DNA from: Eledone cirrhosa
Taxonomy: Eukaryota
Assembly (NCBI GenBank): GCA_964016885.1
Contig: OZ024741.1
Span: 226,920,001 to 226,984,000 of the forward strand
Length of the DNA: 64,000 nucleotides
Direction of reading: 5' to 3'
Shown: positions 1-64,000 of the stretch, piece after piece
Position numbering within the stretch: position 1 is the first letter of the stretch
Layout of the letters: each line of letters opens with the position of its first letter
Notes under the pieces: generated by a model
Databases searched by the model: none
What the model was told of the DNA's origin: nothing
Seen by the model: the letters and a program-made list of their open reading frames with translations, nothing else
Position numbers and translations under genes: made by a program

Positions 1-31
1 AATTAAGAGTATAGGAGGTGCCGGCTTTTTT

Positions 32-2375
32 TTAAACGGAAATATAGCCTACCAAGGAGGTTGTATTCTTAAGCCTATCATGCCTAAAAGTGCTTCTATG
101 TGAGTTATATCTCGTTTTAAACGAGGTGGATGTTGAGCCAATGTAGGTTTTGGTAGAGGTAGGTGTTGTGATGTCATAAGCGTAGACTATATTTTTCATG
201 AGGCAGTAGCTCCTGAGAGGGCAGCTATCTCTCCGCCTACAATTACAGTTGCGGGTTGTGTCATTCAACATGCGTCGTGACGAGTGGCTGTTTGCATTAT
301 CCCGAAGCATTACTTGTGTATTTGGTGGGTCACTACCTCCACCAGGCAACCCATTTCCCATTGGGTTAGGTGGTTGGTGGTTATTTGCAGATCTGATGGT
401 CTCAAAACCTTCCCTAATTTTCCTATTATTGTGCGTGCTAAGTGTGAGGCTAGATTAGGTGTAGTAGAATAGGATAATTTAATTGTATTTTTATTAATAA
501 TACTGTGATATCTACTGCCTGGCGGGAAGTTCTTTTCTAGTATCGAGAAGAATATTCTAGGAAGGTTGGTAAGGACTTTGGAGTTATAAGGTGGGTTGAA
601 ATAAGTGTTTTGCCTTCTTCTATTTTTCCTATTTCTCTTATTTAGAGGGTTATTACTGTTAGGATTTACTTGATGCGGCTGTGCTGCGTTATTTAGCTTA
701 CTACCAGTGTCATTGTCGTTTCCATTTCCTTGGTTTCTATCTTTAACTCCAATCACGCCGTTATTAGTATTACTGCCATTGGTATTGGGCAGGTTGTTGG
801 TGTGCCTATATGGCTTTGGTCGGGCTGGATTATTTACGGTGTGATTCTTACTCCTATGCTTATTTCTATTACGGTTATTATTTATAGACATATTGTATGT
901 TATTATAGTATTTAGCCTAGTATAGGTGGTTTGGGAGTTACTGGGTATATAAAATAGCTTATTTTTATAACCGGATTTTGCTAAGGCTTCATTATAGTAT
1001 CCAGCATTGGAGTTGAATGCATTCTCACTATACGATAGCCTGCTAATTCTATTTGAAACTCCTTTAATAATAGCGTTTAGGACCGATTTAGGATGGTTGG
1101 AGCTGGCATTTACATAGGTTAGTTTTTCATTAGGTTTAAGGTACGGTACGAAGGTTTTATTTTCTAAGTCTAGGGTTGCATCTAAGAAGTTAATTGTTTT
1201 ATTATTCTTATCTATAGTAATACTAAGGTTGAAACTTTTAAAGAATCTATGCAGGTCTTTCTTGGTTCGTTCAATATTGTGCCTTTTATATTCAAGAGTG
1301 AATAAAGCATCGTCCCGATACAGCCCGCCGCGGAGGTTTGGGAATGTTTCATGTAACTCATTTAGGAGGTACAGTCCGACGAGATCCGTATCCTGTGCTG
1401 AGTCACTAGACCCCATAGTGATATCAAAGTTATTGGGTGTGTTCTTCCGGGTCCATAATTCGTCCTCAAACATGATTATCGTTTTACGCGCGGCAAGAAC
1501 AATATCAATCTGGGATCTAGTGAGGTCACTCTTCTGCATGGCCATGATAAGAGCCTTATTTAAGAGGATCGGGGAGATAGGGGTAAAGTATGCATCAATA
1601 TCAAACTGTATAAACCTAAGAGATTTATGGTTACTAATGCTTGAGAACCATTTTAATACCTCATCAGTGTTCCCCCACAGGTCTAGGTGAATTTTATTTT
1701 TGATAGCTGGTATAATTCCATCTAAAATCTTCTTGTTTATGATCCCTATATCTGATTTAGATGGGCTTATTAGCGTAACAGATGGCTTACTAATGAAATC
1801 AACCTTATGGTCCTTAAATATAAATCTAGGTTGTCTAGGGGCATAGGGTTGGGTATACTTCTCAAGCCCTAATTTCTCAACAATCGCACTTCCCTCCTTA
1901 TTAATCTCATCCAGGTTAGTATAGATAGATGTTTATAGTTTCTATAGAGTTCGTTATATATAGATTTACGATACGTATCATAGTCTATGCTATAGCTGTT
2001 CTTAGTCTTATCCGAAGGGACAAGGATAGATTGTTTATCACTAAAGCCTTTAACTAAAGATTTGAGCTTATTACGGAATTTATTACTGTTCTTATGAAAG
2101 TTTCTATATTTAATGTTCCTTACAAGGGAGAAAAGATCACTCTCAAAGCCATCCAGCATAGTGTTGTGTGGTGGGCTCCTATAAGTTTTAAATCCATACT
2201 TATTATTAGGGGTTACCTGCTGGGGGTTCCCACGTTTCCTGTCAAAATCGACAGTGCGCCACCTAATACGCTTAATGAAGGAGTTTACACTGGCTATAAG
2301 TAGTTTTTCATAGGTGTTCCTGGATGGGGTGGGTACGTTCTTGAGTGATAAAGGCAAGTAGTCTTTTGTTAGCAT
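32..2375 (-). pseudogene. PLE reverse transcriptase + GIY-YIG endonuclease polyprotein (frameshifted)
   Basis: YRDD RT motif, SNHP thumb motif, CxCx5C linker and GIY-YIG motifs lie in different frames. Confidence 0.88.
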
Positions 2376-2596
2376 ACTGTCAGGTATTTATAATCGTACA
2401 CAGTCAGTGTACAGGTTATAGTTATTAGCTCTACCGGGGGGGAGGATCCTTGTATTATTTTTTGACAACAGAACCTGTGTATAAGATACAGGCGTCCTGT
2501 CGGATTTATGAGAGTATTTAATTAGCTCAATGCTTGAAAGCAGAGCCGTTATATGAAACAAAAAACAAAGAGCGCTTACATCATCAATTAATATTT

Positions 2597-2640
2597 TCTG
2601 ACAGTGTTTCGTCCTTGCATAATTGCAGGACTCATCAGAG
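2597..2640 (-). ncRNA. Minimal type I hammerhead ribozyme in the PLE 5' pseudo-LTR
   Basis: Minus strand reads ct-CTGATGA-gtcctgcaattatgcaaggac-GAAA-cactgt-C-ag: intact core, stem II gtcct/aggac, GUC cleavage triplet, very short stems I and III. Confidence 0.75.
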
Positions 2641-2721
2641 CGCTATAAAGAGGAATTAGATCAATAGCAAAAACTCTACCAACCTATATCACAAGAATGA
2701 TCCATATCTAGCACAGAGGAC

Positions 2722-3626
<905 letters not shown>

Positions 3627-3628
3627 TA

Positions 3629-5126
3629 CTAGCAGAAGTGCCCGGCGTTGCTCGGAGTTTAATTGCTTTAAAGTACTCTTAATGATTCCACTCAATTATG
3701 ATTATTGAGGCAAAGAAAGTAAATACGGGTAAGTTTGAAAATATACAACAAAACATCTACTCACTATATGTCAGAACGGCAAGACTGCAGTGGTGCTGAA
3801 TAGAGGAGTCACAACACCTCTCTGTTGACCATATTTTTTGTTCTGCCTTTGGGCGCAAGTAAGAATAAGTTCTGCTTGCATCCCACTCTTGAGCATGCGA
3901 CATATAATTGGCCGTGTGAGAAGCACGGCTGGGCTAAATGGAGGCCTGCCGTTGATAGCGTTTGGCCTTGGGACTTGTTGATTGACATCGCGAAGCAAAG
4001 TTTAACGGGGAATTGAAGTCGGCGCAGAGTACAGGGGCATTCCGTACCTGATGGAGTTAATGGTATTCTGGGTATAAAGACGTTTTCTCCAGCGCCGCAG
4101 CCCGTGAGAATTGTGGCTTCAATTACATGCGGCAGGAGGTTTCTTACCACTAACCATGTTCCGTTGCAGAGACGTGGTGGTTCCAGGTACCTCAACAGCA
4201 TCACTGGAGTCCCAGCTTTGACGCGCAGCTTTAGTTTAGCGAGTAAGCCGTAGTCTTTTCCGTAGTGTCAAATTATGTGTGGTAGCGAAAATTTTCAATT
4301 GAACAGTGAATAAGTGGAAAGTGAGTACTAAGTAAGTTGTATGAAGAATGCACGTCAAATAGTAGGTCAAACCTGTAAGCCAAGCCCGTCTGAGTTATAG
4401 CACAAAAGAGTGTAAACAGGGGCGATAATTTGGATCACACTGGAAAGAAAATCCTCAAAATCGGACGTTCCTGAAAAAAGTTTTCTCATTATTTTTTTGT
4501 CTCATATTGCTAAAAACGAAGAAAAAAAAATTACAAATGGGAGAACAATAAAATATAATGTCTTTTTTTAGATTCAAGTAAATAAATGCTTAAGCGTCGT
4601 TCTGACTACGTTTGTTGTATAAATTCATCTGTTGCTTTTGAATATTTGTTATATGATGTAATATGCATGTATTTAGTTTTATCGGCTTCTTAAGTTTTGT
4701 TATTTGATGTATGAGCGTCGTTATGACTATGGTGTATAAATTGATGTGTTGCTTAGTTTTCAAAGTTTATGTCGCGTTCCTGAACGAAGTTTTGTCGCTG
4801 TTAGAGTTGCAGAGGAGATTGAGAGGGTAGTAGAGGTAGGGGTGAACATTTTAAAGAGAGTTGCAACATGTATGTACTTTCATCGATTTTTGAGGGTAGT
4901 AGAAAGAGGGATGAAGCGTGTAAGAGAGAGTGTTACAGCATGTATTTAGTTTTATCGATTTTTTGTCATAGAAGCAAGAAATGTTTGACAAAGTTTATTA
5001 CGCGTTGACCATCGTAGGTAAATTTGGAGCACATTGGAACAAAATCATCAAAATCGGTAGAGAAATGTGGAAATGCATAAAAATCATACACGCACACAGA
5101 CAGACATCTTCCGTTATATATATAGA
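3629..5126 (-). mobile_element. Non-autonomous Helitron with Pif1-helicase remnant
   Basis: 5' TCTATATATATAACGG...(GTCT) at 5126; 3' hairpin CCGAGCAACGCCGGG followed by CTAG at 3629; inserted between A and T. Confidence 0.85.
3809..4230 (-). pseudogene. C-terminal fragment of Helitron RepHel (Pif1-like helicase)
   Basis: LCNGT, FIPRI, RLQFPVKLCFAMSINKSQGQT and FSHGQLYVACSRV motifs. Confidence 0.92.
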
Positions 5127-5139
5127 TATATATACATAC

Positions 5140-5170
<31 letters not shown>

Positions 5171-5221
5171 ATACATATATATACATACATACATATATAT
5201 ATAGATACATACATATACACA

Positions 5222-7697
5222 GTTCGAGAGTAAACCAATCTTAAATAGAAAGATGGAGATAGGAGAAGAGAGATATGGTTATCAGATCTAAGGTCCAAGG
5301 ACTCGATGAGGTTTCTCCAATTTGACATTGACAGTTACTACGCTTCAATAACCCCGGCACTGCTTAACAAAGAAATAATCCTAGCTAGCACTAACTCTGA
5401 CATAACTAATAAGGAGATTGACATCATACTTATGGCTAGGCATACCATCATTGAATTCAACGGCTCAATCTGGACAAGAAAGGACAGAACAAACAACTTC
5501 GACATCACAATGGGCTCAAGCGACTCTGCCAAGTCACCGATTTAGTTGGAATCTACCTCTTACATAACATAAGAGCTGAGATCCAACCCTTGCAAGGTGG
5601 AATATATAGGGACGACGCCCTATTTGCAGTCCACAATTGCACTAATCGAGGCATTGACTTGCTCAAAAAACAATTACACAGATTTTTTTTAAATAACGGT
5701 CTCTCTATCACCATCGAACCGAACCATAAGGTAGTAAATTTCATGGACGTTATCCTAGATCTTAATAACAATTTATATTACCCTTATCATAAACCAGGTG
5801 AAATACTTACATATATTAGCCCGTACTCGAACCACCCACCGGCAGTCATCAGAGCAGTCATTAAATCTATCTCTTATAGGATCGGCATGCTATCCGCAAA
5901 TGAGGAGATATTTAAGAACCATGCGGCATATTATAATAAGGCCTTTTCTGAATCTGGTTATGAACAGTCTATCTACTACATACCTAATTGCAATAACACA
6001 GAACTTCACCACAACTATAATAAATTTAACACTAGAACTAGAAACACAATAGCATGTAGCCAGATATGCCGGAACTCTAGCCTTAACAACACCTATACAG
6101 GGAACCGTAATAGTGGCAGAGGCCTACTTCCCACTCCTAGTAGCAGACTCAGAATCAACCCCAGAATAGGAATGAACAATGGGATGACAAATAGCCTCGG
6201 TAATAATAACCCTATTAAGGTCCTCGCCAATTCTACTAGAACTCCTAGAAGTAATAGGCCTAGAAAAATCATCTGGCTAATTCTCATCTAATTTAGCTAC
6301 TAATATCCCTAAACGCTTCTTCTCTATCCTATCACCCCCCCCCCACCATAGATATTACAAACTCTTTAATAAAAACTATATTAAAATCTCCTTCTCCACG
6401 ACACCGAACCTAGCTAGCCACATCGCATTCAGCAACCATCATAAACTAAAAAAATATAACTCCCACACCGCGGTACCACCACCCCCCATAAATACACCAC
6501 GCAACTATACCAATACTTATTCTAGTAGAATATCTCCTCCCTCCAATTCTATTAGTACACACCAGCCGCATAGTTTAAACAACCCTACTTTACTAATCGC
6601 AACAGTAATTGTAACTGCCGTTACCCTAATGCATGCCCACTTAACGGACAATGCCTTACGCCCAATATAGTATATAGGTGCACAGTTAGAACAGCTCACA
6701 TACTAGCTCCTATATTGGCTCTACCTCTAACCCTTTTAAAGTACGCTATAATGCGCACTCATTTTCCTTCCGCAACCCTAGCAATAGATGCTCAACATCC
6801 CTAGTTAGGCTCATTAAAAACCTTAAATTAACCAACATTGAGCACTCACTAGCCTGGGATATATTTGCTAGATCCCCAGCGTTCAATGGGCGAATAAACA
6901 GTTGTGATCTCTGTCTTACCGAGGCCTATCACATAACTCTGTCACGCACACCACCTATTAACGACAGAAACGAGATAATTATTAACTGTCACCATGGTAA
7001 GGCAAATTCCTTCGCCAACGAAATATTCGACCCAACAGTCATCAAATCTCACCTTTACATATAGCTAGTATGTTAAGTATTTAGCCCTATAGTTAGACAA
7101 TTATAAGTTACCTCCCTTACATTATCTCACATTTAAGGTCATTTGCACTACCATAGTTATAAATTCCTTATGAATTTAACTTTTCAAGGAGTTACCTTCC
7201 TTGAAACCCGTCTCTACTTAATAAGATAAATTTCCTAAAAGTAGCCATCTTGTTACGCATAGGCAGATCTTGCTTAATACAGACTCGACAGAAGCGTAAT
7301 GTTTGTTTATAGCGGACATTTGAGCTTTCCAGGACTCCTTTCGTGAAATGCCAATCTATGTAATCTTACAGACACGTAACCATCTTATTTTATTTTATTT
7401 TGTATTTCTTTTTACATCTTATCTATATCAATATTTTCATTATCTCATTTGACGTTCTGAAGAGCTGCTCCATAACATTACTTATGTTACTTACCTTCCT
7501 CTGAACCAAATCAATAACGATCTAATAATCAATTGATCCAGAAACATTATATGGAGTAGTGAAACAATTGTAAACGGACATTATTATTCCTTACAGTAAA
7601 CTACAATTACACTCTTTATTCCTTACATTAAACTGCAACTATGTTGACACACTTTAACTAACGTCTTCCATGGGAATTTTGTGGTCTTGTTTTGCCT
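5222..7697 (+). mobile_element. Penelope-like retroelement (copy 2, distinct family), 5' truncated
   Basis: QFDIDSYY, FDITMGSSDSA and GGIYRDDALF (5306-6291); CNCRYPNAC, YIGST and CDLCLTE...NDRNE...CHH (about 6600-7000). 3' pLTR with HHR; (TA)n on both sides. Confidence 0.9.
7453..7576 (+). ncRNA. Type I hammerhead ribozyme with a large stem II insertion
   Basis: cgtt-CTGAAGA-gctgctccata[~75 nt]tatggagtagt-GAAA-caattg-TA-aacg. Stem I 4 bp, stem II 11 bp, palindromic stem III, GUA triplet. Confidence 0.8.
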
Positions 7698-7819
7698 AAC
7701 TAATGAATATATACACACATATATATATATATATGTATAGATATGTATATATATATGCATATGTATATATATATATATGTATACATATATATACATATAT
7801 ATATGTATACATATATATA

Positions 7820-9987
<2,168 letters not shown>

Positions 9988-10064
9988 ACGAAAGAAATGT
10001 GGTAAGGAACCAGGTGGACCATAACGCACCAAAGTACTCAATACTTAGGGTAGTAGAGTGGGTA

Positions 10065-10185
10065 ATAGGAACAAGTAGGACCCCGACGGCTGAGCTCAAG
10101 CCGTTTCGACGGCTAATTCTGGGGAATTCTCAGAATTAGCCGTCGAAACGGCTTGAGCTCAGCCGTCGGGGTCTTACTTGTTCCT

Positions 10186-10187
<2 letters not shown>
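10065..10187. repeat. 123-bp near-perfect palindrome
   Basis: ataggaacaagtaggaccccgacggctgagctc... pairs with ...gagctcagccgtcggggtcttacttgttcctat with essentially no spacer. Confidence 0.95.
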
Positions 10188-10382
<195 letters not shown>

Positions 10383-10732
10383 TTATTAAAGACGGCTATA
10401 TTCGAGTTTCAACTTTTATTTCAGTTGTGGGTCATTTATGTATAAATTTAAGAGCATGGGTTGCTCTTCGCAATGGCTGCTGCAGTGCATACTAACTATA
10501 GTATAGTTTAATAAAATCAAGGATATAATTATTCCTTGAGACGGAAAAAGGGAAGAGCATCACCTGCTTTATAGAAACCTCTGCGAAAAAAAAAGAAAAA
10601 ATACTCATTAATTTCAGTCTTATTAAACCTTCTAATCTTTACACAAACACACACGCTCAGATACATGGGAGAATAGCATGAATGAAAACAATAATAATAA
10701 CATTAATGATAATAATAATAATAATAATATAA

Positions 10733-11883
10733 AAAAACTGCAACAATTGGATTATCTACATATCTAAGGGAATCACATGATTGGATGATCAAACTCGTTT
10801 TGAAACACGAAAGCATCAAAAGATCATATTCCATTACAAAAGATGCACAAAGATACAGTAATGGACTACAAATTTCAGAAGTTCCATTTACTGCTGAAAT
10901 GGAAAACACAGGAAATGCAAAGTAGGTAAAAGTAACTGCAAAGAAAGAACTGCTACAGAAACTGGCTAAGAAATGGCAAGAAAAGCCTCTGTATGGAAAA
11001 TACCCAGAGCGAGCTAACAATCCTGATGTTGACAAAACTTTAACCCATCAGTGGTTGGCATCCTCTGGACTGAAATCGGAGACTGAAGGACTGATTATAT
11101 TAGCACAAGATCAGTGTCTGCCAACAAAAAATTACCAAGCCAACATAATAAAAAAAATGGATGCAGCCCATTATGCCGTGTATGCAAAAAACAACCAGAG
11201 ACCATTGACCATATAATTTCAATGTGCAGTCCTATAGCTCCAACCGATTACCTAAACAGGCATGACAGAGCTGCACAATACATACATTGGATAATGTGTA
11301 AGCATTTTGACCTGCCCCATCAAAAGAATTGGTGGGAGCATCAACCACCTCCCATACTTGAAAAAGATCACATATCAAACTTGTGGAACTTTAGCATCCA
11401 AACAGACCGAAAAATAGATGCAAATAGACCTGATATAATATTGAAGGACTTTAAAAAGAGGGTATGCCTGCTAATTGATATGTCTGTTCCAATAGACAAG
11501 AATGTATCTATAAAAACATTTGAAAAATTGAGCAAGTATAAGGACCTGGAGATAGAAATTGGAAAAATGTGGAAATTGAGAAGTAAAACAATACCGGTGG
11601 TTGTAGGCGCTCTGGGAATGATACCTAAGGGGTCTAATGATTACTTATCGCAGATCCCAGGAAACCCGCGTATAGGAGAAATACAAAAGATAGTACTAAT
11701 GGGAACTGCCCATATACTAAGGAAGATTCTGTCAATATAAGTACATCACAAGTCTAAACACTAAAGATGCATGTGTGAGTATGTATGTTCTTCCTTGAAC
11801 ATGGCGGACCTTGTTGTCTCTTGAGGTCACTGGTTGTGACTTGGTGATAACTCGTATGAACATAAAGCAAGATAAATGCAACT

Positions 11884-11885
<2 letters not shown>
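10733..11885 (+). mobile_element. 5'-truncated R4/Dong-like RLE LINE (family A)
   Basis: CRVC...H...C zinc knuckle, RHD, RPDII, IDMSVP and KLSKY (RLE endonuclease). Nearly identical to 26688-27831; (TAA)n on both sides. Confidence 0.9.
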
Positions 11886-11923
<38 letters not shown>

Positions 11924-12183
11924 TTTCTTTATTAACCACAAGGGTTTACATAAAGTAGACATTAAGGACAGTGCAGGACAATGCAGGACGGTACAAATGG
12001 GCATTTCTGCGTGTAAAAAAACAAAAACAGAGGATGTAACAAAAATAACAATGAAAATAACAATGAAAAATTCCCCAATAGGGGGGAGACTTCGGAGGGA
12101 CATTTGTGGAGAAAGCCCGGTAAAAAGCCACAATGACCCTGACCACCAAGGCAAGTGCCCTCTCCCAGTTTTCCACCTTTAGT

Positions 12184-15100
12184 TTACAGATATATACTCA
12201 GAGTCGGCCCATTCACTCGGGCCATTCTTGCTTCTCTCACCCATCTTTCAACAAAATGCTGGGAAGAGAGCACTTCCCTCTCTACTCTGATTTTCCTTTT
12301 CAAATGAAATTTGAAAAGGAAAATCAGAGCATCACCGAAGAGGTAAGTGCTCGTCTTCAGCCCTTTCAAACGTGTCCACCATCCTATCTCTTTCGCCATG
12401 GCCACCAGACAGATAAAAACTGCCTGCCCTTCCCGGCTAAAGGAAGAGGGCGGGGCATTCCTCACGATGGACTCAGATGATAGCTGGATCCGTCCTAAAC
12501 GCGACAGCAGGTGTTCGACATAAACCCACAAGTCAGCAATTTTCGGACACTGGACGAGTGCGTGCAGGACGGTTTCGTCGCCCTGCGCGCATCTCGGACA
12601 TGCCCGGCTGACGGCACCTCCATGCCTGTAGAGTTTATCCCGAACTGGCAAGGCTCCTCGGTAGCACTGCCAGGCCAGAGATTTCTGGAAGTTGTCCATA
12701 GGCCCTGGCCCGAAAGTTCTTCCGAAGAGATTGGCTAGTTGATTTTCGTCGACGCCTAGAGTTTCCCCAAGTACGTCGTCGCTCTTCCCCTCCACTAATC
12801 CTCTATAGAACGCCGAGGTGGAGTTTCCACCGATCACATTGCCCGATTGGTCGAGGGCTGTGAGCGCCTGAAGACATTCCAGTCTCCAGGCGCTCCCTCT
12901 CGGTCTTCGCTTGACCCAGGACTGCAGCTCCGTCAAAGAAACGAGCTGGGGAAAAACGCGTCTAGCAAACGGCGACCACACCTGATCACCGTCGAGGAAG
13001 AGGTGGAGATGTCGTAGCCTGAGCGCGTGCCTGCGCATCATCAGCCACGGCATGCCCAGCCCTCCACGTAGCGGGTGTTGACAACAGATGGACCGCCTGA
13101 CCATCGGAGCACGTCTCTTCCACACAAAGCGAAAGAGCAAACGCTCCAGCGCAGTCAGGCGAGGCTTAGGACAAGGTACGACGGTCAGGCGGTAGCAGAT
13201 GACAGACGCGATGTACGCGTTAGCCACCTCCGCTCGACCTTTCAGGGATAGCTTCCTCTCCGCCCATTTCTGGGTGAGAGAAGCCACCCTGCTCGTCACC
13301 TCGTCCCAGTTTTTGTCCGTCTGGAGGTCCGGACCGAACCAGACCCCTAGCAATTTAACCGGTCCGTCCGTCCAGCGCCCGACGACGCTGTTGGACGGCA
13401 TGGACCTGCCTCTCCAGGTGCCGAGCTGCAGGCCCACTGACTTTTCCTGGTTGATCATTGCTCCTGTCACCGCTTCGTATTCTCTTAGTGTAGTGCCGAT
13501 CGCCTCGATGTGTTTGGCGTTCGACACCACTACGGTGACATCGTCCGCATATGCTGACACGGATCTTCCGCATCCTAGTTCGCACGGGACTCCCCTCAAC
13601 GTCTCCAGTTTGTGCAGTAATGGCTCGAGCGTCAATACGTACAAGAGCGACGAGAGGGGACATCCTTGGCGGACCGAGCGCATGATGTTGAACGGTTCCG
13701 AAAGGTGACCGTTCACTCTCACCACAGAGCAGATGTCGCTGTGCATGGCAGCGATCCAGCCTCTGAAGACGGGCCCAAAACCAGCCGCCTTCAGGACTGC
13801 CGCTAGGTAACGATGGGCGACCCTATCGAAAGCTTTCGACTGATCTAAATTGATCAAGGACCCACCCGTGCCAGGTTCCCTAGCTACCCTCTCTACGATG
13901 TATCGCATGAGGTGGAGGTTGTCGTGGATGGATCTGTCGGGAATGGCGCATAGATGCGCCTCTCCCACCAGACCACCAACGACAAGCGCCAACCTCTTTG
14001 CTAGCACCTTGGCCAAAATCTTGAACTCTGATGGGCCTGAAATTATCTATGTTATCCCCCTTGTTCGGATCCTTTCTCAGCAGTTCCACCGCTACTCGGC
14101 TCACAGAACTGGGAATTCTCCCGTTCTGTTGCCAGTTGCAGTAGACGTCCGCCAAGAGGCCTCCGAACAAGTCTGGCATCTGTACATAAAGTTCATAGGG
14201 CAGATCATCCAAACCAGGCGATTTACCCCTTGTGCAGCCAGTCATTGCCTCCCTTACTTCAGCGGCTGTTATCGGCTTTTCGCAACACTCCGCCTCAGTG
14301 GCCGAGAGCCGCGGCTGTCCGTCGAGGTAGACACTAAAGTCCATCCCTCGACCCGGCCCACCGCTGCCCCCGAACAGCTGAGTGAAGTGTCGCTGAAAAG
14401 CTTCACACATTTGTCCGGGATTGAGTAGCATGCGCCCGTCGTGGTACACCAAAGACCGGATCGTGGTTTTGTTGCCACGACGCGCCTCCACCACTCGGGC
14501 CCATTGAACGGCTTTCGTCCCGTCGTGTCTGAGAGCACGCACCCTAACTCTGACAACGCAGCCTTCGTGCTTTGCATTGAAGAATTGGTCAAGGGCCAAT
14601 TTCGCCGCAAGCACGTCGGTCGCAATGCCTTTGCTAAGCGCCTCGTCTAATTTTCTAACTAGTTCTCCCTCTGCTCTATTTTTCTCTATTGCTAAAGCCT
14701 TACTAAACCTAATGGATTCTATTCTAATCGCTCTTTTCAGAGCAAACCACCACTTGTTGTTGACGATGGCCCCCGTCAACGCCCGCTTAACTAGTTTGCT
14801 AATCCGGTCTCTGTAGGCCTTGCGCGCTGGTAAGGACGCGTTTAGCTTCCAGTAGCCGGGTCCTCGTCTATGAAGCCTATCTAAGTCAAGCACACAGATC
14901 ACGAATTTGTGGTCCGTGTAGCTGACTATCTTGAATTGTGGACAGCCTATGCTAGACCTATCTATTTCCCTACAAAATACTCTATCTAGATATGATCTGG
15001 ATGACCCTATGCGATTTGTCCAAGTCCACATTCGGGAAATCCAATCGGTACCTGTCAGACAGTTCAAAACGCCTGAGCAGGTTGGTGAGGCTCTTGCACC

Positions 15101-15570
15101 CTCCACCCCTATCCGCTAATCCCACACAGTCCAGGCGTGCATCTAAGATCCCGTTCCAGTCGCCCACTAACACTAAAGAGCGAGACGTTCCAAGAAAGGT
15201 CTCCAGACGCCGGAAGAAATCAGGGCGCCCTGCTCCTGTCGGGGCACTAGCCTGAAAGCTTGCCCGTCTCCACTGGTCACGTCCAGCACCACCAACTTAC
15301 CCTCTGGGTCCAGGAAGATGGCCCGTATGGCGAGATCCAAACCTCTCTGAAAAAGCACAGCAACTCCTCACCCGATCCAGGACGGCTGGGAGATGCGTAC
15401 ACATCGTAGCCGCCGAAGATCGGTGCGAAGGCCCGTGCTTCGGAAATTCTGGTCTCGCTAATGGCCACTACATCTATGTTTAGTGACCTGAGGTCGTTGA
15501 GCAGGTGGCCCTGCTTCCAAGACGATCCCAAGCCACGTGCATTTATGCTGCCTATTCTGAGTGAGGTCAT
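12184..15570 (-). pseudogene. ORF2: APE endonuclease + reverse transcriptase + C-terminal Cys motif (frameshifted)
   Basis: SINARG, GDWN, YTDH, GYWKLN, KSPGLD, LDQSKAFDRV, RQGCPLS, YADD and CPRC...ETVLHALVQC. Confidence 0.92.
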
Positions 15571-15605
15571 GTTTAAAATGGAGTGGAAAAGATGGGAAAG
15601 ACCAC

Positions 15606-17725
15606 TTACCGTACTTTTCGTAGAGGAAGGATGGTTTCTCCATCCCTTTTCACTTGATCGTCTGGTGAAGGGACCGTTGAATCGTCCCTTCGGCTGGTCG
15701 TCGGCTCTTCTATGAGTATGTCCGAATATACTCTCCGGTTGAGAATCCCTCCTCGGTCTCTGAAATCACCAACTGCGTTGGGGAATTTCGTTTTAATGTT
15801 TGTGTATTGTTTCTGTGTAATTCTTACCAGTCTTATGTTCGTTGATGTTTTGATTGGTGCTGGTATCATGTAGTCGTGCTGTGAAATGTCTGTGTGTTCA
15901 ATTATGTAAGTCATTAGTTTCTTGTTGTGTGTATTTATTGCCGTGCATTTGTTTTTCTGGGGGTGGGGTGTGGTTCTGCTATTTTCTTGTCGTTGTTGCT
16001 GGGTGTGTGTGTTTTGTTGTTGTGTTTGCGATGTTGGTGCTTGTGGTTGTGGTGTTGAAGGTGTTGTTGTTGTTGGCGGTGGGGTTGTCGCCGGGGGTGA
16101 TGGTGGTGCTAGTGTGAGTGGTGATGGTGTTGGTGGTGTTGCTGCTGTGAGTCTCTTTGCAGTAGCCTTTACTCTTTTTTCATTTCTTTCCTCCCTTTTC
16201 AAAGGCGACGATGCGCTGCTTCTGCGTTTGTGCCTTCTTGCGACCTTTTGCCATCCCTCTCCCACCTCACACTCCATTTCTGATTCTGTGAGGTCGGGGA
16301 GGGGTACCAGCTCCACTCTTTCACTTGTTGTTGTTGGTGATGTTTGCACTGGAGTCTCTGTTGGAGCTGCTGTTGTTGTTGTTAATACTTCCACTGCTGC
16401 TGCTGTTCTTGATTTCCGTGGCGTTGGTATGGGTTCCACGGACCTATCGTTCCTGGTTGCCGCTTGTCCTGTTGCTGGTAGCAGTTGAGCCGGTTTCGGA
16501 AGGAGGGGGGTTTTCTCCTTTCTCGGGGTCTTCTCGTTGCAGAAGGCCCTGGGGTGAGTCTTCGATCCACAGCGAAAGCATTTCGGGCGTTTGCCCTCAA
16601 CACTTATGGGCAGTTGAGTGCCGTTATCGAAGTCTATCACATCCGGGATAGCTTCGATGCACTCCTGGTTGGTTTGGATTAACATCTCAATGGAGGTGCC
16701 GACCCAATCTTCTCTTACTCTTTTCTGTACTTGCAGTACAGTTGTTTTGTCCTCGATTCCGACGAGGACAGACGCGGCCAGCCAAGAAGGGGCCATCCCG
16801 GGGGGGGGGGGGTCAGTTTGACCCTCACAATATTTTGCCCGCAGTAGGAGGGCACCAACACCATTTCCTTGCTCCTTAGGTCACTAAGGATTGAGCCTTT
16901 GCCTCCTGGGGTGTGGCAAAAAGCACATCCACGGTGGCATATTTCTTGCCTCGGGTGATATGCGTTTTCCGCTGCCACACAGACCCTAAGGCTTTTTGTA
17001 TTTGAGCCTCTGTGGCTCTTTCAACCCTACGGGATTTTGTGCTTACTGTACGGTACGTGACCGTACAGTGCTGTTGGGTTTCGAAAAATGTTTCGGCTGC
17101 CTTGCAGATTGCTCGGTTTCCGGTTTTCGTCACCATCTTCCTCGCTTCCTGTAATTCCTCATTTGTTATGAGGATGGTTTCCAGGTTCTTTGCGATACCT
17201 GCAAACGAGATTGGTTTTTCTTTGCTGCTGTTGTTGTTGTTGTTGTTGTCGTCAGAGCTGCTGTTACTTTTGTTGTTGTCGTCAGAGCTGCTGTTACTTT
17301 TGTTGTTGTTTCAGGTACTACGACTACTGCCGCCGCCGCTGTTGCTGTGGTTGTTGTTGTTGTTGCTGCTGCTGCTGCTGTTGTTGTTGTTGCTGTTGCT
17401 GCTAATGTTGTTGTTTTCCTTGTCACTGTTGCTGCTGCTGCTATTATTACGGCTGATACTGCTATTATTCATGACGTCAGAGGAATGAAATGGATTTTCG
17501 TATTTACCGCACACCTTTTTCGTCATTGTCGTCGTCGTGGAGAAATGTTCCATGCTTTGCACGTGACTTTTCTTTACTGGCGTCGCTTGCGAAAGAGAAG
17601 GGAGGGAGAGAGACACATTTAGAGTTAGGGAGGGAGGGAGACAATCTTCTCTCTGCTGTAGTGACGATTGAGGAAGAAGACGGAATGAGTGGGAGTGGCT
17701 CGTGAAAATTCTTTTTCGTAGCCAT
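15606..17725 (-). pseudogene. ORF1 (RRM-like + CCHC zinc knuckle + Pro/Thr-rich tail), frameshifted
   Basis: MATKKNFHEPLP start, Asn/Ser low-complexity region, VEGKRPKCFRCGSKTHPRAFC; ends just before ORF2. Confidence 0.8.
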
Positions 17726-17939
17726 GTTTTTTTTTTGTTTAAAATGAATATTGGGCACAAAACCCCAATAAGAGGTTATTTAACCCCGAAGGGCCAAATA
17801 ACGGGCAGAAATACCCCTCTCACGAGGAGGAGGGTGTTTTTGTCTACAATTTGGTTAAAGTTTTAAACAATTTACAATTGTTATAGCGGTCAAAATTTAC
17901 AATACCTTACAGAGCCGACCTCCGTCAACCATGGCATTC

Positions 17940-17958
17940 AATAATAATAATAATAATA

Positions 17959-18022
<64 letters not shown>
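17940..18022. repeat. (AAT)n switching to (ATT)n
   Basis: Seen directly. Confidence 0.95.
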
Positions 18023-18024
<2 letters not shown>

Positions 18025-18500
18025 AATGGAAGAAAACCCCCTCTGTCTACACTATATAGAACAGCCAAATAACAGCAATTTCACCAACAACAGAAACTAG
18101 ATACACCACCTACCCCATCACCCCTCTGTGTACACTAAATACAACAGCCAGATAACGGCAATTTCACCACCACCACCACCACCAATCTCAGCATAATAAT
18201 AATAATTACTATTATTATTGTCTCAAGTTTTAACAAAATGTTTAATTCCAATATTAAGGAAAATATGTCAACACATATACGCGACTAACCCCATAGATTC
18301 ACCGATCAAACAAAAATACAGTCTATTCAACAAAACTCAGTAACGACAACGCCATCACTACAGTCACCGCCGCCGCCACCCACCCATCATTAATACCACT
18401 ATCCCATCACCGCCGCCACAACTCAATCATTGCTACCACCGCTATCCCCCTTCTGTTAACTTACGAAAGGGGAAGGTGGCGGTATCACTAGACAACTAGA
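18021..18500. repeat. Unclassified repeat, second copy at 23123-23555
   Basis: tataaatgg...ccctctgtctacactatatagaacagccaaataacagcaatttcacc...ggggaaggtggcggtatcactagacaa is present at both sites. Confidence 0.85.
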
Positions 18501-19139
18501 CAATATTAATAAACAAGATTAATATTTAATTTTGGATCAGGAATGTAAGAGTCGAAAAGGAGAAAAATGACAAAATGACTAAATAACTAAAGATAATTTC
18601 ACCACCAACACCACCACCACTACCACGATGAAAACTCTGGTCAAGTCGACTCAACCGCCATTTCTACTCCAACTTCAACACCATCACTACAGTACTACGA
18701 TCACATCACCACCACCACTGCCTCATTATCGCTACCGCCGCTATTCTCTCCCACTACCTCCTGCTAGTTGCTGCTAGCACAGCACCGCCACCACCACCAC
18801 CACTGCCTCAATATCACTACCGCCGCTATTCTCTCCCGCTACCCCTGCTACATCGTAGTGTCCCCACTAAAAGAGGAAGGCATCAAAATATATAAATAGA
18901 CTGAATTGATGACCCGGTCAAAATCAAAAAACCAAAAATCAAAATCAAAGCAGCACAGCAACAACGAAAAACGTAAAGAAAAGAAAAATGAAGAGAAAAA
19001 CAAACAGACGGACAACGGGAAGAGGAAAACTAAGTCAGACATTGAAACATTACATTACAATGAAACTTATGCTTATTCATTTTTTTTTTGGGGGGGGGAG
19101 GGCTGTTTGTTTGTTTGTTTACTTATGTTCGTCTACAGC

Positions 19140-22100
19140 GTGATAATGCCACACAAAAATCACCGGGAGTGACGAAATCACCGGTGGTTATGTAACCATA
19201 CATTCGCCAATCCTTGATAAGAGTGTTTAAATGTCGAACCTAAACAGTTCGAATAACGGTGAAATGGAGACTAGAATGTCATGTGACAGACTCTCACCCG
19301 ACAGGTGCTCTTTGGCTCAGCAGCATGGACCTGGCTGTCAACCAACTACTGCTGGTGTCGGAGGAAGAAGAAGAAGAAGGAAAGGGACCAGAATCAACTG
19401 AACGAAAGAATTGAATAGAACTGTTATGCAATGTTACCTGAAGAGTAACCCCAAGGAGAAAGGCTATAGGAAACGGATGCATAACATCTGGAACGAGATT
19501 GGTCTATTTAAATTAGATGAACAAAAATTGGCCGGGCAGGCTCGGGTAATAAGAACTAATGGGTGGATAAGCGAGCTGGAACTGGAGGAACTGAGCAGAG
19601 AGATTAGCTTGGAGTATGCCAGGCAAACGAGCTAGTGGGAAATGAAGGTGAAGAGGTCGAGAGAACGGAGGAACCACCCAAAGCAGGCAATGATCTGAAT
19701 GCTGAGATAAATAATACCTGAAACAGAGATACGGCCACTGAGGAGATGAATGCTGACGGGCTAGGACAAGATTTGGTTGATATCCTAAACTTAGTGGTAG
19801 ATGAAATGAACAATGATAATGGGAGACCTATGACCCTAAGATTTGTAGACAGGAAAAAGTTATAAGAAACAACAGCTAAGGTAAACAAAGTCATCCCATA
19901 CCTTGAGGCGAGGAGCCTTCACCAGTGCAACAATATCCTCAAAGCAACAGCAAATACGGTGAGGAAACTACTTGGTATAAAAGCGAGGGGAAACAACAGA
20001 CAAGAAAGATCAGAGCCTTGGTGGAAGAAACGACTGAGTGGTCAAATCAGGGAAATGAGAAATGACATTGGAAAGCTTGAGCCCCTACTGAATGGGACAC
20101 TAAAAGACATAGACACTAAAAATAGACTGGAAATAAAGTACAAAACTAGGAGGAAAAAGCTAAATATTATCATAGAGGAACTGAAGCAACGCATTGTAGC
20201 AAAGAGTGCAAAAATCAGGCGACACGAGAACAGAGTCAGTCAGTATAGACAGAACTGCATGTTCGACAACAACCAGAAGATGCTGTTTGGACAGCTTGAA
20301 GGGAAAGAAAGAGGCAACGACTTGATCCCTGAGGCGGAACAAACTAAAACATTCTGGAGAGGAATATGGGAGCAGGATGTTAAACATAATGACCAGGCAG
20401 TGTGGATTGAGACAGTACAGAAGGAGATTAGTGAACAGGCACACCAACAAACTGATTTGAGTATCACAGTTGAAACTCTTAAGAGGCAGGCCAAAAAACT
20501 AACCAACTGGAAATCACCAGGCCCAGATGGTGTGCAGGGTTATTGGATTAAAAATATAACATCCCTCCACCCGAAACTGACAACGATGTTCAACGACTGC
20601 TTGATGTCAGGTGAGGTACCAGAGTGGTTGACAAAAGGTACCACAGTTCTGATAATGAAAGACCGAATCAAGGGTAATGATGTTACCAACTATAGACCTA
20701 TCACATGTCTGTCCGTAATGTGGAAACTGTTGACAAGCATTATGTCTGAGGAAATCTACCATCACCTCCACATAAACAACTTGTTACCGGACGAACAGAA
20801 AGGATGCCGAAAGAAGTCACGTGGTACAAAGGACCAGTTACTTATTGATAAGATGGTAATGAGGAATTGCAAGAGGAGACACACTGGTCTTGCCATGGGA
20901 TGGATAGACTACAAAAAGGCATTTGACATGGTGCCTCATTCTTGGATCACCAAAAGCCTAGAGATCTTCAAGGTGGCAGATAACATCAGACAGTTGTTGG
21001 GCAAAAGTATGAAGTCCTGGGAAACAGAGTTAACATCAACTGGAGAATCCTTGGGAAGCGTGAAGATCAAGAGAGGTATCTTCCAGGGAGATAGTCTGTC
21101 CCCTCTGTTGTTTGTCCTTACCCTGATGCCCCTGACCAGTGTACTGCGAAAAGTGAGAGAAGGATACAAGTTGGGAAAGGGAGGGCTTACCATCAATCAC
21201 CTCCTCTTCATGGACGATCTTAAGCTCTTCGGGAAGAGTGAGAAGGAGTTGGATGTGCTTGTTGACACTGTCCGTGTTTTCAGCAATGATATATGTATGC
21301 AATTTGGTATTAGTAAGTGTGGAGTCATTGTGATGATGAGGGGTAAGTTGAGCAGAAGTAACGGAATCCAGGTACCAACAGGTGAGATGATAAAGGAAAT
21401 TGACTCAGAAGAAGGATACAAGTATTTGGGTGTTCTGGAGGCTGATGACATCAAGAACAAAAAAATGAAGGAATTGATAAGAACTGAATACATTCGGAGA
21501 GTAAGGAGCGTATTAAAGTCACATCTGAACAATAGGAATGCCATAAGTGCAGTAAATTCCCGAGCTGTGTCTATTATTAGATACAGTGCGGGAATTCTGA
21601 GATGGAATGTTGCTGAACAAAAAGAAATGGATAGGAAGACTAGGAAGCTATTGACTATCTACAACATGTTCCACAAGAGGAATGATGTCGATAGACTCTA
21701 CTTAAGGAGATCTGAAGGTGGAAGAGGTCTTATCAGCATAGAGGACTGTGTTCAGATGGAGAAAAACAACCTACACAAATACGTGACTCATAGTAAGGAG
21801 CCAATGTTCAGAACTGTATTGAAGGAGGGGACAATAGGCCAGGGGATGTCCAAGGAGGAAATAACATCAAGGAAAAAGAGCAGCCTTCAGGAAAAATCCC
21901 TTCATAGTACCTTCTTTGAGAAAACTGAATTCAGAGATCCACAGACATGGAACTGGTTGAAAAGAGGAGACCTTAAAAAGGCTACAGAAGGAATGTTAAT
22001 GGCTGCGCAGGAGCAGGCCCTCAAAACGAAGTGGTTGAAACACCATATTTACAAGGAGGAGGCTAGCCCACTGTGCAGGATCTGTGGAGAGAGAGGAGAC

Positions 22101-22715
22101 TGTGGCTCACATTGTATCCGAGTGTAAACACCTATCCCAGACTTACTATAAGGGCTGGAGACATGATGTGATGGGCAGGGTGATCCACTGGTACCTATGC
22201 AAAGTAAACAATTTACCACATTCTGAGAAGTGGTATGAGCATAAGCCAGAGTCGGTGATAGAAAACGATCAGGTGAAGGTGCTGTGGGATTTTAGGATAC
22301 AGACGAACAAGAAACTGGAACACAATAGACCTGACCTGGTGGTTGTGGACAAAGAAAAAAGATCGTGCCTGATTGTGAATGTGGCCTGCCCATTCGACAC
22401 GAGAGTGCAAGAGAAGGAGAGGGAGAAAATTAACCGATACCAGGACTTAAAGTGGGAGGTAAGAAGGATTTGGAACTGCCATGAAGTCAAAGTGATCCCG
22501 ATTGTCATAGGCGCACTAGGGACTATCTCAAAAAGTTTTCAGGGATGGTTAAAGAAAATTGGCCCCTTCACGCTTTTTGGAACGCTTCAAAAGGCATGCT
22601 TGCTGGGAACAGCAAGAACCCTCCGATACGTCCTGAATATCTGAGGCTGCAGGTAGTGGTTTGATGTTCATTTCAACAAACTTTCCAGTTAACTAACATC
22701 AATGACTGAGACTCA

Positions 22716-22717
<2 letters not shown>
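19140..22717 (+). mobile_element. R4/Dong-like RT-RLE LINE (family B), near full length
   Basis: Single ORF from about 19231 to 22644 with stops and frameshifts: WKSPGPDG, WIDYKKAFD, GIFQGDSLSP, FMDD, CRIC, RHD and RPDL. Ends in (TAA)n. Confidence 0.92.
19959..22127 (+). CDS. Reverse transcriptase domain of the family B LINE (open segment of a disrupted ORF)
   Basis: 722-aa open frame containing all non-LTR RT motifs. Confidence 0.85.
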   Translation: MRKLLGIKARGNNRQERSEPWWKKRLSGQIREMRNDIGKLEPLLNGTLKDIDTKNRLEIKYKTRRKKLNIIIEELKQRIVAKSAKIRRHENRVSQYRQNCMFDNNQKMLFGQLEGKERGNDLIPEAEQTKTFWRGIWEQDVKHNDQAVWIETVQKEISEQAHQQTDLSITVETLKRQAKKLTNWKSPGPDGVQGYWIKNITSLHPKLTTMFNDCLMSGEVPEWLTKGTTVLIMKDRIKGNDVTNYRPITCLSVMWKLLTSIMSEEIYHHLHINNLLPDEQKGCRKKSRGTKDQLLIDKMVMRNCKRRHTGLAMGWIDYKKAFDMVPHSWITKSLEIFKVADNIRQLLGKSMKSWETELTSTGESLGSVKIKRGIFQGDSLSPLLFVLTLMPLTSVLRKVREGYKLGKGGLTINHLLFMDDLKLFGKSEKELDVLVDTVRVFSNDICMQFGISKCGVIVMMRGKLSRSNGIQVPTGEMIKEIDSEEGYKYLGVLEADDIKNKKMKELIRTEYIRRVRSVLKSHLNNRNAISAVNSRAVSIIRYSAGILRWNVAEQKEMDRKTRKLLTIYNMFHKRNDVDRLYLRRSEGGRGLISIEDCVQMEKNNLHKYVTHSKEPMFRTVLKEGTIGQGMSKEEITSRKKSSLQEKSLHSTFFEKTEFRDPQTWNWLKRGDLKKATEGMLMAAQEQALKTKWLKHHIYKEEASPLCRICGERGDCGSHCIRV

Positions 22718-22778
<61 letters not shown>

Positions 22779-22913
22779 AAGAAGAAGAAGAAGAAGAAGA
22801 AGAAGAAGAAGAAGAAGAAGAAGAAGAAGAAGAAGAAGAAGAAGAAGAAGAAGAAGAAGAAGAAGAAGAAGAAGAAGAAGAAGAAGAAGAAGAAGAAGAA
22901 GAAGAAGAAGAAG
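22717..22913. repeat. (TAA)n followed by a long pure (AAG)n
   Basis: Seen directly. Confidence 0.97.
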
Positions 22914-23107
22914 CACGAGGTGGTAGAGGGTCATGAAATCGCTCCCGTAAGTTTTTGATTTTTAACATATTTAAATCAATTGTGAAATAACAAGTCTTAG
23001 TACAAATGTTGCATAAACCACCGAATCAGGTCCCATAAAGTTTCGGATCTATATTATATTGTTGTATCGCTCAAATATTCAATTTTGTATTATATATTTT
23101 GTATTCA
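22913..23107 (-). mobile_element. Probable 5' end and ORF1 start of another Tx1-like element
   Basis: MLKIKNLRERFHDPLPPRASSSS resembles the copy 1 ORF1 start KKNFHEPLPLIPSSSS; followed by the same flank as copy 1. Confidence 0.45.
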
Positions 23108-23122
23108 AAAAAAGAAAATGGT

Positions 23123-23555
23123 TATAAATGGGAAAAAAACACCCTCTGTCTACACTATATAGAACAGCCAAATAACAGCAATTTCACCAACACCAGAAAC
23201 TTGATACACCACCTATCTCATCACACTACATATAACAGCCAGATAACGGCAATTTCACCAGCATCATAATAATAATTACTATTATTATTGTCTCAAATTT
23301 TTAAAAAATGTTTAATTCCAATTTTACGGGAATATGTCAACGCAAAATATAATAAAAATATATATTAAACATACGAACACAAACTCATAGATACTACATA
23401 TCAGTAACCACAACGCCACCGCTGCCACCACCCCACCCCATCCATCATTGCTACCACTATCCCATCGTCTCCGCCACCACTCCTTCAATGCTACCACCAC
23501 TATTCCCCTGTTAACTTGAGAGAGAAAGGGGAAGGTGGCGGTATCACTAGACAAG
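23123..23555. repeat. Second copy of the 18021-18500 repeat
   Basis: Direct sequence similarity with indels. Confidence 0.85.
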
Positions 23556-23864
23556 GGAGAGGCTAGCAAAAGATATAAATAGATTGACTTAGTGACCTGG
23601 CCACCGGCCAAACGTCAACATCAACAACTATGGGACTGCTGGTTCACCCCTTCCTCACCAACAATATAAAAAGCCCCGGCACCACCACCGACATAGCCAA
23701 CAACAATAACAACCAACTACAACAAAAAGTATATTATATTATTGTAATGCACTGGGTGATTGCTGGCCTTGTGCCTGGAGTGGAGACAATTATTAATAAT
23801 TTCATTCTTAAGCCACGCAATGCTCACATTAAGGAACCACTCATGATAATAACAATTTAAAAAA

Positions 23865-26800
23865 AACAACAAAAAGAAAACCCCGTGACCAAGAAATACC
23901 GGGATGGCGGCCGGCGGGGAATAGCCGTGTCTCTAGGGGAGAACGACCCCTCTAGTCTTGGTTGACACTCGTTCTAGAAGTGGTAACACGAAATGATTAC
24001 CCCTTGGCGGATAAGGATAAAACGCGACAAAATAAAGTAAATGTCTAATGATAAAATCTCATACCGGATCGGCCGTCACCCGGGTAAAAAAGGGCCGCGT
24101 CCCTCAGAGAGGAACCAGACTGGGGTCGAAAAATCAGCTAATGGTTCAAACCTTCCCATCACTTCGGAGCTGGAGACCTCCCATAACCGGAATACTCCTA
24201 CTGTTGGCCCTCCATGCTCACCACCAAGAAATCCAAAGAAAAAGAGAGAAAAATGGTCAAGGGAAGATAATAAAAAAGTCCTTGAGGTTTTCTACACTGC
24301 CATGTACTACCCATCAAATACATCGAATACAGAACAGACATATATCAACTGGAAAAAGAAACATCCCGAAAACAGAGGCTATATTGACAGTAACAAACTA
24401 GCCAATATACGAAGAAATATTGTAAAAAAAAAGTTACTAACTGATATAGAAATTGATCAGATCAAGCTATTAGCACAAAGTCAGCGAAGGGAAAATGAAA
24501 CATGTGTCAGTGAAAACGAGGTAAACTGTAACACTTCGAACCCCAGGGTTGGGGCGGAATCACTGGCAACAGAACAAATTAAAGAAAGGATCGAAAAAGT
24601 GGAGGGAGTGCATGCTCAGGATGAAACTCCAAATGAAAATAATGAGATCGTAAATGATAAAGAAATGAATGAGAATGAACTTGCCAACTTGAAGGATGAA
24701 ATTATGATCGAATGGATGAAAATGAAAGAATCTGACATGGGGTAACGAGACACCCTCCCTAAGATCCAGAACTCCAAACAGAACCAAAAGATAATACACA
24801 AGACTAACATAATTCTCAAAATCATTATCATCACAAACAAACTAAACATTACTGATTTAAATCCTCTCTATTATGCATCGGCTAAAGTCACCACTCATTT
24901 ATGTGGAGTGAAGATGAAAAAACAAAGGAATTCCCACAAGAAATCTACTTGGCAAGAGAACATCAATCGCCAAATAAACCTTCTCCGATCTGACATAGAA
25001 ATTTTAACAAACTATAAAGTAGGTGAACATGTTAAACAAACTAAACTTAGAAAATTGAAAAAAAAGTACAGTATAAAATCAACATGTGACATAGACATGC
25101 TGATAGAAATAATCAAGCAAAAAGTGTCGGCCAAAGCTGCTCGTATAAGGCGCTTTGAAAAACGATCTAGATTCTATAAGGACAATAATATGTTCAAAAA
25201 CAACCAAAGAAACTTCTACAGAAAAATTGGTAAGTCAACAATAACTGCTAAATCAATACCACCCAAGGAGGAAGTGCAAGAATTTTGGGAAAAGATCTGG
25301 GCCGAAGAAAAAGTTCATAACATACATGCCCCATGGATAGACAGACAAATGAAAGATACAGCTCACCTTGAGGAACAAACATGGGAAAATATAACAGTTG
25401 AACAGTTGCGCTTGGCTCTAAGAAAAACCAGCAAATGGAAATCCCCAGGAAAAGACAAAATACAAAACTTTTGGATAAATGCCTTCACAGAGTCTCATGA
25501 GCTGTTAGCCCAACTTTACAATGAAATAGTTAAGGAGCCAGAAAAGATACCATCATGGCTAGTTAACGGCATTACATTCCTGCTTCCGAAGAATGATGAG
25601 ACAAACAATCCCAAAAATTACAGACCGATAACTTGCTTGACCACAATGTATAAAATTCTAACATCAGTCCTAACTGAATACACATATGACCACCTGATAA
25701 CAAATGACCTATTTCCCATTGAGCAGAAAGGGTGTAAACGAGGCTCATGGCTGTAAGGATCAGTTTCTGGTTAACAAAATGATACTGGAAGATTGTCATA
25801 ATAGACACAAAAATCTATCGATTGCTTGGATAGATTATAAAAAAGCATTCGATAGTTTGCCACACAGCTGGATTGAAAAATGTTTAGAGATTTTCAAAAT
25901 ATCCCCCGTTGTCAGGAGGTTATTGTCATTCAGTATGAAGACATGGAAAACGACACTCCTTTTGAATAGTGAAACAAAATCACTGGAAGCTGGAGAAGTT
26001 AATATTAATTGTGGAATTTTTCAGGGTGACTCTTTATCACCGCTTTTATTCTGCATCGCACTTATACCAGTAAGTAAAATGCTCAATGAAACAAAACATG
26101 GATATAAAGTCTATGACAAAACCATTAATCACCTGTTCTACATGGATGACCTGAAACTATTTGCAAAAAATGATGAACAATTGCAAGGGCTATTATCCAC
26201 TGTGGAGCAGTTCAGTGATGACATTAAAATGGAGTTTGGACTAGATAAATGCGCCAAAGCAACGTTCACCAGAGGAAAGCTGCTGAAAAGTTCAGACATT
26301 AATCTTGATCGGGAGAACGTGATAAGAGAACTTGATCAAGAAAAAACACTTACAAATATCTAGGTGTTTGTGAAGGAGACGGAATCAAGCACTCGACAAT
26401 GGGGGACAGGATAAGGAAGGAATGTTACCGCAGAGTCAGAGCAATCTTAACAACGGAATTGAATGCAAGGAATAGGATCGATGCCATAAACACGCTTGCC
26501 ATACCAGTAGTAACCTACAGTTACAATGTCATCAACTGGTCAAGCACAGAGATCCGTAGGCTCGATACAAAAATTCGAAAATTCTTAACCATGCACAGAA
26601 TGCATCACCCTAAGGCAGATATAGATAGAATATATCTCCCTAGGAAAGAAGGAGGACGTGGGTTAATCCAGTTAGACATTGCGTTGAAAACTGCAACAAT
26701 TGGATTATCTACATATCTAAGGGAATCACATGATTGGATGATCAAACTCGTTTTGAAACACGAAAGCATCAAAAGATCATATTCCATTACAAAAGATGCA

Positions 26801-27849
26801 CAAAGATACAGTAATGGACTACAAATTTCAGAAGTCCCATTTACTGCTGAAATGGAAAACACAGAAAAAGCAAAGTAGGTAAAAGTAACTGCAAAGAAAG
26901 AACTGCTACAGAAACTGGCTAAGAAATGGCAAGAAAAGCCTCTGTATGGAAAATACCCAGAGCGAGCTAACAATCCTGATGTTGACAAAACCCATCAGTG
27001 GTTGGCATCCTCTGGACTGAAATCGGAGACTGAAGGACTGATTATATCGGCACAAGATCAGTGTCTGCCAACAAAAAATTACCAAGCCAACATAATAAAA
27101 AAATGGGTGCAGCCCATTATGCCGTGTATGCAAAAAACAACCAGAGACCATTGACCATATAATTTCAATGTGCAGTCCTATAGCTCCAACCGAATACCTA
27201 AACAGGCATGACAGAGCTGCACAATACATACATTGGATAATGTGTAAGCATTTTGACCTGCCCCATCAAAAGAATTGGTGGGAGCATCAACCACCTCCCA
27301 TACTTGAAAAAGATCACATCTCAATCTTGTGGAACTTTAGCATCCAAACAGACCGAAAAATAGATGCAAATAGACCTGATATAATATTGAAGGACTTTCA
27401 AAAGAGGGTATGCCTGCTAATTGATATGTCTGTTCCAATAGACAAGAATGTATCTATAAAAACATTTGAAAAATTGAGCAAGTATAAGGACCTGGAGATA
27501 GAAATTGGAAGAATGTGGAAATTGAGAAGTAAAACAATACCGGTGGTTGTAGGCGCTCTGGGAATGATACCTAAGGGATCTAATGACTACTTATCGCAAA
27601 TCCCAGGAAACCCGCGTATAGGAGAAATACAAAAGATAGTACTAATGGGAACTGCCCATATACTAAGGAAGATTCTGTCAATATAAGTACATCACAAGTC
27701 TAAACACTAAAGATGCATGTGTGAATATGTATGTTCTTTCTTGAACATGGCAGACCTTGTTGTCTCTTGAGGTCACTAGTTGTGACTTGGTGATAACTCG
27801 TATGAACATAAAGCAAGATAAATGCAACTGTAATAATAATAATAATAAT
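23865..27849 (+). mobile_element. R4/Dong-like RT-RLE LINE (family A), full length but disrupted
   Basis: ORF from ATG 24041 to 27686 in pieces: WKSPGKD, WIDYKKAFD, GIFQGDSLSP, YMDD, RHD and RPDII. (TAA)n tail. Confidence 0.92.
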
Positions 27850-28024
27850 TGTTTCTACTTTAGGCACAAGGCCAGCAATTACCCAGTGCATTAGTGGTAC
27901 TTTATTTTATCGACCCCGTAAGGATGAAAGGAAAAGTCCACCTCGGCGGGATTTGAACTCAGATCGTAAAGGGACGTAACTATGCTGGAAAGCATGGCGT
28001 CCGACCCTCTACCGATACTGCCAA
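27850..28024 (-). mobile_element. tRNA-derived SINE (Deu/Nin-like core)
   Basis: A box TGGCAGTATCGG, B box GAGTTCAAATCC, core CCTTTCATCCTTACGGGGTCGATAAAATAAAGTACC; many copies in the window. Confidence 0.85.
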
Positions 28025-28043
28025 TCCACGTAATAATAATAAT

Positions 28044-28262
28044 CGATTGTCATAGGCGCACTAGGTACTATCTCAAAAAGTTTCCAGGGATGGTTAAAGA
28101 AAATTGGCCCCGCCACGTTTTTTGGAACGCTTCAAAAGGCATGCTTGCTGGGAACAGCAAGAACCCTCCGATACGTCCTGAATATCTGAGGCTGCAGGTA
28201 GTGGCTTGATATTCATTTCAACAAACTTTCCAGTTAACTAACATCAATGACTGAGACTCAAA
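28044..28262 (+). mobile_element. 3' fragment of the family B R4/Dong-like LINE
   Basis: Nearly identical to about 22499-22716. Confidence 0.9.
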
Positions 28263-28281
28263 GAACAATAATAATAATAAT

Positions 28282-31200
28282 GTTTTCTTTATTAACCACA
28301 AGGGTTTACATAAACTAGACATTAAGGACAGTACAGGACAATACAGGACGGTACAAATGGGCATTTCTGCGTGTAAAAAACAAAAACAGAGGATGTAACA
28401 AAAAAAACAATGAAAAATTCCCCAATAGGGGGGGAGACTTCGGAGGGACATTTGTGGAGAAAGCCCATTAAAAGGACACAGTGACCCTGATCATCAGGGC
28501 AAGTGCCCTCTCCCAGTTTTCCACCTTTAATTTACAGAAACATACTCAGAGTAGGCCCATTCACTCGGGCCATACTTGCTTCTCTCACCCATCTTTCAAC
28601 AAAATGCTGGGAAGATAGCACTCCCCTCTCTACTCTGATTTTCCTTTTCAAATGAAATTTGAAAAAGTCAATCAGGGCATCACCGAAGAGGTAAGTGCTC
28701 GTCTTCAGCCCTTTCAAACGTGTCCACCATACTATCTCTTTCGCCATGGCCACCAGACAGATAAAAACTGCCTGCCCTTCCCGGCTAAAGGAGGAGGGCG
28801 GGGCAATCCTCACGATGGACTCAGCTGATAGCCGTGTCCGTCCTACACGCGACAGCAGGTGTTCGACATAAACCCACAAGTCAGTAATTCTCGGACACTG
28901 GACGAGTGCGTGCAGGACGGTTTCGTAGGCCTGCGCGCATCTCGGACATGCCCGGCTGACGGCACCTCCATGCCTGTAGAGCTTATCCCGAACTAGCCAG
29001 GCTCCTCGGTAGCACTGCCAGGCCAGGGATTTCTGGAATTTGTCCATAGGCCCCGGCCCGAAAGTTCTTCCGAAGACATTGGCTAGTTGATTTTCGTCGA
29101 CGCCTAGAGTTTCCCCAAGTACGTCGTCACTCTTCCCCTCCACTAATCTTCTATAGAACTCCGAGGTGGAGTTTCCACCGATCACATTGCCCGATTGGTC
29201 GAGGGCTGTGAGCGCCTGAAGACATTCCAGTCTCCAAGCGCTCCCTCTCGGTCTTCGCTTGACCCAGGACTGCAGCTCCGTCAAGGAAACGAGCTGGGGA
29301 AAGACGCGTCTAGCAAACGGCGACCACACCTGATCACCGTCGAGGAAGAGGTGGAGATGACGTAGCTTGAGCGCGTGCCCAGCCACGGCATGCCCAGCCC
29401 TCTACGTAGCGGGTGTTGAAAACAGATGGACCGCCTGACCGAAAGAACAAACGCTCCAGCGCAGTCAGGCGGGGCTTAGGACAAGGTACGACGGTCAGGC
29501 GGTAGCAGATGACGGACGTGATGTACGCGTTAGCCACTTCCGCTCGACCTTTCAGGGATAGCTTCCTCTCCGCCCATTTCTGGGTGATAAAAGCCACCCT
29601 GCTCGTCACCTCGTCCCAGTTTTTGTCCGTCTGGAGGTCCGGACCGAACCAGACCCCTAGCAATTTAACCGGCCCGTCCGTCCAGCACCCGACGACGCTC
29701 TTGGACGGCATGGACCTGCCTCTCCAGGTGCCGAGCTGCAGGCCCACTGACTTTTCCTGGTTGATCATTGCTCCTGTCACCGCTTCGTATTCTCTTAGTG
29801 TAGTGCCGATCGCCTCGATGTGTTTGGCGTTCGACACCACTACAGTGACATCATCCGCATATGCTGACACGGATTTTCCGCATCCTAGTTCGCGCGGGAC
29901 GCCCCTCAACGTCTCCAATTTGTGCAGCAATGGCTCGAGAGTCAATACGTACAAGAGGGACGAGAGGGGACATCTTTGGCGGACCGAGCGCATGATGTTG
30001 AACGGTTCTGAAAGGTGACCGTTCACTCTCACCACAGAGCAGATGTCGCTGTGCATGGCAGCGATCCAGCCTCTGAAGACGGGCCCAAAGCCAGGCCCCT
30101 TCAGGACGGCCGCTAGGTAACGATGGGCGACCCTATCGAAAGCTTTCGACTGATCTAAATTGATCAAGGACCCACCCGTGTCAGGTTCCCTAGCTACCCT
30201 CTCTACGATGTATCGCATGAGGTGGAGGTTGTCGTGGATGGATCTGTCGGGAATGGTGCATGTTTGCGCCTCTCCCACCAGACCACCAACGACAAGCGCC
30301 AACCTCTTTGCTAGTACCCTGGCCAAAAGCTTGAACTCTGTGTTTAGCAGAGTTATGGGCCTAAAATTATATATGTTATCCCCCTTGTTCGGATCCTTTC
30401 TCAGCAGCGCTACCGCTCCTCGACTCACAGAGCTGGGAATTCTCCCGTTCTGTTGCCAATTGCAGTAGACGTCCGCCAAGAGGCCTCCGAACAAGTCTGG
30501 TATCTGTACGTAAAGTTCATAGGGCAGACCATCCAAACCAGGCGATTTACCCCTTGTGCAGCCAGTCATTGCCCCCCCCCCGTACTTCAGCGGCTGTTCT
30601 CGGCTTTTCGTAACACGCTTCCCCCGAAGTGTCGCTGAAAAGCTTCACACATTTGCCCGGGATCGAGTAGCATGCGCCCGTCGTGGTCCACCAAAGACCG
30701 GATTGTGGTTTTGTTGCCACGACGCGCCTCCGCCACTCGGGCCCATTGAACGGCTTTTGTCCCCTCGTGTCTGAGAGCAGGCACCCTAGCTCTGACAACG
30801 CAGCCTTCGTGCTTTGCATTGAAGAATTGGTCAACGGCCAATTTCGTCGCGATGCCTTTGCTAAGCGCTTTGTCTAATTTTCTAACTAGTTCTCCCTCTG
30901 CTCTATTTTTCTCTATAGCTAAAGCCTTACTAAACCTAATTGACTCTACTCTAATCGCTCTTTTCAGAGCAAACCACCACTTGTTGTTGACGATGGCCCC
31001 CCGTCAACGCCCGCTTAACTAGTTCGCTAATCCGGTCTTTGTAGGCCTTGCGCGCTGGTAAGGACGCGTTTAGCATCCAGTAGCCGGGTCCTCGTCTATG
31101 AAGCCTATCTAAGGCAAGCACACAGATCACGAATTTGTGGTCCGTGTAGCTGACTATCTTGAATTGTGGACAGCTTATGCTAGACCTATCTATTTCCCTA

Positions 31201-32725
31201 CAAAATACTCTATCTAGATATGATCTGGATGACCCTATGCGATTTGTCCAAGTCCACATTGGCACATTCGACAATCGGTACCTGTTTGTTGTGAGTGCGG
31301 TGTCTGCGGTTTCATATGTTTGTGTGTGTACTTGCGTGTGTACTTGTGTTCTTGCGTCTGTTTAGGTTTTTTGCGTTTGAAGGATTCTGGTGATGGTAGT
31401 GTCGATGTTGGTGTTATTGGGGAGACGTTGGTGGTGTCTGCATTTTTTATAGTGGGAGATTTTGTGCTTTGTTGAGTTTTTTTTTCTTTTTGTGTTTCCT
31501 TCTTTGTATTTTGGGGGATTTGGGTTTTCCCTCATCTTCACTACTGGTAGATGAGGGTATGTGTCTGTAAGTGTGTCTGTGTGTGTGTTTATGTTTTTAT
31601 TGGTGTGTGTATTTTGGGGGGGAAGGGGAATTTGACAACTTTCCTCGTTTCCCCCTTGGGTGGTCAATGTTAGTGGTGGTCTTTCTATTGGTGTTGTTGT
31701 TGGTGGTTTTGCCGGTGCTGGTGTTGGTTGTGGTCCGCGCCCCGGCACCGGTAGCAGTGGAGCCTTTCGACCCCTTGCATCTTTCAGCAGTTGAGGGCAG
31801 AAGGCTCGCAAATGGATTTTTCCCCACAAACAAAACAATGCGGCCTTTGCCCTCGGTCATAATGTGAATGACCGTCCCATTCTGAAGGCGGATGTGGTTC
31901 GGGATTGTCTTCACATTCTCGGGCCTGATCTGGAGAAGTATCTCCAGATCAACCCCGGACCAGTCCTCTCTGGCAGATCTTGTCACTTCTATCGGGACGG
32001 TATCCGTCCCCTCCACAATCACACATCCCAGAAGCCACCACATGTCAAGTCCTGGTGGGATTCTGGGAATGCGGAGACGGGCCGTTCTTTTCCCCATGTG
32101 GGAGGGGTACATTATGACCTTGCTGGTTTTGCAAGGAGCCATAGCGTGTTTCATAGCGAGGGCTTCTCACTTGAACAACACCGAAATGGTGCCGTACTGT
32201 CTGCCCCTCTCTATGTACTGGGTGTCTTCTCTGATGCACCTCAGCGCGACTTCGACATCTGCTTGTGGAATTAAAGCTGCCCTTTTGGTTTGTGCTGAGA
32301 TGCATCTATAATGCACCGTTCTGCGCTCCACTGCCTCAATAGCTTCTACTGGGACGGTTAAGTTGGCCCAAGTTTGCTCTTGCTTGATGAGCTTCCATGC
32401 CTCGGCCAACTTTTCATCTTTGTTTGAGAGGTCCATGTTGAAGCATGGCCTCTTTTTTGCTGCTGCAGCAGCGAAAGTGATCTTCTTGTTGTCGTTCGGG
32501 GTGTTGTTGTTGTTGTCGTTGTTCTTGTTGATGTTATTGTTGTTATCACTATCGCTGTTATCATTGTTGTCTTTGGTGACGCCGTTGTTCTCGGTGCAGT
32601 TGGTATTTTTGCTGTTGGTGTTATCGCTATTTGTTTTCATGTTAGTGGTGTTGATATTGTTGTTGCATTTGTTATTTTTTCTGTTATCTGTATTTTCGTT
32701 GTCGCTGTTACTGTCATTTTTTTCA
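28282..32725 (-). mobile_element. Tx1/L1-type LINE (copy 2): same ORF2 as copy 1, joined at ~31285 to a divergent ORF1
   Basis: 28282-31285 aligns with 11922-15055. 31286-32725 encodes a homologous but divergent ORF1 (REDWSG...MTEG, then a degenerate knuckle ending HLRAFC). Confidence 0.85.
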
Positions 32726-32727
32726 AA

Positions 32728-32970
32728 ATTAGAGTTCTCAGTGTTGAATTTTTTATATGCATAAGACTCCCTGAAATATAAGTAATACACATGTAAAGTT
32801 TGAAAAAGATCGGTTGGGTACTTCTCGGGTTTCACAAACACACACATACACACACACACATACATACATACATACATACATACATACATACATACATACA
32901 TACATACATACATACATACATACATACATACATACATACTTCCTCAGTTTTATATATATACATATATAGA
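32728..32970 (-). mobile_element. Helitron-type 5' fragment with an internal (GTAT)n microsatellite
   Basis: Minus strand begins TCTATATGTATATATATAAAACTGAGGAAG(TATG)n, the same layout as the 5126 end. Confidence 0.6.
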
Positions 32971-33258
32971 TTAAAATAACAGATTACAGTTTAAGCAAAG
33001 AATCGTTGCTTTCACCCTTAATGGGATCTTCTGAAACTAAAAACATCAATCTGTGAACGCAGAAGTAAATATTTCGAAAAACGTTGCAATCGAAGGAAAA
33101 CAGGAAGACGATACTTTGGTTCGTGAAGATGTTCCCTGGCAATGAACGGAAAATAGCTAACATAATACGTCATCAATGTTCGTTAGAATGTCGTAATGCA
33201 GACAGCCAGGCATACAGACATATATTATAAGAGCGCGACGGAGATGGATAACCGGCGC
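32971..33258 (-). mobile_element. Short pLTR-like repeat ending in a variant HHR; partial copies at 3011-3070 and 34631-34690
   Basis: ttaaaataa(c/a)agatt...tttaagcaaa...gctttcacc is present three times, always next to (TA)n. Confidence 0.6.
32988..33038 (-). ncRNA. Variant hammerhead ribozyme (CAGAAGA core)
   Basis: agttt-CAGAAGA-tccc-attaa-gggt-GAA-agcaa-cgattct-ttgct-T-aaact: all three stems form, but U4 is replaced by A. Confidence 0.55.
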
Positions 33259-33473
33259 CTAAGACCCTTTAACAACAGAAAATTGAAAAATAAAAGCTGC
33301 AGTTAATATCTTTAGACCGCAAGGAATATATAAATGCAAGTTTGAAGTCAATCGGAGTAGAAATGTGGATTTGTATAGACTTTGCAAAAATGAGGACACA
33401 CACACACAGACAACATCAGTTTTATATATATAGACTAGCAGAAAACCACCCGGTGGGTGGTTTTCTGCTAGTC
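33259..33473 (-). mobile_element. Helitron 5' fragment joined to a palindromic Helitron 3' end
   Basis: Minus strand reads GGGTGGTTTTCTGCTAG|TCTATATATATAAAACTGATG. Confidence 0.65.
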
Positions 33474-33517
33474 GATATATATTTAACACACACACAAACA
33501 CACAAACACAAACACAG

Positions 33518-33550
<33 letters not shown>

Positions 33551-33584
33551 CACCCATGTTCATATTTTGAGATGCATTATTCTC

Positions 33585-33672
33585 TGCCTTTCATCCTTAC
33601 GGGGTCGATAAAATAAAGTACCAGTAATGCACTGGGTAATTGCTGGCCTTGTGCCAAAAGTAGAAACAATTA
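33585..33672 (+). mobile_element. SINE 3' half
   Basis: gcctttcatccttacggggtcgataaaataaagtacc...agaaacaatt. Confidence 0.8.
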
Positions 33673-34539
33673 TTTCTGACAGGAAGAACCAGTTTATAAT
33701 TTTTAAGAAAAATTAAGCATACAGACATATTTTAGGAAACTTATGAATTCCTGTACACACACACAAACACTTACACAGATACACACAGACACACGCACAG
33801 ACAGACACACACGCATACAGACACATACGCTAACACACACATACCATACACACACTCATACATACGCACATATGCACACACGCTAACACACACATACACA
33901 CGCACATATACACTTAAACCTATATATATATTATATATATAGAGAGACACACATAATATACATATATAATATATATATATAATATATATATATATATTAT
34001 ATATATATATATATATATTATATATACACACACACACACATATAACACACACCCATATATAAAACACACACACGCAAACACATACACACACACATATAAC
34101 ACACACATATATACCACACATACGCACACACATACACACATATAACACACACATATAACACACACACACGCATACACACACATATAACACACACACACAC
34201 ACATATATATATATTATATGCTCAGCCCCAGTGAGTTGGTTAAAACAGCAAAAGCCAGTCTTAAAGTTGTCGTCTGTAAATTCAAAGAACTCGGCTGTGT
34301 CTGGCTAGATCTCCATGATAACTACTCCAAGGTCGCGCGTGCCATGGCTGGGAACGCAGGTGTCACGTGCTGGCCTAGAACGCTGGTTGTTGGAATCAGT
34401 GGTCGACGACATAACATATATATTATATGTGTGTGGAATAGTATAAATATTTCTTCGTATTTACTAACATATATATATATATTATATATTATATATACAT
34501 ACATTATATATATATATTATTAATATATTACATACGTAC

Positions 34540-34636
<97 letters not shown>

Positions 34637-34744
34637 TAAAAGATTAAAGTTTAAGCAAAGAATCGTTGCTTTCACCTTCTGAAACTAACTAATATATATA
34701 TATATTCCTGGTGATTTCTCAAGAATGAAACAGTTCTAGTCTAT

Positions 34745-34780
34745 ATATATATTACACACACAGAAATGTATATATATTTC

Positions 34781-34813
<33 letters not shown>

Positions 34814-35040
34814 TACATACATAGAAATGTATATATATATATATATTACACACACAGAAATGTATATATATTTCTGTGTGTATATATATATATTTCTGTG
34901 TGTATATATATATATATTACACACACAGAAATGTATTTATATTTCTGTGTGTATATATATATATTACACACACAGAAATGTATATATATTTCTGTGGGTG
35001 TATATATATATTACACACACAGAAATGTATATATATTTCT
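34745..35040. repeat. Minisatellite of self-complementary units
   Basis: The unit attacacacacagaaat-gtatatat-atttctgtgtgtgtata is repeated about 6 times. Confidence 0.9.
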
Positions 35041-35164
35041 TAGAACAAAATTATTATTAATGTTTTGCTGTTCATAACAATTGAAATTGAAAAATTACTT
35101 TTGAAATTATTAGTTATTTTACTAATGCTTAGATATGTAAAAATGAAGCAATGTTTCTAATAAT

Positions 35165-35343
35165 TGTTTCTACTTTTGGCACAAGGCCAGCAGTAACCCA
35201 GTACATTACTGGTACTTTATTTTATCGACCCCGTGAGGATGAAAGGCAAAGTTAACCTCGGCGGTATTTGAACTCAGACCGTAAAGGGACGTAACTCCAT
35301 GCTATGAAGCATGATGTCCGACTCTCTACAGATTCTGCCAATC
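35165..35343 (-). mobile_element. tRNA-derived SINE
   Basis: Same family as 27850-28024. Confidence 0.85.
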
Positions 35344-35971
35344 TACCACCCTAATGTCTGTACGTAATGAGGGACTGAGAGGGGAGAGAAAGAAAGACAG
35401 AGGTGAAGTGACGAAGTGACTCTCTCTTCCTCCTCCTCCTCCTCCTCCATCTCCCCATTCGTCACAGCGATAGAGGGGAGGAATGTTAGTGTGTTACAAA
35501 GAGAAAGAGTGAGAGTGAGAGAAACAGACAGACTAAAAGAGAGGGATAGCTGGAGAGAGAGAGAGAGAGATAGCAACCACGCGCGCACGTGTTTCCACTG
35601 TCGGACAGACAGACAGAGAAATTGCTGGTTATATATTATAAGGAGATAAGATACAATAAATTCATTCTAAAACTTTTCTGCAACATCCTATAAAGAAAAT
35701 TTACTCTTGCATGGACAGCGTTTACCCTTATATTGACAAGCCACGCCCCTGATGATATGGCCAGTTAACTGTGAGCCGTTTTAGCAATCAGTCTGAAGAC
35801 GTAAAGTTTTATGTATAGCATAACGTAAAACATGTCCTCTCCAGACAAAATATATAGAATATGTATAAATATTTCGTATCTCCAAAGAAATACGGTTTTA
35901 GGAAGCCGTAGCTATGCCAACACCGGGGGGCTAACGCCCTCTGGTGATGTCCAGCAGAAACAAGGGGGACA

Positions 35972-36015
35972 ACCGTCTATGTATTTCAGGCTTAACTGGC
36001 CTTCGTCAGGAGGGT
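35972..36015 (-). ncRNA. Hammerhead ribozyme (left arm)
   Basis: accctc-CTGACGA-aggc-cagttaa-gcct-GAAA-taca-TA-gacggt. Confidence 0.7.
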
Positions 36016-36200
36016 CCCTCCCACCGCTTGCGACTGCTGGACTAGAAGACAGGCGAGAATATATACTTTTCTCGTCTGTGTAAATGAGGTGAGTAATCTC
36101 ATTTGCATATGAAGCTGCATAAGTTGGCTCATTTACACAGACGAGAAATGTATATATTCTCGCCTGTCTTCTAGTCCAGCAGTGGCAAGCGGTGGGAGGG

Positions 36201-36244
36201 ACCGTGCTGACGAAGGCCAGTTAAGCCTGAAATGCATAGACGGT
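36201..36244 (+). ncRNA. Hammerhead ribozyme (right arm)
   Basis: accgtg-CTGACGA-aggc-cagttaa-gcct-GAAA-tgca-TA-gacggt; palindromic stem III ATGCAT. Confidence 0.72.
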
Positions 36245-37123
36245 TGTCCCCCTTGCTTCTGCTGGACATCAACAGAGGGCGTTAGCCCCCGGTGCTTGCA
36301 TAGCTACAGCTTCCTAAAACCGTATTTCTTTGGAGATACAAAATATTTATACATATTGTATAAAGCTATGCTTGAAGCGAAATCCTATTTCTTTTATATA
36401 GAATATGTATAATATTTTTCCTGATAAGCTGGTAGACAAACGAACTGGACAGATCGCTGACTACCAAGCATATGACTAGAAAAAACTCAGCACACAAGGG
36501 GGTTACGTGATTGTGGAAAACATTACAGTTGGTTTAAATGATTCGTAAATTATTTAAAATATAGCGTAATTAGATTGGTAAAAAGAAAATTTAAAAAAGA
36601 AACAAAAATTGACCATTATTCAGTCTTAATGTCGCTTATAATCATTGAAGATAAGTATTAAATCAAAAGTATATATTGTATCAGGAAAAATATTCTATTA
36701 AGACAGGAATAAAATTATGGATACAATAATAAAGGGGAACGAATTTGGATTATAGAATTTGCAAGAAAGCTATTCTTTATTATGTATACTTAGATATTGA
36801 AATTATTGAAGAGAAAAGTATTTAATAGTTGAGAGGGTTCTTTTTATATATGTATTTTTAAATATATAGTTAAGTATGCTTTAATATTGCGTAATAAATT
36901 ATTTATTTTAGAAGAAGTGAGATAATTATCTATATTAAAAATTCTCAATTCAACAATGTTATTTAAAGTAGATTATATTAAAACTTTGAATAATTATTTA
37001 GAAAGAAAACAAGTGTATGTATAATAGCCGAATTTATCAATTTCTATTAAAATTAATTTATTTAGATACAACCTAAATTTAAAGTAGAAGAAAAATTATA
37101 CCGAAGTAAGATTATAAGAGAGA

Positions 37124-37189
<66 letters not shown>

Positions 37190-37363
37190 GGAATAAAATG
37201 AAACGAAATTTCATTTCTCACTCTTAGTACGGCACTCCATTTATCGTTTTCGGTGCGCCTGGCCGACTGAACTCACTCGATATGCAAATTAGGCTGCTCA
37301 GCCGTTAATTTTCATAAGGAAAGTATATACTTTCGGACGTTCAACCATCTGGCAGGAAGGTAT

Positions 37364-37406
37364 ACGGTGCTGACGATAGCTAATAAGCTTGAAACTAGTA
37401 CATCGT
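37364..37406 (+). ncRNA. Hammerhead ribozyme in a ~350-bp element inserted in (TA)n
   Basis: acggtg-CTGACGA-t-agct-aata-agct-t-GAAA-ctag-TA-catcgt: stem I 6 bp, palindromic stem III ACTAGT, GUA triplet. Confidence 0.78.
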
Positions 37407-37645
37407 TCCTGTGTCAGTGTTGAACAAAAAGGTGACGTGGTTGCCTAAACACTGTACAGCGTAATTCAGGCTGTTTGTTTGTTTACAAACGAACAAACCG
37501 AGCATTATAATAAATGTTCGGTAAACTGATACGTGCATATATATATATGTGTGCCTGTATGTATATATATACATGCTACTGTACGTCTGTATACATATAT
37601 GTATGTACGTATACATACATACTTACATTTATATATATATATATA

Positions 37646-37980
37646 TATTATTCAAAATATTAATAAATGAGAAATATCATAACCAAAGTATATATTTTAT
37701 TATACATATTTCAAAGGTACAATGGTGTTTCAGTACGTTTTCATCAGATAAAATATATAAGAGATTGGATATGCGACATACCGCTAAGGTACTTGAATCT
37801 TCAATTGCTGTAGTGGCAGAATTGAAGATCAAAGTACCTTAGCGGTATGTCGGATATCCAGTATCTTATATATTTTATCTGATGAAAACGTACTGAAACA
37901 CCATTGTACCTTTGAGATATGTATAATAAAATATATACTTTGGTTATGATATTTCTCATTTATTGATATTTTAAATAATA
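37646..37980. repeat. ~335-bp inverted repeat with a degenerate HHR core in each arm
   Basis: The arms are reverse complements around 37808-37822; CTGATGA-aaacgtact-GAAA-caccattg-TA at 37879. Confidence 0.85.
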
Positions 37981-38399
37981 TTATAGATACTCCAGATAAA
38001 CTGTCGAGTGCTTCTAATCTATTGTAAAATTGAATTTGTTATATATAACTTTTGGTTATATATTTATATATATAGGTTTTATGAAGTTACTCATGACGGT
38101 ACACTTATTACTACTCACTGCTAAAATAACCGTACAAACAGCATACGCATGTCATAGACAATGTGACTGATGTCTAATGGCAAAGCGTCAAATGTGGAAT
38201 ATTGGTTATAAAGCCAACACCAATGCTTGGGCTGAACATTTCATAGAGTACATTTGCCTACAATAAAAGAGGCAGTAACAAAATGGCCACAACGGACATT
38301 ATGGTTTAGAAACTTTCCTAACGAAACGGAATCATGAGGAAAAATCATTTTTTTTTAATGTTAAAACACGAGTACATTAAGAACCCATGTCTAAAACAA

Positions 38400-39584
38400 A
38401 AGTTATTATGTATATGTTTATATAGGATTATTCAGCGAAGCACTTGTATGCTCTCCAAGGAATATCAGGGCGCTGCAGTGACGGCATTGTGCTTCCGCCA
38501 GACCCCAGTTGTGTCGGTAAACATTCACATCGACCTGCTGCAGTGCATCCAAATCATAACGTCGTGCAACGTTTTGGGCCATTCTTTGATTATTTTTACG
38601 AAATCTTCCATGTTTAAAGATTTCTTGCTGTTATTCCTGCGAAAGTTGTTTTCTTGCAATTCGTTACTGTTCAGCGTCCTGAGCAAGAATCTACTCTCTT
38701 CTTTCTTGTGACAGCTCTGTCTCGCTACATGATTTTGATCTACATTCTGAACACGAAAAAGGTCTTTTTTTTATGGCATATTTCGACGAAGCCCTCTGCA
38801 CCTTGCTGTGTTTGCTTGTCAAATAGCCTAGCTTTTCTCTTCGAATGCCGTTGTCTTGCAACTCTTTGTCGAGCTTCTGCACATTCCATGATGGCATAAT
38901 TTCCAAAACTGAACCGAGAAAAATATTCTACATTCTGAACACGAAAAAGGTATTTTTTTGTAGCATGTTTCGACGAAGGTCTCTCACCTGGGTGTGTTTG
39001 CTTATCAAATAGCCTAGCTTTTCTCTTCCGCTGTCCTTGTCTTCCAACATCTCGTTGAGCTTCTGCACATTCCATGATGATATATTTTCCAAAACTCAAC
39101 TAGGAAAAAATATTCCACAAAAGAATATGTTGTACTAAAATCTGTTACCTTTATTTTTAGAGCTTCTAACCTTGATGCAGATGAGTATTCATTTCGTTCG
39201 TTCAAACATTACGCTTTAGTTAGTTAAAGAGAGGGGGCTGGAGTGAGATATAGGGACAGTTAGAGAGAGAGAGCTGGGGGGGGGGGGTGAAGTGGAGTGA
39301 GAGTGAGAAAGAGGGTTTTCATAACCGAGTTTTTATTAAAAAGGCACGAATTATAAGTGCAAAGCTGTCAACATCGATACACAATTGTTGAAAGAAACCG
39401 CTACCTTTCGCTTTGCAGCCTGTAATCTTCATACAGAGGCGTATTATTTTCGTTCGTTCACAGGTTACGCTTTAGTTAGGTTGAGACAGGAGGGGACGGA
39501 GTGAGTGAGGAGTGGTGTAGTATTTCCCTTCCTATATAGATAACATGAGGAACGGACAGACAAACGGAGTTCTTATAGTATAGA
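38400..39584 (-). mobile_element. Helitron 5' portion with degraded RepHel N-terminus
   Basis: 5' TCTATACTATAAGAACTCCGTTTGTCTGTCC at 39584. About 38720-38440 translates (with stops) to ELSQERRE...AEAQCRHCSALIFLGE, like the RepHel zinc-finger region. Internal ~180-bp tandem duplication at 38740-39115. Confidence 0.6.
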
Positions 39585-39597
39585 TTATTAACTTCGG

Positions 39598-39780
39598 TGG
39601 ATTGGCAGTATCAGTAGAGGGTCGGACGCCATGCTTTGCAGCACAGTTACGTCCCTTTATGGACTGAGTTCAAATCCCGCCGAGGTTGACTTTGCCTTTC
39701 ATCCTTACGGGGTCGATAAAATAAAGTACCAGTAATGCACTGGATAATTGCTGGCCTTGTGCCAAAAGTAGAAACAATTA
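39598..39780 (+). mobile_element. tRNA-derived SINE, full length
   Basis: TGGCAGTATCAG A box, GAGTTCAAATCCC B box and the conserved core. Confidence 0.88.
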
Positions 39781-40129
39781 TTAACTTCTGAAGTAGAAGC
39801 CATGCTTCACATCGGCTCCCTGAAAATTTTCTGGATATTTTATTTTTTCACCGACCTTAACTTTTGGTTCAAGGTAGAAATTTTATTTCAACACATTTAA
39901 AACAAACACCAGAATAATGGATACTGCATCTAAAAGAAAAACTAAATCAACAAAATTTAAATTTCTAAATTTTCCCCCACCCAACAAAAACAAAAACAAA
40001 AATGTCAATGAAAGGGAAACGTGCCACCTGCGTTGTCGTGACTGGTGATCTTGGTTAATCTTGTAATTAGAGTCAGTTTCCTCTGATTACTAATTGTCAC
40101 GTGTTATAATGGTGAGTGATTGCCATTGC

Positions 40130-41971
40130 TATTCATGCCACACCTAACGTAACCACCCAAACACCTCCACCAACACCACCACCAATACCACCACCAATAC
40201 TACCACCAGCATCACCACCAATACCACCACCAATACTACCACCAATACCACCACCACCAATACCACCACCAATACTACCAACAACACCTATACTACCACC
40301 AATACCACCACCAGCAATACCACCACCACCAATACCACCACCAATACTACCACCAGCAATACCACCACCACCAATACCACCACCAATACTACCACCAGCA
40401 ATACCACCACCACCAATACCACCACCAATACTACCAACAACACCTATACTACCACCAATACCACCACCAGCAATACCACCACCACCAATACCACCACCAA
40501 TACTACCAACAACACCTATACTACCACCAATACCACCACCAGCAATACCACCACCACCAATACCACCACCAATACTACCAACAACACCTATACTACCACC
40601 AATACCACCACCAGCAATACCACCACCACCAATACCACCACCAATACTACCAACAACACCTATACTACCACCAATACCACCACCAGCAATACCACCACCA
40701 CCAATACCACCACCAATACTACCAACAACACCTATACTACCACCAATACCACCACCAGCAATACCACCACCACCAATACCACCACCAATACTACCAACAA
40801 CACCTATACTACCACCAATACCACCACCAGCAATACCACCACCACCAATACCACCACCAATACTACCAACAACACCTATACTACCACCAATACCACCACC
40901 AATACCACCACCAATACCACCACCAATACTACCAACAACACCAATACTACCACCAATAGCACTACCACCAAGACCAACACCAATACAACCCCCAATACAA
41001 CCACCACCAGTACCACGACCAACACCAACACCACCAACAGCACCAATATCACCCCCACCACCACCACTGTCGTTCTCCTCCACAAGCAGAATCACCACCA
41101 ACGTCATCACTACCACCTCCACCATCAACACTGTCACCCTCACCACTCCAAACACCATCACCACTCTCACCCTCACCACTCCAACCATCATCACCATCAT
41201 CACCATTGGATAATATTAAACTAAATACATACAAACACCACTACTACAACTGACGACACTACCACCACCACCACCACCACCACCACAACCACCATCATCA
41301 CCACCACCACACCACTATCACCACCACCACCAACAACACCATTATCGCCACCACCACCACCAACACCAACACCACCACCACCAATACCACCACCACCACC
41401 ACCAACACCACCATAAACACCACCACTGGCACCACCACCACCACCTCCATTAATACCACCATCGGCACCACCACCACCAACATCACCACAACCACCACCA
41501 CCACCACCACTACCACCACCACCACCACCACCACCACCACCACCATTAATACCACCATCGGCACCACCACCACCAACATCACCACAACCACCACCACCAC
41601 CACCACTACCACCACCACCACCACCACCACCACCACCACCACCATTAATACCACCATCGGCACCACCACCACCAACATCACCACTACCACCACCACCACC
41701 ACCACTACCACCACCACCACCACCACCACCACCACCATTAATACCACCATCGGCACCACCACCACCACCAACATCACCACAACCACCACCACCACCACCA
41801 CCACCACCACCACCACCACCACCACCACCACCACCACCACCACCAGCAGCACCACCAACACCATCACCATTGGTTAATGTGAACGTAGATACACGTTAAC
41901 ACTACTACAAATGAGAACACTGCCACCATCACCATCGCAACTACCAACAACACAAATAACATCCATTACAG

Positions 41972-42016
<45 letters not shown>

Positions 42017-45000
42017 TCACTGCCATCATCATCATCATCCTCATAACCCACGACACATCCTCATCTGTTACCACCAACACTATTACTACATTCATTGCTC
42101 CTCTCCCATTACAAACACTACCACTACCACTACCACTGCCACTAACACTATCATTGCCACTACCACTACCACTATAACTACCACTACCACTACCACTGCC
42201 ACTAACACTATCATTGCCACTACCACTACCACTATAACTAACACTACCACTACCACTGCCACTACCACTATAACTACCACTACAACTGCCACTACCACTA
42301 CCACTATAACTACCACTACCACTACCGCAGCCACTAACACTACCACTACCACTACCACTACCACTACAACTACAACTACAACTATCATTACCACTACCAC
42401 TATAACTACCACTACCATTACCGCAGCCACTAACACTACCACTAACACTACCACTACCACTACCACTACCACTACAACTACAACTACCATTACCACTGTA
42501 ACTACCACTACCAGTACCACTACCACTATAACTACCTCTACAACTACCACTACCATTGCCACTACCACTGCCACTAATACTACCACAAACACTACCACTA
42601 TAACTACCACTAACACTACCACACAACACTACCCACTACCACTATAACTACCACTACAACTACCACTATGACTACCACTACCAGTACCACTACCACAGCC
42701 ACTAACACTACCACAAACACTACCACTATAACTACCACTAAAGCTACCACTACCACTACCAATATCATTGTCACTACCACTATAATTACCACTGCCACTA
42801 CCACTACCACCACCACTATAACTACCACTACCACTACAATTACCACTACCACTACACTACCACTACCACTACCTCTGCCACTAACACAACCACAAACACT
42901 ACCACTATAACAACCACTACCACTATAACTATCACTACCACTACCACTACAACTACCACTACCATTATAACTACCACTACCACTGCCACTAACACAATCA
43001 CTTCCACTATCACTACCACTACCACTACCACTACCAATACCATACCACTGCCACTACCTTTACCACTACCAATGCCACTAACACTAAGACTAACACTACC
43101 ACTATAACTACCACTACCATTACCGCAGCCACTAACACTACCACTAACACTACCACTACCACTACCACTACAACTACAACTACCACTACCACGACCACTA
43201 TAACTACCACTACCAGTACCACTACCACTATAACTACCTCTACAACTACCACTACCAGTACCACTACCACTGCCACTAACACTACCACAAACACTACCAC
43301 TATAACTACCACTAAAACTACCACTACCACTACCAATAACATTGCCACTACTACTATAATTACCACTGCCACTACCACTACCACTACCACTATAACTACC
43401 ACTACCACTACAATTAACACTACCACTACACTACCACTACCACTGCCTCTGCCACTAACACAACCACAAACACTACCATTATAACTACCACTACCACTAT
43501 AACTACCACTACCACTACCACTACAACTACCACTACCACTACCTCTGCCACTAACACTACCACTGCCACTAACACAATCACTTCCACTATCACTTCCACT
43601 ATCACTACCACTACCACTACCACTACCACTACCAAACCACTGCCACTACCTTTACCACTACCAATGCCACTAACACTAAGACTAACACTACCACTATAAC
43701 TACCACTACATCTACCATTGCCACTACCACTTATTCTACCACTGCCAGTACCACTACCACTAAAACTAGCACTACGACTATAAATCCCACTACCACTACC
43801 ACTGCCACTACCACTAACACTACCACTACCACTACCACTACCACTTTCACTACCACTACCACTTTCAGTGGTATTGGTAGTGGGAGTTATAGTGGTAGTG
43901 GTACCACTATAACTCCCACTACCAATACCACTGAAAGTAATCCTACCACAAACACTACCACTATAACTACCACTACCACTACCGATACCACTACCACAAA
44001 CAATACCACTACCACTACCAATACCACAAACACTACCAATGCCACAAACACTACCAATAAAACTACCACTACAACTAGCAGTACCACTGCCACTAACACT
44101 AAAACGAACACTACCATTATAAATACCACTACCACTACCACTACCACTGCCACTAACACTACCACTGCCACTGCCAATACCAATGCCACTACCACTGCGA
44201 CTACCATTACCACTACCTCTATAACTACCACTACCACTACCACTGCCACTAACACTACCACAAACACTACCACTATAACTACCACTACCACTATAACTAT
44301 CACTATAACTACCACTATCACTACCACTGCCACAACCACTATAACTACAACTCCCACTGCCGCTAACACTACCACTAACAATACCACTACCACTAGCACT
44401 ACCACTACAACTAGCACTACCGCTACCACTACAACTACCACTTCCACTACCACTACCACTGCCACTAACACAACCACTTCCACTACCACTACCACTACCA
44501 CTACCACTGCCATTACCACTACCACTACCACTACCACTGCCATTACCACTACCAATACCACTACCATTACCACTACCACAAACATTATCACTACCAATAC
44601 CACTACCACTACCACTACAAATACCACTAACACTACCAATGCAACTAACACTACCACTAACACTACCACTATAACTACCACTACAAATAGCACTACCGCT
44701 ACCACGACCTCTACCACTACCTCTGCCACTAACACTACCACAAACATTACCACTACCACTATAACTAACACTACCACTACCGCAGTCACTAACACTACCA
44801 CAAACACTGCCACTATAACTAACACTACCACGACCACTGTAACTAGAACTACCACTGCCACTGCCACTACCACCATAACTACCACTAACAATACCTCAAA
44901 TACTACCACTATAACTATCAATACAAATACCCCTACCACTACCACGACCAAGACCACTATATCTGCCACTAACACTACCACAAACACTACCACTATAACT

Positions 45001-48000
45001 ACCACTACAACTACCACTAACACTACCACTACCAGTACCACTAACACTGCCAGTAACACTACAACAAACACTACCACTATAACTACCACTATAACTACCA
45101 CTGTTACTACCCCTAACACTACCACTACCACTACCACTACCACTGCCACTACCACTATAACTGCCACTACCACTACCACTATAACTACCACTATAAATAC
45201 CACTACCACTACCACTACCACTACCACTACCACTATCACAAACACTGCCACTAACACTACCACTAACACTACCACTGCCACTAACACTAACACTAACACT
45301 ACCACTATAACTACCACTACCACTACCATTGCCACTACCACTACCACTGCCACTGCCACTATCACTACCACTACAACTAGAACTACCACTATAAGTACCA
45401 CTACAACTACCGCTACCATTATAACTACCACTACCACTACCACAAACACTTCCACTACCACTATAACTACAACTACCCTAAAATTACCAATACCACTTCC
45501 ACTGCCACTACTAATACTAACACTAACACTGCCACTATAACTAACACTACCACTTGTACAATCACTACCACTTCTACGACCACGACCACTGCCACTAACA
45601 CTACCACTACCACTAACACTATAACTACCACTACCACTACCACTGCCACTAACACTATCACAAACACTGCCATTGTAACTAGCACTATCACTACCACTAC
45701 CACTACCACTACCACTACCACTGCCACTACCACTACCAGTATAACTACCACAACCACTACCACTTCCACTAACACTACCACTATAACTAGCACAACCACA
45801 ACCACTATAGCTACCACTACAACTACCACTACCACAAAAATACCATTAGCACTACCACTAACACTACAACAACCACTACCACTACCACTGTCACTAACAC
45901 TACCACTAACACTACCACTGCCAATAACACTAACACTAACACTACCACTATAACTACCACAAACACTACCACTATGGATTCCACTGCCACTACTAACACT
46001 ACCACTAACTCTGCCACTATAACTAACACTACCACTACCACTTCTACGACCACTACCACTTCTACGACTACTACCACTGCCACTAACATTAACACAAACA
46101 CTAACACTACAACTACCACTACCACAAACTACCACTATAACTACCACTACCACTAACACTACCACAAACACTACCACTATAACTACCACTACCACTATAA
46201 CTATCACTATAACTACCACTATCACTACCACTGCAACAACCACTATAACTACAACTCCCACTGCCGCTAAAACTACTACAAACACTACCATTATAACTAC
46301 CACTACCACTACCACTACCACTACAACTACCACTACCGCTACCACTACAACTACCACTTCCACTACAACTACCACTGCCACTAACACAACCACTTCCACT
46401 ACCACTACCACTACCACTACCACTACCACTACCACTGCGATTACCACTACCAATATAACTACCATTACCACTACCACAATCACTTCCACTACCACTACCA
46501 CTACCACTACCACTGCCACTACCACTGCGATTACCACTACCAATATAACTACCATTACCACTACCACAATCACTACCACTACCACTACCACTACCACTAC
46601 AAATAGCACTAACACTACCAATGCAACTAACACTACCACTAACACTACCACTATAACTACCACTACAAATAGCACTACCACTACCACGACCTCTGCCACT
46701 AACACTACCACAAACGTTACCACTACCACGATAATTACCACTACCACTACCATTGCCACTACCACTACAACTGAACTACCACTACCACTAAAACTACCAC
46801 TACCAATATAACTACCACTACCACTGCCATTAACACAACCACTAACTCTACCACTACCACTTCCACTACCACTGCCACTACCACTACCAGAACCAATACC
46901 AATACCATACCACTGCCACTACTATTACCACTACCAATGCCACTAACACTACCACTATAACTACCACTACCATTGCCACTACCACTACCTCTACCACTGC
47001 CAATACCACTACCACTAAAACTAGCACTACCCCCATAACTACTGCTACCACTACCACTACCACTACCACTGCCACTACCACTACCACTATAACTACCACT
47101 ACAACTACCACTACCACTACCACTACCACTATAACTCCCACTACCAATACCACTGTAAGTAATCCTACCACAAACGCTACCACAAACACTACCACTATAA
47201 GTACCACTACCACTACCGCAGCCACTAACACAAACACTACCACTATAACTACCACTACTATTACCACTACAACAACCACTACCACTACCACTACCAATGC
47301 CACTAACGCAACCAAAAGCACTACCACGCTAACTACCACTATAACTACCACTACCACTAACACTACCACTACCACTGCCTCTACCACCTCCACTAACACT
47401 ACCACAAACACTACCACTACAACTACCACTACAACTACCACTACAACTACCACTACAACTACCACTACCTGTACCACTTCCATTAACACTACCACAAAGA
47501 CTACCACTAAAACTACCACTACAACTACCACTACCAATACCAGTAACACTACCACTACCACTACGACTATCACGACGACTACCACTGCCACTTGCACTAA
47601 CACTAACACTACCACTATAACTACCACTCCGACTATAACTACCGCTACCCCTACCACTACCACTGCCACTCTCACTAACACTAACACTAGCACTACCACT
47701 ATAACTACGACTACCAAAACCACTACCACTACCACTAAAAATAGCACTACCACTACCACTGTAACTACCACTACCACTACCACTACAAATACCACTATAA
47801 CTACCACTACCACTACCACTACCATTACCACTATAACAACCACTACCAATACCATGACGCTAATGCTACCACAAACACTATCACAAAAACTACCACTACC
47901 ACTACCACAAACACTACGACTTCCACTACCACATCACTACCACTACCACTACAACTACCACTACGACTACCACTACCACAACCACTAGCACTACCACTAC

Positions 48001-51000
48001 CACTACCAATGCCACTATCACTAACACTAACACTACCACTATAACTACCACTACCACTACCACTGCTACTAATACAACCACTGCCACTGCCACAAACCAC
48101 TACCACTACCACTGCCACTACCTCAAACACTACCACTATAACTACCACTACCACTAGCACTACCAATATAACTACCACTATAACTACCACTATCACTACC
48201 ACTACCACTATAACTACCACTACCACTACCACTACCACTGCCACTAACACTACCACAATCATTACCACTATAAATACCATTACAGGTACCACTATCACTA
48301 CCACTACCACTACCACTACAACTACCACTACCACTATAAATACAACTACCACTACCACTATAAATACAACTACCACAAACAATACCACTACCACTACCAC
48401 TACCAATACCACTACCACTACCACTACAACAACCACTACCACTACCACTACCACTGCCACTACCACTACCACTACCATTAACACTACCACTAACACTACC
48501 ACTAAGACTACCACTACCACTAACACTAACACTACAACTACCACTTCCACTACCACTACCACTACCACTAACACAACCACTAACACTACTAACACTACCA
48601 CTACCACTGCCTCTACCACTACCACTAACAATACCACTACAATACCACTTTCACGACCACTACCACTGCCACTTGCACTAACACTAACTCTACCACTATA
48701 ACTGCCACTACCACTACCACTGCCACTAATATAACCACTACCAATACCTCTACCACTACCACTACCACTAGCACTACCACTACCACTACCACTACCACAA
48801 ACACTACCACTACCACTACCACTACCAATACCACTACCACTACCACTATAACTACCACAAACACTACCACTACCACTACCACTACAACTACAACTGCCAC
48901 TACCACTATCACTATAACTAACACTAACACTACGACTGTCACTAACACTACCACAAACACTACCACTATAACTACCACTATCACTACCACTACAACTACC
49001 ACTACAAATACCAGTACCACTGCCACTGACACTACCACAAACAATACCACTATAACTACCACTACAACGACCACTATCACTACCACTACCACTGCCAATA
49101 ACACTACCACAAACGCTACCACTATAACTGCCACTACAACTACCACTACCACTACCATTACCACTACCACTGGGTCTACCACTATAACTACCACTGCCAC
49201 TAACACTACCACAATCACTACCACTACCACTACCATTGCCACTACCGTTACCACTACCACTGCCACTGCCACTAACACTAACACAAGCACTACCATTATA
49301 ATTAGGACTACCACAACCACTACCACTACCACTAAATCTAGCACTAACACTACCACCGTAACTACCACTACCTCTACTACTACAACTACCACTATAACTA
49401 CCACTACCACTATAACAATCACTACCAATACCATGACACTAATGCTACCACAAACACTACCACAAACACTACCACAAACACTACCACTAAAACTACCACT
49501 ACCACTACCACAAACACTACGACTACCACTACCGCATCAACTAGCACTACCACTACCACTACCACTACCACTATAACTACCACTAACACTACCACAAACA
49601 CTACCACTATAACTAACAATACAACTACTACTACCACTACCACATCCACTACCACAAACACTACCATATAAATACCTCTACAACATTACCACTAACACTA
49701 CCACTGCCAGTACCACTATAATTACCACTGCCACTACCACTACCACCACCACTACCACTATAACTACCAGTACCACTACCACTGCCACTATAACTACTAA
49801 TATAACTACCACTACAATTACCACTGCCACTACCACTATAACTAACACTAACACTACCACAAACACTACCACTATAAGTACCATAACCATTACCACTATA
49901 ACTACAACTACCACTACCACTACCACTACCACTATAATTACCAGTACCACTACCACTGCCACTAACACTACCAGAAACAATCCCCATATAACTACCACTA
50001 CCACTACAACTACCACTACCACTACCACTACGACTACCACAAACACTACCACTACAACAACCACTACCACTACGACTACCACTACCAATGCCACTAACAC
50101 TAACACTAACAGTACCACTATAATTACCACTACAACTACCACATCCACTGCCACTAACACAACCACTACCACTGCCACATACCACTACAACTACCACTAC
50201 CACTGCCACTAACACTACCACAAACACTATCACTATAACTACGACTACCACTACCAATATAACTACCACTATAACTACCACTATCATACCACTACCACTA
50301 AAACTATCACTACCACTACCACTACCACTACCACTGCCACTAACACTACCACAAACACTACCACTATAACTACCATTACAGTTAGCACTACCACTACAAC
50401 TACCACTACCACTACAACTACCACTACCACTACAAATACCACTACCACAAACATTACCACTACCACTACCATTACCACTACCACTACCATTACCACTACC
50501 ACTACCACTACAACAACCACTACCACTACCACTGCCACTAACACTACCACTACCATTAACACTACCACTAACACTAACACTATAACTACCACTACAAGAA
50601 CCACTATAACTACCACTACCACAGCCAGTAACACTAACACTAACACTACCATTATAACTACCACTACCATTACCACTACAACTACCACTACCATTGCCAC
50701 TGCCACTAACACTACCAAAATAACTACTACTATAACTACCACTACCACTACCACTGCCTCTACCACTTCCACTAGTACTACCAGAAACACTACCACTACA
50801 ACTACCACTACAACTACCACTACAACTACCACTGCCACTAACACTACCACAAACACTAACACTAAAACTACCATTACAACTACCACTACCAATACCACTA
50901 TCACGACCACTGCCACTTACACTAACACTAACACTACCACTATAACTACCATAACCACTACCACTACGGCTACCACAAACTCTACCACTACCACTACATC

Positions 51001-54000
51001 TACCTCTCCCACAACAACAAACACTACCACTACCACTGCCACTAACATTACCACTAACACTACCACTACCATAAACACTACCACTATAATTACCACTACC
51101 TCTACAACTACCACTACCACTATAACTACCACTACCACTACCACGACCACAAACACTACCACTACCAATACATCTACCTCTACCACAGCAACAAACACTA
51201 CCACTACCACTGCCACTAACATTACCACTAACACTACCACTACAACTACCACTACCACTATAACTACCACTAACACTATAACTACCACTACCACAAACAC
51301 TACCACGCTAACTACCACTACCCTACCACTACCACTGCCACTGCCACTACCACTGCCACTAAAACTAGCAGTACCAGTATAACTACCATTACCACTACCA
51401 ATAAAACTACCACTACCACTGCCAATACCACTACCACTACCACTATATCTACCACTGTCACTACCACTACCACAAACACTACCACTATAACTACCACTAC
51501 CACTACCACTACCACTACCACTACAACTACCACTACCACTACCACAATAACTACCACTAGAACTACCACTGCCACTACCTCTACCACTACCACTGCCACT
51601 ACCATTATAACTATCACTGGCACTACCACTACCACTACCTCTACCACTATAACTACCACTACCACTACCACTGCCACTAACACTACCACTAACACTACCA
51701 TTATAGCTACCACTACAACTACCACTACATCTACCACTACAATTATAACTACCACTACCACTACAACTACCACTACCACTAACACTACCACTATAACTGT
51801 CACTACCACTACCACTGCCACTAACACTACCACAAACACTACCATTATAATTACCACTGCCATTACCACTACAACTACCACTACCACTACCACTATAACT
51901 ACCACTACCACTACCACAAACACTACCACTACCACTACCACTACCACTGCCACTACCACTACCACTACCTCTATAACTACCACTAGCACTGCCACTATCA
52001 CTACCACTATAATTAATACTACCACTGCCACTAATACTACCACTAACACTACCACAAACACTACCACTGCCACTACCACTACCACTACCAATGCCACTAC
52101 CACTATAATTACCTCTACCACTATCACTACCACTACCATTACCTCTACAACTACAAATACCACTATAACTACCACTATAACTACCACTACCACTACCACT
52201 GCAACTACCACTATAACTACCGATACAACTAACACTACCACTACCACTATCGCAGCCACTAACACTACCACAAACACTACCACTATAACTACCACTACCA
52301 CTAATACTACCACTACCACTGCCACTATAACTACCACTACACTACTACTGCCACTAACACTACCACAAACACTACCACGCTAACTACTTGTACCACTACC
52401 ACTATAACTACCACTACCCCTACCAATACCACTGCCACTATGGTGCCACTAACACTACCAAAAACACTACCACTATAAGTACCACTACAACTACCACTAC
52501 CACTGCCACTACCACTATAACTACCACTGCCACTACCACTACCACTACCACTACCTCTACCACTATAACTAACACTACCACTACCATTGCCTCTAACACT
52601 ACCAAAACACTACCAGTATAATTACCACTACCACCACCAATATAACTACCACTATAACAACCACTACCACTATAACTAGCACTACCACTAACACTGCCAC
52701 TAACACTACCACAAACACTACCACGCTAACTACCAGTACCACTACCACTATAACTACCACTACCCCTACCACTACCACTACCACTGCCACTACCACTACC
52801 ACTAAAACTAGCACTACCACTGTAACTACCACTACCACTACCACTACCACTATCACTTCCACTATCACCACCGTTATAATTACCACTGCCACTAATACTA
52901 CCACAAACACTACCACTATAACTACCACTACCACTACCACTAACAATACCACTATAATAACCACTACCACTACCACTACCACAAACACTACCACTACCAT
53001 TACAACTACCACTACCACTACCACTGCCACTACCACTACCCCTACCACTACCACTACCACTACCATTACCACTACCACTGCCACTGCCACTACCACTATT
53101 ACTACCACTACCACTACCACTACCACTTCCACTACCACTATAACTACCACTACCACTACCACTACCACTACCACTACCACTGCCACTGCCACTATCCCTA
53201 CCCCTACCACTACCACTATAACTACCACTACCACTATGACTACCACTACCACTACCACTATGACTACCACTACCACTACCATTACCACTACCACTACCAC
53301 TACCACTATAACTACCACTAGTACTACCACTATAACTACAACTACAACTACCACTATAACTACCACTACCACTACCACTATAACTACCACTACCACTACA
53401 ACTACAACTACCACTACCACTACCACTATAACTACCACTACCAATACCACTACCACCATCACCATCATCACCTTCACCATCACCACCATCACCATCACCA
53501 CCATCACCATCACCACCATCACCACCATCACCACCATCACCATCACCATCACCACCATCACCACCATCACCATCATCAACATCACTATCAACACCATCAC
53601 CATCACCACCATTACCATCACCACCATCACCACCATCACCACCATCACCATCACCGTCACCACCATCACCACCATCACCACCATCACCACCATCACCATC
53701 CCCATCACCACCATCATCATCACCACCATCACCAGCACCAGCACCAGCACCACCACCACCACCATCACCGTCCCCATCACCACCATCACCATCACCACCA
53801 TCACCAGCACCATCACCACTACCACCACACACCACAACCACTATCACTACAACTACCACCACAACCACAACTACCACCACAACTACCACCACAACTACCA
53901 CCACAACCACAACTACCACCACTACCACAACTACCACCACAACTACCACCACAACTACCACCACAACCACAACTACCACCACGACAACCACTACCACCAC

Positions 54001-57000
54001 AACCACCACCACAACAACTACCACCACAACAACTACCGCCACCACTACCACCACCACAAGTACCACAACCATAACCATCACCACAACTACCACCACCACG
54101 ACAACCACCACAACTACCACCACCAGAAATACAACCACCACAACCACTACCACCACCACTACCGCCCCAACCACCACCACAACTACCACCACAACCACAA
54201 CTACCACCACAACTACCACTACAACTACCACAACAACCACAACTACCACCACCACCACAACTACCACTACAACTACCACCACAACTACCACCACAACTAC
54301 CACCACAACCACAACTACCACCACGACAACCACTACCACCATGACCACCACCACAACTACTACAACCACAACCGTCACCACAACTACCACCATCACAACC
54401 ACTACAACCACCACCACAACTACTACAACCACAACCATCACCACAACAACCACCATCACTACTACCACCACACACCACAACCACTACCACTACAACTACC
54501 ACCACAACCACATCTACCACCACAACTACCACCACAACCACAACTACCACCACAACTACCACCACAACTACCACCACAACCACAACTACCACCACAACTA
54601 CCACCACAACCACAACTACCACCACGACAACCACTACCACCACAACCACCACCACAACAACTACCACCACAACAACTACCGCCACCACTACCACCACCAC
54701 AAGTACCACAACCATAACCATCACCACAACTACCACCACCACGACAACCACCACAACTACCACCACCAGAAATACAACCACCACAACCACTACCACCACC
54801 ACTACCGCCCCAACCACCACCACAACTACCACCACCACAACAACAACTATCGGCACAACAACCACCACAACTACCACCACCAGAACTAGCAGCACCACAA
54901 CCACTACCACCACCAGAACTAGCACCACCACAACCACTACCACCACCACAACTACCACCACCACAACAACCACTACCGCCACAACAACCACCACAACTAC
55001 CACCACCAGAACTTGCACCACCACAACCACTACCACCACCAGAACTAGCACCACCACATCCACTACCACCACCACAACTACCACCACCACAACAACCACT
55101 ACTGCCACAACAACCACCACAACTACCACCACCAGTACTACCACCACCACAACAACCACTACCGCCACAACAACCACCACAACTACCACCACCAGAACTA
55201 CTACCACCACATCAGCCACTACCGCCACAACAACCACCACAACTACCACCACCAGAACTACCACCACCACAACAACCACTACCGCCACAACCACCACCAC
55301 AACTACCACCACCACAACCACTACCGGCACAACCACCACCACAACTACCACCACCAGAACTACCACCACCACAACAACCACTACCGCCACAACCACCACC
55401 ACAACTACTACCACCAGAACTACCACCACCACAACAACCACTACCGACACAACCACCACCACAACTACCACCACCACAACCACTACCGGCACAACCACCA
55501 CCACAACTACCACCACCAGAACTACCACCAACACAACCACTACCGGCACAACCACCACCACAACTACAACCACCAGAACTACCACCACCACAACAACCAC
55601 TACCGCCACAACAGCCACCACAACTACCACCACCAGAACTACCACCACCACAACTACCACCACCAGAACTACCACCACCACAACAACCACTACCGCCACA
55701 ACCACCACAATAACTACTACCACCAGAACTACCACCACCACAACAACCACTACCGACACAACCACCACCACAACTACCACCACCACAACCACTACCGGCA
55801 CAACCACCACCACAACTACCACCACCAGAACTACCACCACCACAACCACTACCGGCACAACCACCACCACAACTACCACCACCAGAACTACCACCACCAC
55901 AACAACCACTACCGCCACAACCACCACCACAACTACCACCACCACAACCACTACCGCCACAACAACCACCACAACTACCACCACCAGAACTACCACCACC
56001 ACAACCACTACCGGCACAACCACCACCACAACTACCACCACCAGAACTACCACCACCACAACAACCACTACCGCCACAACAACCACCACAACTACCACCA
56101 CCAGAACTACCACCACCACAACAACCACTACCGCCACAACCACCACAATAACTACTACCACCAGAACTACCACCACCACAACAACCACTACCGACACAAC
56201 CACCACCACAACTACCACCACCACAACCACTACCGGCACAACCACCACCACAACTACCACCACCAGAACTACCACCACCACAACCACTACCGGCACAACC
56301 ACCACCACAACTACCACCACCAGAACTACCACCACCACAATAACCACTACCGCCACAACCACCACCACAACAACCACCACAACTACCACTACCGCCACAA
56401 CAACCACCACAACTACCACCACCAGAACTACCACCACCACAACCACTACCGGCACAACCACCACCACAACTACCACCACCACAACCACTACCGCCACAAC
56501 CACCACCACAACTACCACCACCACCACAACCACTACCGCCACAACAACCACCACAACTACCACCACCACAACTACCACCACCACAACCACTACCGCCACA
56601 ACCACCACCACAACTACCACCACCACCACAACCACTACCGCCACAACCACCACCACCACTACCACCACCAGAACTACCACCACCACAACCACTACCGCCA
56701 CAACCACCACCACTATTGCCCCTGTCAAATCAACAGAACCATAGCCATCACCACCAGCACTAAACCACCACTATCACCACCATCACCATAACAACTTCAA
56801 CCGCCAGCATCACCACAACCACTACAACCTCAACCACCAACAGCACCCACAAGTACTACCACCACAACTACCACTACCACAATTACCACGACTATAACAA
56901 TCATCACAACTACCACCACCACCACTTCCGCCACTACCGCCACAACCACCACCACTATCACCACAACCACTACAACCTCGACCACCAACAGCACCACAAG

Positions 57001-57230
57001 TACTACCACCACAACTACCACTACCACAATTACCACGACTATAACAATCATCACAACTACCACCACCACTACCGCCACTACCGCCACAACCACCACCACT
57101 ATCACCACAACCACTACAACCTCAACCACCAACATCACACAACCACCACCACAACTTCTACCGCCACAACCACCACCACTATCACCGCCATCACCACAAC
57201 CTCAACCTCCAACACCACCACTCACTCCTT
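40130..57230. repeat. 17-kb complex triplet-periodic array (ACC/ACT/ACA/AAC/ATA), with A at nearly every third base; possible Gly-rich or Thr-rich coding sequence
   Basis: Distinct sub-blocks and higher-order repeats; occasional 1-nt phase shifts. Confidence 0.9.
40245..40950. repeat. 69-bp tandem repeat (minus GGIGGGGIAGGGIGGSIGVVGSI; plus PPPIPPPILPTTPILPPIPPPAI)
   Basis: About 7-8 near-identical units inside ORFs 40116-41213 (+) and 40133-41206 (-). Confidence 0.9.
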
Positions 57231-57482
57231 TACACATCCTACCCCATCCTCACATCACCCCTCCCCTCACCAATCCCTTCTACATCTGTTCTGCTAATTA
57301 GCATATGCTAATCGTTCAAACGAAATCAATTGAAAATAAGATTATTACAGTGTCAAAGACTGGAAGCTGAAGAGACTGAAATACTTGCTCAACAGTTTAA
57401 TATTGGGTGTGTCCACACTTCAATCACAAGTTGAAATCGATTCTTGCATATGTGTATAAAGGCGAGTTCCTGCGTCTATTTA

Positions 57483-57952
57483 TGTGTGTGCATGAGTGTG
57501 TCTGTTTGTGTGCATGTGTGCATGAGTGTGTCTGTTTGTGTGCATGTGTGCGTGAGTGTGTCTGTTTGTGTGCATGTGTGTGTGAGTGTGTCTGTTTGTG
57601 TGCATGTGTGTGTGAGTGTGTCTGTTTGTGTGCATGTGTGTGTGAGTGTGTCTGTTTGTGTGCATGTGTGTGTGAGTGTGTCTGTTTGTGTGCATATGTG
57701 TGTGAGTGTGTCTGTTTGTGTGCATGTGTGTGTGAGTATGTCTGTTTGTGTGCATGTGTGTGTGAGTGTGTCTGTTTGTGTGCATGTGTGCGTGAGTGCG
57801 TCTGTTTGTGTGCATGTGTGTGTGAGTGATTATGTTTGTGTGCATGTGTGTGTGAGTGATTATGTTTGTGTGCATGTGTACGTAAGTGTACCTGTTTGTG
57901 TGCATGTGTGTGTGTATGTGTGTGTATATATGTGCCTGTATGCCTGTGTGCA

Positions 57953-57985
<33 letters not shown>
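57483..57985. repeat. 30-bp minisatellite (gtgtgcatgtgtgtgtgagtgtgtctgttt)n
   Basis: About 14 units, in register with the 60-nt lines. Confidence 0.95.
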
Positions 57986-57988
<3 letters not shown>

Positions 57989-57999
57989 AGTGAACCTAT

Positions 58000-58245
58000 G
58001 ATGTAGTTTAGTGTTTAGAGCCCTGGGCGTTCGATCTAACTGTCGTGAGTTCGATTCCCGGGCGGGCTTAATTCACTCAACTCGGCTGACAAAAATGTAC
58101 CTGTAATTCAAAGGGGCTGCCGATTCACAAACTATGTCACCTTGAATCTATATAAGAACTACATTAAGAGTTCCAGTGTCTGTGGAATACTCAGCCACTT
58201 ACATGTTATTTTTCACGAACAGGCTCATTCGATATTGAAAAAACT
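58000..58245 (+). mobile_element. Degenerate tRNA-headed SINE (different family)
   Basis: A-box-like gtagtttagtgtttag and B box GAGTTCGATTCCC. Confidence 0.55.
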
Positions 58246-58842
58246 AAAATACTTGTCGCAATCGACGGAGGTCCAGCACTAGCGTGTGTGTATGTGTGCG
58301 TATATATGTCTGTACATGTATTGTTTGTCTACGCATGTATCTATGTATGTATGTGTGTGTATGTGTTTGTGTCTGTCTATGTATGTGTGTGTCTATGTAC
58401 GTGTGCCAATAAACTATATTTGTTTGTGTATGTATAGCTATGATAAATTGCATTGTGCCTCTTCTGTGCGAATATGTGAGTACGCATTTGTATGTGAATG
58501 TGTTTGTGTGTGAGTGTGTTTGTGTGCGTGCGTGTGTATGTATGTGTGTGTGTTTTATAAATAGCCAAATTTCATTCAAAGAACACACTGCCATTTTATA
58601 AAAGTATGGAAAAACTCAATTAAGAAGTATATTTCAATGAACTACGAAAATTTTTTTAAATCCTAATTTATCCTAATTCATGTCATTGGACTATTTGAGT
58701 TATTTCCCTTAGTTCATTTTTGTTTTTGTTTTAATTATTCAAATTATGCTGGAACGGTGAGAAGACATAAACCTGGGGTTCTGCACGATTGACTATATAG
58801 CAGCTCTCTCTCTTTCGTTAGATATTGATGACAACAACAATA

Positions 58843-59020
58843 ATTGTTTCTACTTTTGGCACAAGGCCAGCAATTACCCAGTGTATTAGAGCTACTTTAT
58901 TTTATCGACCCCATAAGGATGAAAGGCAAAGTCAACCTCGGCAGGACTTGAACTCAGACCGTAAAGGGCCGTAACTCTATGCTGCAATGCATGACGTCCG
59001 TCCCTCTACCGATACTGCCA
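58843..59020 (-). mobile_element. tRNA-derived SINE
   Basis: Same family as 27850-28024. Confidence 0.85.
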
Positions 59021-59069
59021 ACAACAATAATGGTTTCTAATTTAGGTCAACAATTTTGGGAGAGGGGAT

Positions 59070-59740
59070 GAATTGGCAGAGTCAGACAAATGCTTAGCAA
59101 TATTTTTTCCGTCTGTTAACATTCTGAGTTCAAATCCAAGATCAATTTTGCTCTTCGTCCTTTCAAGGTCGATAAAGTAAAGTACCAGTCAAGTACTGGG
59201 ATCAATTGCTTTTTTGTTTTTTTATTCACTGGTCGATAGATAAGGCTTGGAAATGATGTGTAAATTCCCAGTCTCGTTTAGGTATCAAAGCCGCCCGACA
59301 TACAGCGGGTGTGAGTTCGTTTCCCATAAGTGATACTGTCCATTTTTTCCCCCGATTATAGGTGCTTATATGTTCAACTTGTTTGACTATTAAAAGATCT
59401 TACGTTGAAGCACCTTACTTTAAGATATACCTGAACAAATATGGCAAAATCGGTAGAACATCGGACAAAATATGTTACGCCGTAACATATTTTTGTTTTA
59501 TATTACGAAGATAAAACATGTGCGGGCCGCAGGTCTACTTGTAAAGGGTCGCACGTGGCCCGCGGGCCGCATGTTTGAGATGCCAGTATTACGGTATTTA
59601 TTCGTCTTGGCTTGAAATCCCACCAATTTCACCTTTGCCTTTCATCCTTTCGGAGTCGATAAAATATAAGTACCAGTTGAGTATTGGGGTCAATATAGTC
59701 GACGATTCCCATCCCAAAATTACTGGTTTCTGCCTTTATG
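59070..59740 (+). mobile_element. Older SINE copies (59070-59205 and ~59440-59740) with a hAT-MITE-like end at ~59520-59586
   Basis: GAGTTCAAATCC and ttcatcctttcggagtcgataaa cores; ggcccgcgggccgcatgtttgagatgccag resembles a hAT subterminal/TIR. Confidence 0.55.
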
Positions 59741-60248
59741 CTTCGTTTTTTTACGCTGTTGTTCTTGTTGTTGCTGTTGCTGCTTTAATATAGTCGTGTA
59801 ATATAGTTTTGTTCTTTGATTCTGTTAATGTATTTTTGAAAACACATTTTAACCGTTTCATTATCATATTTCTAATGAAATAGACTATATGTTAATTAAT
59901 TCATGAATAATTTGGAGAAAATATTGATTATTTCATTAACATGATATTTGTAACATAACAAAATGTCCATATACAAAATGCTGGAAGATTTTAATTTAAA
60001 TAAAAACCCTTCAAAACGGGTGTTATTCCTTTCATGGAACCAGAGGCAATTTTCGACAAGTTGGTATTGAAAGACGTAAAGGAGGTTTAAAGATTCTTTC
60101 GAACATTGTGTGGTTTTTGTCGATATCTGTTAGGGATTTCGTTGGGGAAATAGTTCTGTGTGGTGACGCTTCATCATATTAACTGCTGTCAAACCGTAAT
60201 CTTTCTTCATTTTTCTTTTTTTCTGTAAAATATTATCTTCAGGCTTAC

Positions 60249-60428
60249 TTTATCCGAGGGCCACCTCCCTGTTCACCACCATCGGCACAGAGTTGGCTAC
60301 CTGTGGGTATGACCCTCGCGAGCTGGAATGGCCCTCCCAGTGCCTCTCCCTCACCATCTTCCGGTGAATCGCCTTCTCTATTCTGTCCACCGGGGCCGTG
60401 GGACGGCCAGCGCGTGGGCCCCCATTTA
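60249..60428 (-). CDS. Candidate 180-nt internal exon of an unknown host gene
   Basis: GC-rich island, upstream polypyrimidine tract + AG, downstream GTAAG donor, symmetric phase; open frame KWGPTRWPSHGPGG...GGGPRI. Confidence 0.4.
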
Positions 60429-60774
60429 CTCAAAATAGTGAGAGATGGGGAGAGTGGGAGAGACAGAGGCAGTGACAGTGGAAGTTTGGTTCTTTTGTAT
60501 TCAGACCTAGCATATATAGTGTATATATGTGCATATAGGAGACAATTGTATAGCAATTTATGTTGAGCCAGTGTCAAAGTGTATTGCTCGGACCTCTTTT
60601 ACTTGGTTTAATTTCCTAGTTTGAATAATATCTTCTACTTCACAGTAGAGTAATAACATCCAGTTTATCAATTCTAAAGGTGATAGTGTTAAAGTTGAAG
60701 GACATTTGCCTGCCATTTTCGGCAGGCCGAATAAATACGTAAACGTCTCAATATAAAATAAATTTGAAGGTAGT

Positions 60775-61545
60775 GCACTGGCAGAATTGGTAAACTGTCT
60801 GATAAAATTCCATTGCGTTATTTGTACCAATTCTGAATTCAAATTTTGCCAACGTCAACTTCCGGGATAGATAAAATAAACGACCAGTCAAGTACTGGGT
60901 TAATTTGATCAACTTTCCTCTTCACCCCAAATTGCTGGACTTGTATTAACCCTTTAGCATTTACATCATTCTATATTTACTATTGTATTTTCACGGTAAA
61001 CACTTTATTTCACATAATTACCTTACACAATATCAAATATACAAGATTTTCATATTATTTATTTTGATAATAATACCTGGCCGATTTGAACAGAAAGAGG
61101 TGAGATAATTCTGGCCGGATATGGGCGGTTTAAATGCTAAAGGGTTAATGTTAGAAATAATTATATTTTATATAGAAAGGCAGTAGATTGACAGAACAAT
61201 TAGAGCATCGGTGAAAGTGCTATATGGTATTTATTCCAGCTCTTTACGTTTTCAGTTCAAATTCCATCGAGATCAACTTCACCTTTCATCCTTCGAGCAA
61301 TGGCGTAGATGTTCCATCATTGGCTCGATATGTGAACATATTGACTCATGTGGCGTTGTATTTTGTGGTGATATATAGAGTGGTGTATTTTGTGAATTGG
61401 CAGAGGCGTTAGAACGTCGAATAGAATGATTTCCGGTATTTGACACGGCTCTCTGCATTCTCTGATTTCAAATTCCGCAAGCCTTGCATTTCGTGCTTTC
61501 GAGTTCGATAAATAAAATACCAGTCTAGTAGTGGAGTCGATTCCT
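60775..61545 (+). mobile_element. Three degenerate SINE copies (about 60775-60945, 61180-61295, 61396-61545)
   Basis: tggcagaattgg / ttcaaatt / ctttcatcctt / gataaa...accagtc motifs. Confidence 0.6.
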
Positions 61546-61549
61546 TCTT

Positions 61550-61602
<53 letters not shown>

Positions 61603-61844
61603 ATTTTTCTTTCTCTCCCATTCTAGAAGAAGTCCGTTGTGATCAAACCTCGAGAGGGATAGACACCGCCAAGTATAAAGTGCCTAAGATACGCCGTATA
61701 TCACTATGGTGTCCCTCATACTCCACCAAGAGGTACAGCTTCATACATACATACCCACACACATACATACATACATACATACATACATACATACATACAT
61801 ACATACATACATACATACATACATACATACATACATACATACAT

Positions 61845-63130
61845 GATGGCTGCAAACTCTGCTAAGAGTATTGCAGTCGCTTATCAGAATACAGAAAATA
61901 ATGCACTTTTAGGCTACAGCCAGACACACGAACCTGTAACAGATCCTGAACAAGCAATGCCTGTGCTTTGAAGGTTTTTTTAAGTGGGGAAATGCTTTGC
62001 ACTCGACCAATCCCATCCTCTGAGTATCGAAAACACCACCCGAAAAGGAGAACTGGTCAACATCATCAGATGCTTCCGATGCCGCAGGTTTTTTTTTTTT
62101 TCAAATTTCCTTCTCTTAGAAAGCTGTTGTGACAACAACTGGGGGCCTTTCACTCCTAGGTGGAAAAAAAGTTATATTTGGATGGCCGTTGACTCTGCTG
62201 AGTTCCTACGGCCTTTGCCAGGTCTTTTATTTCATTCTGCAGGGTGTCCAAATATCACCTTCTCACCAGGCAAGCTTGGTGGGGTTGCCGGTTTAGTCAC
62301 CGATGACCCGACCATGAGACAGGTTGTACTGGGTTACATTTTACCAGTAGCACTCGAGAGCGACCTGACATATATACATACATACATACATACATACATA
62401 CATACATACATACATACATACATAACATAACATACATACATACATGGTGGCTGCCAACTCGTTTTCGAGTACGGCCACTACTTCATATCCATGTAGGAGA
62501 ACCCCTACTGATGCGCTGAACGAGTGTGACTTTTTAGTCCCGCCAGCGACTTGAAAACTCTGGTACAAACACTGCACTTGTGACAATTATTGACACATAT
62601 TGCTGGGCCCATGGTACCATGTGATGACAAGTGCAGAGAGATCTCCAGATATAAAGCAATGCCTGTGCCGTGAAGCTTTTATAGTGAGCAAAGGCACTGC
62701 ACGAAGCCAGTCCCACTCTCTTAACCAAGATGATATTTACCAAAAAGAAGAACAAGTCAACATCATTGGATACCATCAGGGTTGCAGGTGTTATATCAGA
62801 GTTTTCCTTCTCCTAGAATTCTGCCTTGACAAAGGCTAAGGGGTCATCTCTCCCGGTGATTTTGGATGGCCATTGACTCTTAAGAGCTCCTTTGCCCTTT
62901 GACAGGCTTTGTTTTTAGTCCTGTAGGATGTCCAAAGTCACCCTCCTCACCAAGAAACCTTGGTGGGGTTGCCAGTTTAGTCGCCAATGACCCGACCATG
63001 AGACAGGTTGTACTTGGATACATGTTACCAGTAGCACCAACTGGTGACCTGACATGCATACATACATACATACATACATACATACATACATACATACATA
63101 CATACATACATACATACATACATACATACA
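61845..63130 (+). mobile_element. Two tandem, diverged ~550-600-bp retroelement 3' ends, each with a (CATA)n tail
   Basis: cttggtggggttgcc(g/a)gtttagtc...gacccgaccatgagacaggttgtact...gacctgac(atac)n at ~62275-62370 and ~62960-63055. Confidence 0.6.
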
Positions 63131-64000
63131 TTACGTTATTGTAAATTTTCTGGTTGCAATGAACTGTATTATGCAGTGTTCTTCTTCCCTTTCATTTTCC
63201 TCTCCTTTCACATTCTTTTTCTCTTGCGTTCCCCCACCCCACCCACCTATCTCTCACTTTTGAAATATTGTTTTGGCATTGTATTTCATATGTAGGAATT
63301 TAGGCGCCACCGAACTCGGATTGGAACAAGAGAAGCGATATGTTAGACACTCCCTTGGTACACCTTGACATAAAAAATAAATGGAAACTATTTGAAAAGA
63401 ATGAATACTTATTTTTTCATCCCATTTATTTTATACAAACATCATTTTAAAAATATTACTTTTTACATTTTATTTTCCTGGAGGAATGGGGTGTGAGGTG
63501 TTTAATTTTTCTTTTACTGTACTAGAGGTTTTTAGTTTGATATGAGTGAATTTGTAATAAAATCCACTCGATGATCATAAAATATTTACGCTTGTAACAT
63601 TTCAATGATTTAACCTGAAAATAACAATGGCCACTAGAAATCCACTTGCCATATTCTTATCATATCTGAATGGCATATTAATATGTTAAATATTGATTAG
63701 ATTCCGCTTGTTACAAACATTACAAAACGATGATGATGATGATGACGACGACGACGATGATGATGATGACGACGACGACGACGACGAGGATGATGATGAC
63801 GATGATAATGTTGATAAAATTTCAAGGTGATAGTTTGTTTTCATTGCTATTTATATTGGACATGATATCACTCCAGTCTGATGTTACGAAAAGTCAAAAT
63901 AGCTTATGATGGTATGGTCAGATAAATCATTCATGGATAATTTCAAGTTCTATAAGAAGCAGCTGGAAAGTCTTATACATAAAGTTAGCATTTTTTCAAA

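Follow-up and report, generated by a model that had tools for sequence, protein, structure and literature searches.

Non-LTR retrozymes of animals are described, in the accessible text of the sources cited here and below, as non-coding tandem units of 150-450 nt that carry a type I hammerhead and occur as monomers and dimers (PMC7229834; bioRxiv 10.64898/2026.07.22.740005). Their dependence on Penelope-like elements (PLEs) is a published proposal (PMC7229834, PMC7761336, bioRxiv 10.64898/2026.07.22.740005), which is based on co-occurrence and on similarity to pLTRs. PLE insertions themselves possess an inverted 5'-truncated copy and a tail of 30-40 bp at one end (Craig et al. 2021, PMC8557442), the origin of the tandem and inverted PLE structures being an open question according to PMC8557442. 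A PLE protein was shown to cut and extend both strands, with two initiation sites that bound the tail (Frangieh et al. 2024, PMC11167929); in vitro, no strand difference in start sites was reported, priming was free of homology, and hammerhead cleavage was dispensable (PMC11167929). Those PLE hammerheads whose stem III is palindromic undergo cleavage in dimeric form, according to a review (PMC6765202).

The locus described here lies within a stretch of 64,000 nt from Eledone cirrhosa, the whole of which is referred to as the window. A non-LTR retrozyme, a tandem hammerhead repeat with a non-coding unit of ~322 nt, has inserted here once, and the copy is ageing. The palindrome was probably formed during insertion by the enzyme of a PLE. 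The initial annotation, made from the letters of the window, had placed here a 510-bp palindrome with two inverted arms. The arms were borne out by a 236-nt alignment with 13 differences (94.5%; 35853-36088 versus 36128-36362), but the element continues to 36395 with a 38-nt tail and is flanked by direct repeats of 18 nt. Its parts are as follows.

35851..35868, + strand: left direct repeat, 18 nt, identical to 36395-36412, a likely target-site duplication, the last 11 nt of which also match the tail-less end of the element
35858..36131, - strand: left arm, unit positions ~16-289, ending without a tail (P1), 97.8% identical to the family majority
35972..36015, - strand: hammerhead of type I in the left arm, predicted to cut after 35978, with one mismatched pair in stem I and a broken stem III palindrome
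36060..36065, - strand: left-arm TATA, 43 nt from the octamer start
36101..36108, - strand: octamer ATGCAAAT, part of the monomer
36128..36131, no strand: head-to-head junction, a locus-specific 4-nt overlap common to both arms
36128..36395, + strand: right arm, unit positions ~59-326, ending in the tail (P2), 96.3% identical to the family majority
36151..36156, + strand: right-arm TATA, read from the sequence, with the reversed octamer starting 50 nt upstream by chance of the junction at this locus
36201..36244, + strand: hammerhead of type I in the right arm, predicted to cut after 36238, with an intact stem III palindrome (ATGCAT)
36358..36395, + strand: one-sided 38-nt tail, ending in the only sense-strand T run of the unit
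36395..36412, + strand: right direct repeat, 18 nt

The left arm contains the octamer, TATA and hammerhead, whereas the right arm is 5'-truncated below the octamer. An octamer does occur at 36101, as had been annotated, but the supposed spacer around it is the 5' part of the left arm, which reaches further than that of the right arm, and the octamer belongs to the monomer; the TATATA noted in each arm was found again at 36151 and 36060-36065. A 548-nt stretch of the locus folds as a single hairpin (z = -41.8 versus 100 shuffles), and no ORF of at least 150 aa was observed at the palindrome locus. Contigs from three sequencing runs of one sample covered the repeat and hardly covered the left unique flank, and are thus uninformative on the locus or its expression; a contig joint skipping 35866-36416, present in two of the three runs, may represent an empty site or a related repeat.

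The family was searched in the 3.0-Gb genome (G000) that holds the window. A 27-mer from the tail had 874 exact matches genome-wide and an internal 28-mer had 440, with none for the reversed controls, so that the arm is multicopy, a point for which the initial annotation had proposed a BLAST search. Tandem copies were spaced by 314, 328 and 330 nt, and the majority unit is 322 nt long, with the octamer at 39, TATA at 82, the hammerhead core at 138, the predicted cut after 169, and one T6 run at the end. Arm lengths reach 630 nt, and no long tandem arrays were seen in the sampled loci. A type I hammerhead with paired stems, a tandem unit within 150-450 nt, lack of an ORF, and a multicopy and dispersed occurrence are the properties by which a retrozyme was recognized; the non-coding unit and its size, the hammerhead type, the presence of monomers and dimers and the proposed PLE link are the same as in the animal non-LTR retrozymes described in the available text of Cervera and de la Pena (2020) and Li, Clavereau and Pollet (2026). 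A diverged subfamily of the 322-nt repeat (L231, L234-L258; 1,907 candidates), often head-to-head, was also found, with an AUC triplet, a 17-nt insertion, no T run at the tail, and compensatory changes in the stems.

Hammerhead cores with CTGACGA, an aggc/gcct stem II, GAAA and an AUA triplet were located at 36207 (+) and 36009 (-), in agreement with the outward-facing hammerhead annotated in each arm. The different single stem I mismatch attributed to each arm also held when compared with the family majority, that of the right hammerhead being the pair adjoining the core, whereas the palindromic stem III held for the right arm (ATGCAT) but is broken in the left arm by a G-to-A change. Since a scan of the 64-kb window at the Rfam gathering threshold gave no families, the hammerheads were identified by their motif, their fold and the covariation of their stems. 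The fold of the left hammerhead was absent from the predicted minimum-energy structure, and the 11 core bases were intact in 86 of 122 arms. Substitutions per site within the family amounted to 0.033 in the core versus 0.044 in the background, a conservation only slightly above background and hence not counted as a sign of selection. The diverged subfamily retains the core and the ATGCAT palindrome and has both-sided changes in three of the four stem II pairs and in one stem I pair, which represent about five events between two lineages and not independent samples. These compensatory changes, which the initial annotation had named as a check, support the ribozyme fold. Cleavage is predicted, probably as a dimer; among predicted dimers of Xenopus retrozymes, eight of nine did not cleave, as stated in the accessible text (bioRxiv 10.64898/2026.07.22.740005). 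The predicted ribozyme resembles the PLE hammerheads described in the available sources in its very short palindromic stem III and type I topology, and differs from them in a stem I lengthened by further helices.

The octamer and TATA of the unit have counterparts upstream of host U6 genes. Two such genes carry ATGCAAAT at -76/-77 and TATA at -30, a U6 cluster has a one-base variant, and the 12-nt motif TATGC(A/T)AAT(G/T)AG is common to the element and the upstream regions of three U6 gene types. The motif was absent upstream of four U2 loci and one RNase P locus, as well as from 14 weaker U6 matches and from three of the eight copies in the U6 cluster, in which a different repeat is interposed. 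The distance from octamer to TATA is 43 nt in the element versus 46-48 nt in the U6 genes, and a T6 run is present at the tail end in this subfamily, with none there in the diverged one. It is thus reasonably probable, judging from these motifs, that source copies are transcribed from a U6-like octamer and TATA (Pol III) promoter. Internal promoters have been reported for other hammerhead repeats, of snRNA type in newt satellite 2 and for Pol III in a schistosome satellite (PMC2220036), and the 322-nt unit appears to share with them the combination of hammerhead repeat and internal promoter. However, newt satellite 2 is reported, in the text available, as transcribed by Pol II, whereas the present unit matches host U6 upstream sequence with TATA. 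The putative U6-like promoter also sets the unit apart from described retrozymes: no retrozyme with a U6 or octamer promoter was encountered in the titles and abstracts searched, mostly of open-access literature. The U6 upstream regions (L061-L063) show a compact promoter with an octamer-like motif at about -77 and TATA at -30, which the proximal regions of U2 and RNase P are without; this compact promoter could be of use for small-RNA expression in E. cirrhosa.

Head-to-head junctions were counted in two samples, both drawn almost wholly from contig C1. The tail-motif sample comprised 64 loci (24 distinct ones from the first 30 of the 874 27-mer matches, six duplicates being dropped, and 40 more), 40 of which had such a junction; the internal-motif sample comprised 40 loci, 25 with a junction, and since 13 of the 40 were chosen as already seen paired, it gives no estimate of frequency. 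Neighbours within 2 kb among the first 100 of the 440 28-mer matches were divergent in 21 cases, on the same strand in six and convergent in none, at distances of 155-1258 nt. None of the 65 junctions fell within 8 nt of the junction at this locus, and a search of the genome with the 22-nt junction pattern, allowing at most one mismatch, returned two matches, this locus and one copy of the diverged subfamily. An overlap was found at 47 of the 54 gap-free junctions (mean 2.9 nt versus 0.68 nt expected, with possible inflation because the ends are BLAST-derived). The palindrome is probably made anew at each insertion, and head-to-head is the usual insertion form of the family. Two junctions recurred among the 65 loci, one of them exactly, at the unlinked loci L170 and L187 (G000:C1:224681014 and C1:417811565), which are its sole two matches in the genome, and from these recurrences a palindrome may rarely be re-copied. 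The prevalence of head-to-head insertions with a one-sided tail among the sampled loci distinguishes this family from described retrozymes. The word "inverted" does not occur in the main text of PMC7229834, and no inverted, head-to-head or ambisense genomic retrozyme was described in the literature searched, which was mostly open-access and included the accessible text of the Li et al. preprint.

The initial annotation had favoured a different explanation, that the palindrome is itself the replicating unit, bidirectional and producing self-cleaving RNA of both polarities in a viroid-like layout. A conserved centre was not found, since the centre differs at nearly all loci and this junction has the single further match given above, even though the exactly repeated L170/L187 junction is what such a unit would show. 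All 20 distinct top BLAST loci were palindromes of similar size, as would suit a unit of fixed layout, although they were picked by resemblance, and at six of the 20 the octamer segment lay in the opposite arm. At this locus 43 nt separate the octamer from the left TATA, and 50 nt separate it, in reversed orientation, from the right one, so that weak two-way transcription may occur here. Transcripts diverging from the centre, however, would be two RNAs of the same sense and not RNA of both polarities. In the predicted read-through transcript each ribozyme pairs with its own complement, and both are buried in a modelled hairpin of -437 kcal/mol. The two arms of this copy have none of 11 variants in common and have decayed independently, not by design. 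With the octamer within the monomer, the junction not conserved and the ribozymes predicted to be buried, there is only a very slim chance that the bidirectional unit exists as proposed. Viroid-like and HDV-like circular RNAs with hammerheads in both polarities are known from the accessible text of PMC7761336, and the likeness to them lies in a hammerhead on each strand of this stretch. Unlike in those RNAs, a single motif is present here twice, as an inversion in DNA around a centre that is not conserved. 'Ambisense' hammerhead palindromes in animal genomes can therefore be by-products of insertion, and caution is advisable in their interpretation.

At one locus, L211 (G000:C1:381878500-381879950), the whole head-to-head insertion is tandemly duplicated with a period of 530 nt and ~2.5 units, with hammerheads on both strands; among 124 loci this is the sole layout able to release an ambisense circle. 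That a duplicated palindrome of this type serves as the template for a largely self-paired circular RNA of 530 nt, with a hammerhead per polarity, is very unlikely. If it were true, the PLE type of insertion would regularly place hammerheads on both strands, viroid-like ambisense RNA circles could arise from animal genomes, and the L170/L187 junction would represent a re-copied palindrome.

The outer ends of the arms, in contrast to the variable centre, are fixed, lying near unit position 288 or 38 nt beyond it. A tail-less end was paired with a tailed one in 21 of 21 pairs of the internal sample and 27 of 28 of the tail sample, 48 of 49 in all, counting only pairs with both ends classifiable (16 of the 65 palindromes being left out); the tail sample excludes pairs of two tail-less ends by design, whereas the internal sample allowed such pairs and had none. 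A (TA)4+ run was found at 82 of the 91 tailed and 57 of the 71 tail-less ends (139 of 162) versus a background of 8%, in a test window that took in 8 nt of the AT-rich element end. Because the flanks are (TA)n, target-site duplications are mostly unmeasurable across the family: flanking repeats of at least 10 nt that are not microsatellite were seen at six of 67 junction pairs, two of these being artefacts of one tandem locus, compared with 2.6% in controls. An inverted 5'-truncated adjacent copy, a one-sided tail of 30-40 bp and microsatellite or AT-rich targets are thus present, as in the PLE insertions of the accessible literature, in which two initiation sites likewise bound the tail; the inverted copy with its one-sided tail and the (TA)n targets uphold the PLE mobilisation that the initial annotation had thought likely. 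Differences from PLEs are that the 322-nt unit is without an ORF, that its ends show short target homology, and that its start sites are strictly paired (48/49), whereas no strand difference is given in the available text of the in vitro study (PMC11167929). Long inverted arms and TA-rich targets would also suit a DNA transposon of the MITE or foldback type, bounded by long terminal inverted repeats. However, the family has no fixed interior, its ends are asymmetric, many copies are one-armed or tandem, and the ribozyme fold is conserved; this type of element was rejected for the variable interior and has next to no probability.

The paired ends also bear on whether one arm was copied from the other, either by fold-back of the cDNA or by repair fold-back after insertion. 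Variants common to both arms of a locus occur at 0.0086 per site versus 0.0019 (maximum 0.0035) when permuted (1000 permutations, 85 loci), a 4.6-fold excess that fold-back would explain and that fits one source or one epoch for both arms; in a neighbouring family, several loci have the same private changes in both arms. Fold-back predicts a mirrored second arm, whereas either arm can hold sequence that is absent from the other, and 48 of 49 pairs stop at different fixed sites. Copying of one arm into the other is accordingly very unlikely.

The 5' ends of the arms are distributed evenly along the unit (p = 0.28) and do not accumulate at the predicted cut site (2, expected 4.5) or the predicted start (9, expected 8); 121 of 162 arms span the cut site, and 50 of 162 are longer than one unit. 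The even 5' ends, the lack of an excess at either site and the over-length arms indicate that a cleaved linear monomer is not the main template. The template would, on balance, have been a circular or a long uncut multimeric RNA, both of which the data fit alike.

As a plainer alternative, the initial annotation had proposed a head-to-head inversion of a pLTR. The inversion stands, but the assignment to a pLTR calls for revision, as the arm is a free tandem unit without a joined PLE ORF in 124 loci. A related alternative takes the arm as the pLTR of a coding PLE present in heavily truncated copies, and not as a free retrozyme. A relation of retrozymes and pLTRs is indicated for Xenopus in the accessible text of bioRxiv 10.64898/2026.07.22.740005, and the hammerhead region of a neighbouring family is 68% like the sequence downstream of a GIY-YIG gene (L088). 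PLE protein matches were present in the flanks of 15 of the 124 loci, yet by inspection none of the 15 is the end of an ORF joined in sense to the 5' end of an arm, and a search with five PLE proteins found no RT and GIY-YIG ORF joined to the repeat in any of the 124. The over-length arms (50/162) continue into the previous unit instead of an ORF, and the unit matched none of the 30 GIY-YIG loci compared, out of 10,597 candidates in the genome. A pLTR origin is therefore unlikely. The genome does hold coding PLEs: RT and GIY-YIG matches were present in all three long ORFs scanned, and two of six long PLE loci were inverted. L115 and L120 are coding PLEs (RT and/or GIY-YIG) in inverted form, with arms of 1,440 nt and 847 nt.

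The reading of the palindrome as the product of PLE-mediated insertion is based on features that are observed, namely the tandem unit, its copy number, the variable centre, the strictly paired fixed ends, the (TA)n targets and the junction overlaps, and would involve the following steps. Source copies would be transcribed from the U6-like octamer and TATA promoter, a step held to be somewhat probable. The hammerhead would then cut the read-through RNA, probably as a dimer, and the RNA may circularise, so that a circular or long uncut RNA would, with comparable likelihood, be the template. The RT/GIY-YIG protein of a PLE would, quite probably, cut both strands of AT-rich DNA and use each of the resulting DNA ends to prime reverse transcription, at two RNA sites separated by 38 nt, and the two truncated cDNAs would be joined head to head at microhomology. 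The copy would thereafter decay without homogenisation, which would explain the separate stem I mismatch in each arm. The family displays the insertion signature of PLEs on a retrozyme that is itself free, thereby lending genomic support to the mobilisation of retrozymes by PLEs. It adds that the two start sites are strictly paired, with each DNA end using one of them, and that no template terminus is visible in the 5' ends, a pattern that a circular or a long uncut RNA would give; and it offers a small testable substrate for questions of retrozyme mobilisation and of the inverted structures of PLEs.

Two other hammerhead repeats within 2.2 kb share the same inverted form with a one-sided tail. 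Family B, at 37185-37630, is a ~442-nt tandem hammerhead repeat with 2,097 candidates in the genome and is very young (98-99% identical); its octamer and TATA are 42 nt apart, its stem III palindrome is ACTAGT, and the copy in the window has a head-to-head layout in which the tailed arm is short and the tail-less arm long. Family C, at 37645-38010, is a further palindrome, whose hammerhead-like cores face outward and whose tail is on one side only. It was palindromic at all 40 places scored, with slightly varying centres and private changes common to both arms at several loci, and is the family with 68% likeness to the sequence downstream of the L088 GIY-YIG gene.

Further hammerhead motifs were found in the window at 2638 (-) and 9788 (+). 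PLE-like RT fragments with a YRDD motif lie at 310-2387 (-), accompanied by the hammerhead at 2638, and at 5455-6291 (+); they had no Pfam match and presumably are of the Naiad/Hydra type. The region 40090-57000 is occupied by ~17 kb of a degenerate tandem repeat that is rich in ACC and built in multiples of 3 nt; its strand skew is extreme, and it contains long open frames. Fragments with RVT_1 were found at 12184-14046, 19866-22127, 25701-26363 and 29334-30644, one of them also with zf-RVT, and another zf-RVT frame at 28532-29401; these are remains of ordinary non-LTR retrotransposons.

Follow-up and report, generated by a model that had tools for sequence, protein, structure and literature searches.

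Animal non-LTR retrozymes, as far as the accessible text of PMC7229834 and of Li, Clavereau and Pollet 2026 (10.64898/2026.07.22.740005) goes, are built of short tandem units that encode no protein and contain a type I hammerhead whose stem III is short and palindromic; their GC content is below 50%, they have no LTR, and a circle intermediate and a Penelope-like helper have been proposed for them. The 442-bp repeat of Eledone cirrhosa reported here shares these traits (its GC is 0.378 and an LTR is absent) and, judged by its sequence, is an animal non-LTR retrozyme, that is, an element of a known kind. In the portions available of the same two sources these elements are described without a built-in promoter, whereas here each unit holds a U6-like block, and, unlike the elements described there, the 442-bp family bears a direct Penelope footprint in the form of a one-sided tail.

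An snRNA-type promoter on a hammerhead repeat is likewise a kind already known. Newt satellite 2 (Coats, Zhang and Epstein 1994, cited in PMC2220036) is reported as a hammerhead tandem repeat with such a promoter of its own, and Pol II is stated in the accessible part of PMC6765202; the octamer of the 442-bp family is instead common to host genes of Pol III type and not to U1/U2, and a TATA word is present. The schistosome hammerhead SINE-like repeats are Pol III-transcribed, and they need to be tandem since the cut parts the promoter from the ribozyme (PMC6765202 and PMC2220036, in the text available); their promoter is internal, whereas the 442-bp family has neither a tRNA nor an A box. Penelope-like elements and their non-autonomous forms, in the available parts of PMC8557442 and PMC4209133, resemble the present family in forming partial tandems, in having inverted copies cut short at the 5' end, in carrying the tail at a single end, in targeting microsatellites and in their dimeric hammerheads; however, the tail in our family A is ~55 nt long against the 30-40 described for them, and family A has no ORF. 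Among open-access full texts, our searches turned up no description of a retrozyme with an external promoter of U6 type.

The initial annotation of the window (the whole stretch of 64,000 nt of E. cirrhosa DNA that was analysed) had placed an octamer, a TATA word and a hammerhead in a unit at 37188..37535. The motifs were recovered, but the limits had to be redrawn: the element extends over 37186-37630 and is one copy of a non-coding 442-bp repeat (family A) present in thousands of copies genome-wide (Table 1). On the left, the sequence at the annotated limit is the unit's own 3' tail, inverted; on the right, the forward copy reaches 37630 through a TA-rich block that had been read as flank. 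The octamer ATGCAAAT (37282-37289) and the distances from octamer to TATA (42) and from TATA to core (46) are as first given, and the TATATA at 37324 does lie within a perfect palindrome, which proved to be 2 bases longer than noted. The element was also said to be inserted in (TA)n; this repeat indeed adjoins it left and right, and with (TA)n on either flank a target-site duplication is not distinguishable.

Table 1. Coordinates, strand and basis of the features of the element and of its relatives in the window
Feature	Position	Strand	Basis
Penelope-like ORF copy at the left end of the window; second fragment at 5455-6291	1-2730	-	
Family B (324-bp unit), head-to-head pair	35853..36395	.	intact arm on minus strand: octamer 36108, TATA 36065, core 36009
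(TA)n target microsatellite, left flank	37126..37186	.	sequence
Inverted 3' tail copy, unit 392-442; outer end of 442 type	37186..37236	-	copy alignment
Forward unit copy, ~436-442 then 1-387; unit position 1 = 37243	37236..37630	+	copy alignment
T4 run shortly after the unit boundary; may serve the preceding tandem unit as a leaky Pol III terminator	37247..37250	+	inferred
Octamer word ATGCAAATTAG; also 5' arm of a predicted RNA hairpin	37282..37292	+	host-gene comparison, fold
TCAG word, 26 nt 5' of TATA; weak match here; also a hairpin arm	37298..37303	+	
Partner arm of the octamer hairpin; two subfamily-diagnostic changes, none in the octamer arm	37306..37315	+	
Palindrome of 16 bp centred on the TATA word (37324-37330)	37319..37334	+	
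Type I hammerhead	37353..37411	+	core, stem and covariation analysis
Transcription start predicted by analogy with host genes (TATA + 30); the cut site is 47 nt 3' of it	37354	+	inference only
TA-rich block inside the unit; terminates at the 387-type end	37536..37630	+	copy alignment
(TA)n target microsatellite, right flank	37631..37648	.	sequence

A search of the animal's own 3.0-Gb genome returned 2,024 candidates; among the 40 that were scored, most were 99% identical over query bases 51-355, and query bases 1-51 matched opposite-orientation sequence in family A copies. The window copy agrees with the reference copy (L007) in 383 of 389 columns, the tail 26-mer of the 442-bp unit has 5,218 exact matches genome-wide, and both arrays and dispersed copies are present. 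As to coding capacity, the frames reach 73-97 aa at most, start in the TA-rich block and include no meaningful ORF. The copies, the insertion footprint, the covariation of the stems and the absent ORF thus agree with the small ORF-less hammerhead retroelement family that had been proposed. A third head-to-head repeat, with 162-nt arms, lies beside the element at 37645-37981; it has a hammerhead-like core at 37879 and at 37747 and no octamer, and related copies occur in many loci.

The hammerhead described in the first annotation as clean is so (core 37370-37400). Stem I pairs 37365-37369 with 37401-37405 and, after a bulge, continues in a distal part (37353-37358 with 37406-37411); the core is formed by 37370-37376 and 37391-37394, with the predicted cut after A37400; stem II has 4 bp (37378-37381 with 37386-37389) and a U-U pair at its base, and stem III has 2 bp, its six bases (37394-37399) being a palindrome. 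This palindrome is kept in several different spellings across families and forms a 6-bp self-duplex; a dimeric hammerhead with a short palindromic stem III is a known design according to the accessible text of PMC4209133. In an alignment of 19 copies, hand-chosen to span the subfamilies and related by a kinship that inflates covariation tests, 85% of cells were paired with 45 double changes, 0 of 500 shuffles were as good, and slid controls were paired in 26-39% only. An Rfam scan of the window gave nothing at the gathering score, hammerhead models included. Self-cleavage is a prediction from the fold, whose stems covary.

The first annotation had matched this unit with an element at 36.1 kb (family B, with 2,225 candidates genome-wide) by order and spacing. 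The TATA-to-core distances, 46 here and 56 there, stand, but the octamer-to-TATA distance of 50 had been measured across the two arms, from a reversed octamer in the inverted one to the TATA in its counterpart; in the intact minus-strand arm this distance is 43, against 42 here. The cg(g)tg that the two were said to share before the core is read as CCGTC in other copies of the 36.1-kb family, so that the likeness is partly a mutation of one arm. The two units are as divergent as was claimed, with only short BLAST matches (E 0.16 or worse), but they are not independent: many intermediate subfamilies, retrieved by searches for variant octamer contexts, connect them, and the shared layout is therefore to be seen as inherited, not convergent. 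On the sequences compared, the 442-bp and 324-bp families are distant relatives. In an old family, E (L129, L130, L169), the octamer-to-TATA distance is 47, as in host U6, and the TCAG word is absent; family E is possibly closest to the captured promoter.

Other abundant hammerhead families of this genome, namely F (L198, L249, L036), G (L239, L250; 311-bp unit) and H (L257), have no octamer and a TATA word 30-50 nt 5' of the core, and CCAAT and CACCC words in family F recall a classic promoter of Pol II; the retrozyme families of this genome may have captured different promoter types. A classic hammerhead core at 9788 belongs to a different repeat family, found also in L029, L134 and L247, and has no octamer. 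At 35700-35850 there are two CTGA-GA words with a short likeness to the stem II of family B and no match among the other loci compared. The stretch 11087-31000 contains several decayed frames of non-LTR retrotransposons that to the eye look RTE-like and L1/Tx1-like; two of these copies account for the octamers at 11418 and 27364, which are unrelated to the retrozyme promoter. A 17-kb triplet array of CAC/TAC type with extreme strand skew extends over 40160-57200 and has a single frame of more than 800 codons (983, valine-rich, minus strand); it may represent a satellite or else the decayed remains of an exon rich in threonine.

The 3' ends of family A copies are fixed, at unit position 442 or 387, and pass into (TA)n; the 5' ends are scattered, and the copies include tandems, 5'-truncated copies and head-to-head inverted copies. 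Head-to-head pairs with 442 at one outer end and 387 at the other were seen in 18 of 20 best-hit loci and in 25 of the 37 that were tail-selected (the remainder being 387/387 in 4, 442/442 in 1 and another end in 7), and unlike outer ends also occur in 10 of 13 head-to-head insertions of family B. Among 70 tail-selected insertions (the first 100 of the 5,218 places, with neighbours merged and duplicates dropped) 40 cross the unit junction and 50 carry the stretch from octamer to core unbroken, from which it follows that the template includes the promoter block. One-sided tails, inversions and a microsatellite bias are described for Penelope-like elements in the available part of PMC8557442 and, by analogy, the 442-bp repeat has probably been moved by such elements. 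The genome has a Penelope-like family with long open frames, a decayed member of which sits at the left end of the window. By its motifs this copy may belong to a Nematis-like clade. We compared 21 Penelope-like loci of one clade with the units and found no common sequence beyond microsatellite; the octamer word is in 0 of 20 loci of this clade, and 9 of the 20 have a hammerhead of their own, without the octamer. Pfam put no name to three frames of the window and returned a weak GIY-YIG match only, in the frame beside one family B copy.

The promoter block was compared with the small-RNA genes of the host. Three U6 promoters, RNase MRP and U6atac have the 11-mer of the unit, with 0-1 mismatch, at -76, -77, -78, -77 and -77, together with a TATA at -30; the chance of such a match is ~4e-5 per position. 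The U6 promoters counted are two single loci and the C19 array, taken as one count, in which two units have an insertion separating the octamer word from the gene; U6atac was inspected last, as an out-of-sample check of the word. The octamer word is present in 5 of 6 host genes of U6 type versus 0 of 8 U1/U2 promoters, and in these eight and in RNase P the best match to the 11-mer has 2-4 mismatches at a variable place. Left out of this count were 14 dispersed U6 matches (L070, L071, L134-L137, L305-L312) and 5 of 6 U6atac matches: around -77 they have no octamer word, and to the eye they resemble retrocopies, with 5' ends that are damaged or flanks that consist of microsatellite. The host loci (L057, L058, L059, L097 and L346 for U6, MRP and U6atac; L313-L318, L082, L084 and L133 for U1 and U2; L258 for RNase P) fall into two promoter classes, with an octamer at -77 and a TATA at -30 in U6, U6atac and MRP versus TCAGT at -57 in U1 and U2. 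In RNase P the word is of the U1/U2 kind, TCAGT, with no octamer, and a CTCCCTT-like word occurs near -260 in several host genes of both classes. At L350, a U6atac copy is joined directly to part of the promoter, inverted, of a related retrozyme subfamily; a template switch may have produced this junction.

The units thus share with the U6, U6atac and MRP promoters the same 11-base word and the TATA, in the same order and orientation. The spacing does not match, however: the octamer-to-TATA distance is 46-48 in these host genes and 47 in family E, but 42-43 in families A and B; the host promoters also have no strong hairpins and no TCAG. In 17 subfamily representatives (clusters from 75 loci found with a search pattern that demanded both octamer and TATA), which are 34-83% identical with a median of 45%, the distance is 40-47, and a T before the octamer, outside the search pattern, is present in 16 of 17. 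A sample chosen by hammerhead only (37 rows out of the first 100 genomic places) has the octamer in place in 6 of 11 rows of this lineage and in 0 of 26 others, the remaining 5 of the lineage being truncated or inverted there by eye, and the octamer is also present in families retrieved without it in the query. Within family A, 46 of the 70 tail-selected loci have a copy that spans the block; among these, conservation exceeds background for the TATA (P 0.02) and for the core (P 0.015), but not for the octamer (P 0.39), which is exact in 39 of 46. Among the variants listed for the family A subfamilies, the hairpin partner arm is changed at two places in 43% of copies and the octamer arm at none.

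A genome-wide search against background had been suggested for the octamer-TATA-hammerhead order, with lack of conservation as the refuting outcome. There is an excess, since the octamer-TATA-core pattern gave 19,075 matches in the genome versus 1 when reversed (and a second pattern 34,202 versus 898), but the first pattern omits the CTGACGA core of the window copy and its matches descend from few ancestors and are not independent; we therefore rejected these counts as promoter proof, as pseudo-replication in which copies rather than events are counted. With regard to conservation, octamer and TATA persist across subfamilies that are ~45% identical, although these form one lineage only and the octamer is not in excess within family A. 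The contrast that had been drawn with the internal A and B boxes of SINEs holds: a tRNA-derived SINE was discarded as a candidate, with 0 tRNA genes in 4 loci, 0 A boxes and one antisense B-box-like match at chance level. From the comparison with the host genes, we consider it likely that the unit contains a working built-in promoter.

The likeness to U6 is best explained by a promoter of Pol III type, to which we give about an even chance. The TATA and the TCAG would both place the start at ~37354 and the octamer at ~37359. Newt satellite 2 reportedly has an octamer and a start ~47 nt before its cut site. In four full units there is no T4 for 335, 354, 354 and 213 nt past the predicted start and then a T4-T7 at the unit end, a weak pattern found in 4 of 5 full units with P 0.05, 0.07, 0.08 and 0.45 each, three of the four units being kin; one family C unit has a T5 at +272, old copies have 9 T4 versus 21 A4 runs, and the T6 run in family B would render read-through rare. 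No convincing pile-up at the predicted start or cut site was found among 81 insertion 5' ends, with 6 at unit 108-117 and 4 at 154-160 where ~3 and ~2 are expected if even. An internal promoter giving an RNA from unit position 1 was rejected, because copies extend over the junction and 5' ends within unit 425-5 are few (5 in 31 loci and 8 in 70, scattered). The same retrozyme, with the same promoter and start, could instead be transcribed by Pol II in the snRNA manner, with the octamer as activator, the TCAG as proximal element, T runs ignored and multimers made freely. We regard this as rather unlikely, although it would remove the terminator problem and has a precedent in newt satellite 2, reported as snRNA-type and Pol II (PMC2220036 and PMC6765202, in their accessible text). 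It is favoured by the U1/U2 promoters of the host, where a TCAGT occupies -56 to -58 in all 8 (as TCAAT in one) and TATA-like words occur near -30, and by the TCAG word standing 26-27 nt 5' of TATA both in U1 genes and in the elements. A matrix made from U1/U2 only also peaks, in the 17 representatives, at octamer+16 (mean -1.2 bits versus -12.1, sd 3.2, over 120 offsets) and matches strongly in 5 of them (7-13 bits; old subfamilies), but it is equally high at offset +7, inside the forced octamer, and in the window copy the match is weak (-1.1 bits, rank 3 of 120). Moreover, the TCAG is also a hairpin arm, RNase P has TCAGT too, and both the location of the T runs at unit ends and the lack of the octamer word in all eight U1/U2 promoters argue against Pol II.

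The snRNA-type octamer and TATA promoter of the initial annotation finds its counterpart in host U6, U6atac and MRP, but both words also lie in RNA hairpins, and the retrozyme might lack a functional built-in promoter: octamer and TATA would then be hairpin arms kept for the fold of a circular RNA, or the relics of one ancestor, and RNA would be supplied by read-through from outside promoters. The circular fold has a z of about -9 against 40 shuffles, with the octamer 0.8-0.99 paired, one C excepted, and the TATA as the loop of a 6-bp stem, and the hairpin arms covary among families A, B and C; in addition, the octamer-bearing families all look like a single lineage, other hammerhead families flourish without the word, and within family A its conservation is not in excess. 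Pairing alone, however, leaves unexplained that one arm keeps every letter of the host 11-mer, down to the T/G wobble, when its partner does change, and that a TATA stands ~45 nt further on; the unpaired C of the octamer is kept, and octamer pairing in old subfamilies is modest (0.22-0.86) and overlaps that in host promoters (0.40-0.60). We hold this explanation to be unlikely. Very improbable, in our judgement, is a satellite with a dead hammerhead, spread via DNA recombination or slippage in microsatellites. Long local arrays of the unit do exist, 8 of 9 predicted Xenopus retrozyme dimers were uncleaved in vitro according to the accessible text of Li et al. 2026 (10.64898/2026.07.22.740005), and the window hammerhead has the U-U pair at the base of stem II; but an axolotl retrozyme with that pair nonetheless cleaves as a dimer (PMC7229834, in the part available), dispersed copies are 99% identical on many contigs, the hammerhead stems covary, and the copies bear marks of reverse transcription, namely fixed 3' ends, random 5' ends, inversions and a one-sided tail.

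We return to a retrozyme that would transcribe itself under an external promoter of U6 type (probably Pol III) and owe its reinsertion to a reverse transcriptase of the Penelope-like kind, a reading that we believe about as much as we doubt it. Octamer and TATA precede the ribozyme, as in the host U6, U6atac and MRP promoters. Transcription would start near 37354, with the promoter outside the resulting RNA, and most RNAs would end at the T run of the unit end, whereas read-through in a tandem would pick up the promoter of the next unit. Neighbouring hammerheads would dimerise and cut out a unit-length RNA, to be ligated to a circle with the promoter; such dimer cutting is suggested because stem III is short and palindromic and by the published retrozymes. 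Since the circle holds the whole unit, a promoter upstream of the start could survive retrotransposition. The footprint in the DNA is that of reverse transcription primed at nicked (TA)n from unit 442 or 387 and carried across the junction, for which the enzyme would be the Penelope-like one; the copies left behind are tandem, inverted or shortened at the 5' end, and the tail is confined to one side. More tentatively, and with somewhat less than an even chance, an old, still active retrozyme lineage would have captured a compact U6-type Pol III promoter, leaky termination and the dimeric hammerhead would have led to a promoter-carrying circle, and a Penelope-like enzyme would have sown 20,000-35,000 Pol III starts, several hundredfold more than the host genes of U6 type.

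If octamer and TATA were hairpin arms after all, this would be an ordinary new retrozyme family. As a by-product of the work, the compact U6-type promoter of Eledone cirrhosa is defined, which would be useful for guide-RNA expression. The one-sided tail is a Penelope footprint for the mobilisation of retrozymes, and the 442-bp family bears on how animal retrozymes get transcribed, and so strongly, as it gives a predicted start, two promoter words traceable to host genes and a predicted terminator. If true, the proposed cycle would be a route for a retroelement to carry an external promoter.
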